Shown: piece by piece, positions 1-64,000 of the stretch
Layout of the letters: each line of letters starts with the position of its first letter
Position numbering within the stretch: the stretch's first letter is position 1
Source: a bacterium
Lineage (GTDB): Bacteria > Hydrothermota > UBA3073 > JACQXS01 > JAQTXJ01
Direction: 5' to 3'
DNA length: 64,000 nucleotides
Assembly (NCBI GenBank): GCA_028716385.1
Contig: JAQUPX010000001.1
Span: forward strand, 282,775 to 346,774
Position numbers and translations under genes: made by a program
Notes under the pieces: generated by a model
The model's database searches: none
The model's input: only the letters and a program-made list of their open reading frames with translations
What the model was told of the DNA's origin: nothing

Positions 1-552
1 GTCTCAGGAGAAACAGGCGGCGGATTTATTATTGTAGGGATGACATCCTCTTTCGGGATAGGAACTCCCGGTTGTCCTAATGTCTATCTAATCAGGATAA
101 ATTTTTCAGGTGATACTTTATGGACAAGGGCTTATGGCGGGACTGATTTTGATGGGAGCACTTCAGTTCAGCAGACTTCCGACGGCGGGTTTGTTATTGC
201 AGGATGTACATTGCATCCCGGGACACTCAACCAAGATGTCTATCTTATCAAGATTAAACCAGAACCGGGTATAGAAGAAAAATCAAAAATCAAATCACCG
301 CCAGGGCGGGATGTCGCTACGCTCCAAATCCTAAAAGGAAAGATTTGTTTATCCGTTCCGAATAACGAATATACTAATACACTAATAACGATTTATGATT
401 TAACAGGTAGACTTCAAAGCACTGTCTATTCAGGTACATTAACTAAAGGTAATTACATATTCACACCTAACATTCACAAGAGTGGGGTATATTTTGTAAA
501 ACTAACTAATGACAATATTAAACTAACACGGAAATTAGTTCTAATAAAATAA
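1..552 (+). CDS. T9SS-secreted repeat protein, 3' fragment (start lies upstream of window), with Por/T9SS C-terminal sorting tail
   Basis: Frame open from nt 1 to TAA at 550-552; repeat units (GGFxIxG...DxYLIK...GDTLWT) like CDS 44209-45618; last ~80 aa match the tail shared by 17 other proteins here (KIxLSVP...IYDLxGRL...GxYxFTPNIxKSGVYFVxL...KLVLIK). Confidence 0.6.
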   Translation, partial: VSGETGGGFIIVGMTSSFGIGTPGCPNVYLIRINFSGDTLWTRAYGGTDFDGSTSVQQTSDGGFVIAGCTLHPGTLNQDVYLIKIKPEPGIEEKSKIKSPPGRDVATLQILKGKICLSVPNNEYTNTLITIYDLTGRLQSTVYSGTLTKGNYIFTPNIHKSGVYFVKLTNDNIKLTRKLVLIK

Positions 553-559
553 AAGAAAT

Positions 560-1642
560 ATGAAAGAACTTGCTCTCTTATTTTTTATTACTTTAAATTC
601 TACAAACAACGGCATTGCTAAGACTTATCAAAACTCTGAAGCAAATGGGAAATATATTGCAGGTATTCATTTTCCCGAAAACCGGTATAACAAAAAGTTC
701 TCGCTTCCTTCATTGGATACCGTTTACTCTTTCCCAACGCCGGGAACATGGCCGGGAGGCTTAGCCTGGGATGGAACACATTTTTGGCTTTCGGATAATG
801 ATGCACTCTATATTTATAAACTTACTGCTACCGGGGTTGTAGATACATTCTTCCCTGAACCTGCCTCAGCCGGAGGGCTTACCTGGGACGGTTCGCACAT
901 TTGGTACGTAAGCGAACAAGACGCCAAATTATTTAAACTTGACCCGTCAACCGGAGCAGTAATGTCAACTTTCAACCTGCCTGCCTTTGGTCAGTCTGAC
1001 CCTAACTCCTGGGGAATTGCATGGGATGGCACTTATTTCTGGCACAGCGAGTATAACGGAGCCTCCTCAATAATATATAAACTTGACTCCGGAAATGGAA
1101 ATGTCATATCTTCATTTACAGTGCCATATGGTTTTATATTGGGTATAGTCTGGTTAAATAATTATCTTTATGGAGTTGATTGTCATTCTTTTAAAATTTA
1201 CAAAATAGATACTAACAGTGGTTCTGTAGTAGATAGCGGCGATTGGCCACTCCCTTATGCTTTGGGCCTGGCACGGAAAGATTCTTGCTGGTGGGGCGTC
1301 AGTAGCAAAATCCCGAGCGGAAATCAACGAGTATATGAGTTATGCGGTGAACTTTCGGGAGTTGAAGAAAAAAACAATGAACACTTATCAATAATGAAAA
1401 ATTGTCCTAATCCATTAAATAAAAAAACAATCATAAGTTATTGCCTCGTTTCCGGAACAGCCGTATCGTTAAAAATTTATGATATAAACGGGAAAGTAGT
1501 CAGAACGCTAATAAACGAAGAAAAACAAGCCGGAAATTATAATGTTAACTTAGATGCTCAAAACTTACCTGCAGGTATCTACCTCGCCAGACTTAATGCC
1601 GGCGAATATAAACAAACAATAAAAATGATTGTTGTGAAATAA
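560..1642 (+). CDS. secreted repeat (WDG[TS][HY][FI]W) propeller-like protein with T9SS C-terminal tail
   Basis: 360-aa ORF; four spaced G(L/I)(A/T)WDGxxxW repeats; C-terminal LKIYDINGKVVRTL...GIYLARL...IVVK tail. Confidence 0.55.
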   Translation: MKELALLFFITLNSTNNGIAKTYQNSEANGKYIAGIHFPENRYNKKFSLPSLDTVYSFPTPGTWPGGLAWDGTHFWLSDNDALYIYKLTATGVVDTFFPEPASAGGLTWDGSHIWYVSEQDAKLFKLDPSTGAVMSTFNLPAFGQSDPNSWGIAWDGTYFWHSEYNGASSIIYKLDSGNGNVISSFTVPYGFILGIVWLNNYLYGVDCHSFKIYKIDTNSGSVVDSGDWPLPYALGLARKDSCWWGVSSKIPSGNQRVYELCGELSGVEEKNNEHLSIMKNCPNPLNKKTIISYCLVSGTAVSLKIYDINGKVVRTLINEEKQAGNYNVNLDAQNLPAGIYLARLNAGEYKQTIKMIVVK

Positions 1643-1770
1643 TTGGCAGACCATTTTATCTGCCAAAGTCATAAAAATCTAAAATGACACTTGACAATAT
1701 GAAGCATAGATTGCATATATAAGGTATAGGATAAAAAGAGTTTTAGCATAAACAAAAAATAGGGGGATAG

Positions 1771-3651
1771 ATGATAGGTATTATTTTTCTTTTGTTAAAC
1801 ATAAACGTAGAATGGCAAACTGATTGGGTAGGCGGGTCAGGAGTTGCCGGGCCTGTTTCGGATTGGGGAAATAAATTCTGGCAATCCGACAGCGTTACAT
1901 ACAACATACAGGGGCAGGTGTCTCCAAGGGCATCAGGCACACCGAATTACACTAACTGGACAAAGCGCACGATTGATACTGATGCGAACATAGCTTATAA
2001 TGCAATATGGCCTGCCGATTTTGATAATGATGGCGATATGGATTTGGCAGGCTGGAAAAGCGTTAGCGGGCAGCTTGTTTTTTATAGAAATAACAGTAAT
2101 ACTTTTACTCAGGCAACTACTATGACCGGTCCGGTGGGTAGTTACTGGTCGTTTATGTATGGCGCTGACCTTGATAACGATACTAAAACGGATGTTGTAG
2201 TATGTGGAGGGGAGACGGGAAAAGGAGTATATTGGTATAAAAATAATGGCGGGTTTAGTTTTACTAAAAATACGATTACTACGGATAGTTGTTGCTTCTT
2301 TGTGGAAGGAGCTGACATTGATAAAGATGGTTATATTGACCTGGGGATTACAAGAGCATTTGTCGGCGGAGTAGAGATTTGGCATAATAATAAGAACGGC
2401 ACGTTTTCGCTCTGGCAAACACTGAGCGGGCTTGATTCCTGGAGGATTAAACTTGGAGATTTGAACGGCGACAGTTACCCCGATGTTGTAATAGGGGATG
2501 GGTATACCATTCTCTCTTCGGAGATTAGTTATAAAATATTTTTTAATGACGGCACGGGTCATTTTAATGTTGCCGCCACGGTTGCAAATGGCGCAAGCAC
2601 TACTACTAACGATGGCCTGTGGATTAGGGACGTGAATAACGACGGCAAAAACGATATAATTACTGCGCTTATAGATAACTCGTCCGGGCCAACCAGTGTT
2701 GCAATATACTGGTTTGAGAATGATGGCACGGGCGTAAACTATACTCAACATACCGTATATCCCGGGGGAAACATTTTTTACGGGGATGGCGGTTTCGCGG
2801 AAGATATAGATATGGACGGCAAAGCGGATGTCCCGACAGGATGGACACATCTTTCCTGGTTCAGGCAAAATAACTCCGATAGCTGGACTGAATACGTAAT
2901 TGACCAGCCTACGGATTTGTACACTCACTGGATTGTGCCGTTTAAAACAGAGTGGGGGCAATGTTTCGAGAGCGCAAAAATTAACTTGCTCGTTTCCTGG
3001 AGAGGGGCTTCTACGGGGTCATTTGTGTGGTACGAGAATAACATAGTAAGCGGTTTTGTTGCAAGCGCATCGCTTCAATCCTCTATTTTACGCTCCTCCG
3101 AATGCGATACTACGACATGGTTGCAGTTTGGTTGGAAAACTTGCTGTCCCTTTGACAACGCTATAAGTTTTCAATTCCGCAGCGGCAAGGATTACAGCAG
3201 TATAACAAGCGCTTTATGGAGCACGCCTGTCGTAGTAACTGCGGCGACTTCCATTGATTCGGTTGACCTTTCCTCGTATGTGCAGAATGGTAGCGGAGAT
3301 TCGCTTTTCCAGTATAAGGTTGGTTTTGTAGGCGCAAGCGATGCGGGCATATTGGATAGTGTGTGGGTAACCTACCATTGTGGAATTGCCGGAGTCGCTG
3401 AGAACAAGACAATCGGGAAAGAAGGACTTTCCATATATGCGAATAAAATTCTTTACTCTTTGCCAAAGGATACCGAAGTAAGGCTTGCTTTGTATGATGT
3501 GTCCGGGAGATTGGCAAAATTGCTTGATGAGGGCAAAAAGTCTCAAGGGGACTATACGGCAAACATTCCAAAACTTTCGAACGGAATCTATCTTGTGGTA
3601 TTAAAAGCAGGAGAGAAAATATTCTCCAAAAAGATTACGGTTATAAAATAG
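1771..3651 (+). CDS. FG-GAP/VCBS-like repeat protein with T9SS C-terminal tail
   Basis: 626-aa ORF; recurring DxDxDGxxDL/V motifs (DFDNDGDMDL, DIDKDGYIDL, DVNNDGKNDI, DIDMDGKADV); C-terminal sorting tail; GGGGGA purine-rich site upstream of ATG. Confidence 0.6.
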   Translation: MIGIIFLLLNINVEWQTDWVGGSGVAGPVSDWGNKFWQSDSVTYNIQGQVSPRASGTPNYTNWTKRTIDTDANIAYNAIWPADFDNDGDMDLAGWKSVSGQLVFYRNNSNTFTQATTMTGPVGSYWSFMYGADLDNDTKTDVVVCGGETGKGVYWYKNNGGFSFTKNTITTDSCCFFVEGADIDKDGYIDLGITRAFVGGVEIWHNNKNGTFSLWQTLSGLDSWRIKLGDLNGDSYPDVVIGDGYTILSSEISYKIFFNDGTGHFNVAATVANGASTTTNDGLWIRDVNNDGKNDIITALIDNSSGPTSVAIYWFENDGTGVNYTQHTVYPGGNIFYGDGGFAEDIDMDGKADVPTGWTHLSWFRQNNSDSWTEYVIDQPTDLYTHWIVPFKTEWGQCFESAKINLLVSWRGASTGSFVWYENNIVSGFVASASLQSSILRSSECDTTTWLQFGWKTCCPFDNAISFQFRSGKDYSSITSALWSTPVVVTAATSIDSVDLSSYVQNGSGDSLFQYKVGFVGASDAGILDSVWVTYHCGIAGVAENKTIGKEGLSIYANKILYSLPKDTEVRLALYDVSGRLAKLLDEGKKSQGDYTANIPKLSNGIYLVVLKAGEKIFSKKITVIK

Positions 3652-3811
3652 AAATAGTCCATAACAAAAAAAGTAGTTCCATTTGCTCCTGCGGTAAATC
3701 TTTCTGTATCTGCGCTCCCTGTTAAATTTTCTGTTTGTTATTTGTGCTTTTGTGGCGATATCTTTTCCCCTTGACAATTCCTGACAACTAATTATATTAC
3801 TCACTGAAACT

Positions 3812-4426
3812 ATGAGAAAACTTTTTATACTTTTAATTTTTAGCGCGCAAATCGCATCCGCGGATTCTTCCTCTTTTTCTGTTGATTTCCCAATAACTAA
3901 TATCCTAATAACCAATAATGTGTGTGATTCTTTTTCTCCCATCGGACTTAAGCCAAGCAATCTCATACTGACAGATTTATATGGATGTAAGAGTAATTAT
4001 TTGTTCACGGCAGTAAACGATTCTCAAAAATCTGTTACCTCTGCCGAAGATAGAACGTGGGTCGTAACCGAGCCTTTCGGCGGATTTTTAGGTGGAGTTT
4101 TGGGTGGACTTGCAGGCGCTATAATTGTTGCCTTGGCAGTGCCGTATAGCTTAGACAGTAGTGATCCCACAGTAAGGAACGGATTTCTTTTTGGGTATGC
4201 GGCCGGATGTGGGCTTGGTATCTGGTCAGCAGGGAAATGGATAGAAAGAGAAAAAGGAAATTTGATATGGACAATTTTTGGTAGTATGGCAGGAGAATTC
4301 CTTGCTTATGCAAAACTTACTTATAACAATAATCATGATGATTACAGTACCGGTATTTATTTAGTCATACCTGTATTACCTATAATATCAGGAGTAATTG
4401 CTTATCGTATGAGTTTTAAAAAATGA
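3812..4426 (+). CDS. glycine-zipper membrane protein, tandem paralog 1 of 5
   Basis: 204 aa; N-terminal signal-like segment, IGLKPSxL motif, WVVTEPxGG, Gly-rich hydrophobic segments, GIWxxGKxIEREKG, ends YRMSFKK; stop overlaps next start (ATGA). Confidence 0.55.
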   Translation: MRKLFILLIFSAQIASADSSSFSVDFPITNILITNNVCDSFSPIGLKPSNLILTDLYGCKSNYLFTAVNDSQKSVTSAEDRTWVVTEPFGGFLGGVLGGLAGAIIVALAVPYSLDSSDPTVRNGFLFGYAAGCGLGIWSAGKWIEREKGNLIWTIFGSMAGEFLAYAKLTYNNNHDDYSTGIYLVIPVLPIISGVIAYRMSFKK

Positions 4427-5040
4427 AAAAACTTTTTATCGTCTTTGTAATTTCCGTCACAATCATATCCGCCGATTCCCCATCTTCTTCTTTTGATTCC
4501 CAATTACCTGATTACCACTTAATTACTACAAGTTACAATCAATTACCATCCGGTATCGGCTTAAAGCCCAGCGACTTAACGCTAACTGATGCTTACGAAT
4601 ACAATCGTGGCAAGGCATTCGCATCATTTGGGGGGGAAGGGTATTCTTACGACGAATCTAACGGTGATGAAGATAACTCGTGGAAAATAACCGAACCTTT
4701 GGGTGGCTTGGCAGGAGGATTAATAAGCGCGCTTTTAGTAGGCGGGGCAGTAGGACTTGCAACACGTTCCAGTGATGATTGGAGCGGATTGATTTTAGCG
4801 TACTATGGTGTATTTATAGTATATCCGATAGGCGTTGGAACCGGCATCTGGATGACAGGGAAATACAGGGAAAAAGAAAAAGGGAACTTGTTGTTATCAA
4901 TATTGGGCGCTGCCGTTGGAACGATTCCTGCCTTTTTCTACCCGCCGTTATTACTTGTAACCCCTATATTATCAGGATTAACCGTTTATCGATTGACCCT
5001 TGGAATAGGAAATCCAAATTGTTGTTTAGGTTTGAAGTAA
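4423..5040 (+). CDS. glycine-zipper membrane protein, tandem paralog 2 of 5
   Basis: 205 aa; shares IGLKPSDLTLTDAYEY, ITEPLGGLAGG, GIWMTGKYREKEKG, YRLTLG with neighbours. Confidence 0.55.
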   Translation: MKKLFIVFVISVTIISADSPSSSFDSQLPDYHLITTSYNQLPSGIGLKPSDLTLTDAYEYNRGKAFASFGGEGYSYDESNGDEDNSWKITEPLGGLAGGLISALLVGGAVGLATRSSDDWSGLILAYYGVFIVYPIGVGTGIWMTGKYREKEKGNLLLSILGAAVGTIPAFFYPPLLLVTPILSGLTVYRLTLGIGNPNCCLGLK

Positions 5041-5047
5041 ATAAAAT

Positions 5048-5734
5048 ATGCATAAAATTATACTCTTTATAATTTTATTAGCCAGTAATCTTGCATTCGC
5101 AGACTCTTCGTCTTTTTCTGTTGATTCCCAATTACCTGATTGCCACTTAATTACTACAAGTTACAATCAATTACCATCCGGTATCGGCTTAAAGCCCAGC
5201 GATTTAACACTAACTGACGCGTGGGAAAACAGTTTTTTATTTTCAGCGTCAGGAGAAGACGATTTCACAAAAGAGTCTGATAAGGGATGTTGTACGCTTG
5301 GAAGTTTCAGTTTTAAAAAACCGAAAAACTCATGGGTAGTAACTGAACCTTTAGGTGGAATTGCAGGAATAGTGACAGGTGGATTAGCAGGGGCAATAGC
5401 GGGACTTATTTGTATATCTCCATTTATATCACACGATGGGAGTGAAGACTTCTTTGGCTTGTTAAATATATTATTTGGGGGGTTTGCTGTTGGCGCAACA
5501 ATAGGCATCCCAACCGGTATATGGTTAACCGGGAAGCATATAGAAAAAGAAAAAGGTAGCTGGAAGTGGGCAATGTTAGGCAGTGCTGTAGGGACCGGAT
5601 GTGTTCTCCTTATAAACAAAATAAACAATTCCCAAGAAGACATCTCTTCTACACTAGTGTTTCTTCCCCAAGTGTCTATTTCTTTACCCTTCATATCAAG
5701 TTTAGTTTTTTATCGTTTAAGTTTAAAAAAATGA
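5048..5734 (+). CDS. glycine-zipper membrane protein, tandem paralog 3 of 5
   Basis: 228 aa; same motif set (IGLKPSDLTLTDAWE, WVVTEPLGGIAG, GIWLTGKHIEKEKG, YRLSLKK). Confidence 0.55.
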   Translation: MHKIILFIILLASNLAFADSSSFSVDSQLPDCHLITTSYNQLPSGIGLKPSDLTLTDAWENSFLFSASGEDDFTKESDKGCCTLGSFSFKKPKNSWVVTEPLGGIAGIVTGGLAGAIAGLICISPFISHDGSEDFFGLLNILFGGFAVGATIGIPTGIWLTGKHIEKEKGSWKWAMLGSAVGTGCVLLINKINNSQEDISSTLVFLPQVSISLPFISSLVFYRLSLKK

Positions 5735-5820
5735 AAAATAGAATATCACAAAACAAAAAGTCGCTGAGCTCGCAGAGGATAAAAAAGTCGGACCGGGATA
5801 GTTGGATTTTTCGATGCAAA

Positions 5821-6510
5821 ATGAAAAAACTTTTTATCGTCTTTGTAATTTTTAGCGCAAATATATTCGCGGATTCTACGAATAATCAAATAACCGGGGT
5901 AGAGATGGGAGCACGTGCTCCTATCTACCCGCTTTGCTTAACGCCTTCAATCGGTCTTAAGCCAAGCGATTTAACACTCACCGATGCGTATGAATACAAA
6001 CGTGGCAAGGCATTCGCATCATTTGGAGGGGAGTATTCTGCTGATGAATCTGAATTAAACTGTTGTTTAATCAGGTGTTGTACGTTCGGGAAAATAGATC
6101 CCAGGATAGAAAGAACAAGAAGCTCATGGATGATAACTGAGCTTTTGGGTGGGCTTTTGGGGGGAGGTGTCGGCGGCGGTATAGTTGGAATAGCAGCAGG
6201 AAGCGCGTTCGAAGAGGAGAACCAGTACAAAATGGTAGTTGGAGCAATTATTGGATACTCAATTGGATGTGGAATTGGCATTTGGACAGCAGGTAGCCTT
6301 ATAGAAAAAGAAAAAGGGGATTGTCTATGGGCAACGGTAGGGAGTATTGTTGGAGCAACTATTATCTATTTTAAATTTCAGCATGACTATTATCGCAGTG
6401 CTACAAATACAATGTATGATTTCTGTTTGATTCCCATATTGCCTCTAATATCGGGATTAACTCTTTATCGCTTGACTTTAGGGAAAAGCTCTTTTTTAGG
6501 AATAAAGTAA
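5821..6510 (+). CDS. glycine-zipper membrane protein, tandem paralog 4 of 5 (start chosen by paralog alignment)
   Basis: Track ORF 5566-6510 has a 5' extension overlapping paralog 3; in-frame ATG at 5821 gives MKKLFIVFVIF..., the same N-terminus as paralog 2; same motif set. Confidence 0.5.
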   Translation: MKKLFIVFVIFSANIFADSTNNQITGVEMGARAPIYPLCLTPSIGLKPSDLTLTDAYEYKRGKAFASFGGEYSADESELNCCLIRCCTFGKIDPRIERTRSSWMITELLGGLLGGGVGGGIVGIAAGSAFEEENQYKMVVGAIIGYSIGCGIGIWTAGSLIEKEKGDCLWATVGSIVGATIIYFKFQHDYYRSATNTMYDFCLIPILPLISGLTLYRLTLGKSSFLGIK

Positions 6511-6512
6511 AA

Positions 6513-7199
6513 ATGACTTACAAACTTAAAATCCTAATCGTTTCAATAATTATATTTTCAGGAACAAACACCTTTGCGGATTCTTCCTCTTTTTCTGTTA
6601 ATTCTCCAATAACTAATACCCAATTACCTAATACCCTAATAACTAATTCCGTCTGTAATTTTTCTCCTTCCATCGGTCTCAAAGCGAGCGACTTGGTGAT
6701 AGCTGATGCGTGGAAAGGGAATTACTTATTTTTAGCTGAGTCTTCCGAAGGAGAGAACCCTGTAATTAAAAATGATGAATATTTGGGATGTTGTTTGGGA
6801 GGATGTACGTTTGGCAAACTAAATCCCAGGATAAAAAAACCGAAAAATTCCTGGGTGATAACGGAACCGTTGGGTGGGATTGCGGGTGGCGCTTTCGGTA
6901 TGCTTATTTTTGGCGGACTAGGCGTGGTTATTACTGGTTTTGAGGGGTATGATGTTGTTGGACTTTACGGTTTAATATTTGGATATATAATCGGAAGTCC
7001 GTACGGTATTTGGGCAACGGGCAAACTTATTGAAAAGGAAAAAGGATCTTTAAATCGTACAATGTTGGGAGGAATGTTGGGAGGATTAGGTGCAATGATA
7101 ATTTGCAATTCGAACGTAGATGGAGTGATTAAAACCGGTTCAATACTTGCCCTTCCTTTCGCAGGCGGGTTAATCGGTTATCGTATGAGTTTGAAATAA
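6513..7199 (+). CDS. glycine-zipper membrane protein, tandem paralog 5 of 5
   Basis: 228 aa; IGLKASDL, WVITEPLGGIAGG, GIWATGKLIEKEKG, YRMSLK. Confidence 0.55.
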   Translation: MTYKLKILIVSIIIFSGTNTFADSSSFSVNSPITNTQLPNTLITNSVCNFSPSIGLKASDLVIADAWKGNYLFLAESSEGENPVIKNDEYLGCCLGGCTFGKLNPRIKKPKNSWVITEPLGGIAGGAFGMLIFGGLGVVITGFEGYDVVGLYGLIFGYIIGSPYGIWATGKLIEKEKGSLNRTMLGGMLGGLGAMIICNSNVDGVIKTGSILALPFAGGLIGYRMSLK

Positions 7200-7223
7200 T
7201 GAAAAATTGTTTTTATCAGGGTA

Positions 7224-7245
7224 GGCGAAAGCCCTCGCTTTCGCC
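7224..7245. other. GC-rich hairpin (GGCGAAAG-ccctcg-CTTTCGCC) after the paralog array; no T-run
   Basis: Perfect 8-bp inverted repeat read directly; a second hairpin CCGCCTCAGGCGG follows at about 7267-7283. Confidence 0.4.
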
Positions 7246-7316
7246 ATACTCAACAAATTCGAGCGAGTCCGCCTCAGGCGGATCGAACCTACCCATAAAT
7301 TAAAAAAGGAGAAAAA

Positions 7317-8081
7317 ATGAAAACTAAAATTCCGCTAATCTTTTTCGCCATCATTCTTTTGACGCCTTCTTTTGCGCAGGGCGTGGAAAGCTATTTTCAC
7401 GTTTGTCCCCTTTCGCTTGACAAAGGAACGTCCTCATTCACGAGTATGGATTTTATGGAACTCGGCTTCGGCGCAGGTCCCGTAGTTCTGGGAACCGAGT
7501 TTATCGGATACAAAGTAGTGCCGGGTGGACATCAATATAACATAGAAATGTTCCCGTTAAAAGCGTATCTTATTTTATCCGATACAAAAAGAATGAAACT
7601 ATACGGGTACTTAAATTACAGCCCTTTCGGCGAAGGCGGGTCCGGGTATGAATATGAACTTGAGCGCGGGGATATTTCCGGGTCGTCTTCAGTGCATTCA
7701 CTTTCGCTGGGGATAGGTGCCACTTTTTATCACAGTATGCGATTGTGCTTAGGGTATTACAATTCTGAAGGACCATACAATCTTCGTTCCGGCAATGTTT
7801 ATGCTTCATTAGGAGTGGGGCTTCCCGATTTTTATGGAAAATGGAACCCCGTAAAGGGCGAGAAAAGCGCTCTTGCAAGAATAGGTTTGCCTACATTAGG
7901 CGGAGCGCTGGCGAGTCCACTTATTGGATTTGCAGGAACTCTTGTTTTTGGCGTAATAAAGGGCACCGGGAAAACTGGCATATATTATGACCCGGATGCA
8001 ATTCTAATAGCACTTTTGGGAGTGCCTGTCGGAGCGGTTATAGGACTTGCTTCCGGAATATATTGGAGCACCTGCAAATAA
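7317..8081 (+). CDS. secreted/membrane hypothetical protein with C-terminal glycine-zipper segments
   Basis: 254 aa; AGGAG 8 nt upstream of ATG; N-terminal signal-like MKTKIPLIFFAIILLTPSFAQG; C-terminal GxxxG-rich hydrophobic stretches. Confidence 0.5.
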   Translation: MKTKIPLIFFAIILLTPSFAQGVESYFHVCPLSLDKGTSSFTSMDFMELGFGAGPVVLGTEFIGYKVVPGGHQYNIEMFPLKAYLILSDTKRMKLYGYLNYSPFGEGGSGYEYELERGDISGSSSVHSLSLGIGATFYHSMRLCLGYYNSEGPYNLRSGNVYASLGVGLPDFYGKWNPVKGEKSALARIGLPTLGGALASPLIGFAGTLVFGVIKGTGKTGIYYDPDAILIALLGVPVGAVIGLASGIYWSTCK

Positions 8082-8230
8082 TCCCTTCTTGAATTATCTT
8101 TTTTCTGTACTATTCCGTATCTATATGTGACTATAATTTTTCTGCTCTTTTTTTTTCTGTGTTGATATTCTATTTTTCTGTGTTATTCTGTGTATTTCCC
8201 TGCCTACCGGCAGACAGGCAAAATTCTTGC

Positions 8231-9073
8231 CTACTCAACGACCGTATTTACGCCTAAATACTTCAGATAAGAATTTATACGGTCTTTACGGGACGGCATT
8301 CTGTCTGCGAAATTCCCTTTAACGGCTCCTTTTGTAGGTGTGCCGACATAGAAATCCACGCCACGATTATTGCCTTCAGCCGTAATAAATCCTTTAATAT
8401 CGCCTGTCATATTTCCTGTTTGTCCGACTTGAGCTAATTTTCCGGAACAAGGAGCTATACCCAAATAAACATAATACCAGGTAGCTCCCGCGACATTAAA
8501 ATAAGATGCAGGTATTGTTAAACTATTGGAAACAGGATAAACTCGACGGTCTGGACAATTGCCAATAGGGCCAAGAGAGGAATCATTATATGCCGCTGCG
8601 TAATACCATACATCGTAATACTGAGCGTTTTGTGCAGCTGTCCAGGTACAGTTAACCTGTCCCAAAGCTAAAGTATCGTGATCCAGGGGAGCAGTGATTT
8701 TAATAGTGTCCGGGAAAGTAATACTTCCGCCGGAGTTGCCGAGATTAGAAGTAAGCTCAAGCGTATAGGTTGTTAAAGGAGTTAGCAATGTAGAATCCAT
8801 AAACGCTAAATATCCCGGAGCTATTCCTTCCTGCGGGAATACAATGCTGTTTGTGCCCCATTTAATTTTTACCTGTGACTGTGCCGTATCTGCGATTGGG
8901 TCAGAAAGAAATATAACCTGTGAGTAGCCTGTATACAAGAAACCAAGAATCATAGCCGCAGTATTCGTATCGTCTGTTGAACCTGTTGTAGTTGTTTTCT
9001 TGCAACCGGAGAAAACCGTAACTGCAACGACAAAAAGCGTAACTACCGAAAACTTTAAGTTTTTATTCTTCAT
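8231..9073 (-). CDS. putative lipoprotein
   Basis: 280 aa; N-terminal MKNKNLKFSVVTLFVVAVTVFSGCKK (signal peptide plus lipobox-like Cys); GGGGGAAAG upstream of ATG on minus strand. Confidence 0.5.
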   Translation of the reverse strand: MKNKNLKFSVVTLFVVAVTVFSGCKKTTTTGSTDDTNTAAMILGFLYTGYSQVIFLSDPIADTAQSQVKIKWGTNSIVFPQEGIAPGYLAFMDSTLLTPLTTYTLELTSNLGNSGGSITFPDTIKITAPLDHDTLALGQVNCTWTAAQNAQYYDVWYYAAAYNDSSLGPIGNCPDRRVYPVSNSLTIPASYFNVAGATWYYVYLGIAPCSGKLAQVGQTGNMTGDIKGFITAEGNNRGVDFYVGTPTKGAVKGNFADRMPSRKDRINSYLKYLGVNTVVE

Positions 9074-9322
9074 CTTTCCCCCTTAGTTGGACTTTGTTCC
9101 GTAAGGAACATTATAGTCAAGCTCTTTCCAGCTCCGCTGGATTAGAGATTGCTATCCCGCTAGCGGGAGACCAACTTATCCAGCTTTGCCGGATTATGAA
9201 ACATTTCTTAATTACATACCCACTATAAATTACTTAATAAAAGGATTAGTATGTTTTGTCAAGATTTAAGAGTTTAGCGTGTTCTCCCATTCCCGATAAT
9301 CCCCATTAGAATTAATAAACTA

Positions 9323-9351
9323 TTGACAAAGTAAGGTTTTCAGAGTATAAC
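9323..9351 (+). promoter_or_regulatory. sigma70-like promoter candidate (TTGACA-N17-TATAAC) for the two-component operon
   Basis: TTGACA at 9323-9328 and TATAAC at 9346-9351, about 25 nt upstream of ATG at 9377. Confidence 0.3.
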
Positions 9352-9376
9352 AAATTTATCAAAGCTATAGATAAAT

Positions 9377-9760
9377 ATGGAAAAGAAGATATTAATTGTG
9401 GATGATGATTTCCATCTTATTACTCTCCTGCGGTTCAATCTGGAGAAAGCAGGTTACTCTGTTTGGTCTGCAAAAGACGGCAGCCAGGCGTTGAACATAA
9501 TGAAAAAAGACAAAATGGACCTCATAATTGCCGATATGATGATGCCGGTGATGGACGGTTTGGAATTATGTCGACGGGTAAAAAGCGAACCTTTATGGAA
9601 ATCCTGTCCCGTAATAATGCTCACTGCCAGAGTTCAGCTTTCGGACAAGGAAAAAGGAAAAGAGGCGGGAGTTGATGATTATATTACAAAACCTTTTCAG
9701 ATGAAAGAATTGCTTGCTTCGGTAAAAAACAATCTGAAACTATATTCAGATAAAAAATGA
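9377..9760 (+). CDS. single-domain response regulator (CheY-like receiver)
   Basis: 127 aa; ILIVDDD...MDLIIADMMMP..DGLEL...PVIMLTA...KEAGVDDYITKPF matches the receiver-domain pattern (acidic pocket, phospho-acceptor Asp, conserved Thr and Lys positions). Confidence 0.85.
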   Translation: MEKKILIVDDDFHLITLLRFNLEKAGYSVWSAKDGSQALNIMKKDKMDLIIADMMMPVMDGLELCRRVKSEPLWKSCPVIMLTARVQLSDKEKGKEAGVDDYITKPFQMKELLASVKNNLKLYSDKK

Positions 9761-10137
9761 ACAAACAAAGAAGAGAAATAGTAATAGGGAAGCATACTTT
9801 CTATCTTGATAAAAGCAATATATTACGCATAACCGTTGTCGGGGAACCGGGAAACGAAACCGTAACCGCAATGAAAACACTACATGAGAAACTCGATGAC
9901 ATAGCTAAAGACAAGGTGAATTTCCTTATAGACCTTAACCGGGCAGGAAAGCCCTCTCCGGAAGTAAGAAATATGGAGAAGTTAATTTACCGGCATAAGA
10001 AAGTTAGAAAAATCGCTTTCTGCGGCGCGCATCCTGTTGCAAAAGTACTTGCAAATTTTACTATATCCGTCACAAAAAAGAAAGATATGCAGTTCTTTGA
10101 CACTGAAGAAAAAGCCCTTTCCTGGCTGAAAAAATAA
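9757..10137 (+). CDS. small STAS/SpoIIAA-like protein, tandem paralog 1 of 4 (fold assignment tentative)
   Basis: 126 aa; shares with the next three ORFs IGKHTxxLxxxNIL...VxG...KVxxLxDL...KPSxExR...KKVxKIAxxGxxPVAKV...KKxxxFFxTxExALxWLK; start overlaps receiver stop (ATGA). Confidence 0.5.
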   Translation: MNKQRREIVIGKHTFYLDKSNILRITVVGEPGNETVTAMKTLHEKLDDIAKDKVNFLIDLNRAGKPSPEVRNMEKLIYRHKKVRKIAFCGAHPVAKVLANFTISVTKKKDMQFFDTEEKALSWLKK

Positions 10138-10149
10138 TAAAAAATGAAC

Positions 10150-10214
10150 AAAGAAAAAAAGATGTAAAATTTTTCAATACGAAAGAATCGGCAATCGTAT
10201 GGTTACGGGAATAA
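10150..10214 (+). pseudogene. 3'-terminal remnant of a fifth STAS-like paralog (internally deleted copy)
   Basis: 10150-10214 is near-identical to 10941-11004 (the last ~21 codons of paralog 3, ...KKDVKFFNTKESAIVWL(R/K)E*); ATGAACAAA at 10144 mimics the paralog-1 start but is out of frame, giving M-N-K-E-K-K-M-stop. Confidence 0.55.
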
Positions 10215-10226
10215 CGCGTAAAGGAC

Positions 10227-10613
10227 GTGAAAATGAATAAAGAAGAAAGAGAAATATTAATAGGAAAGCATACCGTCTGCCTCGGTGAAGACAATATATT
10301 ATATATAACTATTGTCGGAGACATTGACGAAGAAAAAATAGAGATATTGTTTGAAACAATTAGTAAACTTCTGGAGATGGGAAAAGGAAAAGTAAGCGTA
10401 TTAGTAAATATTAGCAAAGCCAAGAAGCCTTCTGTAAAAACAAGAAACCATATCGCACAATTCCATACGAATAAAAAGGTCGGGCAGATTGCCATTTTTG
10501 GACTAACCCCGGTTGCAAAAGTAATGTCGGCTTTCGCCGTAGGAATTACTAAAAAAAGAAATATAAAATTCTTTGATACAAAAGAATCGGCTCTTGCCTG
10601 GCTAAACGAATAA
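10227..10613 (+). CDS. small STAS/SpoIIAA-like protein, tandem paralog 2 of 4
   Basis: 128 aa; same conserved motif set; AAGGA upstream. Confidence 0.5.
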   Translation: MKMNKEEREILIGKHTVCLGEDNILYITIVGDIDEEKIEILFETISKLLEMGKGKVSVLVNISKAKKPSVKTRNHIAQFHTNKKVGQIAIFGLTPVAKVMSAFAVGITKKRNIKFFDTKESALAWLNE

Positions 10614-10617
10614 TAAA

Positions 10618-11004
10618 ATGGAAAAAGGGAAAAAAGAGTTTTTTATAGGGGAGAACAGATTATACCTCGGGGAAGATAAAATACTTTATGCGGATTTTTC
10701 AGGGGAACTTACCGTGGATATAATAAATTCGTTATACGATTTTTTTAATCTCAATAAAACCAAAATGATGAACGAAGGAAAAGTAAAGATACTTATACAC
10801 CTTAAGAATCCAAAGAAATCTTCTCCTGAAGCCAGGAAATTAACATATACGTTGAGTAAAGATAAAAATATTGGCAAAGTCGCCCTCTTGGGAATTAACC
10901 CGGTTACAAAAGTAATCGCCTCTTTCTTTATGGGAAATTCAAGAAAAAAAGATGTAAAATTTTTCAATACAAAAGAATCGGCAATCGTATGGTTAAAGGA
11001 ATAA
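10618..11004 (+). CDS. small STAS/SpoIIAA-like protein, tandem paralog 3 of 4
   Basis: 128 aa; same conserved motif set. Confidence 0.5.
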   Translation: MEKGKKEFFIGENRLYLGEDKILYADFSGELTVDIINSLYDFFNLNKTKMMNEGKVKILIHLKNPKKSSPEARKLTYTLSKDKNIGKVALLGINPVTKVIASFFMGNSRKKDVKFFNTKESAIVWLKE

Positions 11005-11017
11005 TGCATACAGAGAT

Positions 11018-11410
11018 ATGAAAATGAAAAAACAAGAAAAAGAAATATGGGCAGGGCAAAATAGATTATGTTTCGGAGAAGACAAAATACTTTACGCAAC
11101 TCTTGTCGGGGACCTTTCTGCGGAAATAGTGAATACGTTATATGTATTTTTCGAACAAAATAAAAATGAAAATATGGTTGACGGGAAAGTAAGATTTTTT
11201 GTAGACCTTACTAATTCAGGGAAACCTTCTATGGAAGCAAGAAAATTGACTTATGCGCTGAGTGAAAGTAAAGACATCGGGAAATTTGCCATAATCGGAA
11301 TGAATCCGGTTGCAAGGGTAATAGCGGCTTTTTTTATGGGAAATTCAAGAAAGAAAGGTATGAAATTTTTCAACACAAGGGAGGAAGCGCTTGAATGGCT
11401 AAAGAAATAA
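11018..11410 (+). CDS. small STAS/SpoIIAA-like protein, tandem paralog 4 of 4
   Basis: 130 aa; same conserved motif set; 3' end overlaps the kinase start. Confidence 0.5.
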   Translation: MKMKKQEKEIWAGQNRLCFGEDKILYATLVGDLSAEIVNTLYVFFEQNKNENMVDGKVRFFVDLTNSGKPSMEARKLTYALSESKDIGKFAIIGMNPVARVIAAFFMGNSRKKGMKFFNTREEALEWLKK

Positions 11411-12747
11411 TACCGTCAGACAAATTCAAAGAAATTACCTATAACAAGGAAAACCCTTTGCGCGATGAAACAATTATTCGTCTTAATAAGATGATTGAAA
11501 TTGTTATGAACGTGGCAAAAGGAATTTACTCCGAACAGGTTCAACTCTCGGATAAAAACGATGAGATTGATGCGCTTGGGATAGGTATAAATATGATGAT
11601 TGACGATATTAAAAAAAACGTTGAAAGAATCAAAAAAGAAAAAATTAACCTCGATAAACAAGAAAAAAGAAGAACTATAGAACTTAAAGAAGAACGGAAT
11701 AAATTCCACGCTACAGCCGAAAGCATATCCGACGGTATACTCGTGATAGACTTCAAGGGGAATATTCTAATCGTTAATTCGGCATTTGAAAGGTTATTTG
11801 GCATCAAAAAAGAACAGGTAACGGGACGACACGTGCTTGATTGTCTGGAGGATGTAAAAATTTTAGACCTTATAACCCGAAAATTAACAACAGGGCATGA
11901 ATATTATACGGAAGAACTTATAATCACGGATAGGGTAACCAACACAGAAAAAATCTTAAACGGACGAATATCTTCCGTCTTCAACCAGGCCGGAAAAAAA
12001 TTGGGAGCCGTAATAGTTCTGAGGAATATCACAAAAGAAAAAGAAGCCGAGAGAATAAAAAATGAATTTGTATCAAACGTGTCTCACGAAATCAGGACGC
12101 CCCTGTCTTCCATAAAAGGTTTCGTTGATACTCTTCTTATGGTTAAAGTTTCCGAGTCCGAACGTAAAAAGTTTTTAAACATAATCAAACAGGAATCAAA
12201 CAGGTTGAACCAGCTTATTACTGATTTGCTTGACCTTTCCCGTATTGAATCCGGAAGGGTAGAGCTTAAATTTGAACCCGTTGACGTTTTTCAAAAGTTG
12301 GAAGCCGTAAAATCGGAAATTTTAGGTAAAATCTCACGGAAGAAACTTTCTTTTGAAATAAAAGTGCCGGCTTCTTTGCCGCTGATAAAAGCCGATAAAA
12401 ATGCTTTGTTCCAGATTCTTATTAATCTTGTTAGTAATGCAATTAAGTTTACGGAAAAAGAAGGAAAAATTTGCGTGAAAGCGGAACTGTGCAACAAGAA
12501 AGAATGTGTCAAATTTTCTGTCCGGGATACGGGGTATGGAATAGAAAAACAATACCTGACAAAAATATGGGAAAAATTCTACAGGATTGAAACTTCTTCG
12601 CATAAAATCCCCGGAACAGGACTCGGGTTACCTATTGTTAAAGATTTGGTAGAAAAGCATAACGGGAAAATATGGGTAAACAGTAAACCCGGAAAAGGCA
12701 GTGTTTTTTACTTTACCATACCGGTTTTTACCGAAAGGAAAAAATGA
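11395..12747 (+). CDS. cytoplasmic sensor histidine kinase (PAS + HisKA + HATPase_c)
   Basis: 450 aa; no transmembrane segment seen; PAS-like region (ATAESISDGILVIDFKGNILIVNSAFERLFG); H-box NEFVSNVSHEIRTPLSSIKGF; ATP-lid motifs (LINLVSNAIKFT, VRDTGYGI, GTGLGLPIV). Confidence 0.85.
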   Translation: MAKEIIPSDKFKEITYNKENPLRDETIIRLNKMIEIVMNVAKGIYSEQVQLSDKNDEIDALGIGINMMIDDIKKNVERIKKEKINLDKQEKRRTIELKEERNKFHATAESISDGILVIDFKGNILIVNSAFERLFGIKKEQVTGRHVLDCLEDVKILDLITRKLTTGHEYYTEELIITDRVTNTEKILNGRISSVFNQAGKKLGAVIVLRNITKEKEAERIKNEFVSNVSHEIRTPLSSIKGFVDTLLMVKVSESERKKFLNIIKQESNRLNQLITDLLDLSRIESGRVELKFEPVDVFQKLEAVKSEILGKISRKKLSFEIKVPASLPLIKADKNALFQILINLVSNAIKFTEKEGKICVKAELCNKKECVKFSVRDTGYGIEKQYLTKIWEKFYRIETSSHKIPGTGLGLPIVKDLVEKHNGKIWVNSKPGKGSVFYFTIPVFTERKK

Positions 12748-13130
12748 GCGATATAGATAAATTACAAAAAATACTTATAATAGACGATGAATACAACTTA
12801 TGCACGCTTCTGCGGTTTCATTTGCAGATGGAAGGATTCAAAGTGTTTACTGCGCATAATGCGGCAGATGGCGTAGAAGCGGCAAAAACGAAACTTCCCG
12901 ACCTTATCCTGCTTGACGTAAAAATGCCGGATACGGACGGCATACAAGTATGTAAAATCTTAAGAAGAAACCGTAAAACCAAGCATATCCCTATATTTAT
13001 GATTACGGGATTATCCCAGATGGGCATTATGGAAGATGCGTTCAAGGCAGGCGCGAACGATTATATCTCCAAACCTTTTGACGTGACTACAATCGTAGAG
13101 CTGGTTACCGAAAAATTTTCCAAACTCTAA
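12744..13130 (+). CDS. single-domain response regulator (CheY-like receiver)
   Basis: 128 aa; ILIIDDE...PDLILLDVKMPDTDG...IPIFMITG...AGANDYISKPF; start overlaps kinase stop. Confidence 0.85.
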   Translation: MSDIDKLQKILIIDDEYNLCTLLRFHLQMEGFKVFTAHNAADGVEAAKTKLPDLILLDVKMPDTDGIQVCKILRRNRKTKHIPIFMITGLSQMGIMEDAFKAGANDYISKPFDVTTIVELVTEKFSKL

Positions 13131-13544
13131 TCCGCTTCCCTGTCCTATTTTCCTAATAACTAATACCCTATTAACGGATTCTCCCGCACGGGGTGTGCCA
13201 ATTTTATCTTTTCTCTGTGCACTCTCTGTCTTCGGAGTTTACCCCGCATTTTGCGGGGTAGTTTTAATCTGTATTCTGTTTTTTGTTGTTTACACTATAA
13301 ATTTCTTTTCTCTGTGCTCTCTGTGGTTAGACTTTCGTGGCGATGTTCTTTTTTTCCTTGCAAAAACGAAACTATAGTATATTCTGAAAACTAACAATTA
13401 TAAGATACAAATAGAAAATAGTAACTGGTAGTCCCGCTAGCGGGATAGCAATCTCTAATGACTAACATCAAAGAGCTTGCTATAATTTAAGGAGTAATTG
13501 GTTGTAACTGAAAAAAAGAATAACCGTAACTAATAGGAGGAAAG

Positions 13545-15725
13545 ATGCGAAATGTTTTCAGGAGTGTTTTTGTCGGGATAATGCTTATCCCGTTTATTTT
13601 ATCCGGCGAACAAAAAATCGCCGCCCGGTCAGTAAGAATTCAGCAGGATAATGTTTTTGAAACAAAAGGCGGAACAAAAACGGGCGTTCCGTCAGAGATT
13701 AACTACCAGGGATGGCTTGGCGCTGCAGATACATCGGCGGTGACAGGAAAACTTAATATGGTATTTAAAATTTATACCGCATCAACAGGCGGGACATTAT
13801 TATGGACAGAGCAAGACAGCGTGCAGGTGAGCAAAGGGATATTCAACGTATTACTTGGCAGCGTAACGCCTATACCGGACAGTATTTTCAACAACACGTC
13901 TCTTTATCTTGAGACACAAGTTGACGCGGACGTTTTAGAGCCGAGGAAAAAACTTACAAGCGTCGGTTATGCAATAAAATCAAAACATTCGGACAATGCA
14001 ACTCGAGCGGACACCGCGACTTACGCAATCAACGCCAACGTTCAGTACGTGGATTCGGCGAGAGTAGCGGCTACGGCTTATGCCTTGACGGATACGACTG
14101 CTTTCAACGACAAATATGTGAGTGTATCCGGCGACACAATGACGGGGCCGTTTGTTGCTTCGGCGAATTCGGCCGATAATTTGGTTTCTTCAATCCAGGC
14201 AGGCGTAGGCAAAGCAGGGTATTTCGAGATAGCCAATATTACAAATGCAAATGACGTGGTATATAATTACACAACCGGCACGGGAAACGCCGGTTTATTC
14301 CGGATAAACAATGCCGTAAATTCGAACAATGCGGTATACGGGATGACGAATGGCGCCGGGCATGCGGTATATGGTTATACGAACGGCACGGGGAATGCGG
14401 TACGCGCGACTACAATCGGAGCCGGGGATGCGCTGTATAGTTATACGACCGGTACCGGGGGCGCGGGATATTTTAATATAAACAATGCTTCAAATGCGAA
14501 CAATGTAGTATATGGGACTACGAATGGCGACGGGGATGCAATATCCGGATATACGACCGGAGCCGGGCATGCGGTATACGGGCAGACAAATTCCAGCGGG
14601 GATGCTGTATACGGTTATACGAACGGCACGGGCAGGGCAGCGTTATTCCAGATAGGGAATGTTTCAAATGCAAGCGATGCTTTGTATACTTATACAAACG
14701 GCACGGGAAAAGCGGCGTATTTTGAGATAGGAAATGTCGCGAGTTCAAGTCCTGTGGTGCATGCGTATACAAACGGCACGGGAAACTGCGGGTATTTTTC
14801 GATAGCCAATGCTTCGAATTCAAACAACGCAGTCTATGCTTCTACGAGTGGAAACGGGCATGCGATACAGGGGTATATGGCAGGAACGGGCACCGCGGGG
14901 TATTTTTCGGTAAACAATGCCGCAAGCGCAGGCGAGGCAATAGCCGCAACTACAATCGGAACGGGCAGGGCGGGGTATTTTTCGATAAGCAATGCCACGA
15001 ATCCAAGTTCCGTAATATATGCGACTACAAATGGAAACGGAGTAGCAGGGCATTTCCAGGTAAGCAATGTTTCAAGTTCAGGCCCTGCGCTGTATGGGGT
15101 AACGAATGGCAGCGGGGAAGCCGTGTACGGGTCAGGGAGCGGAAGCGGGATTGCGGTACGCGGGAGCACAAACGGAACGGGTAGGGCAGGATTTTTCCAG
15201 ATAACAAATGTTTCAAATTCAAGCGATGTGTTGTATGGAACTACGGACGGAAGCGGGAACGTGGTGCATGGTTATACAAGCGGAACGGGCAGGGCGGGGT
15301 ATTTCCAGATAAACAATGTTTCAAATTCGTCAGATGTAATTTATTTAACGTGCAACGGGACGGGGAATTTCATAAATACGTCTAAAAGCGGTTGTTACCT
15401 TGACAAAGACGGTGTATGGCATACTCCAAGCAGTCGTGAACTCAAAGAAAACATAGAAGAACTCCGTGCGGATGAAGCGATGAGTGCGGTTGAAAAGTTG
15501 AATCCGGTTAAATTCAATTACAGGAAAGGTGGAGGAGAAAGCTATGTAGGGTTTATCGCTGAGGACGTGCCCGACCTGGTAGCAATGAAAGACAGGAAAT
15601 CTTTATCGCCGATGGACATAGTAGCGGCTTTGACGAAGGTAGTGCAGGAACAGCAGAAAAGCATACAGGCGCAGCAAAAAGAGATAAACGCATTAAGGGA
15701 AAAAGTAGACCGGCTAACAAAATAA
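13545..15725 (+). CDS. secreted fibre-like repeat protein with C-terminal intramolecular-chaperone (peptidase S74 / endosialidase-chaperone-like) domain
   Basis: 726 aa; AGGAGG upstream; signal-like N-terminus; about 20 copies of a ~21-aa unit (YTNGTGxAGYFxIxNxSNxxxVVY); C-terminal SSRELKENIEEL...LNPVKFNYRK...GFIAEDVPDLVA...coiled-coil tail fits the tail-fibre chaperone pattern SDxRLKxNI...PVxF...GFIAQEV..PxLV. Confidence 0.7.
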   Translation: MRNVFRSVFVGIMLIPFILSGEQKIAARSVRIQQDNVFETKGGTKTGVPSEINYQGWLGAADTSAVTGKLNMVFKIYTASTGGTLLWTEQDSVQVSKGIFNVLLGSVTPIPDSIFNNTSLYLETQVDADVLEPRKKLTSVGYAIKSKHSDNATRADTATYAINANVQYVDSARVAATAYALTDTTAFNDKYVSVSGDTMTGPFVASANSADNLVSSIQAGVGKAGYFEIANITNANDVVYNYTTGTGNAGLFRINNAVNSNNAVYGMTNGAGHAVYGYTNGTGNAVRATTIGAGDALYSYTTGTGGAGYFNINNASNANNVVYGTTNGDGDAISGYTTGAGHAVYGQTNSSGDAVYGYTNGTGRAALFQIGNVSNASDALYTYTNGTGKAAYFEIGNVASSSPVVHAYTNGTGNCGYFSIANASNSNNAVYASTSGNGHAIQGYMAGTGTAGYFSVNNAASAGEAIAATTIGTGRAGYFSISNATNPSSVIYATTNGNGVAGHFQVSNVSSSGPALYGVTNGSGEAVYGSGSGSGIAVRGSTNGTGRAGFFQITNVSNSSDVLYGTTDGSGNVVHGYTSGTGRAGYFQINNVSNSSDVIYLTCNGTGNFINTSKSGCYLDKDGVWHTPSSRELKENIEELRADEAMSAVEKLNPVKFNYRKGGGESYVGFIAEDVPDLVAMKDRKSLSPMDIVAALTKVVQEQQKSIQAQQKEINALREKVDRLTK

Positions 15726-15746
15726 TAATTTATTCGTAATATCGTA

Positions 15747-15788
15747 GGGGCGAGGCTGTACAATAAATGTACAGGGTCGCCCTTTTTT
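15747..15788 (+). terminator. rho-independent terminator candidate after the fibre-like gene
   Basis: GGGCGAggcTGTACA-ataaa-TGTACAgggTCGCCC imperfect hairpin followed by TTTTTT. Confidence 0.5.
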
Positions 15789-15906
15789 ATTGGGGGCTTG
15801 CCCGCCGTTTTTCTTGGAGGATAATGTCCTGTTGGGGTAGCTGAGAGCCCTCGCTCTCAGCAATATTCTCTATACGAGGTCGTTTTTTTCGTTGGGAACG
15901 TCTTAA

Positions 15907-16530
15907 TCAATCTTTATTTTGAGGGGTCTTTTTTTTCAAATTATGGAAATTAAATCTAATGCTTCCGTAACGCATAGAGTAACTTTCTTCTTCCAGATGA
16001 ATTGGAATCACATCAATTTCTCCTAACAACTCCAGCCAATAAGTAAGGGAGAAACTGGCTCCACAAGCTATAAGCGGATAGCTATACGAGAAAAAAGATT
16101 CGGAATTTCCGGGGGGAACTACGTTTGTCATAATATTATATCTACAAGCAATATATGGGGTTGCGAAATCAATTCTTTTACTAAGATATGCCGTAGCTTC
16201 AAGATTAGCGGCGCCTAAGAAGTTGAATCCAAGCCCGCCTCCGATAGAGAAAGTAACGGGGTCTTTAATTAACCTGGCTTTGAGGCATCCGATCATTCCA
16301 AAGTTAGACACGCGTAGTTCGGAATCAAGATTATCTGCAACGCCTAGTTTAAGGTATAAATTAGAATTATAAAGATACGTAGGGTCATAAGGAACGTTTA
16401 CTAAAGTGCTAATTCCCGCTTCTATTTTATGCGGCGGCAAGGTTTCGCCCGTATCAACTATGGAAGTGGTACAGCCGGACAATAATATTACGGACAAGGG
16501 TAATATTTTCAACAGTATTCGTTTTCGCAT
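15907..16530 (-). CDS. putative lipoprotein / outer-membrane hypothetical protein
   Basis: 207 aa; N-terminal MRKRILLKILPLSVILLSGCTT (signal plus lipobox-like Cys). Confidence 0.5.
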   Translation of the reverse strand: MRKRILLKILPLSVILLSGCTTSIVDTGETLPPHKIEAGISTLVNVPYDPTYLYNSNLYLKLGVADNLDSELRVSNFGMIGCLKARLIKDPVTFSIGGGLGFNFLGAANLEATAYLSKRIDFATPYIACRYNIMTNVVPPGNSESFFSYSYPLIACGASFSLTYWLELLGEIDVIPIHLEEESYSMRYGSIRFNFHNLKKKTPQNKD

Positions 16531-16559
16531 TTTTCAGTATCTTTTTCCTATATAAAATG

Positions 16560-17100
16560 ATTAGTATGTTTTGTCAAGATTTAAGAGTTTTTGGTAGCCG
16601 CAAGCTTTAGCTTGCGCAACTATTTCAAAATGTTAACATATTGACTTAGTAGTAACAGATTTAAGAGTTTTTGGTAGCCGCAAGCTTTAGCTTGCGCAAC
16701 TCTGCCTTTCCCTCTGCTTCCGCGTCCCGTGCATCTTGTCTCTTACAGTCCCTGTTGAAATTCTCTGTTTTTTCGTGTCCTTTTTTCGTAGTAAGTTTTT
16801 CTGTTTCTGTTCTTTTTATCTCTTACAAGTCTTAACAAGTAACAGATTTAAGAGTTTTTGGTAGCCGCAAGCTTTTTACCCTGAGCGTAGTCGAAGGATA
16901 GCTTGCGCAACTATTTCAAAATGTTAACATATTGACTTAGTAGTAACAGATTTAAGGGTTTTTGGTAGCCGCAAGCTTTAGCTTGCGCAACTCTGCCTTT
17001 CCCTTTGCTCTCTCCCCATCTTCGCGTCCCGTGCATCTTGTCTCTTACAGTCCCTGTTGAAATTCTCTGTTTTTTCGTGTTTAGCTGGCGTTTTCTGTTA
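16560..17100. repeat. tandemly duplicated ~290-bp intergenic unit with four copies of a ~45-bp hairpin element
   Basis: (a)GATTTAAGAGTTTTTGGTAGCCGCAAGCTTtAGCTTGCGCAACT at about 16585, 16660, 16855, 16945; flanking TTGACT-containing and CTCTTACAGTCCCTGTTGAAATTCT segments also repeated; the 16855 copy carries a ~22-nt insertion (TTACCCTGAGCGTAGTCGAAGG) in its loop. Confidence 0.6.
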
Positions 17101-17108
17101 CTAACTTT

Positions 17109-18596
17109 TTACTTCACAACTACTATTTTCGATGTGCAGTTTTGTCCGCAAGCGGACAGTCTTGCGAGGTATACGCCGGAGGTAAACCCTGTCGGCGTCC
17201 ATTCTAATGTATATTCACCGGGAACCTTATTTGTGTTTAAAAGAGTTTTAACCAATTCGCCTGCAGTGTTATATATCCTTAAACATACATCGGAATTTTT
17301 TGGTATGGAGTATCTGAAAAGTAATTTGTGGTTAGAGAGTTGTGCATATAATCTAGGCGTTTCCCGAGAATAAACTTTTTCCTGAACACCGGCTATACAT
17401 CCTCCATCCAGGACTTTCAAAATTCCTGTTCCTCCGATTACCACTTCCAATTGCCCGTCCCCGTCTACGTCTCCGATTGAAGGGTCGCTGTCTCCGGCAG
17501 AACTATTGCCAAATTCCCATAGAAGAGTTCCGTCATTATTGAGTCCGCGTATTATTGTATCGTTAGAGGCAAATACTATTTCGGGTTTATCGTCACTGTC
17601 CAAATCGCCAATCGCAGGGCATGACCATATGTGACTTCCCGTTGCATAACTCCAGAGCACTGAGCCATCTTCACCGTTGAGAGCGTAAAAGTTGAAATCA
17701 TCGGAGCCAAATACTATTTCAGGTTTAGTGTCGTTATCCAAATCTGCAATCGCAGGGGAAGAGCGTACGGAACCTCCTGTCGTCGTGTAGCTCCAAAGTA
17801 AAGAACCGTCTTCTCCGTTGAGAGCGTAGAAATCGAATGAGCCGACAACTATCTCGAGTTTAGTATCGTTATCCAAATCTGCAATCGCCGGGGAAGCGCT
17901 AACTCCTATTGGATAACTCCAGATAAGCGAACCATCTTCACCATTAAGAGCATATAATTTATTGTCGCCAAGAACTACCTCAAGTTTAGTATCGTTATCC
18001 AAATCCGCAATTGCAGGCGAAGACCATATGTAACTTCCCGTTGCATAACTCCAGAGTACTGAGCCGTCTTCACCGTTGAAAGCGTAGAACGTATAATCCA
18101 GGGAGCCAACAGCTATTTCAGGTTTACTATCGTTATCCAAATCCGCAATCGCGGGGGAAGACATTACCCGATTTCCTGTCTTATAACTCCAGAGCAGGGA
18201 GCCGTCTTCAGTATTGAGGGCATAAAGTTGGCTGTCATAGGAGCAGACAACCACCTCGAGTTTAGTGTCCCCGTCTAAATCCCCAAGTGCAGGGCAAGAG
18301 CATATTTTACCCGACGTTGTATAGCTCCATATTACTGAACCGTTTTCTCCATTGAAATTATATATTTTATTGTCTATGTCATTACCGGAAATTATTTCAG
18401 GGATGTTATCATTATTTATGTCTACAATTGCAAATTTAGCGAATCCCTCGTTAGGGGTTTGCCATTTGATTCTCATAGAATCGGAAGTTAAGCATCCTTT
18501 GAGTTCAGGTTGAAAACCAGTATTTTGCAGGTCATGATGGAATTTCAGCCATTCTCCGGGCAAGGTCAAAAGGCAAATAAGAAATATATTCAACAT
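17109..18596 (-). CDS. propeller-repeat (PQQ-like / FG-GAP-like) protein with T9SS C-terminal tail; inverted paralog of 29316-30824
   Basis: 495 aa; repeating IADLDNDTKxEVVxGSxDxxLYALNGEDGSxLWSYxTG units; C-terminal sorting tail; N- and C-terminal regions about 80-90 percent identical at nucleotide level to 29316-30824 on the other strand. Confidence 0.65.
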   Translation of the reverse strand: MLNIFLICLLTLPGEWLKFHHDLQNTGFQPELKGCLTSDSMRIKWQTPNEGFAKFAIVDINNDNIPEIISGNDIDNKIYNFNGENGSVIWSYTTSGKICSCPALGDLDGDTKLEVVVCSYDSQLYALNTEDGSLLWSYKTGNRVMSSPAIADLDNDSKPEIAVGSLDYTFYAFNGEDGSVLWSYATGSYIWSSPAIADLDNDTKLEVVLGDNKLYALNGEDGSLIWSYPIGVSASPAIADLDNDTKLEIVVGSFDFYALNGEDGSLLWSYTTTGGSVRSSPAIADLDNDTKPEIVFGSDDFNFYALNGEDGSVLWSYATGSHIWSCPAIGDLDSDDKPEIVFASNDTIIRGLNNDGTLLWEFGNSSAGDSDPSIGDVDGDGQLEVVIGGTGILKVLDGGCIAGVQEKVYSRETPRLYAQLSNHKLLFRYSIPKNSDVCLRIYNTAGELVKTLLNTNKVPGEYTLEWTPTGFTSGVYLARLSACGQNCTSKIVVVK

Positions 18597-18699
18597 TTCA
18601 TCCCTAAGATACGGCTAAACAAACACCTTGTCAATTTTTTATCTGTTATAGTCATTATAGAAAGCCCTTGAGTCCGCCTGCCCACAGTTCTTTTTGGTA

Positions 18700-18870
18700 G
18701 ACCTGCCTTTTGTCATTCTCGTGAAAACGGGAATCCATTTCGTGGTTTAGTGCTTTGCCCGTCCTTTCCTGCCCGCCGTTCCTTTTGGTAGGCCTGCCTT
18801 TTGTCATTCTCGTGAAAACGGGAATCCATTTCGTGGTTGAGTTGTCATTCTGAGTCGAAGACGAAGAATC
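18700..18870. repeat. intergenic direct repeats (two copies of TTTTGTCATTCTCGTGAAAACGGGAATCCATTTCGTGGTT plus a related GTCATTCTGAGTCGAAGACGAAGAATC unit)
   Basis: Near-identical ~80-bp blocks at about 18690-18760 and 18780-18840, read directly. Confidence 0.5.
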
Positions 18871-19221
18871 TCTTTGTTATTTTTTCGGCGATAGTCTGCG
18901 AAAATCCCTGCCTGTCCGCCTCAGGCGGAGCAGGTGCGTCCAAAAAATTGTTTTCTATTTTTCGTGGTTACTTAGAGTTTGTTCCTCTCAGGAACATTAC
19001 TCTAAGTTATCCAGCTCAGCTGGGCCTTCTTTTGTTTTTATTTGTTTGGAGTTTACCCCGCTTTGGCGGGGTGGTTAAAGCTTTTCCATTCTCTTTCTTT
19101 TGTTTTGAACTTTGCGGCTTAGCGACTTGGCGCGAGATATTCCGTTTTCTATTTCTGTTCTCTGTTTTTGTCTCTTAAAGTCTCATCCCTGCCTGCCGGC
19201 AGGCAGGAAGTCCCTGTTGAA

Positions 19222-19602
19222 CTATTTGTCTCTTTTCGTAGCAGTTTTTCTCTTAAGGAATTCGACACTCCCGGAAATGATATTAGCGAAGCCCAGAATC
19301 CATCCAATAGGGTACGGCAAAACCGTAAGCCCCCACCACCACGAATGTGCGCCGGGACCAAATCCTCCGACAGCGCTCCATCCAAACAATGCTCCGACTC
19401 CTACTGCTATCATAATAAAAATAAATCTCCAGTAACGGAACAAACTGCGCCGGTTTTTATCAAGGAACGTACCGAACAAAACCATACCGCTGGCGGGAAG
19501 GATAAGCAGAGAGCCTTCCAGGGGATCCACGATTCCGAGTATCATAAAAATACTGCCAACAACAATCATAACCCGCGACCATTTCATAATGTTAATTTCC
19601 AA
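19222..19602 (-). CDS. small multi-pass membrane protein (hypothetical)
   Basis: 126 aa with three to four hydrophobic helices (IVVGSIFMILGIV, MVLFGTFL, FIFIMIAVGVGALFGW, LTVLPYPIGWILGFANII); overlapping plus-strand ORFs have no such features. Confidence 0.4.
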   Translation of the reverse strand: MEINIMKWSRVMIVVGSIFMILGIVDPLEGSLLILPASGMVLFGTFLDKNRRSLFRYWRFIFIMIAVGVGALFGWSAVGGFGPGAHSWWWGLTVLPYPIGWILGFANIISGSVEFLKRKTATKRDK

Positions 19603-19666
19603 TAAAAGGAATAAATGTCAAGTGGGAAATTAAAGTGACAGTTCTTTACCGGATTCGGCGGATAAA

Positions 19667-19864
19667 CTATCCGTTTTTCCTGAATTCTTTCGCCCATTCT
19701 TGATGTTTACAGCTTGGGCATTGAAGGAGTTTTTTACCGGGGAGGAGTACTTTGAAAACAAAACCGCATTTACGGCATTTATAAACGTGTGTGTTGGCAT
19801 ACCCTATTATGATGGAAAGCAGAACGATTACTGCAATTAAAATCCCAATCATCCATTTTTGCAT
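19667..19864 (-). CDS. small membrane-anchored zinc-ribbon protein (hypothetical)
   Basis: 65 aa; N-terminal helix IGILIAVIVLLSIIIGY then CRKCG...CPSCK (two CxxC pairs). Confidence 0.4.
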   Translation of the reverse strand: MQKWMIGILIAVIVLLSIIIGYANTHVYKCRKCGFVFKVLLPGKKLLQCPSCKHQEWAKEFRKNG

Positions 19865-20172
19865 TGCACAACTAATATATGTTAAAAATCCGCACTGTCA
19901 AGAAAATAGCTCCCCTGTGTTCCGATTATACGATTACACGAATATCCTAATAACGACTTTGTCTGTTAATTTTGATATTTAATATTTATTTATCTCTTAC
20001 AAGTCTCTTACAGTCCCTGTTGAAATTCTTTCTGTTATCTGCTTGCCTACGCCTGCCCGCCGTTCTGTTTGGAGGGGTAGGTTTTTCGTGATGGACTTTC
20101 TTGTGTTCCGTTCTATGTTTTTCTGTTTAGTATAATTTCGTGTTTTTGTGCCTTAGTGGCGAGTATTACTCT

Positions 20173-22224
20173 TCACCAAAAGAACAGATACCTCACCTTC
20201 GCAACGGCGACTCTATCCGTCAATTCCATATCGTCTTCGACGTTGTCTATGGTTTGGTTAAACGCCAGATACACCCACGACTTCGGTCTGAAGTTATAAG
20301 AAATAAGCGCATTAAATTTATGTATATGCGTATCGGTATTCGGCTCTGCGTATATCCTCAATTGCATATCCTTTGTAAGCGCATACTGTACGGTCGGCAG
20401 TAAAATCGAAGCTATTGCCACGCTATCATTATTCGGAGTCCATTCAAAAGTGTTTGACAGGACAAGTGAAAAACTTAAAGACGGATTGACTTTCCAGTCT
20501 ACAATAAAGTCATTCGTTCCGGTTGATGCAAAATACTTTTTCCTGTAATTAAAACCATAACTCTTATACCACACCTCTTCGTTTAAGACAAAAGCCTTGC
20601 TGAAATCGGTATATAAGCAAACGCTCAGACGGGAGTAATCATACTCCGTATTCATTTCATATCCTTTACCTTTGTAAACGTTTATGTGTCCCCCGTAATT
20701 ATTCTTAAAGCAAGGGCTGACGCGCGCGCTAATCCAATTCCCGCCCGGATTGCCGGCTTTTTGTGTTCCGCCTGCTCCCGCGCAAGCCACGAATTTACGA
20801 AAAGGTCCCTTGTTAAAAAATTGCGGTCCCGCCATAAGAGAATATATCTTGTACCCGACATACGGAGCAAACCCGATTTCCCCGACATCGAAACTTGTAT
20901 CATAATTTTCGTACCCTGCCAGCACCAGAAATTTCGGCGCATACCAATTCAGAGCTATCTCCTCCGCATACCCGCTGTCCGATTTCGCCACCTCTGCGGC
21001 ACATTGCAGTTGATGCGTTCGGAACATCCCGTCTATCCCCATTACTTTCTGGTTGTTAAAACTGCTGTCCCCGCTGACTCCCGAATAAGTAAACCCTATG
21101 TCCGAATTTTTCAGGATGCCCATTTTTATCCTTCCCACGGAGTATAAATTTCTAGGTTCAAACCAATCTTCTCCCGGCGAAATGCTGTCCGTGTACGCCG
21201 ACAACATTCCGAATTTTACTCTCCCCAGCGACCCCGTATATTTTGCCCCGCCCAAAATCGGGACTTCACCTTCGGGCAATTTTTTGCCTATCCTACGGGA
21301 ATAGAAAAGTGTTATCGGAGTGGCGAAGACTTCCTGCGATTCGATAAAAAACGGCCGTCTTTCGTCGAGATAAAGTTCGTACTCGGAAAGGTTAATCGTA
21401 TAAGGGTCTGCTTCTATTTGCGCAAAATCCGGCAGCATCGTAAGCGAAAGCTGCGACGAAGTAAACCCCCAACCGACGTCCAGTCCTGCCTGCGGGCGAA
21501 GGATTAAAGTATCTCTATCCTCAAGGGTCTTTCCCAATTCGTATCTTACAAGTCCCACGGGATAAACTTCAAGGTTCAGTCCCTGTCTGGTGTTCGGGAT
21601 TCCTTTGAGCGCTCCACTTCTGGAAACACGCATCCCTTCTACCTGTTTAAGGGGCGCCCACGATACGCTCTCGCTATTTTTTGAAATATATCTAAAGAAG
21701 TTGACGCCCCATTCATCGAGTCCTTGTTTAAACCGTAATGTTTTGAAAGGTATTTTCATTTCCGCGACATACCCGTATTTCGTAACTTTAGCCACCGAGT
21801 ACCAGACTCCGTCCCAGCTTACGTCGTCTGCTCTTCCGTCCTGGGAAATTTTTTCATCGTATTGCACGCCTGCGGCGTTCAGCATAAATTCGTAAGCAGT
21901 AGTTTTATCGCCAAAAGTATCGAATATAATTCCGACGTTATCTTCGTTATAGAAATAATCTCTCGGCACTTTTTTAATATTTAAGCTTTTCGGGTCGGCG
22001 TCAAAACACTTAAATGCGATATAAATATTTTTATCATCGCAACAGATGTAGACTTTAGTGGATTCGGAAGGAGACGCTCCCTCGTCCGGGTCACTCTGGA
22101 CGAAGTTTTGAACGGAGTCTGCGTTCTGCCAGACCGAGTCAATTTTTCCGTCAATAACCGGCGGAGTGGTAACTTTCGGTATGTTTACGACACTTCCAAG
22201 GCTTAAAAAAAGTAATAGCAACAT
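20173..22224 (-). CDS. predicted outer-membrane protein: N-terminal CBM9/DOMON-like domain plus C-terminal beta-rich region (DUF5916-like)
   Basis: 683 aa; signal-like N-terminus; DGKIDSVWQNA...IYIAFKCFD...DxVxIxFDTFxDxxTAYxF motif block; ends in aromatic ...RYLFFW as in many outer-membrane barrels. Confidence 0.5.
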   Translation of the reverse strand: MLLLLFLSLGSVVNIPKVTTPPVIDGKIDSVWQNADSVQNFVQSDPDEGASPSESTKVYICCDDKNIYIAFKCFDADPKSLNIKKVPRDYFYNEDNVGIIFDTFGDKTTAYEFMLNAAGVQYDEKISQDGRADDVSWDGVWYSVAKVTKYGYVAEMKIPFKTLRFKQGLDEWGVNFFRYISKNSESVSWAPLKQVEGMRVSRSGALKGIPNTRQGLNLEVYPVGLVRYELGKTLEDRDTLILRPQAGLDVGWGFTSSQLSLTMLPDFAQIEADPYTINLSEYELYLDERRPFFIESQEVFATPITLFYSRRIGKKLPEGEVPILGGAKYTGSLGRVKFGMLSAYTDSISPGEDWFEPRNLYSVGRIKMGILKNSDIGFTYSGVSGDSSFNNQKVMGIDGMFRTHQLQCAAEVAKSDSGYAEEIALNWYAPKFLVLAGYENYDTSFDVGEIGFAPYVGYKIYSLMAGPQFFNKGPFRKFVACAGAGGTQKAGNPGGNWISARVSPCFKNNYGGHINVYKGKGYEMNTEYDYSRLSVCLYTDFSKAFVLNEEVWYKSYGFNYRKKYFASTGTNDFIVDWKVNPSLSFSLVLSNTFEWTPNNDSVAIASILLPTVQYALTKDMQLRIYAEPNTDTHIHKFNALISYNFRPKSWVYLAFNQTIDNVEDDMELTDRVAVAKVRYLFFW

Positions 22225-22314
22225 AGTTTTCTATCTTTCTCTTTTAATGCAAAACATATCCGTTGTCAAAAAAACACCCTCAATTCTGTCCAAAATTCAT
22301 GAATCTTAGAATCT

Positions 22315-24177
22315 TTAGGTCTTCTCACTCAGTTGATTAAGCATTTTTTCCTGTGAAATTTTTACGGCCGCCATTTTTTCCCTTAATGCTGAATGTAGAT
22401 GGCTCCATGTTTCAAAATCACACTCTTCTCTAAGTTCACATTCATTACATCTAAAACATCTTGGGAGTTTTAGCCCGCTAAAAAAGTTGTATTCAATATT
22501 TTTAATAATTTTTTCTACTAATTGTTGCGAATAGAAAATCTCAAGTTTTTCTTTTGCCATTTTAGTATTATAATTCTTAAGCTTTTTTAAAACCAAATAA
22601 TCTCTTATCGCTGAAAAATAAGTAATTTCTTCCTCGTTGTTTTTTATATTTCCGGACGATAGTATATTAATAAATTTTTGCAATTCATATATCGCTTTTT
22701 TATATGAACCGGTAACTAAATGCAAAAACGAAAGTAGTAAAACAGGATTTATTCTGCTCCATTGAGAATCCCATTTACGCAAAGGGAGCCATGTAAAAGG
22801 GAGGATATTATTTATTTTATAGGGAGTCTTATATACGCTGTTGTTAACCAGTTCTTTGATTTCTTTGAATTCATCAATTTTTCTTTTATCTAAATCTATA
22901 AATAAATTATTTTTTTCTATTTTTTCTTTATGTAATTCTAACTCCTTCCATGAAGCTCTTCTGGAGTTAGTCCCCGGTACAATAACTTGATAACTTGGAA
23001 ATCCCAAAAAAGATACATCTCTTATAAATATAGGTCCTTTTGTTGCTCTATGTAATATATTACACATACGTTGATAGTGTAGTTTATTGTTAAATTTGTT
23101 ATTTGTGTTTGCCGACAAAGTACTATTATAAGATGGTTTTCCAAAGAAAAAACTGTTTGGATAAGCACCGTCATTCGTTTTTAGCAAGTTAAAAAAGTTG
23201 TTAGACCATCCGCCATTATTAATTTTTTGTTCGAATAATAAATCTTTTAAGTTTACTTTCGTTCCGCTTTTGTAGTCCAAAATATGTCTACCTTGAAATG
23301 TTTCTGTAATGGCGCGGGAAATAGCCTCATCTATATTAGGATGCGACCCAAAATTTACATGGTAGCTGCCTTTCCTTTTATCGTGCGCTATGACAGCAAC
23401 AACAGGCAACGCCATATTTAGAGAACAATCTTTAATTGAAATATGGAAATTACTATTTTTTTCTATTTCCTCAATCATAATCTTTAAGTGTGGGGAACGA
23501 GATATACAACTTTTGTTTAATTCCGGGGGAGTTAATTGCTTGTGGTAAATAACATCCATACAGTGCCTTTCACTTACTTCGCTCATCCCTTGCACCAATG
23601 CTTCGTAAATATTATTCCCGGCGCACATCCCCGTAGAACCATAATGATACCTTATCATCTCCAATGGCAAAAAAACAATTTTTCCGCTAATCACATCCGC
23701 AAATGGAATGCATAGCAATTTTCCTTCGTATGAAAAAAAATCCAGCCATTTTTCGGCATCCCCTTTCTGTCTGTCACACGGAGCAAAATTTCTTAACAAA
23801 TTCTTGTCGACAGACTTAACAAATTGGCGCGGTGTTAAAAATATTTCATCCGGGGAATAAATAAAATCAGAAATCTTATGCAGTGTTTTATAGTTTAATA
23901 TAAAACTATTATGATTTGCGGTGTTGAATTGATTTTGTATTCTTTCCATTAGTTCCGCATAAGCGCTGGCAAGCGCCGCTTCTTTTGACATCCCCTTCCC
24001 GTTTGAACCAATAAAACTATCATTAAAACTAATGCGTACCGAATATAAAGAATCTCCATTCTTATACCACCTGTCTTCATTAATCAAAACTCCTATTTTG
24101 TAAAAAATGTTTCTTATACGAGTTATAGTTTCTATGGGTTTTACATCTTTATATAAAACTGTCTGAACCTTTTCCAT
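22315..24177 (-). CDS. ycaO: YcaO-domain protein, full-length E. coli YcaO-type
   Basis: 620 aa; SVRISFNDSFIGSNGKGMSKEAALASAYAELMERIQNQF matches the YcaO ATP-binding core (GKG...AxxSAxxExxER); further blocks YHYGSTGMCAGNNIYEALVQGMSEVSERH and FGSHPNIDEAISRAITETFQGR line up with E. coli YcaO along its length. Confidence 0.85.
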   Translation of the reverse strand: MEKVQTVLYKDVKPIETITRIRNIFYKIGVLINEDRWYKNGDSLYSVRISFNDSFIGSNGKGMSKEAALASAYAELMERIQNQFNTANHNSFILNYKTLHKISDFIYSPDEIFLTPRQFVKSVDKNLLRNFAPCDRQKGDAEKWLDFFSYEGKLLCIPFADVISGKIVFLPLEMIRYHYGSTGMCAGNNIYEALVQGMSEVSERHCMDVIYHKQLTPPELNKSCISRSPHLKIMIEEIEKNSNFHISIKDCSLNMALPVVAVIAHDKRKGSYHVNFGSHPNIDEAISRAITETFQGRHILDYKSGTKVNLKDLLFEQKINNGGWSNNFFNLLKTNDGAYPNSFFFGKPSYNSTLSANTNNKFNNKLHYQRMCNILHRATKGPIFIRDVSFLGFPSYQVIVPGTNSRRASWKELELHKEKIEKNNLFIDLDKRKIDEFKEIKELVNNSVYKTPYKINNILPFTWLPLRKWDSQWSRINPVLLLSFLHLVTGSYKKAIYELQKFINILSSGNIKNNEEEITYFSAIRDYLVLKKLKNYNTKMAKEKLEIFYSQQLVEKIIKNIEYNFFSGLKLPRCFRCNECELREECDFETWSHLHSALREKMAAVKISQEKMLNQLSEKT

Positions 24178-24224
24178 AGTTTTAACTAATTCCCCTCATC
24201 TCCCTATCCGCCTTATTCTTTTCT

Positions 24225-24651
24225 TTTAATCTCTCCAATCTATTACCAACCCTTGATTTATCTAGGGATGGTTATCCAGCTCTGCTGGAAAATCTCCAAT
24301 CCAAAATCCAAAATCTATTACTTGCCTGCCCCGTACATTTATTGCACAGGGGCGCTCACTTGGTAGCCGCAAGCTTTAGCTTGCGCCTGTCCACCTTTTG
24401 TTTTGGCGGAAAGCGGGGAAGAATCTCGTTTTTCCCCTTCGCCCTTTGCTCTTCTCGCTCCTCCGTATCTCCCCAATTCGCATTCCAAAATCTTTTTTTT
24501 CAGTATCTTTTAATTCCCCAATTCCTTCTTTTAATCCGTTCAATCCCCAATCCCTGCCTACCGGTCAGGCAGGCAAAATCTAAAATCTATTACCAGCCCT
24601 TGAGTTATCTAGGGATGGTTATCCAGCTCCGCTGTGGCTGGAAAATCCGCC
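24225..24651. repeat. repeat-rich intergenic region containing remnants of T9SS-linker coding sequence
   Basis: Two copies of CTATTACCxxCCCTTGAxTTATCTAGGGATGGTTATCCAGCTCxGCTG (about 24235-24290 and 24585-24640); AATCCAAAATCCAAAATC and CCCTGCCTACCGGTCAGGCAGGCAAAATC blocks match coding sequence at 33585-33625; GGTAGCCGCAAGCTTTAGCTTGCGC hairpin at about 24360. Confidence 0.45.
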
Positions 24652-26370
24652 CTATCCCTCGTTTTCTATTGTTTGAAATAAATGCTGGTATAAGATATTC
24701 GTTTGTATCAATTCTCTGTGCGTCCCCGATGTAACAAAATTCCCCTTATCAAGAACTATCGTCCTGTCCGCTAAAAGCATCGTTTCTTTTGAATGACTGA
24801 TAACTATCGTTATTCTGTCGTCTTTGCCGTCTATTAAAACATTATGTATCGCTTTAATGTTGTTCGCATCAAGTCCTGCCGTGGCCTCATCCAACAGCAA
24901 TACGTCCGGTTTTTTTAGAAAAGCCCGCGCTATCGCCAGCCTCTGTTTTTGCCCGCCACTCAGATTTCCACCGCTTTCATTAAGTTTATGATTCAACCCG
25001 TCTTCTAATTGATTAATGAATTCCATTGCCTGGGCCCTTTTTAGAACAGTATCAATTTCTTCATCGGTTGAATTTAACTTGCCCATAGAAATGTTCTCTT
25101 TTATCGTTGCTAAAAATAAAAAAGGCGCCTGTTGCACTATTGCTATTTTATTCCGATACGAATCCAGGGATATTGAATTGATGTTAATGCCGTTTGCGCT
25201 TATCTCACCTTTCTCCGGCATATATACCCGCTGCAATAACTTAAATATCGTCGTTTTCCCCGCCCCGCTTTCCCCTACTAATGCTATGATTTCACCTTTC
25301 TTTGCGCTGAAAGAAACATTCTTAAGACCAAAATCATCCTTTTCGGAATATGAAAAACAAACTTCTTTAACGTTGAGCGTTTCTATGCTTTCAATATCAA
25401 TGCCTTCTTTCTTCTCCTGCTCTATAGAGAATAATTCCTGCACTCTTTTTATACAACTTTTCCCCGTTTGAAGAGATATGTTAAGATTCGTTAACCCGGA
25501 CGTTGAACTGAATACTTGCACCATAAGCATATTAAACGCAAAGAAACTGCCAAAAGTAAGCTCCCCTTTAATTATCAGGTATCCCCCCAGCCATATTAAT
25601 ACGACCTTCCCCAGGGTCGAACTTAGTTGCCCCAGCACAGATGGCTTGCAGGAATATACGAACCGTTCAATTGCAATATTAAACAACTCTGTTAATTTTT
25701 TAGCATACCTGCTTATAATTTCTTTTTCTGCTCCTAAATATTTTATTTCCAGACGCCCGGAAATGATTTCGTTCAAATAAAAAGTATTATTTGCTTTCTT
25801 CTCCAGCATTTTTATCGTTCTCTGGTTCATCCCGCGATTAAATAGCTTTAAAGAAATGGCAAAAATCGGGAGTATACTGAAAAACACTAAAGATAACGTA
25901 AGATTAAACTTCGCAATGATTATCACGCTAACTACAAGCGTAATCGCATCTTTTGTTAAATTTAACATATCGTCTATAAAAAACGTATTAACTCCTTCCA
26001 AATCTCCCTCTATTCGTCCCGTAAGATATCCCGACCCTTTTTGAGATAATTCTTTCCAGTTGGAATTAATAATTCGTCCCAATAATATTGACTTTAAATA
26101 GTTCCCGAAACCATACTTCAGGCAATTTGCCATATAAGTATCAAAAATGCTTATCCCTATAAGGCAAACTTGAGCAGCCAATATCGCAATAGCCCATTTT
26201 GTTAAAAGAAGATAGTCTTTAGAAGGCAAAACAATATCAAGGATATGTTTTGTCAGGAGCGGAATTATAACGACTAAAGCGACTTTCAATATGTTCCCAA
26301 CAACAATAAGTAGTGATGATGAAAAAGCAATCCCAAAAAAATATTTACCTGCTAATTTTCTTACTTTCAT
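24652..26370 (-). CDS. ABC exporter, fused permease-ATPase (no N-terminal C39 peptidase domain)
   Basis: 572 aa; N-terminal half with multiple hydrophobic helices; Walker A GESGAGKTT, signature LSGGQKQRLAIARAF, Walker B VLLLDEATAGLD; start overlaps the rSAM stop by 4 nt. Confidence 0.85.
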   Translation of the reverse strand: MKVRKLAGKYFFGIAFSSSLLIVVGNILKVALVVIIPLLTKHILDIVLPSKDYLLLTKWAIAILAAQVCLIGISIFDTYMANCLKYGFGNYLKSILLGRIINSNWKELSQKGSGYLTGRIEGDLEGVNTFFIDDMLNLTKDAITLVVSVIIIAKFNLTLSLVFFSILPIFAISLKLFNRGMNQRTIKMLEKKANNTFYLNEIISGRLEIKYLGAEKEIISRYAKKLTELFNIAIERFVYSCKPSVLGQLSSTLGKVVLIWLGGYLIIKGELTFGSFFAFNMLMVQVFSSTSGLTNLNISLQTGKSCIKRVQELFSIEQEKKEGIDIESIETLNVKEVCFSYSEKDDFGLKNVSFSAKKGEIIALVGESGAGKTTIFKLLQRVYMPEKGEISANGININSISLDSYRNKIAIVQQAPFLFLATIKENISMGKLNSTDEEIDTVLKRAQAMEFINQLEDGLNHKLNESGGNLSGGQKQRLAIARAFLKKPDVLLLDEATAGLDANNIKAIHNVLIDGKDDRITIVISHSKETMLLADRTIVLDKGNFVTSGTHRELIQTNILYQHLFQTIENEG

Positions 26371-27731
26371 AGTTTGTCCTTATAGATGAGTTTCATTATC
26401 CCACACTGGTATTCATCCGGAGTATATAAATTGCCGTTTGCCAATAAAGCAGCCCCCGGACACATTTTACAATAATTCTTTATACTACATATATTACACG
26501 TTTTCAAATCGTCTACTTTAATATTATGATGCATTCTTATTTCATCACTTCCCCATATCTCATCTATTGATTTGTTTCTAATGTTTTGACTCCCGTACCT
26601 CAATGTTGCACACGGGAAAACGTTCCCCTTAGCATCTATTGCAAAACTATAAGCTCCGGAATAACAATTTGCTGAATTTGGCCCCCTAATATCCTCTTCT
26701 TGTTGCAAACTCTCTCTTCCCACTTTGTTAATTAACCAATCAATCTGTGATAAAGAACAGAAAACATTTTGATTCATATTTCTATACAATCCTTTTCTCA
26801 TTTGGGTAATGTCGTAAGTATATCTTAAACCATAAGATGCGCATAATTTTTCCATTGCGGGAATCTGCCGGTAATTCATCGCCAAAACTGGGGTTTTAAT
26901 ACGGATGCGCATATTAGTTTTAGAAAGTATGGGAAGTAAAGTTTTTATATGCTCTGAGGCAGTTACTCCGCAAATCTCTTTATAAGTTTTTTCATTAGCT
27001 CCCAAAACGCTAATTTCTAACTTGTATACCCCAAGAGATTCCAAATGTTTTATAAGAGCCTTATTCAATAAATACCCATTTGTAAAAACTACTACTGCAA
27101 AATTTCTATCTATTGCCATCTTTATAATATTAAGAAAATCTTTTCTTATAAGAGGTTCTCCCCCTGAAATTGTAACTCTTAAACACTTTTTTTCTTTGAG
27201 CCAATTTAATATCTCTATAATTTCATTTAGTGAAAGGTCTTCGGATGTTTTTGATTTTTTACTTGGTATTTTGTTATAGCAATGTATACATTGGAAATTG
27301 CACATAGATGAAACCTCTATAAATGCCGACATAGGAAGTTTTTCTCCGGCATATAATCTACGTATTTTCTTAGAATCTAATATCTGCTTAGCATTAAATA
27401 GTTTTTCATTTTTGTTTGATTGGGATTTCATTATTTGTTCTTTATCAACAAACAAAATACTTTCGGCATTTAACCAATTTATTATTAATTTTATATTATC
27501 AACAATAAACTTGTGCGATATAATTATTTTCTTTTTATACGCTAAAGAAATTATATTTTTTTCAATCTTATTCTTGCTATTACCTTTTAAAAAAGAGTAT
27601 ACTATTAGTGCCCCAATTCCATTTATAAGGCTATAGCTATCTGTTTTTTTATTAAAAACAATTGCTTGATTTAGATTTTTAAAATATCTACAAATAAAAA
27701 TCTTATTTAATCTCGACATTTTTAGTCCCAT
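26367..27731 (-). CDS. radical SAM enzyme with C-terminal SPASM domain and ~130-aa N-terminal extension (possible peptide-recognition, RRE/PqqD-like)
   Basis: 454 aa; CNFQCIHC (CxxxCxxC) cluster; glycine-rich SAM motif VTISGGEP; C-terminal Cys cluster CNICSIKNYCKMCPG typical of SPASM; N-terminal region before the rSAM core is a small alpha/beta unit. Confidence 0.8.
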   Translation of the reverse strand: MGLKMSRLNKIFICRYFKNLNQAIVFNKKTDSYSLINGIGALIVYSFLKGNSKNKIEKNIISLAYKKKIIISHKFIVDNIKLIINWLNAESILFVDKEQIMKSQSNKNEKLFNAKQILDSKKIRRLYAGEKLPMSAFIEVSSMCNFQCIHCYNKIPSKKSKTSEDLSLNEIIEILNWLKEKKCLRVTISGGEPLIRKDFLNIIKMAIDRNFAVVVFTNGYLLNKALIKHLESLGVYKLEISVLGANEKTYKEICGVTASEHIKTLLPILSKTNMRIRIKTPVLAMNYRQIPAMEKLCASYGLRYTYDITQMRKGLYRNMNQNVFCSLSQIDWLINKVGRESLQQEEDIRGPNSANCYSGAYSFAIDAKGNVFPCATLRYGSQNIRNKSIDEIWGSDEIRMHHNIKVDDLKTCNICSIKNYCKMCPGAALLANGNLYTPDEYQCGIMKLIYKDKL

Positions 27732-27780
27732 CAGTATTTTACTTTTTTAATACATTATAAAATTAATAATCTACTCCTTG

Positions 27781-27803
27781 TGTACACCTGTAAAAGGTGT
27801 ACA
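27781..27803 (-). terminator. perfect 9-bp-stem hairpin between small ORF and rSAM gene (possible attenuator)
   Basis: TGTACACCT-gtaaa-AGGTGTACA, 17 nt downstream of the small-ORF stop and about 50 nt upstream of the rSAM start. Confidence 0.4.
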
Positions 27804-27819
27804 CAAGGATGCAATACAA

Positions 27820-27963
27820 TTACATAAGGACCATTGTACAATTATCCGTCATGTCAGTTTCATCTTCATTCAATCTACTAGGCCCTATACGTCTTGCTAA
27901 TTTCCCTGGTGTTGTCCCAGCCTCAATAGTTACGGTACTTTCAATTTTTGTTAGTTCAAACAT
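27820..27963 (-). CDS. unannotated 47-aa ORF, candidate precursor peptide
   Basis: Minus-strand ATG at 27963 with AAGGAGGTGA 8 nt upstream; translation MFELTKIESTVTIEAGTTPGKLARRIGPSRLNEDETDMTDNCTMVLM; stop TAA at 27820-27822; sits directly 5' of the rSAM-ABC operon on the same strand; below the 60-aa track cutoff. Confidence 0.35.
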   Translation of the reverse strand: MFELTKIESTVTIEAGTTPGKLARRIGPSRLNEDETDMTDNCTMVLM

Positions 27964-27990
27964 TTTTTCATCACCTCCTTTTTCACATAG

Positions 27991-28073
27991 CAATCACTTT
28001 AAATGTATGTCAAGAGAATTGCAAGAAAAAATCCTAGTAAAATATTAGGATTTCTAGTAAAATATTAGTATCC
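27991..28073 (-). promoter_or_regulatory. promoter/operator module with tandem direct repeats (CTAGTAAAATATTAG x2), -35-like TTGACA and a TTTAAAGT box
   Basis: Minus-strand reading: TTTTACTAGAAATCCTAATATTTTACTAGGATTTTTTCTTGCAATTCTCTTGACATACATTTAAAGTGATTGC, just upstream of the RBS of the small ORF; about 80 percent identical to 61715-61794. Confidence 0.45.
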
Positions 28074-28272
28074 CTTTCGCCCCCATTTTTCCCTGAAATA
28101 CCCATTGTCCCCCATCTTTCAGAGAAATTTCTGCTAACCGGTTCTAAACTTTAAAAAATACTTATTTCCCTTTACAAATCGAATTTTTCCACCCCATAAA
28201 ATCTATTTCGCCGGCGGCGGAAATACTAAAACGTTTGAAAAATTTATACGGGAACAGAAAAAACCGCAGAAC

Positions 28273-29046
28273 CTAAAACGCTTTTTGTCCCAGAATAGTC
28301 ATATTGAAAGAATTAGTATTGAATTTGTTTTCTTCAAGATTAGGATTGACCGAATCGCCATAGACTGCCTTAATGCTGATGTTGACTTCGCGAAACATTT
28401 TTTCTATGTCCCCATAAGAATAAACTTTAATTTTTTGTTTGGGGTATTCGTATGAATTATTCCCTTCAATAACTGTCGTGTTGACGGTAAAAATACTTTG
28501 CAAAACATCAAAAGCGTTCTCTACTATAAAAGTTTTTTCCCCGATTTTATACCTGTCTTTTTTTAGCAGCTTCGGAATATATTGCAAGTTAAATAAATCC
28601 AGAAGTAAATGTCCCTGCGGTTTTAACAAACCCGATATGAGATTTAGCGCCTTCATATTTTCTTTGTCCGACAAAAGACCGAAACTGATGTCCATCATAT
28701 AGACAGCATCAAACCTACACTTGAAACAAGGCGAAAGCATATCCCCGCAAACAAAAGAAGCGCTTAACTTCTTTCTCCCTGCCTCTGCCATTCCGGATTT
28801 TAAAAGCACAAAAGAGTAATCCATCCCTACGACGTTTTCGTATTTCCTTTTCGCAAATTCTATAATATGTCTTCCGTCCCCACATCCTAAATCCAACACC
28901 GCCGTTTCTTTACGTATATTCAAAACTTTTTCAAGGAAGTCCGTCTGGGCAACTGTCACGGCAAGGGATTCTCTCCACCCGTTTTCATACCTGAGCGCGT
29001 AAAGCTCCTTCCACCATTCCTTTGAATATCCTTTTTTCATTGTCAT
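28273..29046 (-). CDS. class I SAM-dependent methyltransferase
   Basis: Motif I VLDLGCGDGRH and downstream acidic/hydrophobic motifs; track ORF extends to 29199 but the likely start is MTMKKGYSK at 29046. Confidence 0.7.
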   Translation of the reverse strand: MTMKKGYSKEWWKELYALRYENGWRESLAVTVAQTDFLEKVLNIRKETAVLDLGCGDGRHIIEFAKRKYENVVGMDYSFVLLKSGMAEAGRKKLSASFVCGDMLSPCFKCRFDAVYMMDISFGLLSDKENMKALNLISGLLKPQGHLLLDLFNLQYIPKLLKKDRYKIGEKTFIVENAFDVLQSIFTVNTTVIEGNNSYEYPKQKIKVYSYGDIEKMFREVNISIKAVYGDSVNPNLEENKFNTNSFNMTILGQKAF

Positions 29047-29278
29047 CTTAAAACCCCAACCTAACTCACTTTCATCGGTTGAAGCGGTCCCCCAAAGCAC
29101 TACATTAACATACAAATAACACAATTTAAAGTTGTGTCTACAATTACTTTTTTCGGCACGCAAGATGTCCCATTTAAAATCCTGACTGCCGTCAGGCAAG
29201 TTATCGGACTATGCCCATTCTGCTTTCCTTTTTTAAAAATATTGTAGGGACAGCCTCCCCAAAAAAAATGCTTATTCC

Positions 29279-29306
29279 TTGACAAACTTTTTTAACAAAA
29301 TAAAAT
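29279..29306 (+). promoter_or_regulatory. sigma70-like promoter candidate (TTGACA-N16-TAAAAT)
   Basis: TTGACA at 29279-29284 and TAAAAT at 29301-29306, immediately upstream of ATG 29316. Confidence 0.3.
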
Positions 29307-29315
29307 AAGGGTAAG

Positions 29316-30824
29316 ATGTTAAACATTTTTCTTATCTGTCTTCTCAACCTCCCCGGCGAATGGCTCAAATTCCATCACGACCTCCAAAACACAGGTTTCC
29401 AATCTGAACTCAAAGGATGCTTAACTCCTGACTCCGTCAGAATCAAATGGGAAACTCCTAATTTGGGATTCGCCAAATTCACAATTGTAGATATAAATAA
29501 TGACGGCATTCCTGAAATAATTGCCGGTAATTACTATGACTATTCAATATATAATTTCAAAGGGGAAGACGGTTCGGTAATATGGAGTTACGAAACAGGA
29601 AGCAAAGTGTCCTCTACTCCTGCGATTGCAGATTTGGATAACGATACTAAACTTGAGATACTTGTTGGCTCAAGGGATTATAATTTATACGCTCTCAAGG
29701 GTGAAAATGGGACACTGCTCTGGAATTATACAACAGGAGGTTCTGTGTATTCTTCGCCAACGATTGCGGATTTAAATAACGACAGTAAACTTGAGGTAGT
29801 TGTTGGCTCTGGCGATTTTACACTATATACGCTCAACGGAGAAGATGGTTCTCTACTCTGGAGTTATACAACAGGAGGGAGTATAATATCTTCACCTGCA
29901 ATTGCGGATTTGGATAACAACGCTAAACTTGAGGTAGTTGTTGGGTCCGATGATTCTACGCTGTATGGCCTAAATGGAGAAAATGGCTCACTACTCTGGA
30001 GCTATAAAACAGGAAATTGCATAGAGTCTTCGCCGGCAATTGGGGATTTGGATAACGACACTAAACCTGAAGTAGTTTTTGGCTCTGTGGATTCGACGTT
30101 GTATGCTCTCAATGGCGAAGATGGCTTACTACTCTGGAGTTATACAACAGGAGGTTCCGTATACTCTTCGCCGGCAATTGGGGATTTGAATAACGACAGT
30201 AAACTTGAGGTAGTTGTTGGATCATTTGACCATAAACTGTATGCTCTCAATGGAGAAGATGGCTCATTGCTCTGGAGTTATGGAACAGAGAATTGGATAT
30301 ACTCCTCGCCAGCAATTGGGGATTTGGATGGTGATGGGAAACTTGAGATAGTATTTGCCTCTTGTGATACAATAACAACAGTATACGGACTCAACGACGA
30401 TGGCACTCTTCTATGGACATTTAACATTTATTCTGCTGGAGACAGCGACCCTTCAATCGGAGATGTAGACGGTGACGGACAACTAGAAGTAGTAATCGGG
30501 GGAACGGGTTATTTAAAAGTTCTGGATGGAGGATGCATAGCCGGCGTTCAGGAAAAAATTGATTCTAAAGAAACCCCTAAACTCCATACACAAATCTTCG
30601 GGCGCAAATTACTTTTCAGATACTCCATACCAAAGAAATCCGACGTCTGTTTACGAATATATAACACTGCAGGCGAATTAGTTAAGACTCTTTTAAACAC
30701 AAATAAAGCCCCCGGTGAATATACATTAGAATGGACGCCGACAGGTTTTGCCTCAGGCATCTACCTTGCAAGACTATCCGCTTGCGGAGCAAACTGCACG
30801 TCAAAAATAGTAGTCGTGAAGTAG
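29316..30824 (+). CDS. propeller-repeat (PQQ-like / FG-GAP-like) protein with T9SS C-terminal tail; inverted paralog of 17109-18596
   Basis: 502 aa; same repeat architecture and near-identical first ~60 and last ~100 residues as 17109-18596. Confidence 0.65.
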   Translation: MLNIFLICLLNLPGEWLKFHHDLQNTGFQSELKGCLTPDSVRIKWETPNLGFAKFTIVDINNDGIPEIIAGNYYDYSIYNFKGEDGSVIWSYETGSKVSSTPAIADLDNDTKLEILVGSRDYNLYALKGENGTLLWNYTTGGSVYSSPTIADLNNDSKLEVVVGSGDFTLYTLNGEDGSLLWSYTTGGSIISSPAIADLDNNAKLEVVVGSDDSTLYGLNGENGSLLWSYKTGNCIESSPAIGDLDNDTKPEVVFGSVDSTLYALNGEDGLLLWSYTTGGSVYSSPAIGDLNNDSKLEVVVGSFDHKLYALNGEDGSLLWSYGTENWIYSSPAIGDLDGDGKLEIVFASCDTITTVYGLNDDGTLLWTFNIYSAGDSDPSIGDVDGDGQLEVVIGGTGYLKVLDGGCIAGVQEKIDSKETPKLHTQIFGRKLLFRYSIPKKSDVCLRIYNTAGELVKTLLNTNKAPGEYTLEWTPTGFASGIYLARLSACGANCTSKIVVVK

Positions 30825-31119
30825 TATCCAATCGCGCATCTAGCGGGATTAGCCTAACTAAACGTGCTCTCCCATCTACCCTGTGTTTTGTTTTCAATCC
30901 TGTTCATCTGCGTCCAAATATTTTTTGTTTTTCCTTACTTAACTAACTATACTCACTTACCTAACTCAACTATTTTAGTATCACCATCTTCTTCGTCTCC
31001 TTAACATTCCCAGCCGTTACCCTCACAAAATATAGCAGACTCTTGCGTTCAACAAAGTGGAACGCTTAGAGGTCGCTATCCGGCTCTGCTACAACCTCTT
31101 TCTCTCTCGCATAGGCTTT

Positions 31120-31548
31120 TTATGGTAAAAGCGCAGGGTCTGTGTACCACCAAATTTTATTTATTTTAATTTCAATTTTTAATGTGTCACTGGAAGAGGT
31201 ATTTACGACTACAAGCATAACGGTATCGGGATCATCTGCTTTCCAACCCCAGTCAACATTATAAAGAGTGTCTTTCGTAATCTCTTTGTAACTGCTGTCT
31301 TTGTATTCACTGAGAGATATGCGCCCGACAGAAGGCCCGGATTCGTGAGTCGTTTTAACGTATAAAGTATCTCCTTCACCCCAACAATGTCTCCATATAA
31401 TAGAATCATTCTGAGAAATCGTCCATACTGTATCAACCCAACAATCATTGTACCTATAAGGTTTTTTCTTAGGGGCATTGCAGGCAAGGGTAAAAACTAT
31501 AAAACACATACTACAAATGGAAAGAATAAAAAAATAATTCTTTTTCAT
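31120..31548 (-). CDS. putative lipoprotein
   Basis: 142 aa; MKKNYFFILSICSMCFIVFTLACNAPKK signal/lipobox-like; AAGGAGGGGGA upstream. Confidence 0.5.
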   Translation of the reverse strand: MKKNYFFILSICSMCFIVFTLACNAPKKKPYRYNDCWVDTVWTISQNDSIIWRHCWGEGDTLYVKTTHESGPSVGRISLSEYKDSSYKEITKDTLYNVDWGWKADDPDTVMLVVVNTSSSDTLKIEIKINKIWWYTDPALLP

Positions 31549-31697
31549 ATCCCCCTCCTTTTTTACCCGGCTCAGCTACAAACTCTTGGATACAATCCTT
31601 AGAGTTTGTTGTCCAGCTCAGCTGTGGCCGTGGCTTTTTTTATTTTGCTTTCTGTTTTGTCATTGTCATCCCGCACTTGATGCGGGATCCATTGTTT

Positions 31698-33131
31698 TCA
31701 CTTTATTAGTACCATTTTCTTTGTCTCTTTAAAATTATTAGTTGTCACCCTCACAAAATATACCCCACTCTTTTTTATATTCGGCGTAAACACATAATCC
31801 CCTTTGCTTAATGCTCCATTGTAAATAACCTCTTTCGTTCTCCCGCACAAATCGTAAATTTTCAATTCCGCATTTATACTCTTTGGCACGCTCAAATAAA
31901 TCTTATCTTTTATTATTTCCATTTTTGATATTTGATTTTTGATTTTTGATTTCTCCTCTATCCCTACCTTAACATATTTTAATGCAAGCGAATAGTTCCA
32001 TCCTGCCGAAATTGCAGTAACGCCTGTCAGGAGGCTTGTCTGGACAGGCTGATTACGCTGGGTGCCGGTAGAATCTCCAAGCTGTCCATAACCGTTCTGC
32101 CCCCAAGCCCATACGGTACTGTCGGATTTTATTAATGCGAGTGAATGTTCCCCTCCTGCTGAGATTGCAACGGCATTGGTCAGATTAAGTGTCTGCAAGG
32201 GCACGGAATGAGGATTATAATCACTACTTCCGATACCAAGCTCCCCATAGCCGTTATATCCCCAAGCCCATACGGTTCCGTCAGGCTTTAATGCGAGTGA
32301 ATGCGCGCCCCCTGCTGAGATTGCAATAACACCGGTCAGGAGTTTTACCTTGACAGGCTGATTATTCTGGGTGGTGGTAGAATCTCCAAGCTGTCCGTAG
32401 TAGTTATATCCCCAAGCCCAGACTGTACTGTCAGACTTTAACGCAAGTGAATGGTGACCTCCCGCTGAAATTGCAACGACATTCGTCAAAAGATTTGTCT
32501 GGACAGGTACGAAATGAGTATTGTAATCGCTACTTCCGATACCAAGCTGTCCGGAGCCGTTATATCCCCATGCCCAGACGGTTCCGTCAGATTTTAACGC
32601 AAGTGAATGCGAACCTCCCGCAGAAATTGCAATAACATTCGTAAGAAGTTTTGTTTGCACAGGATAACGGCGATAGGCAGTAACAGTAGAATCTCCAAGC
32701 ACTCCGGAACCATTACTTCCCCAAGCCCAGACAATGCTGTCAGATTTTAAAGCAAGTGAATGCGAACCTCCCGCAGAAATTGCAACAACATTAGTCAAGA
32801 ACTTTGTCCGGACAGGATTATATCTATAATAAAAAGTAGTAGAATCTCCAAGCTGTCCGTAGGCATTATATCCCCACGCCCAGACAGTGCTGTCATAGTT
32901 TATGGCAAGCGAAAAGTCATATCCTCCTCCGCCTTTTCCTGCACAGATTGCAAGAACATTAGTCAAGATTTTTGTCCGGACGGGTTGATTCCGTTGCCAA
33001 GTATTAGTAGAATCTCCAAGCTGTCCCCAGTCATTACTTCCCCATGCCCATACATTTTCATCGGCTTTTGCGACACCTGCGCTTCCTGCTATCAACAGGC
33101 TTACGACCCACATAAAACTTTGTTTCTTCAT
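31698..33131 (-). CDS. RCC1-repeat propeller protein with T9SS C-terminal tail
   Basis: 477 aa; seven-plus repeats of VWAWGxNxYGQLGDST...GGxHSLALKSDxTV; C-terminal sorting tail. Confidence 0.7.
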   Translation of the reverse strand: MKKQSFMWVVSLLIAGSAGVAKADENVWAWGSNDWGQLGDSTNTWQRNQPVRTKILTNVLAICAGKGGGGYDFSLAINYDSTVWAWGYNAYGQLGDSTTFYYRYNPVRTKFLTNVVAISAGGSHSLALKSDSIVWAWGSNGSGVLGDSTVTAYRRYPVQTKLLTNVIAISAGGSHSLALKSDGTVWAWGYNGSGQLGIGSSDYNTHFVPVQTNLLTNVVAISAGGHHSLALKSDSTVWAWGYNYYGQLGDSTTTQNNQPVKVKLLTGVIAISAGGAHSLALKPDGTVWAWGYNGYGELGIGSSDYNPHSVPLQTLNLTNAVAISAGGEHSLALIKSDSTVWAWGQNGYGQLGDSTGTQRNQPVQTSLLTGVTAISAGWNYSLALKYVKVGIEEKSKIKNQISKMEIIKDKIYLSVPKSINAELKIYDLCGRTKEVIYNGALSKGDYVFTPNIKKSGVYFVRVTTNNFKETKKMVLIK

Positions 33132-33345
33132 CTTTCCCCCTTAGAAACTCTTATTTTTTTATGTTTAGAGTTTCTTATCAGTGTTTCTGCATTAGTTGGA
33201 CTTTCCCGCTCCGCCTGAGGCGGACGGATTAGACCAACTTATCAGTGTTCCTGGCTTTATCAAATTCCCGGCAAATCCGGGTTTTTTTTATTTTGCTTTC
33301 TGTTCTGTCATTGTCATCCCGCACTTGATGCGGGATCCATTGTTT

Positions 33346-34407
33346 TCATTTTATTAGTACCAGTTTCTTTGTCTCTTTAAAATTATTAGTTGTCACCCTC
33401 ACAAAATACACCCCATTCTTTTTCACATTCGGAGTAAACACATAATCCCCTTTGCTTAATGCGCCATTGTAAATAACCTCTTTCGTTCTCCCACACAAAT
33501 CGTAAATTTTCAATTCCGCATTTATACTTTTAGGCACATCCAAATAAATCTTATTTTTTCTTATCTGTAAATCCGCATTCCCCAATCCCTGCCTACCGGT
33601 CAGGCAGGCAAAATCCAAAATCGATGGGTCTTCTATCCCTGCACCGGCATCATAAACTGCTATTGTTGCCCTGCCGCTATCATCCCATGCTATTGCTTCG
33701 CTGGGCGACGAAGCGGAAATCTCTCCCCCGGCTCTAAAGTATACATTTGAAATACCTGAGAAAACGTAATGAGACGCAAGATTTGTGAAGTATAAATCAA
33801 GAGGATAGAGAGTGGAAAGCCCTACGTTCATATTAAATGCATTAGCCACGGGAGCTATGTTCTGATTAGGACAATATGCATTTTCAGACATTATTAAAAT
33901 TCCACCTGTTTTTAAGAGCCAGTTGAATGCATTTAAAGCGAAAGCTTTGTTATCTGCAGAATCAATATACTCACTGTCACAGAAATTACAGTCCCCGACT
34001 AACAATACGCGCCCGTTTTTTCTTTTAATATATTGAGCAAGAGAATCTACTTCAGAGGGTTGATAAAAACTATCCCAGGCACATGCGGAATTAATTACTA
34101 TAACATCGTAACCCGATAGATTCATAAAACCTATACCTGTGTCAACGACATCTATGCAATAATCATTAGAATCTAAAAGAGCAGTTAATCTGCTATACCC
34201 TCCGGAAGGAAGGTAGTAGTTACTGTATATTCCGTGCGTAGTATCCCACAGAACTGAGTATGTTGCCGTTTTCCCCTTTTTTTGTAATGATGGTTTTTGG
34301 GATTCATTCGTAGTATTAATTATTCTTCCTGTAGTAGCATCGTACTGAGCATAAGTCAGGTTACAAAATACAATTATTCCTGCAAAGACAAGCCGAATTT
34401 TTCTCAT
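33346..34407 (-). CDS. secreted hypothetical protein with T9SS C-terminal tail, duplicate A
   Basis: 353 aa; signal-like N-terminus; first ~270 codons about 98 percent identical at nucleotide level to 37724-38797. Confidence 0.55.
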   Translation of the reverse strand: MRKIRLVFAGIIVFCNLTYAQYDATTGRIINTTNESQKPSLQKKGKTATYSVLWDTTHGIYSNYYLPSGGYSRLTALLDSNDYCIDVVDTGIGFMNLSGYDVIVINSACAWDSFYQPSEVDSLAQYIKRKNGRVLLVGDCNFCDSEYIDSADNKAFALNAFNWLLKTGGILIMSENAYCPNQNIAPVANAFNMNVGLSTLYPLDLYFTNLASHYVFSGISNVYFRAGGEISASSPSEAIAWDDSGRATIAVYDAGAGIEDPSILDFACLTGRQGLGNADLQIRKNKIYLDVPKSINAELKIYDLCGRTKEVIYNGALSKGDYVFTPNVKKNGVYFVRVTTNNFKETKKLVLIK

Positions 34408-34414
34408 AACTTTA

Positions 34415-36040
34415 TTATCTCATTAGAATCAATTTCTTTGTTTCTCTGTAATTATCCGTTTTTAACTTCACAAAATAAATCCCTGTTTTTAGGTCTTTTG
34501 AGTTATTATCGGTACCATCCCAGGTGACAGTGGTCATTGGGGAATTAGGTAATTGAGTTATTGGGAAACTCTTTACTAATTTGCCGGCAATGTCGTAAAG
34601 TTTCAAGGAACAGTCCCGACTGTTCCCTACGGAGAAGGAAATGACTGTTGATTTTGAGAATGGATTTTTGTTTACCCTAAGCGTAGTCGAAGGGGGAGTG
34701 ATGTTTACTTTTTCCTGTATGCCCATTTTTTCGTTAGTTTTATAATGATACCCCATATCTACATATTTTTTATCAAAGACCGAGTCAGTTCTTGTTGTGT
34801 AAAGATGGAACCCCAAATCTTCTGCAAGCGTGTCTCCTGCCTCTACGCAAGGGCTTTCGACTGCTTGTCCTGCCGCTATCTGACTAAGGAAAAACGAATC
34901 TGCGCCCGATATTGCAAACATTGGGGGGCGGGAAATATTATAAAAACTATCACAAGGAATTCCGTTGCGATTTACACCCCAAGTCGTATCTCCGACTCCC
35001 GGACAAAAAACAAAATTTCCGGCCGAATTACCCCAAACGTTATTAAAAGCAATAAGAGAAGGAGTGATTTGACCACAATTATAACAATCTATCCCATATC
35101 CCGAACAACTAACAATAATATTATTAAGAATTACTGCGGGAGAAGGTGACTGACTGAGCCAGACCTGAGTAGGAGGAGCAGAACCGGAAGACCACGTCGT
35201 ATTATTTGAAATAGTATTATTTATAACGAAACTATTAGAGCGACATATATCAATTGCATAAGCGCGTTGAGATATGTTTCTACATATAAGATTGTTTTTT
35301 ATGGTATCAGACGAGGAGACACATCTTATTCCTCCGCCATCGAACCAAACTGAATTGTTTTTTATAATATTCCCAAATATTATAGAGCCTGTATTGGAGT
35401 CAAGATAAATGCCTCCGCCATATCCTCCTCCAATGGGTGTCACTGAGAAAAGCCCGCCATTTCCAACTATTTGATTATACATTATTTTAGCTCCATTAGA
35501 ATGACCACAATAAATAGCTGACCCTAAATGCCCTTTATTGCCTGATAAAACATTAAAGGTGATTTTAGTTGCCCCGCCCAAACAGCAAATTCCACCGCCG
35601 TTAGAGGAAATGGACCCATTTACAAAATTATTAAGTATCTTGTTATTGGTAATGGTAAGATAAGAATTATAACAATATATACCGCCTCCAACACTATCAG
35701 TAACATATCCCCATTGGATTGTAAAACCGGAAATTATTGTGTTGGAATCAAGAGTATTGCAGTTAAAAATCCTATTAGTACTATCCGCATCAACTATCGT
35801 AGAATCCGCACCTTTCTCGCTCATCAAAATTACCCCATTTTCCATATTTATCGGGAAAGTTTCTCCGGATGCCGTGTCGTAAATTCCCGGGGCTACGAGA
35901 ACAGTATCGCCATATTTAGCCGAATCTTCAACTGCATGTTTTATTGTTGAAATATATGATGGAACATACCATATTTTTGCCTGCAAAGAGTTAACCACAA
36001 ATAATAAGGTTGTAACAACAAAACAATTTACTCTTTTCAT
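34415..36040 (-). CDS. right-handed parallel beta-helix repeat protein with T9SS C-terminal tail
   Basis: 541 aa; repeated GGGIYxxNSxxTIxNNxIxNN units typical of pectate-lyase-fold repeats; C-terminal sorting tail. Confidence 0.65.
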   Translation of the reverse strand: MKRVNCFVVTTLLFVVNSLQAKIWYVPSYISTIKHAVEDSAKYGDTVLVAPGIYDTASGETFPINMENGVILMSEKGADSTIVDADSTNRIFNCNTLDSNTIISGFTIQWGYVTDSVGGGIYCYNSYLTITNNKILNNFVNGSISSNGGGICCLGGATKITFNVLSGNKGHLGSAIYCGHSNGAKIMYNQIVGNGGLFSVTPIGGGYGGGIYLDSNTGSIIFGNIIKNNSVWFDGGGIRCVSSSDTIKNNLICRNISQRAYAIDICRSNSFVINNTISNNTTWSSGSAPPTQVWLSQSPSPAVILNNIIVSCSGYGIDCYNCGQITPSLIAFNNVWGNSAGNFVFCPGVGDTTWGVNRNGIPCDSFYNISRPPMFAISGADSFFLSQIAAGQAVESPCVEAGDTLAEDLGFHLYTTRTDSVFDKKYVDMGYHYKTNEKMGIQEKVNITPPSTTLRVNKNPFSKSTVISFSVGNSRDCSLKLYDIAGKLVKSFPITQLPNSPMTTVTWDGTDNNSKDLKTGIYFVKLKTDNYRETKKLILMR

Positions 36041-36048
36041 TTTATTTC

Positions 36049-37638
36049 CTATTTCATTAAAATCAGTTTCTTCGTTTCTTTTATATTTCCTGCTGTTAGC
36101 CTCACAAAATACACTCCGCTCTTTTTTATGTTCGGCGTAAATGTATAATTGCCTTTGGTTAATGTACCTGAATAAACAGTGCTTTGAAGTCTACCACATA
36201 AATCGTAAATAGTTATTAGGGCATTAGGACAATAGTTATTAGGAACAGAAAGATAAATCTTTCCTTTTATAATTTTCAATTCCAAATTCCGAAATCCAAA
36301 ATCCAAATTCTTTTTATCCGCCTTCTCTTCAACTCCTATCTGTGTTCCATAATGGTATCCCAAATCAACCCATCCGGTATCAGGCTTTCCGTCAGTGGTA
36401 TTGCCACCCAGAAAGAGAAACTCATTATTAACAATATAATCCCCGCACCCTGAAACATTTTGCTGGTAATAATTTCCTAACGTCCCGCTCGTAAATCCCG
36501 GGTCAATGTTTATGTTATAAAAGCTATCGCAGGCATTTCCGTTCCTGTTAGTGCCCCAGGAGAAATTGCCAACTCCCTGCGGAGCATTATGAAAATTATC
36601 GGGATTATTGAGATAAAAACCGTTATATCCGATAAAAACTTTAGCCAGACTGTCGCAATATATTCCTCCTCCTGTTATTGCGCTGTCATAGGCAATTATG
36701 TTATTTTTTATAATTATAGAGTCCTGTCCCGAATCATTTCCCCAACAAAAAATACCGCCACCTCGTCCATCCCCATTATTAAACGGGTAATAATTATTAA
36801 CTATTGTATTGTTGATTATCTCTACCGGAGCAGAGCACTCAATTCCCATTCCAAAACCTTCTACATACCAGCCATTGCATGCATAATTGCTATCTATAAG
36901 ATTATTAAAAATAACGGCTTTTATGCAATTTACACACTCAATTCCGCCTCCATAAGGACTAGCTTCTATTGCATTATTTTTAGCTATAACATTATTCTTG
37001 ATAGTGATAATTGTAGCTTCTGCATATATTCCGCCCCCCCCGTATGCCTCATAGTATTTTGAGATATCCCCTTGAAGGTTATTTCCATCTTCTTTTACTA
37101 ACATACCGGCAGACTTTTTATTGTTTTTAAGATTGTCGGCCTCAGAGCTATTATACTTTATTATGTTATTCTCAATCAAAGCGGACCCTCCGTAAACAAA
37201 TATACCCCCACCCGCTGCAGGGAGATTATAAGCAGGATCTAACGTGTTATCCCGAATAATATTATTCCTTATAATTATATTTGAATTGTCGGAATATATT
37301 CCACCCCCATAAGAATGAAAACTACTGCCATCACTTATGGTAAAGCCATCAATTAGAACTGTATCGGTTAAACCAATGCATTTGATAACTGAGTACCCTC
37401 CGCTAATGATTGTGCTTTCCGGGCCTTCTTCGCTTTTGAGATGGATACCCCCCTTCATATTTATACTGTTTATACCGCCGGAGTAAGTCCCTTTTGAGAC
37501 AAGAACCACATCTCCCGACACGGCAGAATCAATTCCCGTTTGAATTGTAGAATAGTCAGCCGGGATACGAATTGTTTTTGCTTCAATATTACCCGTAATA
37601 AAGAATATCAAAGACACAAAAAATAAATATGTTCTCAT
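36049..37638 (-). CDS. right-handed parallel beta-helix repeat protein with T9SS C-terminal tail
   Basis: 529 aa; GGGIYSDNSNIIIRNNIIRDN and GGGIFCWGNDSGQDSIIIKNNII units; C-terminal sorting tail. Confidence 0.65.
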   Translation of the reverse strand: MRTYLFFVSLIFFITGNIEAKTIRIPADYSTIQTGIDSAVSGDVVLVSKGTYSGGINSINMKGGIHLKSEEGPESTIISGGYSVIKCIGLTDTVLIDGFTISDGSSFHSYGGGIYSDNSNIIIRNNIIRDNTLDPAYNLPAAGGGIFVYGGSALIENNIIKYNSSEADNLKNNKKSAGMLVKEDGNNLQGDISKYYEAYGGGGIYAEATIITIKNNVIAKNNAIEASPYGGGIECVNCIKAVIFNNLIDSNYACNGWYVEGFGMGIECSAPVEIINNTIVNNYYPFNNGDGRGGGIFCWGNDSGQDSIIIKNNIIAYDSAITGGGIYCDSLAKVFIGYNGFYLNNPDNFHNAPQGVGNFSWGTNRNGNACDSFYNINIDPGFTSGTLGNYYQQNVSGCGDYIVNNEFLFLGGNTTDGKPDTGWVDLGYHYGTQIGVEEKADKKNLDFGFRNLELKIIKGKIYLSVPNNYCPNALITIYDLCGRLQSTVYSGTLTKGNYTFTPNIKKSGVYFVRLTAGNIKETKKLILMK

Positions 37639-37723
37639 TTTTCCTCCCCTCCTCCGATATTTTTTCTGTTATTTGTTTTATTTGTCTTATTCGTCCTATA
37701 TGACTTATATGTCTTATCTTTTC

Positions 37724-38797
37724 CTATTTCATTAATATTAGTTTCTTTGTCTCTTTTATATTCCCCGCACTTACCCTCACAAAATACACCCCACTCTTTT
37801 TTATATTCGGAGTAAACACATAATCCCCTTTGCTTAATATGCCATTGTAAATAACCTCTTTCGTTCTCCCGCATAAGTCGTATATTTTCAATTCCGCATT
37901 TATACTCTTTGGCGCGCTCAAATAAATCTTATCTTTTAGCAATTGGAGCGAAGCGACATCCCGCCCTGGCGGGACCAAAATCGATGGGTCTTCTATACCT
38001 GCACCGGCATCATAAACTGCTATTGTTGCCCTGCCGCTATCATCCCATGCTATTGCTTCGCTGGGCGACGAAGCGGAAATCTCTCCCCCGGCTCTAAAGT
38101 ATACATTTGAAATACCTGAGAAAACGTAATGAGACGCAAGATTTGTGAAGTATAAATCAAGAGGATAGAGAGTGGAAAGCCCTACGTTCATATTAAATGC
38201 ATTAGCCACGGGAGCTATGTTCTGATTAGGACAATATGCATTTTCAGACATTATTAAAATTCCACCTGTTTTTAAGAGCCAGTTGAATGCATTTAAAGCG
38301 AAAGCTTTGTTATCTGCAGAATCAATATACTCACTGTCACAGAAATTACAGTCCCCGACTAACAATACGCGCCCGTTTTTTCTTTTAATATATTGAGCAA
38401 GAGAATCTACTTCAGAGGGTTGATAAAAACTATCCCAGGCACATGCTGAATTAATTACTATAACATCGTAACCCGATAGATTCATAAAACCTATACCTGT
38501 GTCAACGACATCTATGCAATAATCATTAGAATCTAAAAGAGCAGTTAATCTGCTATACCTTCCGGAAGGAAGGTAGTAGTTACTGTATATTCCGTGCGTA
38601 GTATCCCACAGAACTGAGTATGTTGCCGTTTTTTCTTTTTTTTGTAATGATAGTTTTTGGGGTTCATTCGTAGTGTTAATTATTCTTCCTGTTGTAACGT
38701 CATATTGAGCGTAAGCTATGTTAAAAAATACGATTATTCCTGCAAAGACAAGCCGAATTTTTCTTCTGCCTGAGGCGGATTTCGCTTTGCTCAACAT
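37724..38797 (-). CDS. secreted hypothetical protein with T9SS C-terminal tail, duplicate B
   Basis: 357 aa; see duplicate A; the linker before the tail differs (VPPGRDVASLQLL versus DFACLTGRQGLGNADLQI). Confidence 0.55.
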   Translation of the reverse strand: MLSKAKSASGRRKIRLVFAGIIVFFNIAYAQYDVTTGRIINTTNEPQKLSLQKKEKTATYSVLWDTTHGIYSNYYLPSGRYSRLTALLDSNDYCIDVVDTGIGFMNLSGYDVIVINSACAWDSFYQPSEVDSLAQYIKRKNGRVLLVGDCNFCDSEYIDSADNKAFALNAFNWLLKTGGILIMSENAYCPNQNIAPVANAFNMNVGLSTLYPLDLYFTNLASHYVFSGISNVYFRAGGEISASSPSEAIAWDDSGRATIAVYDAGAGIEDPSILVPPGRDVASLQLLKDKIYLSAPKSINAELKIYDLCGRTKEVIYNGILSKGDYVFTPNIKKSGVYFVRVSAGNIKETKKLILMK

Positions 38798-38804
38798 AAT
38801 TTTC

Positions 38805-40268
38805 CTATCTCATTAGAATCAATTTCTTTGTTTCTCTGTAATTATCCGTTTTTAACTTCACAAAATAAATCCCTGTTGTTAAACCTTTGGCGTCAAAATT
38901 AACACTATAACTTCCCGCTTGTTTTTCTTCATTGACAAGTGTTTTAACACAACTGCCCGTTATGTCATAAAGGGCTAACGAAACTTTACTTTTCCCATTG
39001 TTGAGCGAAGCGAAATCCGCCGTAGGCGCGAGTATTTGATATTTAATAATCCCTTTATTTACTATAGGATTTGGAAAACAATCGGTCAATCCATATGTTT
39101 TTGGAGTCCCGGTTTCTTCTTGAATGCTGCCAAAGCCAGGTCCTATCGCATAAAAAAGACTATCGCTTCCTTGTACATATATTGTTCCATCTGAACCTAT
39201 CGTAGGAGAAGAATATATTGGCGCTCCTGTTAAATAAGACCATTTAAGCGAACCATCAGAATTTATTGCGTAAAGGTTACTATCACTAGACCCAATATAT
39301 ATAGTTCCATTAAAATCTATTGCCGGAGAACTTCCTATTCTCTCACCTGTTAGAAAAGACCATTTAACCGAGCCATCAGGATTCATTGCATAAAGTTTCC
39401 TATCGTACGATCCAACATATATAGTCTCATCATAACCTATTGCAGGGCAAGAAGTAGTTATCATACCTCCTGTTTGATATGACCATTTTAGCGTCCCACT
39501 ATCAGGGTTTAAAGCATAAAGCTTGTGATTATATGCTCCTATATATACGGTTCTATCAGAACCTATCGCCGGTGCAGGATTGGGCTGACTTCCCGTTTGA
39601 TATGACCATTTTTCAACCCCGTCGTAATTTATCGCGTAAACCTTACCGGCATCACACCCCAAATATATAACCCCGTTAAGAGGGTCTATTGCCGGAGATG
39701 ACGCTATTCGGAAGTCTGTTTGATATGACCATTTAAGCGAACCATCAGGGTTTATCGCATAAAGTTTAAAATTAGATGACCCAAAATATATAATCCCGGC
39801 AGAATCTATTGCCGGGGAGCTGTTTTGATACCATCCGCTTCCTACTGTTACAAAAGACCATTTAAGCGAGCCGTCAGGATTTATTGCATAAAGTTTACTA
39901 TCCCAGGATAATACATATATAGTACTATCATAGCCTATTGCCGGCGAAGATATTACATAGTCCCCCGTTTTATATGACCATTTGATAGAGCCCATAGAAT
40001 CTATTGCATAAAGATTGCTATCGCTTGACCCGACATATAAAGTCCCATCAAAACCTATTGTTGGGGAAGAAAAACTCAAATAATTTCCTGTTACACAGCT
40101 CCATTTAAGTTGAGGGGTTGCAGGTCCGATATATGGGCTGCGTCCTGTATGTTGTAAATCATGGTGAAACATTGGCCAGGGAGTATTTGCTAACTGAGCA
40201 TCCAGGTTTCTAAACCCAATCAACCCAACAAATAAAATGAAAAAAACTTTTATACTTTTTATTGTCAT
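38805..40268 (-). CDS. PQQ-like beta-propeller repeat protein with T9SS C-terminal tail
   Basis: 487 aa; eight-plus repeats of YAINPDGSLKWSYxTGxxxxSSPAI; C-terminal sorting tail. Confidence 0.65.
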   Translation of the reverse strand: MTIKSIKVFFILFVGLIGFRNLDAQLANTPWPMFHHDLQHTGRSPYIGPATPQLKWSCVTGNYLSFSSPTIGFDGTLYVGSSDSNLYAIDSMGSIKWSYKTGDYVISSPAIGYDSTIYVLSWDSKLYAINPDGSLKWSFVTVGSGWYQNSSPAIDSAGIIYFGSSNFKLYAINPDGSLKWSYQTDFRIASSPAIDPLNGVIYLGCDAGKVYAINYDGVEKWSYQTGSQPNPAPAIGSDRTVYIGAYNHKLYALNPDSGTLKWSYQTGGMITTSCPAIGYDETIYVGSYDRKLYAMNPDGSVKWSFLTGERIGSSPAIDFNGTIYIGSSDSNLYAINSDGSLKWSYLTGAPIYSSPTIGSDGTIYVQGSDSLFYAIGPGFGSIQEETGTPKTYGLTDCFPNPIVNKGIIKYQILAPTADFASLNNGKSKVSLALYDITGSCVKTLVNEEKQAGSYSVNFDAKGLTTGIYFVKLKTDNYRETKKLILMR

Positions 40269-40275
40269 CTTTTCC

Positions 40276-41622
40276 TTATTTCATCACGATTAACTTTTTT
40301 GTTAGTTTGTAATTGTCTGCACTTAGTTTCACAAAATAAATTCCTGTTTTTAATTCTTTTGCATTTAGAGTAACACTATAACTTCCCGCTTCTTTTTCCC
40401 CGTCAGCTAATGTCTTAACACAACTTCCTGAAATGTCGTAGAGCCTTAATGAGATATTGCTTTTATCGGGTACGCAGTAACTAACAGTAGTTGATTTAAT
40501 AAACGGGTTTTTCAGTATTTCTAATTTTGCATTTCGGAATGTGAATTGCGGATTTTGGGATTCTTCCATCCCCATAGTTGTATAAACCCATTTTAAGTCT
40601 TTGTTTGTGAAATCATAATAAGCAACATCCATTGCGTACCCATCTTCACCACAACTCGTGTATCCTCCAACATCTCCAAAATCACACGCCCCTCCGCCCG
40701 ATGAAGTGTTTCCCCATTTAAGAACTCCGCCAGTTTTATCATAGTAAGTGATCATCCCATCGTTACAGCAAGCAAACATCCCTACATCTCCAACACTATC
40801 CAGAATAGAAGTTATCCAACTGCTCCCATTAAAAACAGCTTTTTTCAGGTCACCGTTTGTTACATCGTAATAAGCAATTACATAATTATTAGTTACTTTA
40901 CTGAGAGAACAGTACTGTCCTACATTTCCTGCTGTGTCCGCTTTTCCAATTATCCACTGGGTTCCGGTCCGGTATGCATATTTCAGGTCGCCGTTTGTTG
41001 CATCATAATAAGCTATTCCATATCTATCCTCTTTGTAGAGAGAACTGTATTGTCCAACGTCTCCCGCGGTATCCACTTTCTCAATTATCCATTGTGTTCC
41101 ATTCCAACTTGCATATTTTAAGTCGCCGTTTGTCGCATCATAATAGCTTATGTGTGGATAATTGAGAGTATCTAATTTCAACGAGGTGTATAATCCAACA
41201 TTTCCGGTAGTGTCCACTTTTTCAATATCCCATTGTGTCCCATTCCAATGGACATACTTTAAGTCTCCATTTGTAGAGTCATAATAACTTATGTGCGGAG
41301 AATACAGACTGTCTTTAATAACGGTTTGTATTCCAATAGAAGTCCACATTCCCACATCACCTATTGTATCTACATTTTGGATTGAAAACATTTCAAATCC
41401 TTCTGCACACTTTAGATTACCATTTGTAGCATCATAATAGGATATAAAAACAGGGAAAAGATCTGCTCTGGATATACTTTGAGGCGCTACCATTGAAATA
41501 TATTTTCCAACGTCCCCGGTTGTATCTACCCTGAAAATAGCTCCTCCTGTTGATTTTTCACTGAGAATTGCCAACATTACTACTGTCCAGAATATACTTA
41601 GCATAAATCTACTTCTTCTCAT
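40276..41622 (-). CDS. tandem ~45-aa repeat (ISYYDATNGDLKYA...) protein with T9SS C-terminal tail
   Basis: 448 aa; five-plus copies of DTxGDVGxYxSLxxxxxxxPHISYYDATNGDLKYAxWNGTQW; C-terminal sorting tail. Confidence 0.55.
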   Translation of the reverse strand: MRRSRFMLSIFWTVVMLAILSEKSTGGAIFRVDTTGDVGKYISMVAPQSISRADLFPVFISYYDATNGNLKCAEGFEMFSIQNVDTIGDVGMWTSIGIQTVIKDSLYSPHISYYDSTNGDLKYVHWNGTQWDIEKVDTTGNVGLYTSLKLDTLNYPHISYYDATNGDLKYASWNGTQWIIEKVDTAGDVGQYSSLYKEDRYGIAYYDATNGDLKYAYRTGTQWIIGKADTAGNVGQYCSLSKVTNNYVIAYYDVTNGDLKKAVFNGSSWITSILDSVGDVGMFACCNDGMITYYDKTGGVLKWGNTSSGGGACDFGDVGGYTSCGEDGYAMDVAYYDFTNKDLKWVYTTMGMEESQNPQFTFRNAKLEILKNPFIKSTTVSYCVPDKSNISLRLYDISGSCVKTLADGEKEAGSYSVTLNAKELKTGIYFVKLSADNYKLTKKLIVMK

Positions 41623-41871
41623 CTTTCCTCCTACTTTATTTCATCCTCAAGTATCTTTATACTTAATATTCTCAAAACCTTTCTTTGTCAATCTTAAATG
41701 TCAACTTTTTTAATTCCTTCGGTGAATCAAAGAATTCTGTGCCAACTTTGCGATAATCCATCAAACAGAGGAAAGAGAATTTTCCAATTTTTGTCTAAAT
41801 CTCGGGGCAAAAGTTAGGTCGTGTAAATTAGGAACCGCAGACATCCATACGATCATAAACTTAAAACATTC

Positions 41872-43299
41872 TTATTTTAACACTTTCCAATATCCGCCTT
41901 TATCCGGTCCAATTCGCTTGATAATTTTCTCTTTAACCAGTTTTCGTAATCGAGACTGTATTGTTTCTTCTGTCTCGTTCAGTTGTATAGATAATTCTTT
42001 CCTTGATAACTGCGGGTTTTCTTTTATCGTATTTATTATTATCCGGTATTTATCCGGTATTTTTCTGGGACTTTTCTGGGACTTTTCTGGGACTTTTGCA
42101 GTGATCTTTACAGTGCCTTTCCCGGCGTCCTTGTTATATAATTTTTCTGAAAACTTTTTTTTCGACTTATAAAAAATTACTACAAAACCTGTTTTTATAC
42201 ACTGAAACTCAACTTTTATTTTATATTTCTCGCATTCTTCGTAGATTCTTTTTAATCCGCTTCCCCATTTTTCAATGTCACTTGATTTATACAAAGTCTC
42301 CGCAATTAATGGATTCCTTAAGATAGAATGCTCTTTGCCCTTGATAAAGTCTTCAGGGGTTGCTTCTTCCGGGAACTGTCCGGGGTTATATATTTCTATC
42401 CTGTCCTTAAAAATAGCAATTTCATTGCCTTTAGGATTAGCATAATCCCTGTGACATAATGAATTGACAATAGCCTCTGTAATGGCTCTGACAGAGATTT
42501 CAGGGATTTCTTCTCTCCTGCTTCCTTCAAGATTAGCGCGCCAGTTCATATGCTCTTTTATGTAAGTTTCTGATTGTGCTTTCAAATTGAAAATATTTCC
42601 CTTAAATTTCTTGATATCAAGAAATGTGAGTTTATCCGTACCGGCAAATACAGCCGCCTGTACTTCCATTAAATTGTCATCACAAAATAAAACCTCTGCG
42701 GATTTGAGTAGTTTGTTTCCTTTGCTAAGATTTAATTTATGTAATACAGTTTTTATGTTTGAAAACTTGAAGTTAATTCTTTTAGCTTCGTTTGCCCTTG
42801 CTATATAATTTTTTACTGTATCTACATTTATATCTTTAAGAGATTTCTCTGATACTCCGTTTTCCCAAAAGATTTTGTTTTTCTTAAGTATTAAATTCTC
42901 CAATTCTCGAGCACTCAATTGCCTGTTTTCGTCGCCAACTCTCATATATGCTCTACCATAAGCAAAGTAAGGAATGTCCTGCCCGGAAAATTCAACCTCA
43001 ATATACATCTTTTTATTTGCCTTATTTGCAGAAACTTTAGGGAAAATTCTAGGCTCAATATGTTCTGAAATAGCTCTGGAAATTTCTCTTAAAGTATTTT
43101 TACCTATCGCCTGGCCTACAAAAGTGCTATCATCTTTTATGCCAAAATATATTTTACCTTTACTATGTTTATTAAGAATGGCAGATATAGAAATAATGGC
43201 TTCTTTTAATTCTGAAGTTGATGCCTTAAGCTCAACCTTTTCTGATTCTATATATTTCATTCTATTAGTACTACTATATAGTTTCTGTAATGTCGTCAA
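41872..43299 (-). CDS. putative DNA-binding regulator (AlbA_2/Schlafen-like domain + HATPase_c_4-like + C-terminal winged helix)
   Basis: 475 aa; N-terminal YIESEKVELKAS...GKIYFGIKDD block, central ITEAIVNSLCHRDYANPKGNEIAIFKDRIEIYNPG block, C-terminal IINTIKENPQLSRKELSIQLNETEETIQSRLRKLVKEKIIKRIG helix-turn-helix; contains an 11-nt x3 tandem repeat at 42061-42093. Confidence 0.65.
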   Translation of the reverse strand: MTTLQKLYSSTNRMKYIESEKVELKASTSELKEAIISISAILNKHSKGKIYFGIKDDSTFVGQAIGKNTLREISRAISEHIEPRIFPKVSANKANKKMYIEVEFSGQDIPYFAYGRAYMRVGDENRQLSARELENLILKKNKIFWENGVSEKSLKDINVDTVKNYIARANEAKRINFKFSNIKTVLHKLNLSKGNKLLKSAEVLFCDDNLMEVQAAVFAGTDKLTFLDIKKFKGNIFNLKAQSETYIKEHMNWRANLEGSRREEIPEISVRAITEAIVNSLCHRDYANPKGNEIAIFKDRIEIYNPGQFPEEATPEDFIKGKEHSILRNPLIAETLYKSSDIEKWGSGLKRIYEECEKYKIKVEFQCIKTGFVVIFYKSKKKFSEKLYNKDAGKGTVKITAKVPEKSQKSPRKIPDKYRIIINTIKENPQLSRKELSIQLNETEETIQSRLRKLVKEKIIKRIGPDKGGYWKVLK

Positions 43300-43369
43300 T
43301 AAAATTATTAAAGCGTATGATTAAAAGGGGGAAATCCAGTGCCAAATCTGTGCCCATCCGTGCTTTGTA

Positions 43370-44197
43370 TCATTTCATTAATATTAGTTTCTTTGTCTCT
43401 TTTATATTCCCCGCACTTAACTTCACAAAATATACCCCGCTCTTTTTTATGTTCGGCGTAAATGTATAATCCCCTTTACTTAATGTGCCACTGTAAATAA
43501 CCTCTTTCGTTCTCCCGCATAAATCGTAAATTTTCAATTCCGCATTTATACTCTTTGGCGCGCTCAAATAAATCTTTCCTTTTATAATTTTCAAGTCAAC
43601 AGCTTGAAGCGAGGGCTTCAAGCTACCCTGTTCTTCTATCCCTACGACAGGAGTGCCTGTTATGGAAACATCGTCAATCCAAAAAGCGACAGAGTCAGTA
43701 TAACTTGAAGTACCGGGAGATTGTATATCTGCTCCGAATATAATTCCGGTTATAGTATCCTTATCAGTATAAATTCCTTGCCATTGTGTCCATACCAAGT
43801 TTTCCCCCATACCATACAGATAATCCCCCCTAGTCCATACTGTATCATTCTTTTTATTTATAAGGAGAATGATAGATATTTTGTTAACAGACATCGCAGG
43901 CGCATCGCACGAATATTGATACTGAATTTTGCATGTGCAAGATATTACGGGTTTTATCGTTTGGGACATAGTTATGCTACTGAACTGGCATGAAGGTTTA
44001 TATCCATAAGCATATACCTCGCAACTTGCCGGAGAGGAGTAATATTTTGTATAGCAAGGAGTTGCCCTCCCGCCACCGTGTGCTATTGTGGGCGACCAGC
44101 TCGTTACTCCCGAATTAAATCCACCGTTAGTTATCATCTCACTCGCAAACATAGATAACGGCACAATTAACATCAAACCTATCAATACCTTTTTCAT
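43370..44197 (-). CDS. secreted hypothetical protein with T9SS C-terminal tail
   Basis: 275 aa; signal-like N-terminus; C-terminal sorting tail. Confidence 0.5.
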   Translation of the reverse strand: MKKVLIGLMLIVPLSMFASEMITNGGFNSGVTSWSPTIAHGGGRATPCYTKYYSSPASCEVYAYGYKPSCQFSSITMSQTIKPVISCTCKIQYQYSCDAPAMSVNKISIILLINKKNDTVWTRGDYLYGMGENLVWTQWQGIYTDKDTITGIIFGADIQSPGTSSYTDSVAFWIDDVSITGTPVVGIEEQGSLKPSLQAVDLKIIKGKIYLSAPKSINAELKIYDLCGRTKEVIYSGTLSKGDYTFTPNIKKSGVYFVKLSAGNIKETKKLILMK

Positions 44198-44208
44198 AGT
44201 TTTTTCTC

Positions 44209-45618
44209 CTACTTAATCAAGATTAATTTCTTTGTTTCTGTAAAATTATTAGTTTTTAATTGCACAAAATACACCCCATTCTTTTTTATCTTCGGCGTAA
44301 ACGTATAATCCCCTTTACTCAATATGCCATTATAGACAGTGCTTTGAAGTCTTCCACATAAATCATAAATCGTTATTAGTGTATTAGTATAATAGTTATT
44401 AGGAACAGAAAGACAAATCTTATCTTTTATAGTTTTTATATTTACTGACCACTCACCACTCACCACTGGCAACTGTTCTTCTTCTACGCCGACTTCTTTC
44501 CCCAATTTAATCAGATAGACTCCACAACCTGCCCCACTTCCTGCAATAATAAATCCGCTGTCAGAAGTTTGTTGAATTGATCTTCCCGCATCATAGCCGG
44601 TTCCGCCGATAGTTTTTGTCCAGAGAGTGTCGCCCGAACTATTTATCTTGATTAGATAGATATCTCCACCACCTGCCCCAAAAGAGGTTGTCATTCCTGA
44701 AATAATAAATCCGCTATCAGAAGTTTGTTGAAATGCCCAGCCCTCATCATACTCAGTTCCACCATAAGTTTTTGTCCAAATCGTATTACCTGAAGAATTT
44801 GTACGTATAAAATAAATATCTCCCTTACCTGCTCCTAAAAGTTCTGAATAACCTAAAACAATAAAGCCACCCATTCCGCCCGAAACTGATTGAACGGAAG
44901 TGCCGCCATCATATCCGCTTACACCGAAAGTTTTAGTCCAGATAACATCTCCCGAACTAGTTGTCCTTATTAGATAAACATCTCCCTCGCCCGGTCCATA
45001 ATATGCTTTTGTCATTCCTGAAATGATAAACCCTCCGTCTTGAGTCTGTTGAACGGAAAAACCTACATCATCGTAAATTCCGCCATAAGTTTTTGTCCAG
45101 AGAGTATTACCCGAAGAATCTGTCTTGATAAAATAAAAATTCTGATAATCCGGTGCGCCTGTCCCGAAAGAGTATGTCCCGCCTACGATAACAAATCCTC
45201 CGTCTTGAGTCTGTTGAACGCATTCTCCATAATCAGAGTCAGTCCCGCCGTAACTTCTTGACCATAAGGTATCCCCTAAAGAATCCGTTTTAATCAAACA
45301 AACATCTTTCCCGGAATACGTATTGCCTGCAATAATAAACCCGCAGTCAGAAGTCTGTTGGACCGAAAAGCCCCCATTGTTGCTAATTTTTCCGAAAGTT
45401 TTTGTCCACAGGGTATCCCCCGAAGAGTTTGTTCTGATGAGATAAATATTATTAGAATCTGTACGGCTTACAATAACAAATCCCCCGTCTTGAGTCTGTT
45501 TAACAAAATAGGCAGATGCACTTTTCCCGCCATAAGTCCTTGTCCATAAAGTATCCGGTGCAGATGCGAACAAGTTTGTTCCCGTTATGATAATTAATAT
45601 AATCAAATATCTTTTCAT
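44209..45618 (-). CDS. beta-propeller-type repeat (SBBP-like) protein with T9SS C-terminal tail
   Basis: 469 aa; eight repeats of GDTLWTKTYGGxxxDxGxSVQQTxDGGFIIxGxT...DxYLIKT; C-terminal sorting tail; same family as the fragment at 1-552. Confidence 0.6.
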   Translation of the reverse strand: MKRYLIILIIITGTNLFASAPDTLWTRTYGGKSASAYFVKQTQDGGFVIVSRTDSNNIYLIRTNSSGDTLWTKTFGKISNNGGFSVQQTSDCGFIIAGNTYSGKDVCLIKTDSLGDTLWSRSYGGTDSDYGECVQQTQDGGFVIVGGTYSFGTGAPDYQNFYFIKTDSSGNTLWTKTYGGIYDDVGFSVQQTQDGGFIISGMTKAYYGPGEGDVYLIRTTSSGDVIWTKTFGVSGYDGGTSVQSVSGGMGGFIVLGYSELLGAGKGDIYFIRTNSSGNTIWTKTYGGTEYDEGWAFQQTSDSGFIISGMTTSFGAGGGDIYLIKINSSGDTLWTKTIGGTGYDAGRSIQQTSDSGFIIAGSGAGCGVYLIKLGKEVGVEEEQLPVVSGEWSVNIKTIKDKICLSVPNNYYTNTLITIYDLCGRLQSTVYNGILSKGDYTFTPKIKKNGVYFVQLKTNNFTETKKLILIK

Positions 45619-45724
45619 ATTGCCCCCCTATTTCAGTGGGTAGTTGGGAGCACGTGCTCCCAACGCTACCCTGTGTTTTCATTCTGTCATTGTCATCCCG
45701 CACTTGATGCGGGATCCATTGTTT

Positions 45725-46900
45725 TCATTTTATTAGTACCATTTTCTTCGTTTCTTTAAAATTATTAGTTGTCAGCCTCACAAAATACACCCCGCTCTTT
45801 TTTATATTGGGCGTAAATGTATAATCCCCTTTGCTTAGTAGACCTTGATAAACAGTGCTTTGAAGTCTTCCACATAAATCATAAATTTTCAATTCCGTAT
45901 TTATACTCTTTGGCGCGCTCAAATAAATCTTGCCCTTTATTATCTGTAAATCCGCATTCCCCAATCCGAAATCCAAAATCAAAGGTTCTTCCACTCCCGA
46001 TTTTGAGTTAATGAATTTTAATATCCACTTTCCCGTAGTGTCGGGAACATTATATAAATATAACTCGGAAGAATCCGGTGTCAAACTTAGCCCTGACACA
46101 AACCCTATTCCACTAAATTCCGGCATCGCTTCAGGTGTAGAAAAAGTGTCTCCTATCGAACCTCTTTTTGCGTAGTAAATAATACCGGCTCTAAAATAAA
46201 TTTCCAGTTCATTATTTGTCAGGAAACAAGAAAAGTTATTAGTGCCGGGAAAATTAATTTTAAGGGACTCTTTAGCTCCGAATAAAGAATCTCTATTGCT
46301 TCTGGAAGCCATATATAAATAAACCCCCTGAGAATCCTCCTGCGCAAAATAAAGATGTAATCCGTTTGGTGAAATCCATGGGTAAGCGTCTGCCGTATCG
46401 GTAATATTTATCTCGCTTAGCGGGCGCAAACTATCAAAAGGGTCCGTTAAAGAATTCCTTACGGCAATCCATAAATCATTGTTGTCCCAGTTATTGTCCC
46501 AGCTTTTCGTAAATACCATTATTTTCCCGTCTTCCGTAATTGTGGGCTGGCTATTCGAGAAAGTATCCACATCATTAATATTCCCGGGCAATTTTGTCAG
46601 ACTTAATGAATCAAACTCTTCCTTAAGATTATTGCGGGACATAACATACAATCTATAGTTACCCGTGCTATCCGCAATGCTTGCATAATATTTCAGTCCG
46701 TCTTTTGAGAGCTGTCCCGGTCCGGGTATAAGATTCTGCGGAACTATAAGCGTATCCTTTAAAATAAAAGTTGTATCCGAGAAAAAAGCCGTTTTTGTAT
46801 TATTCTTTGTCTGGAGAATCCGCAGATTCCCGTCCTGTTTCCTTTCAACGTTTCCCTGCGTTAACGCAAGAACAAACCCCATCAAAATCGCATAAATCAT
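45725..46900 (-). CDS. secreted protein with T9SS C-terminal tail (start set at MIYAIL...)
   Basis: Track ORF reaches 46939, but ATG at 46900 has AAGGAGAG 5 nt upstream and begins a signal-like MIYAILMGFVLALTQG; C-terminal sorting tail. Confidence 0.55.
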   Translation of the reverse strand: MIYAILMGFVLALTQGNVERKQDGNLRILQTKNNTKTAFFSDTTFILKDTLIVPQNLIPGPGQLSKDGLKYYASIADSTGNYRLYVMSRNNLKEEFDSLSLTKLPGNINDVDTFSNSQPTITEDGKIMVFTKSWDNNWDNNDLWIAVRNSLTDPFDSLRPLSEINITDTADAYPWISPNGLHLYFAQEDSQGVYLYMASRSNRDSLFGAKESLKINFPGTNNFSCFLTNNELEIYFRAGIIYYAKRGSIGDTFSTPEAMPEFSGIGFVSGLSLTPDSSELYLYNVPDTTGKWILKFINSKSGVEEPLILDFGLGNADLQIIKGKIYLSAPKSINTELKIYDLCGRLQSTVYQGLLSKGDYTFTPNIKKSGVYFVRLTTNNFKETKKMVLIK

Positions 46901-46984
46901 ATTCTCTCCTTTATTAACCGGTATGTCGGTTAATAACACCCATCAACAACAAAAGTCAAACATTTTAATTTGTACGATGCAAGC

Positions 46985-48568
46985 TTATTTCAATACTATA
47001 AATCTTTTATTTATGCAGTGGCCGTTGGATTCCAACCTGACAAAATATATCCCGCCGGATAACCCTTTTGTATCTATACTAACCGTATGTTCGCCTGCGC
47101 ACTGCTCTCCGCTGAAAATAGTCCTGACCGCTCTCCCGCTGACATTATAAACTTTCAACGAAAAACTACTTTTAACGGGGAGTTCGTAACTTATATTCGC
47201 AAACTTTGAAACGAGATTCGGATTTACCTTTAATTCCCCAATCCGAAATCCAAAATCCGAATTCGACGATTCTTCTACCGCATTTAACGAAACTTTCGAG
47301 TAATAAACATCGGGATTCTCCATAGAAATCGACAAAGCGCTCCATACTATGTGGAGATATCCCGAGCCGTCAATTGCTGCCGAAGGATACATAGAAGCAA
47401 AACCTCCCGTGCTGATAATATTAGAGCTCCACGATAGTCCGCTGTTCTTGGAATACTTTACCCCGATTTTCGGATAAGGTTCCCCCATTAAACTATCGTA
47501 TTGATAAACACCATAAACAACTGCAACAAAATTATCCCGGACATTAATTTGAGGTATCCCCATCCCGTATCCCCCCACAGCCAAAGTCTCTACTGCCGGA
47601 ATCAGACAAACAGGAGTTCCCCAACTTGCTCCTCCATTGGAGGAATATCTTATGTAATACGAAAAAACGGAATCTTGTTTCTCGCACTGTAACCACCCTA
47701 TATAAACCGAATTTCCGCTTGACGCAACCGACGGCAAAATAGAAATATCCGTATCCGTCGTAAGCCTGACATCGGACGCCCAGACTTTTCCGCTGTCCGT
47801 TGAGCGTTTATAATATATCTCTCCGAGCGAATCGTTTTTTGAATCCTGCCATACCAGATGCACAAGATTACCGGAAGCTGATATTACCGGGAAAGGCTCA
47901 CATAAAAGACCCATTTGAGGAGGCGTATGTGTTACACCGGCAGTTGTCAACTTTTCAACGGGATTTGACCACCCGGAACCGCTGTTGAAAGAATGAGTAT
48001 AAACAAAATCATAAGTGCTGTCGGTTTCTAGTTTCGTCCAGATTGAATGAACGGTATTATTCCCGGACGTCGCCATAGATACGAGTCCCAGCCCTTGAAT
48101 CGAGTCCGATTTGTACAACACGGTATCTTTCCATATACTTCCGCCATCTACGGAACGAGTATAATAAATACAATAATTATCGCCGACATTTTCGTATTTG
48201 GAATAAAATATATGAACGGCATCGAGATTGTTAGTTGCTATCGTAGGCCAAAACCCAAGGGAGTCGGCAAGCCTTACGGTATCGCCGAACGTTGTTCCTC
48301 CATCGGTAGAGCGTTTATAATAAAGATGTGTTGCCGAACTTTTAGCCTTGTTTTTTGAGAATAATTCTATTGATTTGTAGCCTGTAGTGTCTACGTCATC
48401 TATCCACACGATATGAACACGGTTTCGCGAATCCAAAGCAACGGAATGCTGGGAAAAAAGAGAACTCGCCGAACATCCCGGGGTGTTGCTTATATTCGTT
48501 GCGCTCTTATACGAAACAGTCAATCCACCCAAAAGGATGCTTACTAAAAAATATTTAATGTATACCAT
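46985..48568 (-). CDS. BNR/Asp-box repeat (sialidase-fold) protein with T9SS C-terminal tail
   Basis: 527 aa; Asp-box motifs STDGGTTF, SVDGGSIW, STDSGKVW, SSNGGASW, SKNSGLSW; C-terminal sorting tail. Confidence 0.65.
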   Translation of the reverse strand: MVYIKYFLVSILLGGLTVSYKSATNISNTPGCSASSLFSQHSVALDSRNRVHIVWIDDVDTTGYKSIELFSKNKAKSSATHLYYKRSTDGGTTFGDTVRLADSLGFWPTIATNNLDAVHIFYSKYENVGDNYCIYYTRSVDGGSIWKDTVLYKSDSIQGLGLVSMATSGNNTVHSIWTKLETDSTYDFVYTHSFNSGSGWSNPVEKLTTAGVTHTPPQMGLLCEPFPVISASGNLVHLVWQDSKNDSLGEIYYKRSTDSGKVWASDVRLTTDTDISILPSVASSGNSVYIGWLQCEKQDSVFSYYIRYSSNGGASWGTPVCLIPAVETLAVGGYGMGIPQINVRDNFVAVVYGVYQYDSLMGEPYPKIGVKYSKNSGLSWSSNIISTGGFASMYPSAAIDGSGYLHIVWSALSISMENPDVYYSKVSLNAVEESSNSDFGFRIGELKVNPNLVSKFANISYELPVKSSFSLKVYNVSGRAVRTIFSGEQCAGEHTVSIDTKGLSGGIYFVRLESNGHCINKRFIVLK

Positions 48569-48770
48569 TATTTCTCCTTGTCTTGTTTTTAAACTAGACC
48601 CTTACTCCATATCTTTGTTTGTTGGGGTTGTCAAGTGGAAAAAGAAGGGGAAAAGGAATAAATATTAATTTAGCAGTAACTTATAGCCTAGCCCAATGAA
48701 AGAGACTGCAGCAGAACCGGGTAAACCGCCTTTGGCAGAAAGCGGAGCGCCCCAACCTACCCTCTATTTT

Positions 48771-50516
48771 TCATTTTAATGGATTTGCTCCCCGATTTAT
48801 CAAAGCGTTGTAATATTTGTTTCGTCGGCAAAGTTCCTCGTGTGTTCCCGTATCTATTAAACTGCCCTCTGCCAACACAATAATTTCGTCTGCCAACTTT
48901 GCAACTGACGGGTGATGTGTTATGAAAATAACGATTCTATCCTTGAAACTATTCAATACATTTTGGAGCACTTTTTTCTCTGTTTCGGAATCCAATGAAG
49001 CCGTCGCTTCATCAAGCACTACGATGTCCCCGCCTTTTAAAAACATCCGCGCAAGTATGATTCGCTGGATTTGCCCCTCGCTTAGACCGAGCCCGTTTTC
49101 CCCAAGATAAGTGTTGTATCCCGATTTTGTTTCTTTGATAAATTCGTTTGCCGTTGCCAGAATGGATGCCTGCTCTATCCCACTCTCATCCGTTGTGGTT
49201 TTCGCAATCCGTATATTATCGGAAATGCTTTCGGAAAAAATGAAATCCGAAATCGAAGCAATGCTTATTCGTGACCTGATATAATCAACAGGCAACTTTT
49301 CATACGCAATATTATTGATGAGATATTGTCCTTTCTGAGGAGAATAAAGACCGGCAAGTATATTCGCAATCGTGGACTTTCCCGCTCCCGAACTTCCTAC
49401 TAAGGCATACACCCGCCCGGCAACGCACTCAAACGTAATCTCTTGTAAAGCAACCGTCTTATCGGGATAAGCATAACTTATATTGTCTAACTTAATTTGT
49501 GTTATCCTGTTCGGTAAAACTGTATTTTGCTGTAAGTCGTTGGATTCTGATGGCATCAAAAGATATTCCTGTAAACGTTTTATCGTGCCTTCAATAATAG
49601 GTAATTTGCCTCCGACATTGATTACATTAGTAAACGACCCTATAAATCGACTAGAATATAAATCAAGCGCTATCCATTGTCCTATCGTCATATTCCCTTT
49701 CAATACTAAATATCCACCGAACAAAAAAACCAATAATGTTGGCAGATACTCTAAAAACAATTCCTGGAATAAAGAGGGGTAATACTCGGCAACGGAGAGC
49801 TTAACGCTTTTGTTAATGTAATCCGTATATCGTTTTTTATATGTTTCCATACGGAATTTATGCGCGAGCCATAATTTAAGCGAGCGAAGTCCGGCAAGCG
49901 TTTCATAGCGAAAAGTTTCTATATCGCACGCCTGGTCGCGAACCGCAAAAACCTGCTCACGCATCCGGTCATAGTATTTCCCTATGAAAAAATATAACGG
50001 AAAGAAGACAACCGCTATAATAACGGCAATCCAGATATTTACCGTTAGCGCATAAACGATTGCCCATATTGCGGTAACTATCTGGCTGACTAAACGGGAA
50101 CTAATATGTTCATAAAAATTCATTACGCTTTCGGTATCTTTTTTAATTCTGTTCGCATGGAAACTGCCGGGTTTTTGCCCGAGCGATTGCACGGATACGT
50201 CCAGAATTTTACTCAGTATTTGATTGTCCAATGCGCAGGTTAAAGTAAGTTTCACCCGCCCCTGCAATAGCGTAATAATATATTGCGCAAGAAGAATCCC
50301 TCCAATATTCAGCGCCAGAACCCCGACAAACGGATACAACATAGCAAGGCTTTTACTCGGGACGATGGTATCGATAAAATATTTCGCATAAAGGGGCAGC
50401 GCCATATAAAGGCAATCCAGTATTATCTGTAAGATTACTATTAACAGCGTTTTGTTTCCCTGTGTAGAGATAAGACTTTTATAAAACGCCGTTATTTTAC
50501 GAATGTCGTTTATCAT
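48771..50516 (-). CDS. ABC exporter, fused permease-ATPase
   Basis: 581 aa; hydrophobic N-terminal half; Walker A GSSGAGKST; signature LSEGQIQRIILARMF; Walker B VVLDEATASLD. Confidence 0.8.
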   Translation of the reverse strand: MINDIRKITAFYKSLISTQGNKTLLIVILQIILDCLYMALPLYAKYFIDTIVPSKSLAMLYPFVGVLALNIGGILLAQYIITLLQGRVKLTLTCALDNQILSKILDVSVQSLGQKPGSFHANRIKKDTESVMNFYEHISSRLVSQIVTAIWAIVYALTVNIWIAVIIAVVFFPLYFFIGKYYDRMREQVFAVRDQACDIETFRYETLAGLRSLKLWLAHKFRMETYKKRYTDYINKSVKLSVAEYYPSLFQELFLEYLPTLLVFLFGGYLVLKGNMTIGQWIALDLYSSRFIGSFTNVINVGGKLPIIEGTIKRLQEYLLMPSESNDLQQNTVLPNRITQIKLDNISYAYPDKTVALQEITFECVAGRVYALVGSSGAGKSTIANILAGLYSPQKGQYLINNIAYEKLPVDYIRSRISIASISDFIFSESISDNIRIAKTTTDESGIEQASILATANEFIKETKSGYNTYLGENGLGLSEGQIQRIILARMFLKGGDIVVLDEATASLDSETEKKVLQNVLNSFKDRIVIFITHHPSVAKLADEIIVLAEGSLIDTGTHEELCRRNKYYNALINRGANPLK

Positions 50517-50553
50517 AATTACTTACGAAATATAACTATTTCAGGATTATTTT

Positions 50554-51993
50554 TTAGACAAGATATTTATTAAGTCTTGCAATAAAAGGTTCAAAAAAGA
50601 AATCCTTGATTCCCATACTTTGTAAAATTTCAAATAGAGTATGTTTTTTCCCGATTTTCCAAAGGTTTTTCAAAAAATTACCTGCCGCAGGATCATTAAA
50701 CCATTTCTCCCCATAATTTTTTTCAAGATAAGCAGAGAAAACGGGTTCAAATAACGCAGATTTTATATAGTTTATGATTTCAAACGCCGGATCAATGCTT
50801 CTCAAATACATAGCTTCCGGGAATTCTCCCTTACACGCATTAGACAAAATGTTTTTATAAAGCTCGCCCTTCCCTTTTAATTCTTCTGTTTTACGAAGCT
50901 CAATTTCGTAAATAAACTCGGCAGCCCATTGACGCAAAAGGGAAAGGTCGCGGAAAAACATTAATCGCAAAAACTTTTCAGGTTTCTTTATGCCTAATGC
51001 GGAAAACAACCAATGCGGATTATAAATAAGATGATCAAATGTTGCGGCAAATCCCTCTTCGACTGAATTATCCCCCAATCGCATATACTCAAAAGGAGTA
51101 TGTTCATCCATATGTATATTTGAAAGGGCATGCCCCAATTCATGCAGAAATGCTCCATAAGTTCTGTATGATATTCCCAATGGGGCAATAACTAAAAAGA
51201 TTTTAGAAGGAATTTCAATCGGCGCACAAAAACCGTTCCCTGCTTTTTTCTCTCTCGTGTCTGTGTCAAACTTAATATTATTTTCTCCACTATAACCTAT
51301 ATCCATATCTTCAAGTAATTTTTTAATAATATTAACCATTGCGTCTTCAGGAAACAAAGAACTGAAAGTCTCAGGTTTTCCGTACTCTATCTTAATTGCT
51401 TTATCATAAATATCTTGAGTTTTTTTCAAAAAGTCTTGCATTGACTCCGAAAGTTTGTATAAATCTATACCACTAATAGTCTGAAACATAGAAATGTAAT
51501 TACTAAATCCCAGCTCTTCGGGTATTTTCATTGTTCTTTTATGAATATCCTCAAGAGACGGATTAATTTTATCCATAATTTTTATTTTCTCTTCCGTCCA
51601 CCAGGTTTTTAAGTATGAATTTTTATTGCTCATCATTTCTATTTGAGCAGCATAATAGGAAACCTTTCTTCCATCAGGAAAAATAACTGTAGCATCGGAT
51701 TCTATGTTGTCGGCATTATCATTAAGTTCTTTTACTTGCATTTGTTCATAATTATTAATAAGAAATTCAAGAATATACCGGATGCTTTTTTTCTCTTCTT
51801 CTCCCGCTTTATTCATAAACTCTATTACGGATTCTATTGTTTCTTTTGAACTCAAAACACTATATTTTTCGTATATTGCAGAAAAATTACTTTCGTCTTT
51901 CTGCCCGGACCATACGAGATATCTTTCCTGATATATTTCTCTAAAAAACTCTTCCCCTTTTTCTCTGATTGTTTGCACACTGATTTTTAACAT
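50554..51993 (-). CDS. zinc metallopeptidase (HExxH gluzincin-type; family not resolved)
   Basis: 479 aa; FLHELGHAL followed by a downstream Glu (EEGFAATF); no signal peptide seen. Confidence 0.55.
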   Translation of the reverse strand: MLKISVQTIREKGEEFFREIYQERYLVWSGQKDESNFSAIYEKYSVLSSKETIESVIEFMNKAGEEEKKSIRYILEFLINNYEQMQVKELNDNADNIESDATVIFPDGRKVSYYAAQIEMMSNKNSYLKTWWTEEKIKIMDKINPSLEDIHKRTMKIPEELGFSNYISMFQTISGIDLYKLSESMQDFLKKTQDIYDKAIKIEYGKPETFSSLFPEDAMVNIIKKLLEDMDIGYSGENNIKFDTDTREKKAGNGFCAPIEIPSKIFLVIAPLGISYRTYGAFLHELGHALSNIHMDEHTPFEYMRLGDNSVEEGFAATFDHLIYNPHWLFSALGIKKPEKFLRLMFFRDLSLLRQWAAEFIYEIELRKTEELKGKGELYKNILSNACKGEFPEAMYLRSIDPAFEIINYIKSALFEPVFSAYLEKNYGEKWFNDPAAGNFLKNLWKIGKKHTLFEILQSMGIKDFFFEPFIARLNKYLV

Positions 51994-52067
51994 TACTTCC
52001 CTCCCGGGATTTTCAATTAATTGTTTTTACAAAAATTGCAACTACAAGTGCCCCAGCCTACCCAACT

Positions 52068-52634
52068 TTATTTACAAAGCGCATCCTTCATTTCCTTTTC
52101 TATGTCAAAAACATTTTCTGACGTTAAAAGAACATTCGCCGTCTTTCCCTCTTTTAATTCTACGAGAATATACCAAACAAAAGTAATACCCTCTGTTGTC
52201 GTTCTCATTTTTGTAACTATCCATTTTTTTGCGCCCGGTTTCGGAACACCGTAAGACGTTTCCCCGAATCCGTTCATCCCGCCTTTCTTTGTCTCCCCTA
52301 TGAGTAAATCAATATCCGTTCCCTTAACCTTTGCGAAACATCCATCCCACAAAGCTCCCCATTTTAAAAGAGTGTCTTCCCTGCACTTTCCTTCCGATAG
52401 CCATTTTCTATACTTAATTTTGTTTTCTTTGAGTTTGTATCTCAATGCCGGTAGCGGGTCTTTATCAAATATTGCAAATTGCACAACATTAGGTTCTAAA
52501 GAGGTAGCGCCTAAACTTACAAATATCCCATATGCTTTTTGCAAGCCTGTTTCTAAGTATTCTATTTCAGTACTCGCTTTAACTTCTACCGTTATCCACC
52601 CCGTTATTACTAAAATCCATATCCACTTTTTCAT
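52068..52634 (-). CDS. secreted hypothetical protein
   Basis: 188 aa; signal-like MKKWIWILVITGWITVEVKAS. Confidence 0.45.
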   Translation of the reverse strand: MKKWIWILVITGWITVEVKASTEIEYLETGLQKAYGIFVSLGATSLEPNVVQFAIFDKDPLPALRYKLKENKIKYRKWLSEGKCREDTLLKWGALWDGCFAKVKGTDIDLLIGETKKGGMNGFGETSYGVPKPGAKKWIVTKMRTTTEGITFVWYILVELKEGKTANVLLTSENVFDIEKEMKDALCK

Positions 52635-52718
52635 ATTTTCTCCCTTCCAAAATATTCATAACTACTTAATCAAATATAACTAATTTTTTCAATTGTCAAA
52701 GGATATGATACCAACTTG

Positions 52719-53192
52719 TTAGTCCATCTTTGCGCCTTTGCGACTTAGCGTGAGATATTCTGTTATTTTTTCCATCTCTTTTTGAAACTCGGCAATTGGT
52801 TCTCTATAAGACGCTTTTAACAGAATCTTTCCTTCCCGGTTTACAAAAATTTTCGCAGGCGTCTCCTCGAACCCAAGTTTTTTCTTTGCCGATAAGTCCT
52901 TATCGAACAAAACAAGAAAATTGATTTTGGCATTCCTGACCCAGTCCACTAATTCTCTTTCGCTCACGTGATACGCAATCCCGATTACCCGGATATTTTC
53001 GTCTTTGGCAATCTCCGGCCAGACCCACCGTTCTGCAATGCAAGGCAAACTATCAAGTAACGAGAAATAAATAAACAACGTATGCTTTTTTTCTTTCAGT
53101 AGTTCCGAAACGTTTCTTTCTTTTCCCGTTAAATCGGGCAGCGAAAAAAACGGAATGCAAGATTCTTTGTTTTTCATTATATATTCATACAA
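52719..53192 (-). CDS. thioredoxin-fold (redoxin/TlpA-like) protein
   Basis: 157 aa; weak resemblance to redoxin-family proteins (ETPAKIFVNREGKIL) with a single Cys in LDSLPCIAERW; no CxxC; start overlaps upstream gene by 16 nt. Confidence 0.4.
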   Translation of the reverse strand: MYEYIMKNKESCIPFFSLPDLTGKERNVSELLKEKKHTLFIYFSLLDSLPCIAERWVWPEIAKDENIRVIGIAYHVSERELVDWVRNAKINFLVLFDKDLSAKKKLGFEETPAKIFVNREGKILLKASYREPIAEFQKEMEKITEYLTLSRKGAKMD

Positions 53193-54100
53193 TACTTTAC
53201 AATAAAATACTTCTGCGAATCTTCGGTTTTTTCTTCCCTGAGAAAATACACGAACCCGTTTTCATCCGCGCAAAGTAATTTGTCATTTGTCTTAAAATTG
53301 CCAACGAATTTTCCGCCTATAGTCCAAACGTCTATTACGTATTTTTCTTTAATTTCTTCTACCAAATCATTCATATTCAATTGTAAAAAAATCAGTTTGT
53401 CTTTTGGAGAGGTGCATATTTTTATTACTTGTGTCCAGGAACGTGCCCATTTTTCTATGTTGCCTTCCATACAGTTCCCGGGATATTTCAGTTTAGGGGA
53501 AACAAAATATTCAGGCTCTTCCCCCAAAGTTCTTATTAACTTACCCTCTAAACTATATTCCCAAATCTTATAATCACCTACTTGAACGACAAACAAACTA
53601 TCCTTATATAAATCAAAAAATACTCCCAGTATTTCAAAATCTATGGAAGTTGGGCTTTTAGGGCAGAATGAATATAGAAATTCGCCCCTTAAAGAAAGAG
53701 TATGTATGTAAGTTTGTGTAGCAGGATTTGATGCTCCCGCGAATATAAGTTCTTTTGCAACCCGTATTGTAAATGGTTGTGTATGGTATTCCGTAAAGAT
53801 AAAAGAATTGGTGAGTTCCCCGTCAGGACTGAAAGCGCTTAACCTTCTTATGGCGTGGTCGGTTATATAAAAATTTCCTTTTTCGTCTTTTGTTATTGCG
53901 TTCGGCAGTTGAAACTCTCCCGGCTTCAATCCTTCTTTTCCTATCGTTTTGATTAGTTTCCCGTCTTTGTTGAATATCAAAAATCGTTTGCCGTGCATAT
54001 CCGTTATCCCAAATCTTCCTTGCGAATCCACTACCATACCCGTTAAAGATAACGTTTGCGTTTCTAAAGGAATAATCGTTTTCAAGTTAAAAATATCCAT
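53177..54100 (-). CDS. NHL-type / six-bladed beta-propeller repeat protein
   Basis: 307 aa; repeated GxxxLxxPxGITxDxxGxxYITD-like units (GRFGITDMHGKRFLIFN, FQLPNAITKDEKGNFYITDH). Confidence 0.5.
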   Translation of the reverse strand: MDIFNLKTIIPLETQTLSLTGMVVDSQGRFGITDMHGKRFLIFNKDGKLIKTIGKEGLKPGEFQLPNAITKDEKGNFYITDHAIRRLSAFSPDGELTNSFIFTEYHTQPFTIRVAKELIFAGASNPATQTYIHTLSLRGEFLYSFCPKSPTSIDFEILGVFFDLYKDSLFVVQVGDYKIWEYSLEGKLIRTLGEEPEYFVSPKLKYPGNCMEGNIEKWARSWTQVIKICTSPKDKLIFLQLNMNDLVEEIKEKYVIDVWTIGGKFVGNFKTNDKLLCADENGFVYFLREEKTEDSQKYFIVKYCMNI

Positions 54101-54307
54101 AACAATATAGTTTTCTCCCTATTGGGTAGATAGGGCTTTAATGCCCTATCTTATTCTATGATATTCTTAATCAAATATAACTATTTTTTTCAATTGTCAA
54201 AGAATATGGTACCAACTTCTAATCCGTTTTTGTAAATTACCCCGTCCTTTAGGGCGGGGGCGTGAACCTAAAACAAAATATTTTCTTGGGCTTTAGCCCG
54301 AAATTAC

Positions 54308-55042
54308 CTACCTTTTCTGACAAATAAATATCGCCCGCGTTGTTTCCGCATCTACCTTTTTATCTTTTTTGTCTTCCACATCCCATACCTCTTTTATCGT
54401 AAACCCGCTTTTTTCAATCAAAGAACTTATCTCCGCAACTTCATAGCGTCTCTGGATGTGTGTTTCTTTATACGCTTTTCCCTTGAAGTTTAGAATAAGG
54501 TCCAGCGTCTTTATTTTTGTCGTCTCGTTGTAAGATGGAGATATTGTCACTCCAAAAGTATCAAACTTCGCATTAAATTTCACCGAGAATTTTTTCCCCT
54601 GGTATGGAGTAGTTATGTCAAATATGAAGTGTCCGTTTTCGTTTAGGCGGGCATACACATTATTGAAAACCTTTGTCATATCTTTTCTCAGGAGAATATA
54701 ATTTATGGCGTCAAAGTTACAGGTTGCCAAATCGAAGTAATCACGGAGTTGAATTTCTCTCATATCCCGGACAAAAAAATTACATAAGAGGCGTTGTTTT
54801 TTCGTTTTTATTTTTGCTAAACGTATCATTTCGGGAGACGAATCTATCCCCGTTCCCGTCCATCCGTTCTTTACCATTTCCAGAAGAAACGTTCCTGTCC
54901 CGCACCCGATATCCAGAAGTTTTTTGTTGTTTCCCGTTGTTGAACCGAAATAATCGTTGAGTAGTTTTATGGTTACTTGGTGTAACTCTTTGTATAAAAC
55001 ATCATACACCTGCGAGAGATATTTGTAAGGATTATTTAACAT
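54308..55042 (-). CDS. class I SAM-dependent methyltransferase
   Basis: 244 aa; motif I LLDIGCGTGTF; architecture parallels the methyltransferase at 28273-29046. Confidence 0.7.
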   Translation of the reverse strand: MLNNPYKYLSQVYDVLYKELHQVTIKLLNDYFGSTTGNNKKLLDIGCGTGTFLLEMVKNGWTGTGIDSSPEMIRLAKIKTKKQRLLCNFFVRDMREIQLRDYFDLATCNFDAINYILLRKDMTKVFNNVYARLNENGHFIFDITTPYQGKKFSVKFNAKFDTFGVTISPSYNETTKIKTLDLILNFKGKAYKETHIQRRYEVAEISSLIEKSGFTIKEVWDVEDKKDKKVDAETTRAIFICQKR

Positions 55043-55288
55043 TGTTTTTTATTCTTGTGTTTTATCATAAAACATATTCTTTGTCAAAGATATTCAGGAC
55101 GGAAATTTAAAAAACGTCTTCCCGCCGGTTTGCCTATTAGTAGGTAAAATTGTAGGGGCGACTCGCCGAGTCGCCAGTTTACAATGCCTGAGCCGGGTAT
55201 GATTTTCTAAAACAAAAGCCCTCCCCGAATAACGGGGAGGGCTTCTGCGTTATTATCTGTGTCTATCCTTGTCCATCTGTGTTTTGTA

Positions 55289-58200
55289 TCATTTCATCAA
55301 TATGAGTTTCTTTGTCTCTTTGTATTCACCAGCTTTAAACTTCGCAAAGTATATACCCGTCGGATAGTTCCTTGATTCAAGAGTTTCCTTGTAACAACCC
55401 GGTACTTTCTCTCCATCTACCAATGTCTTTATGCATCGTCCTGTAAGGTCGTAAAGTTTTAAAGAAACTTTGCTAGTTTTCGGTAGTGAATATTGAATCG
55501 TTGTTCTGTCCCTAAATGGATTAGGATAATTTTGATAGAGCTTGAATACAAGCGGTTTAGACATAGTTCCTTGCGATCCGCCGCTTCCAAGTTCAGCTCT
55601 GCAAATCTTTCCTTCGCCCCCATCTGTCGCATTATCAGGACCTATTCCTTGAGTTACCAAAACATTTCCCGTGAAAGTCTCTACATTTCTTATAAGTGCG
55701 ATTCTCCCGCCTGCCGATCCACCACCGTCCGCTTGTGTATTATTTGCTCCGTCATTTCCTTTTGCTTCTATGTTCCCTTCACCTTTTAATGAATCACAGC
55801 TTATAAAAATCGAGCCACCGCTTCCGGCACCGCCTGCATATCCACTTGCATATTTATATCCAGCTTCTCCATTTACTGAAACTACTCCGTCAATTGTTAT
55901 CACATTTGCTGAAAGTTTTAATCTTCCTCCACCGGAACCTCCCGGGGCTACTGTATAGTTATTTCCAGCGCCTCCGCCGGAACCAAGAGATGTAGGATTA
56001 AGAGAATCTGCTTCACCATAAGCAACTCCACCGGATATTCCGCTTTCTCCGTTTCCCCCTGTGTTTCCGTAACCTGCTCCGCCGGCACCCGCTCCATTCA
56101 ATCCGTTTGTGCCTTTCCCGGTTCCGTTTGATGTTAAATAGCCTTTTTTATCTGCACTTATCACTGCTCCCGAACCGACAGTTATCTCATTTGCTATAAT
56201 AGAAGCATTACCTAATACGGAATCTCCGGAATCAAGCTGGAATTTTACATTGCTGAAACTTGCTCCGTTAACAAACGAAAGCCTGTCATGTGAGCCTATT
56301 GTCGTATTTACCGGAGAAACAAGCAATTCTACGTTTCCGTTAGATTGAGCTACTTTTATTATTCCGCTCTGTCCGTCTTGTGCCTTATCCGGATAAATAG
56401 AGCCTGCCCCAACGCCACCGCTTGCCAATAACTTTCCACTAAAAGATGAATTCCTGTAATCAATTTGAAGCCTTCCCGCGCTTCCGCCTCCACCCTGTGC
56501 TGTGCTTCTATATGCGCCATTTCCTCCGTTTGTTTCTGCAATTCCGCTCCCTGCAATTGAATCGCAAGTTATCCAAATTGAACCTGCTCCACCGCCACCG
56601 CCGGCATAAGACGAGCCGCCTGCTTCTCCATCCGTTCCATTAGATTCTATTTTCCCTGAAAGCGTTAATGTCGCTGTTGAGAGTTTAATTAAACCGCCTC
56701 CTGCTCCACCCCAAGCCGAATAAGAGCTTCCGTTTCCGCCACCACAGCCAAGGTAAGCCATTGGAGAAAGAGTATCAGGATAAGCGGCTCCGCCTGATAT
56801 TTCTGTTTCTCCTAAACCGCCTTGCCCACAGCACGCTCCACCGCCTGCGCCTGCACCATTTGTGCCATTTGTGCCTTTGCCCGGTCCACTGGCTTTCGGA
56901 TTTCCCTTGCCTGTAGAGCTTAAAGTTCCTAATAGTTGCATTGTTTGAGCTTCCACGTCTATGATACCTGTAGTAGAATCAGTGCCATTAAATGCAACGC
57001 TATTCATCGTAGCGCCTGAATTTATCTTAAATAAGTTTATGTTATAATGTCTACCTGAAACGAGTCTTGTGCTGTCCGTTGTCCATACCCAATCAGTCCC
57101 GCCGTGATTTGTTCCACCAAGTCCTACGCTTAACTGGAAGTGACGCACTCCACCTGCACCTGAATTATAAACATAGTTTGGATTAGTGCGTAAGTTCTGT
57201 GTAGCCCCATTCCCAAGATCAAGCAAATATATGCCGTATCCCGAAGGCACATCGGACGGTAAAATGTTAAGTGTTATATTTTCGTTTGATTTATCCGTAT
57301 TGACTTCAAAGTTCCATACCATTGTGGAATCCGTAAGGTCAACCGTTTCTCTTACATCCTGACAGAACTTATCTCCTAAAGGATGATTCCATTCGGAATG
57401 AGGAAAATAGAGGTGTACATAATTGGAAGGGGGAGTAGAATATTTTGGAATGTCATATCCTTCGTCACAACTGTCAGAAGCTTCTCCAAGCACTCCTGCG
57501 TAATTTGAAATATCTTCGGCAAAGTTGGAAGTTGCTTTGACCTGGAGTTTCCAGTCGAGAGGTAGAATAGTTTTTATCGGCATAAAAGTACTATATCCGG
57601 AAACGGTACCTGCTATGGTAGCGGAATCGCTGTTCTCCCAGTAATTATTCTGAGCGATAATCGTATCTCCGGATGTGTTTACAAAATTCCATAACCCATT
57701 AGCATAAATGTTATTATTCCCGGGATTGTATTCCGCATTGGAATAAGTAGCATTACCAAAATTAATTCCTGTTCCTGTATTGGTAAATACTCCAATTGAG
57801 TCATTCGCAACTATTGTATTTTCCCTGCCGAGTAGGGAGGAATTATATGCTTTTATACCTATTCTGTTATGATGAATCGTACTTTTCCATACTTCCCCGT
57901 AAGGTGAATTATCATAGAGAATTCCGGCTTGTTTACAATTCTCTATTTCAAAACCACGTATTGTAATGTACTGTTTATTGCTTACATTAAATCCATAATC
58001 CCTTGTATTGTCTCCGGTAATGACAACTCTTTCTCCTTCGGCAGCAAGATAAACAATTCTTCCGTCGTCGGGATCTCCTGCGTTTTGGGGAGTTACGGTC
58101 TCGTGATAAGTGCCACCCTTTACGATAACGGCTTCACCGGGTTGAAGAGTGTTAGCGGCTTTTTGAATAGTTGCCCATGGTGATGTTTCAGTCCCCGAAT

Positions 58201-61200
58201 TCCCATCGTTACCGCCATTGCAATTCACGTATTTTACGGATTTGTATGTGATATAAGGCACAGGCGTACTCCATGGACCAATATTGCCAGACCTATCTAT
58301 TGCACAAACAGCATAATAATACATCCAGTCGACTGGCGCCCACTCATACCATGTCCTTTGAATAGGAGAAAATGTTGTAGCTAGATTAAACGTGTTTGGC
58401 GAGTTACTCGCACTCACAAAATAGCCGCCTAAATACGGTTCATGGTTAGATTCGCCAGTACCTGCCTCTGTAAATGGAGTAGCATCCCACACACAACGAA
58501 TAATGCCACCTCTGCCTCTAAAGAAAGACACGCCTGTTACCTGAGGAGGCTTCAAGATATTATTAGCACCGGTTTTTACAAAACTACCAGAAGGAGGCGG
58601 TGTTTCACTAAAAGAAGCAGGCTCTGAAGGTATTTCATTGGTGCCAACAGCATTAACCGCTCTAATTGCATAATAATAATCCCGTCCAACCTCACCGGTA
58701 AAGTCCTGGTAATTCAGCCCCGATGTGTTGCCAATATATTCATAATCTCCGTTACTGCTTACTTCCGAACGATAAATATAATATTCTAGGGCATAGGGAA
58801 CGGAGTTCCAACTTATAAAACCACTTTTTTCACCATGGTCTATGGGATAAGGAATACGTGACATTACGCTAGGTGCAATAGGCCTATTAGTAATAGGCAT
58901 TAATCCCCATGGTCTGGATTTGGCAGGCCCAATCCAGAATTGTGCTCGGTTTTCCCCCCCGTCATCCCATATGACTTTTACTTTGTACCAATATGGAATG
59001 TTAAAACAAACAGTATTATCCGTATACCCATAGAAATTAAAGCCGTTGTTTGTCGCATTAATTACACTGCCCGGAACCTCTTCAAACGGACCTTCCTCGC
59101 ATATACTGCGATATACAATATACTTAGTTATCTTATCGCTTACACCGCTTGTCCATGTTTCTTCTCCGGTAATCCAGCCTATGCTGACACCTCCTTCATA
59201 CCCTTCTGCCCAAATATTACCTAACAATGGAGCATAATACCTGCCAAGGAGTGTACCTTCTTCAACGTCTATGTTTGGACGTCTTCCTCCGGAATATGCC
59301 ATCCAGCCTTTTTCGCCGTTACTGCATACACAATAAAGATCATTATTCTTTAAGAAATATTCATGTTCCCATTCTGCATATGTTTTGTAAATTGCATCTG
59401 ATGTGCCAACGTAGAATGTTCCTTTCTCGCCGCCGCCGATACTTCCATATTTAACATCAGTGAACCATGTAGGATACATTATCCTGCCGTCAAAATTAAT
59501 ATCTACTGAAGTCGAATTCCACGCAGAGCCGGAACTTGCCCCAACCCCTCCCGTGGAAATTCCCATTATTGCGTCGTCTATAGCTCCGCCTGATCCTGTA
59601 ATTCCAAAATTTGCATGTCTGACATCTGCCCAGTTGACAGGAGCGTTTACCCAATCACTTTGTCCCCAACCCCAGGGATACGGATTATGTCCCGGTTCAT
59701 CATTCCTGAATGTATTAAAAGATGCAGCAGTTGTCTCATTCCATTTGGTCCAAGTTATGCCTCCATTCTTTGTCTGCGCCACACACCCTCTGTTGTCCGT
59801 TGTTATCCAAACGTTATTGCCAAGCAGATTGTTTTTGTCTACCCATATACCTCTTACACAGTCGGAAAAATGCTCTGGTGTGTTTGGGACGGGTTTTGTA
59901 GTTATATTTGCCTTCCAAGTTTGTCCAAAATCTACTGATTTTAATACATATCCTCCGGATGCTCCTATGTATCCAACCTGGTCATTTGCAAAATCCACAC
60001 AATAGAAAGCAAGGTTATTATTGTCTGCACCCACTATATTATCCGAATATAAAAAAGATTGCCCTCCTCCTGTTTTTTCAAGTTTTGCTATAATTCCTCG
60101 CACACCTGTATAAGTTATATCCGTGCTTACTTTTACATTTGTCCCTACGACATATGCATAGTCCTGCGTCTCGCATACTCCATAAAAATCCCAATCATTT
60201 CCACAACCCGTTACCGGGGTCCACTTTGAATATGCATCTTTTTTTAAGATTAATCCTTTATCTCCAACTGCATAGTTTTCACTAACTGCTCTTATAATTT
60301 GGTTATTGGAACCAAAATCCGGCTGTTGATTAAACCAACCGGAAGTAAATAAAGGGTCAAGTTTGTCGTCAAAAATAAATAAGCCGAAAGTATTACTATA
60401 AGAACCAGGTAGTGCTATTTCTAAATCACCATCGTTATCTATATCCCCTATTGCAAGCTCATGAATAGTAGTACCTATGGATAAAGTGTACGCGGTTTCC
60501 CATAAAAAACTTCCGTCATAATTAAGGCAAAGAAGACAATATTTTAACGCAACAAACGGATCTAGAGAAATAATTATTTCTGGGTTAGGAGTTAGGTCAT
60601 TTATATTGGCAACCGTTATAGAAAGACTTGTTGTAGCGATGCCGGTTAAAGCATAAGTCCATTTGAAGCTACCATCATGATATAAAGAATAAATTTGAGT
60701 CCCAGACGCAAAAATTATTTCATCATAAGGATTGTTGTCTATATTCGCTATTGCCGGGGAAGAAATAATTCTGTTTCCTGTTGTATAACTCCATCTGCAA
60801 GAACCATTTGTGTTTAACAGATATACTTTGTTATCATCCGAACCGGCTACTATTTCCAAAGTGGAGTTATTATTATCTATATCCGTTATTGCCGGGGAAA
60901 ACCTTACTTTGTCTCCTGTTGCATAATTCCATCTGCAAGAACCATTTGCATTTAATACGTATACATTGTTGTCATAAGAGCCGACCACTATTTCTAAAGC
61001 AGTGTTATTATTATCTATATCCGCTATTGCCGGGGAAGATTCTACGTCGCCTCCTGTTGCATAAGTCCATCTAAAAGAACCATTTGCATTTAATACATAT
61101 ACATTGTTATCATCAGAGCCGAATACTATTTCTAAAGGACCGTTATTATTATCTATATCCGTTATTGCCGGGGAAGATTCTATTTTATCTCCTGTTGGAG

Positions 61201-61642
61201 TCGAATAAGACCATAAACAATTGCCATCATGGTCAAGGGCATAAATTTTGCCATCCCAACTTCCAAAAACTATCTCAAGATCACCATCTCCGTTTATGTC
61301 TCCTACTGCCGGGGCAGAGGATACACCCTCCCATGGACTGGTGGGTGCATAATTCCAAAGGTCACTGCCATTATGGTCTATCGCATATACCCTTCCTTCA
61401 AAATTTACCATAGATTGCGCATTGTAAGTTCCAAGTATTGTTTCTAAATATCCATCCCCATTAATATCCGCAAGAACTCCTCCCGATTTAGCCGTGAGCG
61501 TATTTAAACGAGCAGTTTTAAATATCGGTGCAGTACTCATTTTCCCTGTTCCAATATTCTGGAAATTTGTATTACGTAAATCATGCCCATGCTTAGGCCA
61601 TGCCGAAAGACTCATTACTGCTAAAAGATAAACATACCACAT
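55289..61642 (-). CDS. giant multi-domain surface protein (propeller repeats, beta-helix, Gly-rich repeats) with T9SS C-terminal tail
   Basis: 2117 aa; AAGGAGGT 5 nt upstream; N-terminal IDNNNxxLEIVxGSDDNxVYVLNxNGS repeats; central pectate-lyase-like block; Gly-rich GGxGxxG segments; C-terminal LKLYDLTGRCIKTL...GIYFAKFKAGEYKETKKLILMK. Confidence 0.7.
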   Translation of the reverse strand: MWYVYLLAVMSLSAWPKHGHDLRNTNFQNIGTGKMSTAPIFKTARLNTLTAKSGGVLADINGDGYLETILGTYNAQSMVNFEGRVYAIDHNGSDLWNYAPTSPWEGVSSAPAVGDINGDGDLEIVFGSWDGKIYALDHDGNCLWSYSTPTGDKIESSPAITDIDNNNGPLEIVFGSDDNNVYVLNANGSFRWTYATGGDVESSPAIADIDNNNTALEIVVGSYDNNVYVLNANGSCRWNYATGDKVRFSPAITDIDNNNSTLEIVAGSDDNKVYLLNTNGSCRWSYTTGNRIISSPAIANIDNNPYDEIIFASGTQIYSLYHDGSFKWTYALTGIATTSLSITVANINDLTPNPEIIISLDPFVALKYCLLCLNYDGSFLWETAYTLSIGTTIHELAIGDIDNDGDLEIALPGSYSNTFGLFIFDDKLDPLFTSGWFNQQPDFGSNNQIIRAVSENYAVGDKGLILKKDAYSKWTPVTGCGNDWDFYGVCETQDYAYVVGTNVKVSTDITYTGVRGIIAKLEKTGGGQSFLYSDNIVGADNNNLAFYCVDFANDQVGYIGASGGYVLKSVDFGQTWKANITTKPVPNTPEHFSDCVRGIWVDKNNLLGNNVWITTDNRGCVAQTKNGGITWTKWNETTAASFNTFRNDEPGHNPYPWGWGQSDWVNAPVNWADVRHANFGITGSGGAIDDAIMGISTGGVGASSGSAWNSTSVDINFDGRIMYPTWFTDVKYGSIGGGEKGTFYVGTSDAIYKTYAEWEHEYFLKNNDLYCVCSNGEKGWMAYSGGRRPNIDVEEGTLLGRYYAPLLGNIWAEGYEGGVSIGWITGEETWTSGVSDKITKYIVYRSICEEGPFEEVPGSVINATNNGFNFYGYTDNTVCFNIPYWYKVKVIWDDGGENRAQFWIGPAKSRPWGLMPITNRPIAPSVMSRIPYPIDHGEKSGFISWNSVPYALEYYIYRSEVSSNGDYEYIGNTSGLNYQDFTGEVGRDYYYAIRAVNAVGTNEIPSEPASFSETPPPSGSFVKTGANNILKPPQVTGVSFFRGRGGIIRCVWDATPFTEAGTGESNHEPYLGGYFVSASNSPNTFNLATTFSPIQRTWYEWAPVDWMYYYAVCAIDRSGNIGPWSTPVPYITYKSVKYVNCNGGNDGNSGTETSPWATIQKAANTLQPGEAVIVKGGTYHETVTPQNAGDPDDGRIVYLAAEGERVVITGDNTRDYGFNVSNKQYITIRGFEIENCKQAGILYDNSPYGEVWKSTIHHNRIGIKAYNSSLLGRENTIVANDSIGVFTNTGTGINFGNATYSNAEYNPGNNNIYANGLWNFVNTSGDTIIAQNNYWENSDSATIAGTVSGYSTFMPIKTILPLDWKLQVKATSNFAEDISNYAGVLGEASDSCDEGYDIPKYSTPPSNYVHLYFPHSEWNHPLGDKFCQDVRETVDLTDSTMVWNFEVNTDKSNENITLNILPSDVPSGYGIYLLDLGNGATQNLRTNPNYVYNSGAGGVRHFQLSVGLGGTNHGGTDWVWTTDSTRLVSGRHYNINLFKINSGATMNSVAFNGTDSTTGIIDVEAQTMQLLGTLSSTGKGNPKASGPGKGTNGTNGAGAGGGACCGQGGLGETEISGGAAYPDTLSPMAYLGCGGGNGSSYSAWGGAGGGLIKLSTATLTLSGKIESNGTDGEAGGSSYAGGGGGAGSIWITCDSIAGSGIAETNGGNGAYRSTAQGGGGSAGRLQIDYRNSSFSGKLLASGGVGAGSIYPDKAQDGQSGIIKVAQSNGNVELLVSPVNTTIGSHDRLSFVNGASFSNVKFQLDSGDSVLGNASIIANEITVGSGAVISADKKGYLTSNGTGKGTNGLNGAGAGGAGYGNTGGNGESGISGGVAYGEADSLNPTSLGSGGGAGNNYTVAPGGSGGGRLKLSANVITIDGVVSVNGEAGYKYASGYAGGAGSGGSIFISCDSLKGEGNIEAKGNDGANNTQADGGGSAGGRIALIRNVETFTGNVLVTQGIGPDNATDGGEGKICRAELGSGGSQGTMSKPLVFKLYQNYPNPFRDRTTIQYSLPKTSKVSLKLYDLTGRCIKTLVDGEKVPGCYKETLESRNYPTGIYFAKFKAGEYKETKKLILMK

Positions 61643-61714
61643 CTTACCTCCTTTGCTCTAATAAAGAGCAAGCTACCTTACAAAAAATTATCTCCTCTTC
61701 TTCTTTATAAAAAA

Positions 61715-61794
61715 CAGTTTACTTTAAATATAGATTAATGCTTTTGCAATAAAAAATCCTAGTAAAATATTAGTATTTCTAGTAAAATCTTAAC
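61715..61794 (-). promoter_or_regulatory. promoter/operator module homologous to 27991-28073 (tandem CTAGTAAAAT repeats, TTGCAA, TTTAAAGT)
   Basis: Minus-strand reading: TTTTACTAGAAATACTAATATTTTACTAGGATTTTTTATTGCAAAAGCATTAATCTATATTTAAAGTAAACTG, about 75-150 nt upstream of the giant-protein ATG. Confidence 0.45.
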
Positions 61795-61822
61795 ATTTTT
61801 AGTTGGAGTTTCCGGCCTTGGC

Positions 61823-61915
61823 GGGATTACTCCAACTTATCAGTGTTTCTGATTAGTTAGAGTTTGCGATTCGCTCGTTACTCCAACTTATCAGTGTTTC
61901 TGATTAGTTAGAGTT
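61823..61915. repeat. tandem direct repeat of ~53-bp nested-palindrome element (TTACTCCAACTTATCAGTGTTTCTGATTAGTTAGAGTT x2)
   Basis: Two adjacent copies read directly; related single copies near 33185-33245 and 9100-9185; AGTTGG and CCAACT arms flank GC-rich inner hairpins. Confidence 0.5.
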
Positions 61916-62037
61916 TTATTCCTGAAATATTCGGTTTTTTAAAATTGTTTCGGGGGAAATGTAAGCTATTTAATTGAGGATAAACAAAAAGCCCTTCCCA
62001 TCACTGGGAAGGGCTTCAAATTAACTTTTTTTATTAA

Positions 62038-64000
62038 CTACTTCATCAATATCAGTTTCTTTGTTTCTTTATAATCCCCTGCCTTAAACTTCGCAAAGTA
62101 TATACCCGTCGGATAGTCTTTTGAATTCAGTTCCGCTTTGTAATATCCCGGTAGTTGTTCCTCATCTACTAACGTCTTTACACATCTGCCGGTTAAATCA
62201 TAAAGCATTAACGATACTTTACTCGTTAAAGGTATCTGGTACTTTATAGTCGTCTTATTCCTGAATGGATTCGGATAATTCTGGAACATCTTAAACACAA
62301 ACGGCAATCCCGCATTGTTCACATAAGATACAGGTGTGAAATTCTGCAAGAGTTTTTCCTTTAAAAACGTTCCCGTATCTCCCGGTGTTGCGCCAGTTCC
62401 TCCGGAATCTCCACCCACTACGTATACTGAAATTGTGTGTGTAGTGTCAAGGCTGTCCGTGTAAAATATTACTCTTCCGCCTGCACCTCCACCTGCTTTA
62501 CAGTTGGATATAGTTCCGCCGTTTCCGCCTCTCGCGTTTACGACTCCACTTCCTTTCAGGCATTTTGCGTAGATTAAGATACTTCCGCCGCTGGCTCCGC
62601 CGCCTGCATAACCGGTCTGTGACGTTCCGTTGCTTCCTTTTACGGATAACGTTCCGTCAAGCACTATCGTTCCGGCATCGCATTCAAGCTCAATTGCTCC
62701 ACCACCGTTTCCGCCGCCGTATCTGTATCCCGAGACGTTTGCAAAGTCTCCGCCGCCGCTTCCCAAACTATCCGGCATAAAAGAATCAGGATATGCAATT
62801 CCGCCGTCTCCGACTCCACCCTGTGTATGATAACTTCCCCATCCGCCTAAATTACCGTATCCCGCTCCGCCTGCTCCGTGTGAGCTTGAGCCGGTATGTC
62901 CGTAACCGGTCCCCTGGTTATGGGCATATCCTTTTTCATCTGCCAGGATATAAGAGGAGGTGTTTACTATAATAGAGTCTCTTGCTCTTGCCCTGAAGTT
63001 TCCTACTATACTATCTCCGCTTGTTAATCTTATATATTTATCCGTGAATTCAATTCCTTTTACAAAACCGTATCTGCTATCAGTCGAGCTGAATGTCTGC
63101 ACGGGAGATAAGATAATCTTTACCGAATCATCCGTCTGGTGAATCAATGCCGTTCCCATCTGTCCTGTCTGTGCATTGTCATAAGCAAGTCCACCCGACA
63201 CATCCACTCTTCCCGTAAACGAAGATTGTTGATACCAGACGTTCAATCTTCCGCCTGAGCCGCCGCCACCGTCAGCTGTCCCATTTGCTCCGTTTCCACC
63301 TTTACAGGACACAAGTCCGTTTCCTGTTAATTTATTAGTCTGTAGCCATACAGAGCCGCCTGCTCCTCCACCTGCTGCTTTGTTGCCTGATCCGGAGCCT
63401 GTTTTCCCGTCACTCTTGATTGTTCCTGCTACGTTTATAGTTCCTGAAGATATTAATCTGATAATTCCTCCGCCTGCTCCGCCTTTGTATGCAAGAGTTA
63501 CGTCGGAGTTACCTCCACCGCTTCCAAGGTCACATGGGTTTTCCAAATTGCCATAAGCAAACCCGCCGTATTTACTTGTATCGCCTTGTAAGTTACAACC
63601 ACCTGCTCCACCTCTGCCTCCATATCCAGCACCGCCTGCTCCGTATGCAGATGCGCCCATAGTGCCTGCTCCTGTGCCTTCGCCTGCCAGGTAACCTGCA
63701 GAGTCTGCCGAGAATGTGCCTTCAATGTCAAAGCTATCGGCTTCTATTGCAATCCAGCCGGTAGTATTGATTGATTTCGGTGCGACTTTTGCGGTCTTAC
63801 CGCTGTTGATTTTAAATGTCCCTACATTCCAGTAAGTGCCGTAGATTGTGGTGTCATTGGCGATTGTCCAGTCAGCATCCTTTAAGTCTATTCCGAAAGG
63901 CTCTCTTACTATTTTTCCTATTAGCTTTAATGAATCGGTATTGAAACTGCCCCAGTAATTTGCCTGTGCCATTATGCTGTCTTGTGTGTTGTTGAATAAA
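62038..64000 (-). CDS. Gly-rich beta-helix-like surface protein with T9SS C-terminal tail (5' end probably beyond window)
   Basis: Frame stays open upstream of the first Met (63972) to the window edge; no signal peptide at that Met; Gly-rich repeats resemble the giant protein; C-terminal LMLYDLTGRCVKTL...GIYFAKFKAGDYKETKKLILMK. Confidence 0.6.
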   Translation of the reverse strand, partial: LFNNTQDSIMAQANYWGSFNTDSLKLIGKIVREPFGIDLKDADWTIANDTTIYGTYWNVGTFKINSGKTAKVAPKSINTTGWIAIEADSFDIEGTFSADSAGYLAGEGTGAGTMGASAYGAGGAGYGGRGGAGGCNLQGDTSKYGGFAYGNLENPCDLGSGGGNSDVTLAYKGGAGGGIIRLISSGTINVAGTIKSDGKTGSGSGNKAAGGGAGGSVWLQTNKLTGNGLVSCKGGNGANGTADGGGGSGGRLNVWYQQSSFTGRVDVSGGLAYDNAQTGQMGTALIHQTDDSVKIILSPVQTFSSTDSRYGFVKGIEFTDKYIRLTSGDSIVGNFRARARDSIIVNTSSYILADEKGYAHNQGTGYGHTGSSSHGAGGAGYGNLGGWGSYHTQGGVGDGGIAYPDSFMPDSLGSGGGDFANVSGYRYGGGNGGGAIELECDAGTIVLDGTLSVKGSNGTSQTGYAGGGASGGSILIYAKCLKGSGVVNARGGNGGTISNCKAGGGAGGRVIFYTDSLDTTHTISVYVVGGDSGGTGATPGDTGTFLKEKLLQNFTPVSYVNNAGLPFVFKMFQNYPNPFRNKTTIKYQIPLTSKVSLMLYDLTGRCVKTLVDEEQLPGYYKAELNSKDYPTGIYFAKFKAGDYKETKKLILMK

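Follow-up and report, generated by a model that had tools for sequence, protein, structure and literature searches.

A perfect threefold 11-nt repeat in a gene for a predicted prokaryotic Schlafen protein turned out to be the core of a five-unit array between the gene's ATPase and winged helix-turn-helix (wHTH) regions, and relatives were found to carry alleles of such an array that differ by a single unit. We established here the anatomy of the array, the consequences of unit number for the reading frame, the conservation of the unit at the DNA level and the existence of one-unit alleles in the clonal backgrounds of relatives. From comparison of these sequences, we see an even chance that the array serves as a joint of the contingency (phase-variation-like) type, low in copy number, at which the wHTH is detached. 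Positions are those of the window, that is, the whole 64-kb stretch of DNA that was analysed (64,000 nucleotides).

Anatomy of the array and its gene

The features of the gene are as follows.

41872..43260, minus strand: Schlafen (AlbA_2) - HisK-like ATPase - wHTH coding sequence, 462 aa from ATG
42916..43248, minus strand: Schlafen/AlbA_2 domain, aa 18-128 of the 475-aa ORF (Pfam SLFN_AlbA_2, 2.8e-15)
43225-43248, minus strand: Ex4ExK motif, opening the Schlafen/AlbA_2 domain, E5..E10.K12 in 462-aa numbering
42172..42423, minus strand: HATPase_c_4, minimal histidine-kinase-like ATPase, aa 293-376 (Pfam, 3.2e-19)
42155..42162, minus strand: A8 homopolymer (T8 on the plus strand), encoding KKK, 58 nt 5' of the array
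42055..42168, minus strand: disordered inter-domain linker, aa 378-415 of the 475-aa ORF (365-402 in 462-aa numbering)
42061..42097, minus strand: perfect core of the array, unit AAAAGTCCCAG on the gene strand (TRF period 11, 3.4 copies, 100% matches, score 74)
42043..42064, minus strand: two degenerate units, AAAAATACCGG and ATAAATACCGG, in the same 11-nt register
41917..42039, minus strand: winged helix-turn-helix HTH_24, aa 421-461 (Pfam, 3.1e-05)

Read directly from the plus strand, TTTTCTGGGAC stands three times across 42061-42093 and is followed by TTTT; the gene-strand (minus) form of the unit is AAAAGTCCCAG. The original prediction had described this exact threefold repeat, and both the 100% matches reported by TRF and the identical array sequence in three independent assemblies bear it out (the NCBI MAG, with protein MDD5528683.1 on a 953-kb contig, and Logan SRR22315506 and SRR22315508). 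Because the three assemblies agree, the array is not an assembly artefact. A second, two-copy repeat had also been listed; TRF does find a period-11 repeat adjoining the core (42039..42062, 2.2 copies, 100%), but it is not a separate element, its copies being units 4 and 5 of one five-unit array that keeps a single 11-nt register, with matches of 11, 11, 11, 8 and 7 of 11. The longest lag-11 self-match run in the window is 26 nt, compared with a mean of 8.1 and a maximum of 12 in 300 first-order Markov, composition-matched simulations of the window, and the repeat at 42061-42097 far exceeds chance expectation. Three period-11 arrays were found by TRF in the whole 64-kb window.

The mechanically called ORF at 41872-43299, which had been taken as the coding sequence, is present on the minus strand and extends to a TTG at 43299 (475 aa), but the likely start is the ATG at 43260, which matches the 462-aa database entry, rather than that TTG. 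The window protein is identical to this entry (P0001, MDD5528683.1, 'ATP-binding protein'). Its Ex4ExK motif, the catalytic motif of Schlafen tRNases (Taboada et al., bioRxiv 10.1101/2025.07.24.666596), reads directly as E5-SEKV-E10-L-K12, and E5, E7, E10 and K12 are invariant in 60 homologs. Possession of PF04326 with the Ex4ExK motif, followed by a HisK-like ATPase and a C-terminal HTH, assigns the protein by sequence to the HisKinase-HTH class of prokaryotic Schlafens (pSlfn). An NCBIfam search of the window protein returned no match, and PADLOC gave partial matches only, to Schlafen-containing Argonaute-associated proteins.

Prokaryotic Schlafens are anti-phage effectors (Taboada et al., bioRxiv 10.1101/2025.07.24.666596), the commonest architectures being Slfn-HisKinase (34%) and Slfn-HisKinase-HTH (19%), with tRNase activity and anti-phage protection established for other pSlfn classes (same source); Schlafen-HisK-wHTH effectors have been linked to BREX loci (PMC12839542). 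The window protein resembles these effectors in its predicted Slfn/AlbA_2 domain with Ex4ExK, HisK-like ATPase and wHTH. A defence-island neighbourhood, which counts among the criteria for a pSlfn, is missing from the window gene: its neighbours are secreted repeat proteins with a common C-terminal tail, and no defence genes adjoin it, whereas array-bearing relatives sit in defence neighbourhoods. For example, hsdM adjoins the genes of relatives L003 and L015, that of L037 has UvrD, an OLD-type ATPase and an Eco57I-type methylase as neighbours, those of L010 and L050 adjoin an SNF2/PLD helicase gene, and that of L051 lies near Fic and an OLD-like ATPase.

The repeat had originally been placed within the winged-helix region, and this placement is contradicted by the Pfam bounds and by an AlphaFold2 model (m871705da25a0, built on 60 homologs, mean pLDDT 81.9). 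Because the core lies between HATPase_c_4 and HTH_24, in a segment modelled as disordered, the array is predicted to encode the inter-domain linker and not the winged helix. In the model, pLDDT falls below 50 at residues 369-398 and secondary structure is absent from 365-402, and the wHTH is predicted as helices 403-414, 420-427 and 431-443 plus a beta hairpin, at pLDDT 85-94. Translation of the perfect core passes through all three frames and gives K-VPEK-SQK-SPRK (aa 403-413 of the 475-aa ORF); in 462-aa numbering, the perfect units encode V390-K400. The peptide of the degenerate units, IPDKYRI, is homologous to KIPEKYQKII of relatives and continues into helix 403-414 of the model, the first of the wHTH, which begins within the part coded by these units.

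Reading frame and conservation of the unit

An 11-nt unit is not a whole number of codons, so that each unit is read in a different frame from the one before it, through all three frames. The unit lacks a stop codon in all six of its frames, and the three array frames are all open and give the same periodic peptide, so that translation can pass through the array in any frame. Simulated alleles with 1, 2, 4 or 5 units ran into a stop 4-9 codons past the array, before the wHTH, and those with 0, 3 or 6 units kept the wHTH in frame. As at phase-variable loci, then, the tract lies within an ORF and has a unit length not divisible by 3, and gain or loss of a unit switches the product between full-length and truncated forms; its 3.4 perfect copies are at the very minimum of the survey length of at least three units (PMC7383803). 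An in-frame repeat linker, by definition built of units that are a multiple of three, does not describe the 11-nt array of the window. The A8 homopolymer is a second, weaker potential slippage site, below the 9-nt threshold of a published survey, and the X XXY YYZ heptamer of programmed ribosomal frameshifting is absent from the 11-nt unit.

The AAAAGTCCCAG unit recurs at the matching linker position in homologs from bacteria and archaea that are only 31-59% identical, usually in three copies that are read in all three frames as KSPRKVPEKSQK. A relative from Hainich groundwater (P0005/L003; 59% protein identity) carries AAAAGTCCCAG 3.3 times, perfectly, at the equivalent spot. Nucleotide identity between this gene and the window gene is 62%, with third-position identity at 39%, and the longest exact run that they share is the array itself, at 35 nt, the runner-up being 16 nt. 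Two-unit scans placed the array in the linker of at least 11 lineages, in proteins only 31-35% identical overall; lineages with the unit at this level of identity are L007, L008/L010, L009, L017, L018/L020, L012, L034 and L037, with Woesearchaeota (L018/L020) and Nanoarchaeia (L034) among them. On these comparisons the array is inherited and conserved as DNA, synonymous positions included. Non-genic 22-mer sites (about 15 Streptomyces loci, Anaerolineae, Rikenellaceae and others) were also considered and were judged chance or unrelated occurrences, with no AlbA_2 or wHTH homolog nearby.

The usual layout in relatives is exactly three units, either AAAAGTCCCAG three times or AAAAGTCCCAG twice plus AAAAATACCAG, encoding K-S-P-R-K-V-P-E-K-(S/Y)-Q-K and then directly I-(I/L), the wHTH start; three units is the conserved in-frame state across relatives. 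The window array differs from this layout in having five units (+22 nt) and in being entered in a different phase, GCA AAA GTC as against CCG AAA AGT in relatives. A sister clade uses a different 11-nt unit, AAACTACCCAG, which encodes ETTQ-KLPR-NYPE-TTRK. Arrays generally have perfect cores and degenerate edges, and the peptide K-S-[PT]-R-K-[VI]-P-E-K-[SY]-Q-K is retained in many relatives despite divergence of their DNA units.

The array-plus-wHTH module is found joined to very different N-terminal parts. P0002 matches the window protein at 73% identity as far as the linker and then has a different C-terminal domain, and L046 matches L017 at 94.7% nucleotide identity only from the array onward, its N-terminus being small and unrelated. 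A HMMER search with the C-terminal 96 aa against 1.84 billion representatives returned mostly multi-wHTH proteins and few extra motif carriers, and a word-indexed search with a C-terminal query found mainly short wHTH-only ORFs and led to the split genes L047 and L048 described below.

Tandem repeats at this linker are common in the wider family. Nearly all of the best 120 homologs have a short tandem peptide repeat at the equivalent position (TTQK, TREK, SSEK, LVEG, GGQT, VTPQ, VPEN and others), encoded by DNA with 12- or 24-nt periods, some of them perfect; in L041 the 24-nt unit stands 4.1 times at 100%, and in L042 3.2 times at 98%. Copy number varies among close relatives, with SSEK twice in P0093 and P0104 and three times in P0085. 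These linkers resemble the window array in lying between the ATPase and the wHTH and in often being perfect DNA repeats, but their periods are multiples of 3, so that a change in copy number alters linker length only, whereas the 11-nt unit adds a frameshift. The linker of L045 carries AAGGTCCCTGAA (KVPE/RVLE), which from its sequence is a plausible 12-nt ancestor of the 11-nt unit, for which we infer the loss of one A.

Natural alleles that differ by one unit

A homolog search with the protein of L008, a Paludibacteraceae/Bacteroidales relative from anaerobic digesters, yielded eight 443-aa variants (P0308-P0315, 99-100% identity) together with two 389-aa proteins, P0316 and P0317, ending in ...KSPRKVPENFECS*. 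The DNA of these two (L049 and L050, from two samples) has zero substitutions relative to L008 over an aligned stretch of about 1.39 kb, comprising the gene and about 55 nt downstream, and the sole internal change is an 11-nt deletion, the other gap columns being at the trimmed 3' end. This deletion removes one unit and leaves the wHTH sequence intact and out of frame. Apart from the unit gap, the full overlaps show 0 mismatches in 2,488 nt between L008 and L050 and 2 in 4,356 nt between L008 and L049. As at phase-variable loci, repeat number therefore varies among otherwise identical array-bearing relatives.

The truncated alleles are not confined to one haplotype. Truncated P0316 has the haplotype of full-length P0308, and truncated P0317 (V72I, D161N) shares its haplotype with the full-length proteins P0312 and P0314. 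The sister clade has two truncated proteins, P0325 and P0326, on two haplotypes interleaved with full-length P0320 and P0321. Truncated alleles account for about 4 of the 22 assembled contigs in the L008 clade. The interleaving of full-length and truncated haplotypes could also come from recombination. In L052 (P0311), a perfect unit stands in place of a degenerate flanking one at unchanged length, which amounts to homogenisation. Haplotype interleaving and unit homogenisation are indirect hints only toward reversible switching, and direct restoration of the full-length state was not seen among the consensus assemblies compared.

Five further lineages are one unit off. L051 has two units in place of three; L048 has an otherwise intact 402-aa ORF ending in ...KSTRKVPENN*, with the wHTH ORF overlapping it in another frame; L047 has an out-of-frame wHTH as in L048, on a short contig; L016 is one unit short and has an internal deletion; and L014/L015 has one unit extra and a 10-nt deletion elsewhere. 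The last was considered as a clean +1-unit allele and rejected, as alignment to L008 showed the additional 10-nt deletion, which points to a decaying gene. Extra lesions are thus present in two of the six off-frame lineages (L015 and L016), which fits pseudogene decay and was counted against a switch. Taken across these lineages, the sequences show that the array changes by single units in relatives and is a natural frameshift hot spot.

The window gene itself is full-length. L001 and L002 do not differ from the window sequence, so that three consensus assemblies of this genome show the three-unit allele only, and variation within the organism was not seen among them. Nine predicted slipped alleles (A-unit counts of 0, 1, 2, 4, 5 and 6, and B-unit variants) were absent from a collection of 15 billion proteins by exact look-up, at the consensus level, and four other same-lineage comparisons of consensus assemblies showed no unit change. 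For comparison, a three-unit tetranucleotide tract switches at about 0.5-2e-6, and short tracts without strain variation are probably not phase-varying (PMC7383803).

These results bear on what the original prediction had said about variation. Its claim that gain or loss of one unit would frameshift away the DNA-binding domain agrees with the simulated alleles and with the natural alleles of relatives. The two- and four-unit strain variants that it looked to have counterparts in the one-unit-off alleles of relatives, but the three consensus assemblies of this genome hold none. It had named fixation at exactly three units across relatives as the opposite outcome; three is indeed the conserved in-frame state, but alleles one unit off exist.

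A contingency-type joint and its alternatives

In the contingency-type reading, the perfect 33 nt are the core of an inherited five-unit array encoding a flexible Lys/Pro/Ser/Glu-rich linker, whose units, read in three frames, give K-SPRK-VPEK-SQ, with only certain counts keeping the wHTH in frame. Replication slippage would add or remove single units, and such a change would convert Slfn-HisK-wHTH into a Slfn-HisK that ends a few codons past the array. The wHTH coding sequence would survive undamaged but out of frame, and a single additional slip could bring it back. The joint would in this way toggle the attachment of the DNA-binding domain on a defence-type effector. Slippage as the mechanism, reversibility, an elevated rate and adaptive value are what we infer. 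We favour this reading because truncated alleles are found repeatedly, on several haplotypes and with clean backgrounds, and form the assembled consensus of several samples, because the truncated Slfn-HisK product matches a common natural architecture, and because repeat purity is kept across deep divergence.

There is precedent for such a joint, since defence genes are a classic class of phase-variable loci (PMC7383803, PMC5909438). The phase-variable restriction-modification genes hsdS, hsdM, hsdR and mod (Atack et al., PMC7383803, PMC5909438) are like the window gene in having an intragenic non-triplet repeat that produces a frameshift in a gene of the defence class, and the hsdS tract lies between two domains, its truncated form keeping the N-terminal half, which mirrors a Slfn-HisK without the wHTH. 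At the same time, the published SSR surveys covered units of 1-9 nt, whereas the window unit is 11 nt long and has three perfect units only; unlike the restriction-modification tracts, the window array is translated in three frames into a conserved peptide, and its unit sequence is conserved across bacteria and archaea. Linker repeats, frameshifts and phase variation go unmentioned in the two pSlfn reports (bioRxiv 10.1101/2025.07.24.666596 and PMC12839542). Our literature searches yielded no relevant report on AlbA_2/HATPase_c_4 repeats or on non-triplet repeats that are read in three frames. S. Ohno (PNAS, 1984 and 1987) reportedly described oligomeric repeats with unit lengths not divisible by three. 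Such repeats are like the window array in having three open frames that give one periodic peptide, but the window array is short, and the frame at its exit matters.

A serious alternative, toward which we lean somewhat less than halfway, is that the array does no more than encode a flexible linker by repeats, possibly a basic N-terminal arm of the wHTH, and happens to be a mutational hot spot, and that the one-unit alleles are deleterious or neutral losses on the way to pseudogenes and not a selected or reversible switch. Identity of the unit DNA would then come from occasional slippage or gene conversion together with selection on the peptide, which could preserve the DNA because a change at any unit position is non-synonymous in two frames out of three. 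This would fit the presence of a tandem-repeat linker at this place in nearly every family member, usually with a non-frameshifting 12/24-nt period, the conservation of the linker peptide even where DNA units have diverged, the three-unit in-frame state kept by relatives, and the extra lesions of L015 and L016; the tract is also of minimum length, with a low expected rate, and the three consensus assemblies and the nine-allele look-up showed no variation in this genome. It fits less well with truncated alleles that are the assembled consensus in several samples and that stand, in both clades, on two or more haplotypes, otherwise unchanged up to 4.4 kb, a recurrence that exceeds expectation for a plainly deleterious lesion. 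Repeat purity, moreover, is kept across lineages with saturated synonymous sites, and the truncated product is a common natural architecture and not junk.

We consider it improbable that the DNA of the array acts in cis, for instance as phased sites bound by the wHTH of the protein itself or by another factor, with its linker coding being secondary. The exact 35-nt identity within a gene pair that is 62% identical and the 11-bp period, which is about one helical turn, would suit such an element, as would the arrays of this unit that stand in seemingly non-coding DNA of other, unrelated genomes (L013, L019, L021, L038 and a conserved Streptomyces element). However, the unit, even with one mismatch, is found nowhere else in the 64-kb window, the promoter region of the gene included; GTCCCAG-N4-GTCCCAG is likewise nowhere in the window outside the array, and a promoter scan stayed at background level. 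A wHTH homolog is absent from the fetched flanks of the non-genic arrays, many relatives keep the peptide while their DNA units degenerate, and the few unrelated arrays fall within a rough chance estimate, given that roughly a terabase was searched and that short tandem duplications are common. An origin of the repeat by a recent, chance or artefactual duplication confined to this one assembly is already refuted and has next to no probability left: the copies are perfect, as a very recent event predicts, yet three independent assemblies agree, at least 11 divergent lineages carry the unit at the homologous position, and the simulations never approach the observed run.

Whatever the use of the array, it is a clear case of a conserved non-triplet repeat in a coding region, of a kind that SSR surveys with units of up to 9 nt would miss, and the natural allele pairs, full-length and wHTH-less but otherwise identical, make the role of the wHTH directly testable. 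The contingency-type joint may further be a selected mutability device, its DNA kept pure across Bacteria and DPANN-type Archaea, that reversibly toggles Slfn-HisK-wHTH and Slfn-HisK and so tunes the regulation or autoimmunity of an abortive-infection RNase, and that may double as a recombination joint for the exchange of wHTH modules; this stronger proposal we hold as tentative and rather doubtful. If true, Schlafen defence genes would gain their first described SSR switch, one whose unusually long unit is translated in three frames. The recognition of prokaryotic Schlafens as anti-phage tRNases is recent, and a slippage-prone joint that detaches the wHTH would give heritable heterogeneity in a potentially toxic immune effector. 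This would be a parallel to phase-variable restriction-modification from another gene family, and from uncultured bacteria and archaea, in which few searches for such switches have been made.

Repeats in the linkers of homologous genes

The closest homolog of the window protein, P0002 (73% identity), carries different arrays in its linker (L006:1394-1512), where two 12-nt arrays occur in succession: AAAGACACTGAA, encoding KDTE, and then TTCAGTGAAAAC, encoding FSEN. Reverse-complementing the TTCAGTG core of the second gives the CACTGAA of the first, and the two arrays form an inverted pair within the coding linker. The C-terminal domain that follows is unlike the wHTH of the window protein. At L009, a locus with the same 11-nt unit as the window gene, three AlbA_2-type genes or fragments are arranged in tandem (608-2749, minus strand), one of which has four 11-nt units and then a 24-nt repeat, (AAAAGGTCACTGTAAAAGTCCCAG)x4, that combines the 11-nt unit with a 13-nt insert and encodes KVPEKVTV x4.

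The window gene's linker also contains a homopolymer 58 nt upstream of the array (42155-42162), which is T8 on the plus strand and so A8, coding for KKK, in the gene itself. A one-unit-off allele, L048, has runs of A8 and A6 at the corresponding position. The A8 run of the window gene could be a second slippage site or a site of transcriptional slippage.

The 11-nt unit in other sequence contexts

The same or a near-identical unit (xxxxGTCCCAG) occurs in five to seven or more copies in intergenic-looking arrays of unrelated genomes (Rikenellaceae, Anaerolineae and metagenome contigs).

Intergenic-looking 11-nt arrays
L013, about 581-635, minus strand
L038, about 683-759, plus strand
L021, about 4353-4407, plus strand
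L019, about 1350-1500, plus strand

Neither Schlafen nor wHTH homologs were found within the fetched flanks of these four arrays, which could reflect chance or an iteron-like element of no known kind. A shorter array, (AAAAGTCCCAG)x2-3, lies within a conserved non-coding element present in some 15 Streptomyces genomes with a GC fraction near 0.69, adjoined by a GC-rich hairpin (gccgccacc...ggtggcggc) and by a 'ttcagatgtc' motif common to these elements.

Streptomyces elements
One type: L022-L026, L029-L032, L035
Second type: L033, L036, L039
Listed separately: L028

At L026 an IS3-like transposase ORF adjoins the element. These Streptomyces elements are possibly mobile-element ends or binding-site arrays with no relation to the AlbA_2 gene.

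Gene neighborhoods

On both sides of the window gene lie minus-strand genes whose products are secreted, beta-propeller-like repeat proteins. These proteins share a C-terminal ...GxYFVKL...KKLILMK tail of the kind typically seen on type IX secretion cargo. Several of the window's secreted repeat protein genes contain long tandem repeats of 138 to 309 nt.

Secreted repeat protein genes in the window
38805-41622, minus strand, flanking gene
43370-46939, minus strand, flanking gene
17599-18162, 29612-30329, 32002-32913 and 60731-61197, associated TRF repeats

The AlbA_2-HATPase_c_4-wHTH homolog P0041 (L042:1501-2883) represents another setting, also seen at L043 and L044: the Schlafen homolog has a bAvd gene on one side and a reverse transcriptase gene (RVT_1) on the other, with an FGE-sulfatase-fold gene adjoining. 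Diversity-generating retroelements have this gene order, and here the Schlafen gene occupies the usual place of the template region.

wHTH modules, tandem and possibly shuffled

The top matches of the exhaustive C-terminal search (P0164, of 1182 aa, P0165, P0167, P0177 and P0202) consist of tandemly repeated wHTH domains, as many as 11 in one protein, that are related to the wHTH of the window gene. At L046:621-887, the array (two units, in frame) and a wHTH module are joined to a small Cys-containing N-terminus (MNKVIVLNCLHCKHEW...). Because the homology between L046 and L017 (94.7% at the nucleotide level), a locus with the same 11-nt unit, starts exactly at the array, this comparison suggests that the array is a recombination joint by which wHTH modules are shuffled.

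Follow-up and report, generated by a model that had tools for sequence, protein, structure and literature searches.

Within the 64,000-nt window analysed here (the whole stretch of DNA taken from the assembly GCA_028716385.1 of an uncultured bacterium), positions 48771-55042 hold six open reading frames on the minus strand, which are listed in Table 1 together with the regulatory features around them. A sequence-only reading had proposed these six colinear genes as a second peptide-handling group alongside one at 20-29 kb; all six exist, and their domain assignments hold in Pfam and NCBIfam scans. The group is isolated from upstream transcription by a strong terminator that precedes MT2, an inverted repeat with a U-run behind it (fold of -33.9 kcal/mol, z = -7.5). 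The surrounding region is a hypervariable island rich in T9SS cargo genes, a setting in which chance juxtaposition is easy.

Table 1. Genes and putative regulatory features of the six-gene group, in order of transcription
Feature	Coordinates	Strand	Basis
Intrinsic terminator following the T9SS gene (2117 aa) upstream	55208..55252	-	inverted repeat + RNA fold
Near-palindromic promoter/operator-like box before MT2, ATATCTTTGACAAAGAATAT, which includes CTTTGACAA	55074..55093	-	
MT2, class I SAM-dependent methyltransferase, 244 aa, cytoplasmic	54308..55042	-	Pfam
Promoter cassette copy A, CATATTCTTTGACAATTGAAAAAAATAGTTATATTTGATTAAG, TTGACA + TAnnTTTG-type -7 box, before propeller	54166..54218	-	
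Perfect 9-bp hairpin within ~65-nt insert, propeller 5' leader	54128..54151	-	
NHL-type 6-bladed beta-propeller (DUF5128), 307 aa, no signal peptide	53177..54100	-	Pfam, PDB alignment
TlpA/AhpC-like thioredoxin-fold protein, 152 aa from ATG, SLPC for CxxC	52719..53177	-	
Promoter cassette copy B, before sec188, with propeller start-codon remnant ATGAATATTTTGG	52649..52717	-	
sec188, secreted 188-aa protein, uncharacterised ~150-aa domain family	52068..52634	-	
M3-like closed-channel zinc oligopeptidase, 479 aa, cytoplasmic, H284-E285-x-x-H288 + E313	50554..51993	-	
Partial cassette ATAGTTATATTTCGTAAGTAATT-ATG, directly before ABC2	50517..50541	-	repeat search
ABC2, fused TMD-NBD ABC half-transporter (exporter type), 581 aa	48771..50516	-	

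MT2 matches Methyltransf_25 at 65.9 bits (gathering score 27), is also above cutoff for Methyltransf_23 and Methyltransf_11, and carries a GxGxG-type SAM-binding motif, DIGCGTG, as class I enzymes do; no NCBIfam equivalog was reached. The architecture it was said to share with the methyltransferase at 28273 amounts to generic class I features, the two being 26% identical over a 103-aa Rossmann core, and the protein at 28273, unlike MT2, carries an N-terminal extension.

The next two genes form a pair. The propeller scores 43.2 bits against DUF5128 (PF17170; gathering score 22.9), and the stretch from residue ~20 to ~100 can be aligned with NHL repeats from Thin, TRIM71 and Brat. It resembles the DUF5128 or "BF3164-type" propellers of Bacteroidota in its above-threshold Pfam match and its NCBI name, "6-bladed beta-propeller", and differs from them in that the profile match is confined to the first ~95 residues and in having no lipoprotein signal. 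DUF5128-type propellers adjoin NVEALA peptides in Bacteroides, an association for which the literature searched gave no confirmation; nothing comparable lies beside the propeller at this locus, and more distant propeller homologs occur in unrelated gene contexts. Its partner matches AhpC/TSA marginally (28.6 bits, cutoff 26) and is TlpA/ResA-like by PDB match. The thioredoxin fold of the sequence-only reading stands, whereas the CxxC active site of TlpA/ResA/DsbE enzymes is absent: S-L-P-C aligns to the C-P-G-C of 2l5o, with the first Cys replaced by Ser, and all NCBIfam matches fall far below cutoff. TlpA/ResA/DsbE enzymes work outside the cytoplasm; their export signal or membrane anchor is absent here, the N-terminus (MKNKESCIPFFSLPDL) having no hydrophobic stretch. 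Beyond the orthologs in two sister genomes described below, we found no homolog of the thioredoxin-fold protein among 5.8 billion proteins. A proposed 16-nt overlap between the two genes applies only if TTG at 53192 is the start; the Logan contig call uses ATG 53177, where the sister orthologs also start, and the resulting 1-nt TAATG stop/start overlap indicates that the thioredoxin-fold gene is translationally coupled to the propeller gene.

Of the remaining three products, sec188 has a signal-peptide-like N-terminus (MKKWIWILVITGWITVEVKA followed by S), in agreement with its earlier description as a small secreted protein, and no Pfam match. It belongs to a folded ~150-aa domain family that is widely fused to BlaR1-type proteins, for which reason sec188 was rejected as a peptide precursor. 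ABC2 joins ABC_membrane and ABC_tran domains in one chain (signature motif LSEGQ), as a fused exporter should, with the qualification that a C39 peptidase domain is absent: alignments begin near model position 150, and the protein starts with its transmembrane domain. It falls below the cutoffs of the PCAT models (TIGR01193, 247 bits against 524; TIGR03796, 260 against 853) and of every other NCBIfam model, reads as a generic exporter, and is just 28-29% identical to ABC1 (24652-26370) and to both exporters of the sister genome L007.

The peptidase carries HELGH and no signal peptide, as its designation as an intracellular HExxH enzyme anticipated, and finds no match in Pfam, NCBIfam or the PDB by sequence or profile; PF01432 gives none even at E <= 1. 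Among its 141 homologs the best is 36% identical. PF01432 is weakly detected in 32 of 44 relatives (best E 4e-6, sub-threshold), and in the 44 aligned sequences H284, E285 and H288 are invariant while E313 is kept in at least 90%. An AF2 model (pLDDT 93.5) returned ACE/ACE2, organellar oligopeptidase and Pz-peptidase A as its top Foldseek matches (TMq 0.66-0.79, probability 1.0). The enzyme thus shares HExxH and a Glu 25 residues past the second His with the M3 (oligopeptidase F, Pz-peptidase A, thimet oligopeptidase), M2 (ACE) and M32 families, and the two-lobed helical closed-channel (neurolysin/ACE-like) fold with M2/M3 enzymes; it is ~100 residues shorter and has no PF01432 match. Motif, relatives and predicted fold together point to an M3-like protein, a member of a widespread family that spans several phyla, lacks a Pfam model and has the closed-channel fold of ACE and M3 enzymes.

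The intergenic sequences link these genes beyond colinearity. Cassette copies A and B are a 53-nt direct repeat (50/53 identical), unique to this gene group within the window and matched 0 times in 100 shuffles. By blastn, the copy B region 52707-52649 aligns to L007 9954-10011, spanning the L007 propeller ATG at 10001; copy B retains a remnant of the propeller start codon and therefore arose by duplication. The motif TAGTTATATTT occurs four times in the window against 0.14 expected, three times before genes of this group, and CTTTGACAA also four times (0.73 expected), three of them on the gene strand with one in each of the group's three intergenic regions. An inverted-repeat pair ties the box upstream of MT2 to the propeller cassette. 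Before ABC2 the -10-to-ATG part of the cassette recurs, in the same register to the ATG as in the two sister genomes, and this is possibly an internal promoter or leader of ABC2. Copy B would drive sec188 and probably the peptidase gene, which follows after a 74-nt gap with no significant structure. The propeller leader folds at -27.1 kcal/mol (z = -5.0) and its hairpin is unique in the window; the ~65-nt insert containing it is missing in L007, where the ATG directly follows the cassette. With two full cassettes and one partial one inside the group, the six genes do not form a single operon; they appear to have three or four promoters, with read-through possible. On the sequence evidence, the region is pieced together from three or four transcription units and tied by a copied promoter, one copy serving the propeller unit, another the unit of sec188 and the peptidase, and a part of it preceding ABC2. 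A repeat and motif search of the window found no cassette in the 20-29 kb cluster and hence no sequence sign of regulation shared with that cluster.

Comparative support comes from two sister MAGs, L007 and L009, the only relatives found. Both carry the cassette ahead of the propeller operon (the L009 copy sits before an ABC-2 ATPase), block 54102-52763 shows 90-91% nucleotide identity with them, and their orthologs are 86-88% identical in amino acids for the propeller and 95% (L007) and 92% (L009) for the thioredoxin-fold protein. An MT2 ortholog (72%) lies in the same neighbourhood in one of the two, L009. Neither sister locus has orthologs of sec188, the peptidase or ABC2. Instead, the pair is followed in both by an unrelated HExxH lipoprotein, with no homology to sec188 or to the peptidase, and in L007 next by an 87% ortholog of ABC1, the exporter of the YcaO/radical-SAM cluster at 20-29 kb; the L009 contig ends 1.1 kb past the pair, within the lipoprotein, so that any exporter or maturase genes farther on are out of view. 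This suggests that a protease-plus-exporter arm is swappable behind the pair. In L007 the pair sits between a CBM9/DUF5916 gene and the ABC1 ortholog, with a remnant of a 28273-type methyltransferase after the latter and two radical-SAM/SPASM maturase-like genes upstream; these L007 neighbours, the ABC1 ortholog and the maturase-like genes, link the pair to a peptide island. From one genome to another, the genes around ABC1, CBM9 and MT1 come in a scrambled order.

Precursor-sized ORFs sought down to 20 aa in 54101-54307 and 55043-55288 gave nothing plausible, and the 84-nt gap 52635-52718, also proposed as a place for small ORFs, is filled by cassette B; the 20-29 kb cluster, in contrast, holds a 47-aa candidate precursor with a Shine-Dalgarno sequence. 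No class-defining RiPP maturase (YcaO, radical SAM/SPASM, LanM) was found by Pfam and NCBIfam among the six proteins of 48.7-55 kb; the nearest to it are matches of MT2 to models of RiPP methyltransferases, which score far under their cutoffs. Because no peptide substrate is encoded among the six genes, a peptide-handling role is plausible but unproven. RiPP and bacteriocin accessory sets include LanT or PCAT exporters, LanFEG and LanI immunity proteins, and McjD. The group resembles them in setting a metalloprotease, an ABC exporter and a secreted protein beside tailoring-type genes, and in that the sister-genome arm adjoins radical-SAM/SPASM maturase-like genes; it differs in having no C39 domain, membrane-fusion or outer-membrane partner, precursor, or LanI/LanFEG homology. 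The sequence-only reading offered two options, a processing/export arm or an independent peptide system. Cassette linkage, the L007 island setting and the HExxH/exporter succession there speak for the former, and the interpretation is in part supported. As things stand, though, the supposed second peptide system is mainly a mosaic, loosely linked and specific to the lineage, that encodes no peptide itself, is not one operon and is not joined by the cassette to the 20-29 kb genes.

Taking these observations together, we tentatively favor reading the six genes as a cassette-tied mosaic that is most likely an accessory module of a variable peptide (RiPP) island. From the gene content, folds, promoter duplication and pattern of conservation and replacement, we infer the following roles and the peptide nature of the substrate. 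A conserved core, the translationally coupled cytoplasmic NHL propeller and SLPC thioredoxin-fold protein, usually accompanied by MT2, would act in the cytoplasm on a peptide or peptide carrier. Downstream, an exchangeable arm would supply a protein located outside the cytoplasm, a metalloprotease of the HExxH type and an ABC half-transporter: sec188, the M3-like oligopeptidase and ABC2 in this genome, and in the sister genomes an arm that starts with the HExxH lipoprotein and, in L007, continues with the ABC1 ortholog. Closed-channel M2/M3 folds admit only short peptides and exclude folded proteins, and the oligopeptidase may trim or destroy such peptides, for instance released leader fragments or re-imported product. 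ABC2 may export the product or protect the producer, and sec188 would bind something beyond the cytoplasmic membrane.

Somewhat less likely is that a housekeeping oligopeptidase, a generic lipid/drug exporter, an unrelated MT2 and the pair came together by chance, the cassette being a portable strong promoter. The sequence-only reading had named beforehand, as something that would count against it, a housekeeping oligopeptidase conserved in unrelated genomic contexts, and five of five peptidase homologs do lie in unrelated surroundings, beside housekeeping genes such as SHMT, EF-G/def/fmt, TrpRS, ProRS and an M20 peptidase. The generic character of ABC2, the absence of the three arm genes from the sister loci, the scrambled order around ABC1, CBM9 and MT1, and the lack of a precursor ORF are likewise as expected of juxtaposition. 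Yet a non-homologous HExxH protein follows the pair in both sisters, with an ABC exporter after it in L007, a succession hardly to be expected unless function required it; the cassette is confined to this group within 64 kb; and the peptidase, at most 36% identical to any relative, therefore does not represent a housekeeping ortholog that this lineage has conserved.

We consider it improbable that the group is instead a redox or protein-repair stress regulon, in which the pair, like the fused Trx-like-NHL proteins NHLRC2 and SOQ1, recognises and repairs a client protein and the turnover and efflux genes are co-induced. The very strong conservation of the coupled genes agrees with such a role, as does the half-site that the near-palindromic MT2 box has in common with the cassettes, expected of a common regulator. 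Conservation of the Trx-like-NHL combination extends from bacteria to humans (PMC6107167), and the lumenal domains of SOQ1 have disulfide-reductase and methionine-sulfoxide-reductase activity (bioRxiv 10.1101/2024.11.01.621559). The likeness, a TlpA-like thioredoxin fold that functions as a unit with a six-bladed NHL propeller, is one of architecture: here the domains are split over two genes with the propeller first rather than joined in one polypeptide with Trx first, S-L-P-C replaces the CC(I/V)NC motif (PMC6107167) and with it the nucleophilic first Cys, the C-terminal domain is absent, and the pair, having no recognisable signal peptides, is read as cytoplasmic. Neither a reductase partner nor a regulator gene lies in the group, and repair leaves the L007 adjacency to radical-SAM maturases unexplained.

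The usual accessory set of RiPP clusters is a methyltransferase, a protease and an exporter, and the second-best NCBIfam match of MT2 is a daptide RiPP methyltransferase (50 bits against a cutoff of 175), but an independent peptide system with its substrate encoded elsewhere or unconventional (sec188, or a precursor beyond the window) is very improbable, given that the group has neither maturase nor precursor ORF, that sec188 is a folded domain and that the peptidase fold, on its model and what is generally known of M2/M3 enzymes, excludes folded proteins as substrates.

Should the pair and its exchangeable arm indeed serve neighbouring peptide-maturation genes, as the accessory-module reading holds, the locus would be a compact case of modular natural-product locus evolution, in which one promoter cassette recruits parts that share no homology but do the same job. 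Three uncharacterised families would then gain a first functional context: the M3-like oligopeptidases of several phyla that Pfam does not cover, the extracytoplasmic domain of ~150 aa that is frequently found fused to BlaR1-type sensors, and a split relative of the Trx-NHL architecture that has no CxxC. Going further, and here we are decidedly speculative, perhaps the cytoplasmic propeller, the SxxC thioredoxin-fold protein and MT2 are an unrecognised peptide-tailoring or chaperoning module behind which a portable cassette plugs different protease-plus-exporter arms, so that the RiPP island diversifies rapidly. A possible precedent for tailoring of this kind is a propeller with peptide lyase or amidating activity, as in peptidyl-alpha-hydroxyglycine lyase or Vgb.

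The six minus-strand genes considered here are each of an ordinary kind and form a lineage-specific combination, and the most distinctive features of the group are a duplicated 53-nt promoter cassette and the non-homologous replacement of its downstream arm. All six open reading frames lie exactly where the sequence-only reading had placed them, confirming its observation; its interpretation, of a processing/export arm or independent peptide system paralleling the YcaO/radical-SAM cluster at 20-29 kb, is partly supported. Tentatively, we regard the group as an accessory module belonging to a variable peptide island, in which a conserved cytoplasmic core (the propeller and the SLPC thioredoxin-fold protein, usually with the methyltransferase MT2) would be followed by an exchangeable protease/exporter arm, core and arm perhaps being tied together by the portable promoter cassette.

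Features of the gene group and its promoter cassette (window positions)
Feature	Position	Strand	Description
ABC2	48771-50516	-	fused TMD-NBD exporter, no C39 domain
peptidase	50554-51993	-	479 aa, HELGH, no signal peptide
sec188	52068-52634	-	signal-peptide-like N-terminus, no family match
cassette copy B	52665-52717	-	53 nt, 50/53 identical to copy A
propeller	53177-54100	-	307 aa; DUF5128 ('6-bladed beta-propeller' family)
cassette copy A	54166-54218	-	53 nt, 50/53 identical to copy B
MT2	54308-55042	-	class I SAM methyltransferase; Methyltransf_25, 65.9 bits

Only two related loci occur in the collections searched, L007 (MAG GCA_041649255.1) and L009 (MAG GCA_028688815.1). The DNA block of the propeller and thioredoxin-fold genes is 90-91% identical to both, with homology stopping ~45 nt short of the window's stop codon, and the proteins are 86-88% (propeller) and 92-95% (thioredoxin-fold) identical to their sister orthologs; an MT2 ortholog (72%) is present in L009, upstream of the ABC-2 transporter that directly precedes the pair. 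The arm of sec188, peptidase and ABC2 has no counterpart in either locus. Both instead encode, after the pair, a 588-aa lipoprotein with HELTH and a sub-threshold Peptidase_MA_2 match, which in L007 has no homology to sec188 or the peptidase by BLASTP or hhalign. A non-orthologous HExxH protein follows the pair in all three genomes (in the window, after the secreted sec188) and is itself followed by an ABC half-transporter in the window and in L007, the L009 contig ending within the lipoprotein; the L007 exporter is an 87% ortholog of ABC1, the exporter of the 20-29 kb cluster. This like-for-like replacement of the arm is the best argument for a functional association. Upstream of the pair, L007 encodes two radical-SAM proteins (top NCBIfam matches to peptide maturases, all below cutoff; the first also carries a SPASM domain) alongside a small MA_2 protein, two CBM9/DUF5916 proteins and a further exporter, so that the pair lies within the island which forms the window's 20-29 kb cluster. 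Directly after the ABC1 ortholog, a 51-aa open reading frame (L007 15015-15170, +) is an N-terminal remnant of the type of methyltransferase found at 28273 (78% over 49 aa), pointing to gene decay and reshuffling within this island.

The peptidase has no Pfam or NCBIfam match, and PDB searches by sequence and profile gave nothing significant. Its 141 homologs of ~500 aa come from Gemmatimonadota, Ignavibacteria, Nitrospinota, Bacteroidota and unclassified MAGs, the closest being 36% identical; H284, E285 and H288 never vary, and at least 90% of the aligned sequences have E313. Assignment by HMM, proposed from the sequence alone, gave weak Peptidase_M3 matches for 32 of 44 relatives and none for the window protein. 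Its AF2 model (pLDDT 93.5) matches ACE/ACE2 (M2), organellar oligopeptidase and Pz-peptidase A (M3) at TMq 0.66-0.79, predicting an M3-like closed-channel oligopeptidase that agrees with M3 in motif and fold and differs in its lack of an HMM match. Closed-channel oligopeptidases take short peptides only. Together with proteins P0002-P0120, the peptidase forms a widespread ~500-aa family of M3-like gluzincins, which has neither a Pfam/NCBIfam model nor a solved structure findable by sequence and may deserve its own family definition. It is possible, if somewhat unlikely, that the group is a chance juxtaposition with a housekeeping oligopeptidase: in five of five homologs examined the gene sits among housekeeping genes with no conserved neighbours, a situation the sequence-only reading had itself named as counting against its proposal. 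The window copy, however, is divergent, low in GC (0.33), absent from the sister loci and without a close homolog in any collection searched, and accessory-gene status therefore fits it better than core-gene status.

The accessory-module reading also draws on the promoter cassette, which occupies both gaps (52635-52718 and 54101-54307) previously flagged for small open reading frames; neither these nor any other intergenic gap of the group holds a credible one, and no shuffle reproduces the match between the copies. On the gene strand the cassette reads CATATyCTTTGACAATTGAAAAAAwTAGTTATATTTGATTAAG and pairs TTGACA with TATATTTG, a fit to TAnnTTTG, the -7 consensus of Bacteroidota sigma-A promoters (PMC9723704). 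Within the window, TTGACA-N(15-19)-TAnnTTTG occurs at the two cassette sites and nowhere else. The cassette was missed by a consensus sigma-70 scan (15-nt spacer to TATATT), whose sites were no commoner than in shuffles; what leads us to read it as a promoter is this layout together with where it lies and how well it is conserved, rather than the scan. The cassette is kept before the L007 propeller and before the L009 ABC-2 ATPase, with an ATG ~12 nt past the -7 box in both, and was not found in the 20-29 kb cluster. The alignment of copy B with the L007 cassette runs through the start codon of the L007 propeller; copy B retains ATGAATATTTTGG and so is a duplicate of a propeller promoter together with its first codons. 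In addition, the cassette element CTTTGACAA recurs upstream of MT2 within the near-palindrome ATATCTTTGACAAAGAATAT, and the cassette's -10-to-ATG part, TAGTTATATTTcGTAAGTAATT-ATG, lies directly before ABC2. RNA folding gives a strong intrinsic terminator after the 2117-aa gene upstream (z = -7.5) and, after MT2, sec188 and ABC2, structures no better than shuffles. Rather than to one operon, the promoter layout points to three or four promoter-defined units sharing promoter elements.

The 15-nt inverted repeat on either side of MT2 (I20) was considered as an invertible promoter; an operator fits better, as its MT2-side arm is the near-palindrome with the half-site common to the cassette. The propeller's 5' leader has gained a ~65-nt insert (54101-54165, -), not in L007, with a perfect 9-bp hairpin at 54128-54151 (z = -5.0), and the insert may be a translational control element; the leader segment CCCTAT...ATAGGGAG could instead pair with the ribosome-binding site. 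Just past the ABC2 and sec188 stop codons lies GGGTAGGyTGGGGC (48749-48762 and 52050-52063, -), whose significance is uncertain (two copies where 0.32 would be expected, a count reached by 5 of 100 shuffles). L009 encodes three response regulators that are paralogs (165-6560, +; 40-43% mutual identity) and have an AraC-type HTH output; the last of them ends 44 nt before the MT2 ortholog and is a candidate regulator of the cassette regulon. No such gene adjoins the group in the window. Between a CBM9/DUF5916 gene and the propeller promoter, L007 carries three AATAGTCTGAACGGCGGGC-like units next to GC-rich segments able to form hairpins (9650-9790, +), of REP-type appearance.

Among the core proteins, MT2 reached no NCBIfam equivalog and has the architecture of the methyltransferase at 28273 in a generic sense only, with just 26% identity over the Rossmann core. 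The thioredoxin-fold gene likely starts at ATG 53177 (152 aa), with a TAATG overlap; the reported 16-nt overlap with the propeller gene holds for an upstream TTG start, and a Logan contig gene call and the sister orthologs use the ATG. A redox or repair regulon resembling NHLRC2/SOQ1 (PMC6107167; bioRxiv 10.1101/2024.11.01.621559) seems unlikely. Propeller residues ~20-100 do align with the NHL repeats of Thin, TRIM71 and Brat, and the thioredoxin-fold protein, with a marginal AhpC/TSA match (28.6 bits, cutoff 26), is nearest to TlpA/ResA-type folds in a PDB sequence search. Its S-L-P-C, however, aligns with C-P-G-C of 2l5o, indicating that the nucleophilic cysteine is absent; the protein does not class with TlpA-type reductases, nor the group with NHLRC2. 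Thioredoxin-fold homolog searches returned the sister ortholog cluster only, and propeller scans of the genome and metagenome collections re-found L009 and L007 and nothing else; the distant propeller homologs P0128 and P0138 lie in unrelated, uninformative contexts, and a literature search on an NVEALA/propeller association gave nothing useful.

Within the arm, sec188 has 124 relatives (exhaustive HMMER). Its ~150-aa domain occurs either by itself behind a signal peptide or at the C-terminal end of BlaR1/Peptidase_M56 membrane proteins (8 of 10 large matches), and its model (pLDDT 87) shows a beta-sandwich into which a helical segment is inserted, for which fold searches returned generic prealbumin/CnaB/transthyretin-like sandwiches only; we infer an extracytoplasmic binding or sensor protein. 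ABC2 scores under all curated cutoffs, is 29% identical to ABC1 (24652-26370) and does not class as a PCAT exporter. Its signature at residues ~470-480 is LSEGQ, where ABC1 has the canonical LSGGQ; Walker A, Walker B and H-loop look intact. That the group is an independent peptide system whose substrate is hidden is very improbable. It does not qualify as a stand-alone RiPP cluster. PADLOC reported mad2 and mad3 only, generic methyltransferase-domain and ATPase-domain matches that are no evidence of defence, and Rfam and tRNA scans of the whole window were empty.

Elsewhere, a 47-aa open reading frame (MFELTKIESTVTIEAGTTPGKLARRIGPSRLNEDETDMTDNCTMVLM; 27823-27963, -) with ribosome-binding site AAGGAGGTG and a CTTGACA box stands immediately before the radical-SAM/SPASM gene and makes a good candidate precursor for the cluster at 20-29 kb; neither the window nor L007 or L009 contains a paralog of it. 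Most of the 475-nt ABC1-YcaO gap is bracketed by a 56-nt direct repeat (24232-24287 and 24579-24634, 91% identical), with shorter related repeats between the copies, which may be a REP- or MITE-like element. The source MAG, whose contig here measures 953 kb, is rich in T9SS cargo genes, and the window as a whole looks like a secreted-protein and natural-product island: genes with T9SS C-terminal sorting domains (FG-GAP, PQQ-like, RCC1, beta-helix and BNR types, including the 2117-aa giant) form a long run (31698-48568 and 55289-63972, -; 560-3651, +), interrupted by one Schlafen/AlbA_2-HATPase_c_4 gene at 41872-43299.

Follow-up and report, generated by a model that had tools for sequence, protein, structure and literature searches.

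Large multi-domain T9SS cargo is common in the FCB group and in related candidate phyla. At peptide and bacteriocin promoters, response regulators of the ComE, AgrA and PlnC type activate from direct-repeat sites. Described T9SS cargo with a type A C-terminal domain (type A-CTD) includes the gingipains of P. gingivalis and the secreted enzymes of F. johnsoniae (PMC10202324, PMC12618676). A literature search on T9SS in Stahlbacteria, AgmC or glycine-rich gliding proteins found nothing specific.

We analysed a window of 64,000 nucleotides from an uncultivated bacterium, with Stahlbacteria/WOR-3-like MAGs as its nearest named relatives. At the end of this window lie two genes on the minus strand, here called the giant gene and the edge gene. 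It is fairly probable that both encode large modular T9SS cargo, in which glycine-rich units serve as a stalk. Given how common large T9SS cargo is, the gene pair itself is unremarkable. The giant gene comprises the following features:

55289..61642, minus strand: giant gene, 2117 aa, identical to NCBI MDD5528694.1
61598..61642, minus strand: hydrophobic N-terminus MWYVYLLAVMSLSAW, putative Sec signal peptide (read from the sequence)
60353..61597, minus strand: FG-GAP/PQQ-like beta-propeller, aa ~16-430 (Pfam)
59243..60352, minus strand: BNR/Asp-box motif region, aa 431-800 (sub-threshold profile and PDB sequence matches)
58241..59242, minus strand: three Fn3-like modules, aa 801-1134 (one PDB sequence match)
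57557..58240, minus strand: right-handed parallel beta-helix of the DUF1565/pectate-lyase type, aa 1135-1362 (Pfam and AlphaFold)
57095..57556, minus strand: orphan segment, aa 1363-1516, without detectable relative
56339..57094, minus strand: glycine-rich unit 1, predicted beta-helix, aa 1517-1768 (self-alignment)
55538..56338, minus strand: glycine-rich unit 2, predicted beta-helix, aa 1769-2035 (the unit modelled by AlphaFold)
55289..55537, minus strand: C-terminal T9SS sorting domain of type A (aa 2036-2117), followed by the stop codon (PF18962, TIGR04183)
55209..55245, minus strand: intrinsic terminator of the giant gene, GAAGCCCTCCCCG-TTAT-TCGGGGAGGGCTTTTGTTTT (read from the sequence; unlisted by the terminator scan)

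An earlier, sequence-only reading of this DNA had claimed a giant ORF of 2117 aa with propeller-type repeats, a pectate-lyase-like beta-helix and a T9SS tail, and all four elements were recovered. The frame stays open over 2117 uninterrupted codons, from an ATG start preceded by a strong ribosome-binding site (AAGGAGG). The gene of MDD5528694.1 is carried on a contig of 953,578 bp, and each of the other hits spans no more than 21% of the query. With a promoter and a terminator of its own, the giant gene appears to be monocistronic.

The T9SS tail scored above the curated cut-offs of both models, with 45.3 bits for PF18962 (Por_Secre_tail; cut-off 27) and 40.1 bits for TIGR04183 (cut-off 23). 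The sorting domain of the edge ORF likewise exceeded both cut-offs (43.4 and 45.6 bits, respectively). In total, 18 ORFs of the window carry a sorting domain, and hence such cargo makes up one of the major gene classes there. T9SS machinery genes were not found within the 64 kb. By analogy with type A cargo of Bacteroidota, the giant and edge proteins would leave the cytoplasm by Sec. T9SS would then read the C-terminal sorting domain and carry the protein over the outer membrane, where the sorting domain would be cleaved off and the new C-terminus anchored to the cell surface.

Profile searches with the whole giant protein placed two propeller families above their Pfam gathering scores, i.e. 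Beta-prop_CGLA (PF25292; 81.9 bits, cut-off 26.8) and FG-GAP_3 (PF13517; 51.2 bits, cut-off 26.9); PF13570 reached 114.5, under its cut-off of 133. The blades include a tandem array of 3.4 copies of 138 bp at 60731-61197, and the propeller part is 40% identical to the window ORFs at 17109-18596 and 29316-30824. The MWYVYLLAVMSLSAW-type N-terminus is also present in two stand-alone propeller paralogues of the window; on inspection of the sequence, a basic n-region was absent from this N-terminus in the giant. The NCBI name implies a PQQ-dependent enzyme. This assignment was rejected, as PF01011 (PQQ-dehydrogenase propeller) was unmatched in the giant at E <= 0.01 (Pfam); the name reflects repeat similarity only.

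The next two regions gave fewer matches. When aa 431-800 were searched as a segment, PSII_BNR was matched at E 8e-5, under its Pfam cut-off, and Ycf48-like PDB chains matched weakly at E 0.011; this region is possibly a second, Ycf48-like propeller, as these weak matches suggest. In aa 801-1134, the Fn3-like chain 3mpc_A matched aa 924-998 at E 4.7e-5, which covers the middle module only. Further Fn3-like PDB chains matched this region at E 0.016 or weaker, and Pfam fn3 was unmatched there at E <= 1.

As a separate segment, aa 1135-1362 exceeded the cut-offs of three Pfam families: Beta_helix (PF13229; 30.2 bits versus 25.9), DUF1565 (PF07602; 29.6 versus 20.3) and NosD (PF05048; 24.8 versus 23.6). 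Moreover, 36 homologues of this segment carry PF13229, PF07602 and/or PF22842, and AlphaFold was confident across aa ~1160-1270 (pLDDT 85-96). The mean pLDDT over aa 430-1520 of the giant was 42.4; outside the beta-helix it was ~30-45 and uninformative, because those parts have no alignable homologues. The orphan segment (aa 1363-1516) is missing from the edge ORF and from two paralogues, P0249 and P0250. Fold support is weak or absent for aa 431-1134 and 1363-1516, ~860 of the 2117 residues. The proposed division into discrete folded modules thus stands for the propeller, the beta-helix, the glycine-rich units and the sorting domain, and finds weak or no support in aa 431-800, 801-1134 and 1363-1516.

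The C-terminal part had been described as long blocks of GGxGxxG repeats. Its richness in glycine was confirmed (23.7% Gly in aa 1517-2035 versus 8.8-13.2% elsewhere among the modules of the giant), but not the run of short repeats. The literal motif has just four occurrences in the giant and five in the edge ORF; the true repeat is a unit of ~225-250 aa, present in two copies in each of the two proteins. The copies in the giant are 43% identical across 228 aa (E 2e-53). AlphaFold modelled unit 2 with a pLDDT of 85.6 and a pTM of 0.85, with strands every ~36 residues, and from this model the unit is confidently predicted to be a right-handed beta-helix. A Foldseek search of the PDB with this model returned no significant match (best E 2.6), and a profile of the unit had zero matches among PDB sequences. 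The model supports the fold class; a specific kinship with adhesins is unsupported by it.

Pfam lacks a model for the glycine-rich unit, and its NCBIfam match is weak. Even so, a great many large proteins contain it, with up to 12 matched stretches in each, and the source names include Bdellovibrio, Planctomycetota, Lentisphaerae and Patescibacteria. A family model of the unit would annotate many 'hypothetical' giants. It is also present in the edge gene, of which the window holds the following features:

62038..64000, minus strand: edge gene, 3' part, 653 aa visible, cut at the window end; includes the end of a beta-helix (aa 3-30), two glycine-rich units (aa 59-297 and aa 310-552) and a sorting domain of type A (aa 575-650)
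61988..62017, minus strand: intrinsic terminator of the edge gene, with a 13-bp stem

The frame at 62038..63999 on the minus strand is free of stops as far as the window end. Hence, the edge gene is 5'-truncated, with its 5' part beyond the window, as the sequence-only reading had held. Its claim that the edge ORF repeats the glycine-rich architecture also proved right: the ORF matches aa 1517-2117 of the giant with 43.9% identity in 626 aligned columns (E 8e-95). P0249 was considered as the full-length edge protein and rejected, because it is encoded by a separate gene of this contig, whose accession lies 43 numbers from that of the giant gene; it is therefore a proxy only for the architecture of the edge protein.

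The two units and the sorting domain together form a cassette that is found behind varied N-terminal heads (GH39-like, FG-GAP and other), including in one paralogue on the same contig. Cassette proteins are P0249 (1594 aa), P0250 (1809 aa, with an FG-GAP match), P0251 (1864 aa, with a GH39 match) and P0253 (1309 aa). Furthermore, P0121 is 90% identical to aa 1737-2117 of the giant and differs in its N-terminus of 155 aa. Because the cassette is kept behind differing heads, we read it as a surface stalk, and because the units directly precede the sorting domain, they would be the membrane-proximal part of the protein. The glycine-rich units may form a rigid stalk that keeps the N-terminal modules off the cell; the modules held out would be one or two propellers, Fn3-like spacers and the pectate-lyase-type beta-helix. 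A cassette with a variable head offers a testable idea on surface display in an uncultivated organism.

Upstream of the giant gene, and at one other site in the window, the following intergenic features were found:

61721..61792, minus strand: promoter module, giant copy, with direct repeats TAAGATTTTACTAG (61779-61792) and TAATATTTTACTAG (61759-61772) and hexamers TTGCAA (61744-61749) and TAAAGT (61721-61726), 17 nt apart
28019..28067, minus strand: promoter module, second copy, upstream of an ORF of 47 aa (27820-27963) and of a gene for a radical SAM/SPASM protein
61827..61916, minus strand: two 39-bp direct repeats, each with CAGAAACACTGATAAG, upstream of the giant promoter

In the promoter module, a 14-bp direct repeat with a spacing of 20 bp adjoins the -35 box, and the double operator has the pattern ATTTTACTAG-N6-TAATATTTTACTAG. 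A promoter module shared between the giant gene and a putative peptide operon had been proposed, and the comparison agrees with it. The similarity between the two copies reaches ~75 bp, and positions 61744-61788 and 28019-28063 are 95.6% identical across 45 bp (E 1.5e-15, within the window). Since the operator-like repeat and the core hexamers are common to the giant gene and the radical SAM/YcaO peptide operon, both promoters are probably switched by one DNA-binding regulator, from which we infer co-regulation of the giant gene with the peptide operon. Alternatively, the shared promoter could be merely duplicated DNA, copied along with gene rearrangements and without common regulation. Recently duplicated paralogues abound in the window, the terminators after the giant gene and the edge gene are likewise near-identical, and a DNA-binding regulator, including one of the LytTR type, was not found within the window. 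However, the similar stretch comprises just the operator-like repeats and both hexamers, with decay on either side, and the 14-mer occurs at these two promoters only, apart from two sites with two mismatches within coding sequence. We regard duplication without common regulation as a serious but somewhat unlikely alternative.

The double operator had zero exact matches in JGI metagenome contigs and was absent from the examined loci of a related MAG. Probable control by one regulator could be part of a wider scheme, in which the TAATATTTTACTAG operator would define a small regulon that switches on a large T9SS surface protein together with a peptide that is modified by radical SAM/YcaO enzymes and may be a secreted signal, and the cassette would be a general, unnamed stalk displaying interchangeable heads. 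We put this scheme forward as speculation with little confidence. If true, it would tie surface adhesion to the making of a peptide in a quorum-sensing-like way, within a candidate phylum. The shared operator also provides a testable idea on surface-protein regulation in an uncultivated organism. The only other repeat copies with CAGAAACACTGATAAG, at 33174 and 33238, are upstream of another T9SS gene. Rfam had zero matches in the whole window; hence, the intergenic repeats do not correspond to any known RNA.

The term 'adhesin-like' used for the giant protein reflects fold resemblance and architecture only. In function, the protein may bind, and possibly cleave, extracellular polysaccharide or bind other cells. 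One alternative to an adhesin is an enzyme, secreted or bound to the surface, whose main task is to degrade polysaccharide, with a catalytic beta-helix and the other modules in accessory binding or spacer roles. The beta-helix of the giant is within the pectate-lyase superfamily, and its homologues often carry glycosidase-associated Pfam families too; one of them, P0244, is named alpha-N-arabinofuranosidase by JGI. Among the cassette proteins, the paralogue P0251 matched GH39 with 30.3 bits (cut-off 26), and P0249 contains the sequence WETVNEPD, a motif that is typical of TIM barrels in clan GH-A, at a site where Pfam is silent. Against this, Pfam detected no catalytic family in the giant itself, and DUF1565 and Beta_helix are fold-level families without assigned activity. 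A mainly enzymatic role is unlikely on this evidence; it is compatible with T9SS export and a stalk.

It is very improbable that the giant is an adhesin for gliding motility, like SprB/RemA or AgmC, that travels along the cell surface. The sorting domain of the giant is type A (TIGR04183), whereas that of SprB is type B, and no gliding genes were found within the window. The matches to the AgmC N-terminal domain (NCBIfam NF047640) point towards gliding but are weak (18.9 bits for the giant and 40.6 for the edge ORF) and miss the cut-off of 275 bits; a further point in favour is that Flavobacterium gliding requires T9SS (PMC8986121). An assembly chimera, in which different T9SS paralogues were fused into the 2117-aa ORF via common repeats, is hardly credible: the genome is rich in paralogues whose sorting domains, propeller blades and glycine-rich units are nearly identical, P0121 has the same C-terminus on another head, and the sorting domain holds a break in an independent Logan assembly (its contig spans only window ~45.9-55.4 kb), but the 6.3-kb frame is open with a proper ribosome-binding site, promoter and terminator, it sits within the 953-kb contig, and aa 431-1516 have no window paralogue able to cause a false join.

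Both genes can thus be compared with known systems as probable modular T9SS cargo on a glycine-rich stalk. The Myxococcus AgmC N-terminal domain is the sole curated model resembling the unit (profile positions ~229-406). Only its C-terminal part was matched. The giant and edge proteins, at 19-41 bits, fail AgmC membership because their scores are far under the cut-off; among the 35 units that were aligned, 9 matched the model (best E 7e-11). Like RTX beta-rolls, the unit has glycine-rich turns inside a parallel beta structure. In contrast to RTX nonapeptides (GGxGxD), however, it spans ~225 aa with rungs of ~36 residues and a consensus without conserved Asp, and HemolysinCabind (PF00353), the criterion for an RTX beta-roll, was unmatched in the giant (Pfam). 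The beta-helical passengers of TPS and autotransporter adhesins (EtpA, HMW1, FHA, HxuA, UpaB, pertactin) resemble the unit in fold only: here export would be by T9SS, the coils are unusually rich in glycine (~24%), sequence similarity is absent and the Foldseek result was non-significant. Neither a TPS domain nor an autotransporter barrel was found in the giant or the edge ORF (Pfam, NCBIfam).

The promoter module shares with ComE, AgrA and PlnC sites a pair of direct repeats spaced by roughly two helical turns, immediately upstream of the -35 box, and one of its two promoters drives a modified-peptide operon; with a 14-bp repeat, a 20-bp period, another phylum and no LytTR in the window, the likeness is an analogy only. 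The closest comparison is with type A-CTD cargo. Although the host MAG is non-Bacteroidota-looking and the module order is unmatched in the other retrieved proteins, the locus shares with this cargo the PF18962/TIGR04183 tail, a large multi-domain passenger and the presence of many such genes per genome.

The giant protein and its paralogue at the window edge are modular T9SS cargo, a well-known kind of protein, and the sequence-only reading had described them largely correctly. The giant ORF (55289..61642, minus strand) is real: its 2117 codons start with an ATG preceded at the usual distance by AAGGAGG, and its product is identical to a single NCBI entry, MDD5528694.1, named 'MAG: PQQ-binding-like beta-propeller repeat protein [bacterium]' and carried on a contig of 953,578 bp. 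The edge ORF was rightly taken as a partial gene repeating the glycine-rich layout. The frame that ends at 62038 (minus strand) has no stop up to the final base of the window, so the window truncates the gene at the 5' end and leaves 653 residues of its product. These align with aa 1517-2117 of the giant protein (43.9% identity in 626 columns, E 8e-95). Edge residues 3-30 pair with the end of the giant protein's beta-helix (aa 1322-1347) and edge residue 43 pairs with giant residue 1517; the orphan segment of 150 aa is therefore missing from the edge protein.

Modules of the giant protein
aa ~16-430: FG-GAP/PQQ-like propeller (Beta-prop_CGLA 81.9 bits, FG-GAP_3 51.2 bits)
aa 431-800: BNR/Ycf48-like region (PSII_BNR E 8e-5, under the cut-off; Ycf48-like PDB chains E 0.011)
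aa 801-1134: three Fn3-like modules, assigned by eye
aa 1135-1362: DUF1565/pectate-lyase-type beta-helix (Beta_helix 30.2, DUF1565 29.6, NosD 24.8 bits, each over the cut-off)
aa 1363-1516: orphan segment
aa 1517-2035: two glycine-rich units
aa 2039-2114: type A T9SS sorting domain (PF18962 45.3 bits, TIGR04183 40.1 bits)

The proposed propeller, pectate-lyase-type beta-helix and sorting domain exceed Pfam cut-offs, while Pfam support is weak at aa 431-800 and absent at aa 801-1134, where no Pfam family matched. Among the Fn3-like modules, the solved Fn3-like protein 3mpc_A matches aa 924-998 alone (E 4.7e-5). The orphan segment has no relative in Pfam, PDB or a set of 5.8 billion proteins. 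For the beta-helix, 36 homologues were found and AlphaFold pLDDT reached 85-96 at aa ~1160-1270; elsewhere within aa 430-1520 it was ~30-45, in parts for which no alignment could be built, and these low values are not evidence against folding. The first 414 residues, including the N-terminus, are ~40% identical to two stand-alone propeller plus sorting-domain ORFs in the window (17109-18596 and 29316-30824). Three successive propeller blades are encoded by a tandem array of 138 bp x 3.4 (60731-61197, minus strand; 83% identical). The array points to recent duplication within the gene, and could be a place where the length varies or the assembly has gone wrong.

Sorting domains occur in 18 ORFs of the window, of which 11 lie within the minus-strand stretch 31698-48568, many of them with near-identical tails (…KIYDLCGR…ETKKLILMK). 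An ORF with Schlafen/AlbA_2, HATPase_c_4 and winged-helix domains (41872-43299, minus strand) is located within this array of T9SS paralogues. Elsewhere, a 726-aa protein (13545-15725, plus strand) carries a C-terminal Peptidase_S74 domain, the intramolecular chaperone of endosialidases and tail fibres.

The glycine-rich region was present as proposed (23.7% Gly at aa 1517-2035), but not as GGxGxxG repeats: the literal motif occurs in only 4 copies, and the region consists instead of two tandem copies of one unit (aa 1537-1768 and 1787-2028; mutual identity 43%), matched by a pair in the edge ORF (aa 59-297 and 310-552). A word-indexed search retrieved 92 proteins with one to three units each, nearly all 'hypothetical' and the majority without a precomputed Pfam domain; source names include Candidatus Stahlbacteria, Bdellovibrio, Planctomycetes/Phycisphaerales, Lentisphaerae, Patescibacteria and Nanoarchaeota. 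An exhaustive HMMER search of cluster representatives with the edge ORF gave 702 matches at E <= 1e-30, 52,744 at E <= 1e-10 and 202,796 at E <= 1e-3, the lower-scoring counts being upper bounds for the unit because some matches cover the sorting domain alone. The best 150 matches are nearly all >1000 aa, reaching 7134 aa, and a single protein can hold as many as 12 matched stretches. Conserved blocks in a 35-sequence alignment of the unit are GxGY..GPGxG, GGGYGGxGG, YGS..P..LGSGGG, GGxGGGAI, GGGSGGSIW and GGGGGGRIA. Foldseek returned no significant match for the unit, and its profile found no relative among PDB sequences. The AgmC N-terminal domain is the sole curated model with any similarity, scoring far under its cut-off. 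The unit is thus a beta-helix domain without a Pfam model or a qualifying NCBIfam model.

In the proteins most closely related to the edge ORF, the C-terminal cassette of two units plus sorting domain is retained and the upstream part differs.

Relatives of the edge ORF (length, identity, head)
P0249: 1594 aa, 90%, TIM-barrel-like start with WETVNEPD, BNR-like region, beta-helix
P0250: 1809 aa, 66%, FG-GAP, beta-helix
P0251: 1864 aa, 56%, GH39 match and Ig-like domain
P0253: 1309 aa, 54%, no family recognised

P0249 (MDD5528737.1) lies on the giant gene's contig, outside the window and 43 accession numbers away, and is therefore a third cassette paralogue of this genome; that distance from the giant gene led us to reject it as the edge gene itself. 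P0121 (JGI/Logan/ENA; 535 aa on a 2.2-kb contig) shares 90% identity with giant aa 1737-2117, and an unrelated FG-GAP-like head of 155 aa is joined to this part within unit 1; P0121 represents either natural shuffling or an artefact of assembly.

Terminators and the peptide operon (all minus strand)
61988-62017: terminator of the edge gene, 13-bp stem
55209-55245: terminator of the giant gene, read from sequence
27820-27963: 47-aa ORF
26367-27731: radical SAM/SPASM gene
24652-26370: ABC transporter
22315-24177: YcaO gene

With terminators after both the edge gene and the giant gene, the latter appears to be a single-gene transcription unit. The two terminators are very similar, almost one sequence (GAAGCCCTyCCC…GGGrAGGGCTTTTTGTTT), which suggests that the 3' ends were duplicated along with the cassette. 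A promoter module common to the giant gene and the RiPP-like cluster (22315-28067) was borne out. Some 75 bp upstream of the giant gene recur before the 47-aa ORF: TAATATTTTACTAG twice with a 20-bp period (a single mismatch in one copy at the giant promoter), then TTGCAA, a 17-nt spacer and TAAAGT. At <=1 mismatch, the 14-mer TAATATTTTACTAG occurs in the window solely at these two promoters. Co-regulation of giant gene and peptide operon is plausible; plain duplication of a promoter segment is a possible alternative source of the likeness. The operator was not found in JGI metagenome contigs or in related loci, and no DNA-binding regulator was found in the window. A signalling cluster (9377-13130, plus strand) encodes a receiver, four SpoIIAA-like (STAS)/DUF7793 proteins, a PAS histidine kinase and a second receiver, with receiver, STAS and kinase domains only and no DNA-binding output domain.

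The 16-mer CAGRAACACTGATAAG has four window sites only, in two minus-strand pairs: 61836/61887, inside direct repeats of 39 bp that precede the giant gene's promoter, and 33174/33238, upstream of the RCC1-repeat T9SS ORF 31698-33131. Four matches were reached in 0/100 shuffles, and Rfam gave no match. A 7-bp hairpin (TTGCTCT-TTATT-AGAGCAA; 61650-61680, minus strand) lies in the giant gene's 5' UTR, immediately before the Shine-Dalgarno sequence. A SAM methyltransferase gene (28273-29199) lies just upstream of the RiPP-like cluster. Downstream of the giant gene, 48771-55042 (minus strand) encodes a SAM methyltransferase, a DUF5128 six-bladed propeller, an AhpC/TSA-like protein, an ABC transporter and two ORFs without any family; these genes may form a second peptide-related cluster, and their order is reproduced in an independent Logan assembly contig.

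The giant protein's sorting domain, module order and cassette conservation are directly established. By analogy with known T9SS cargo, it would be exported by Sec, translocated by the T9SS, relieved of its type A domain and attached to the surface (PMC10202324, PMC12618676). In this geometry the two beta-helix units would be the membrane-proximal part, a rigid stalk displaying the propellers, Fn3-like spacers and pectate-lyase-type helix. Its activity would most likely be binding or cleavage of extracellular polysaccharide; the main rival reading is a purely enzymatic role for the protein. Features that exceed ordinary annotation are the glycine-rich beta-helix unit, widespread yet unmodelled, its place in a conserved cassette of stalk plus tail, and the operator common to the giant gene and the peptide operon.

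Direct repeats that lie beside the -35 box with a spacing of two helical turns are bound by activators, response regulators among them, and the repeats at the two promoters appear similar in layout to such sites. The likeness of the unit to adhesin stalks is one of shape alone.
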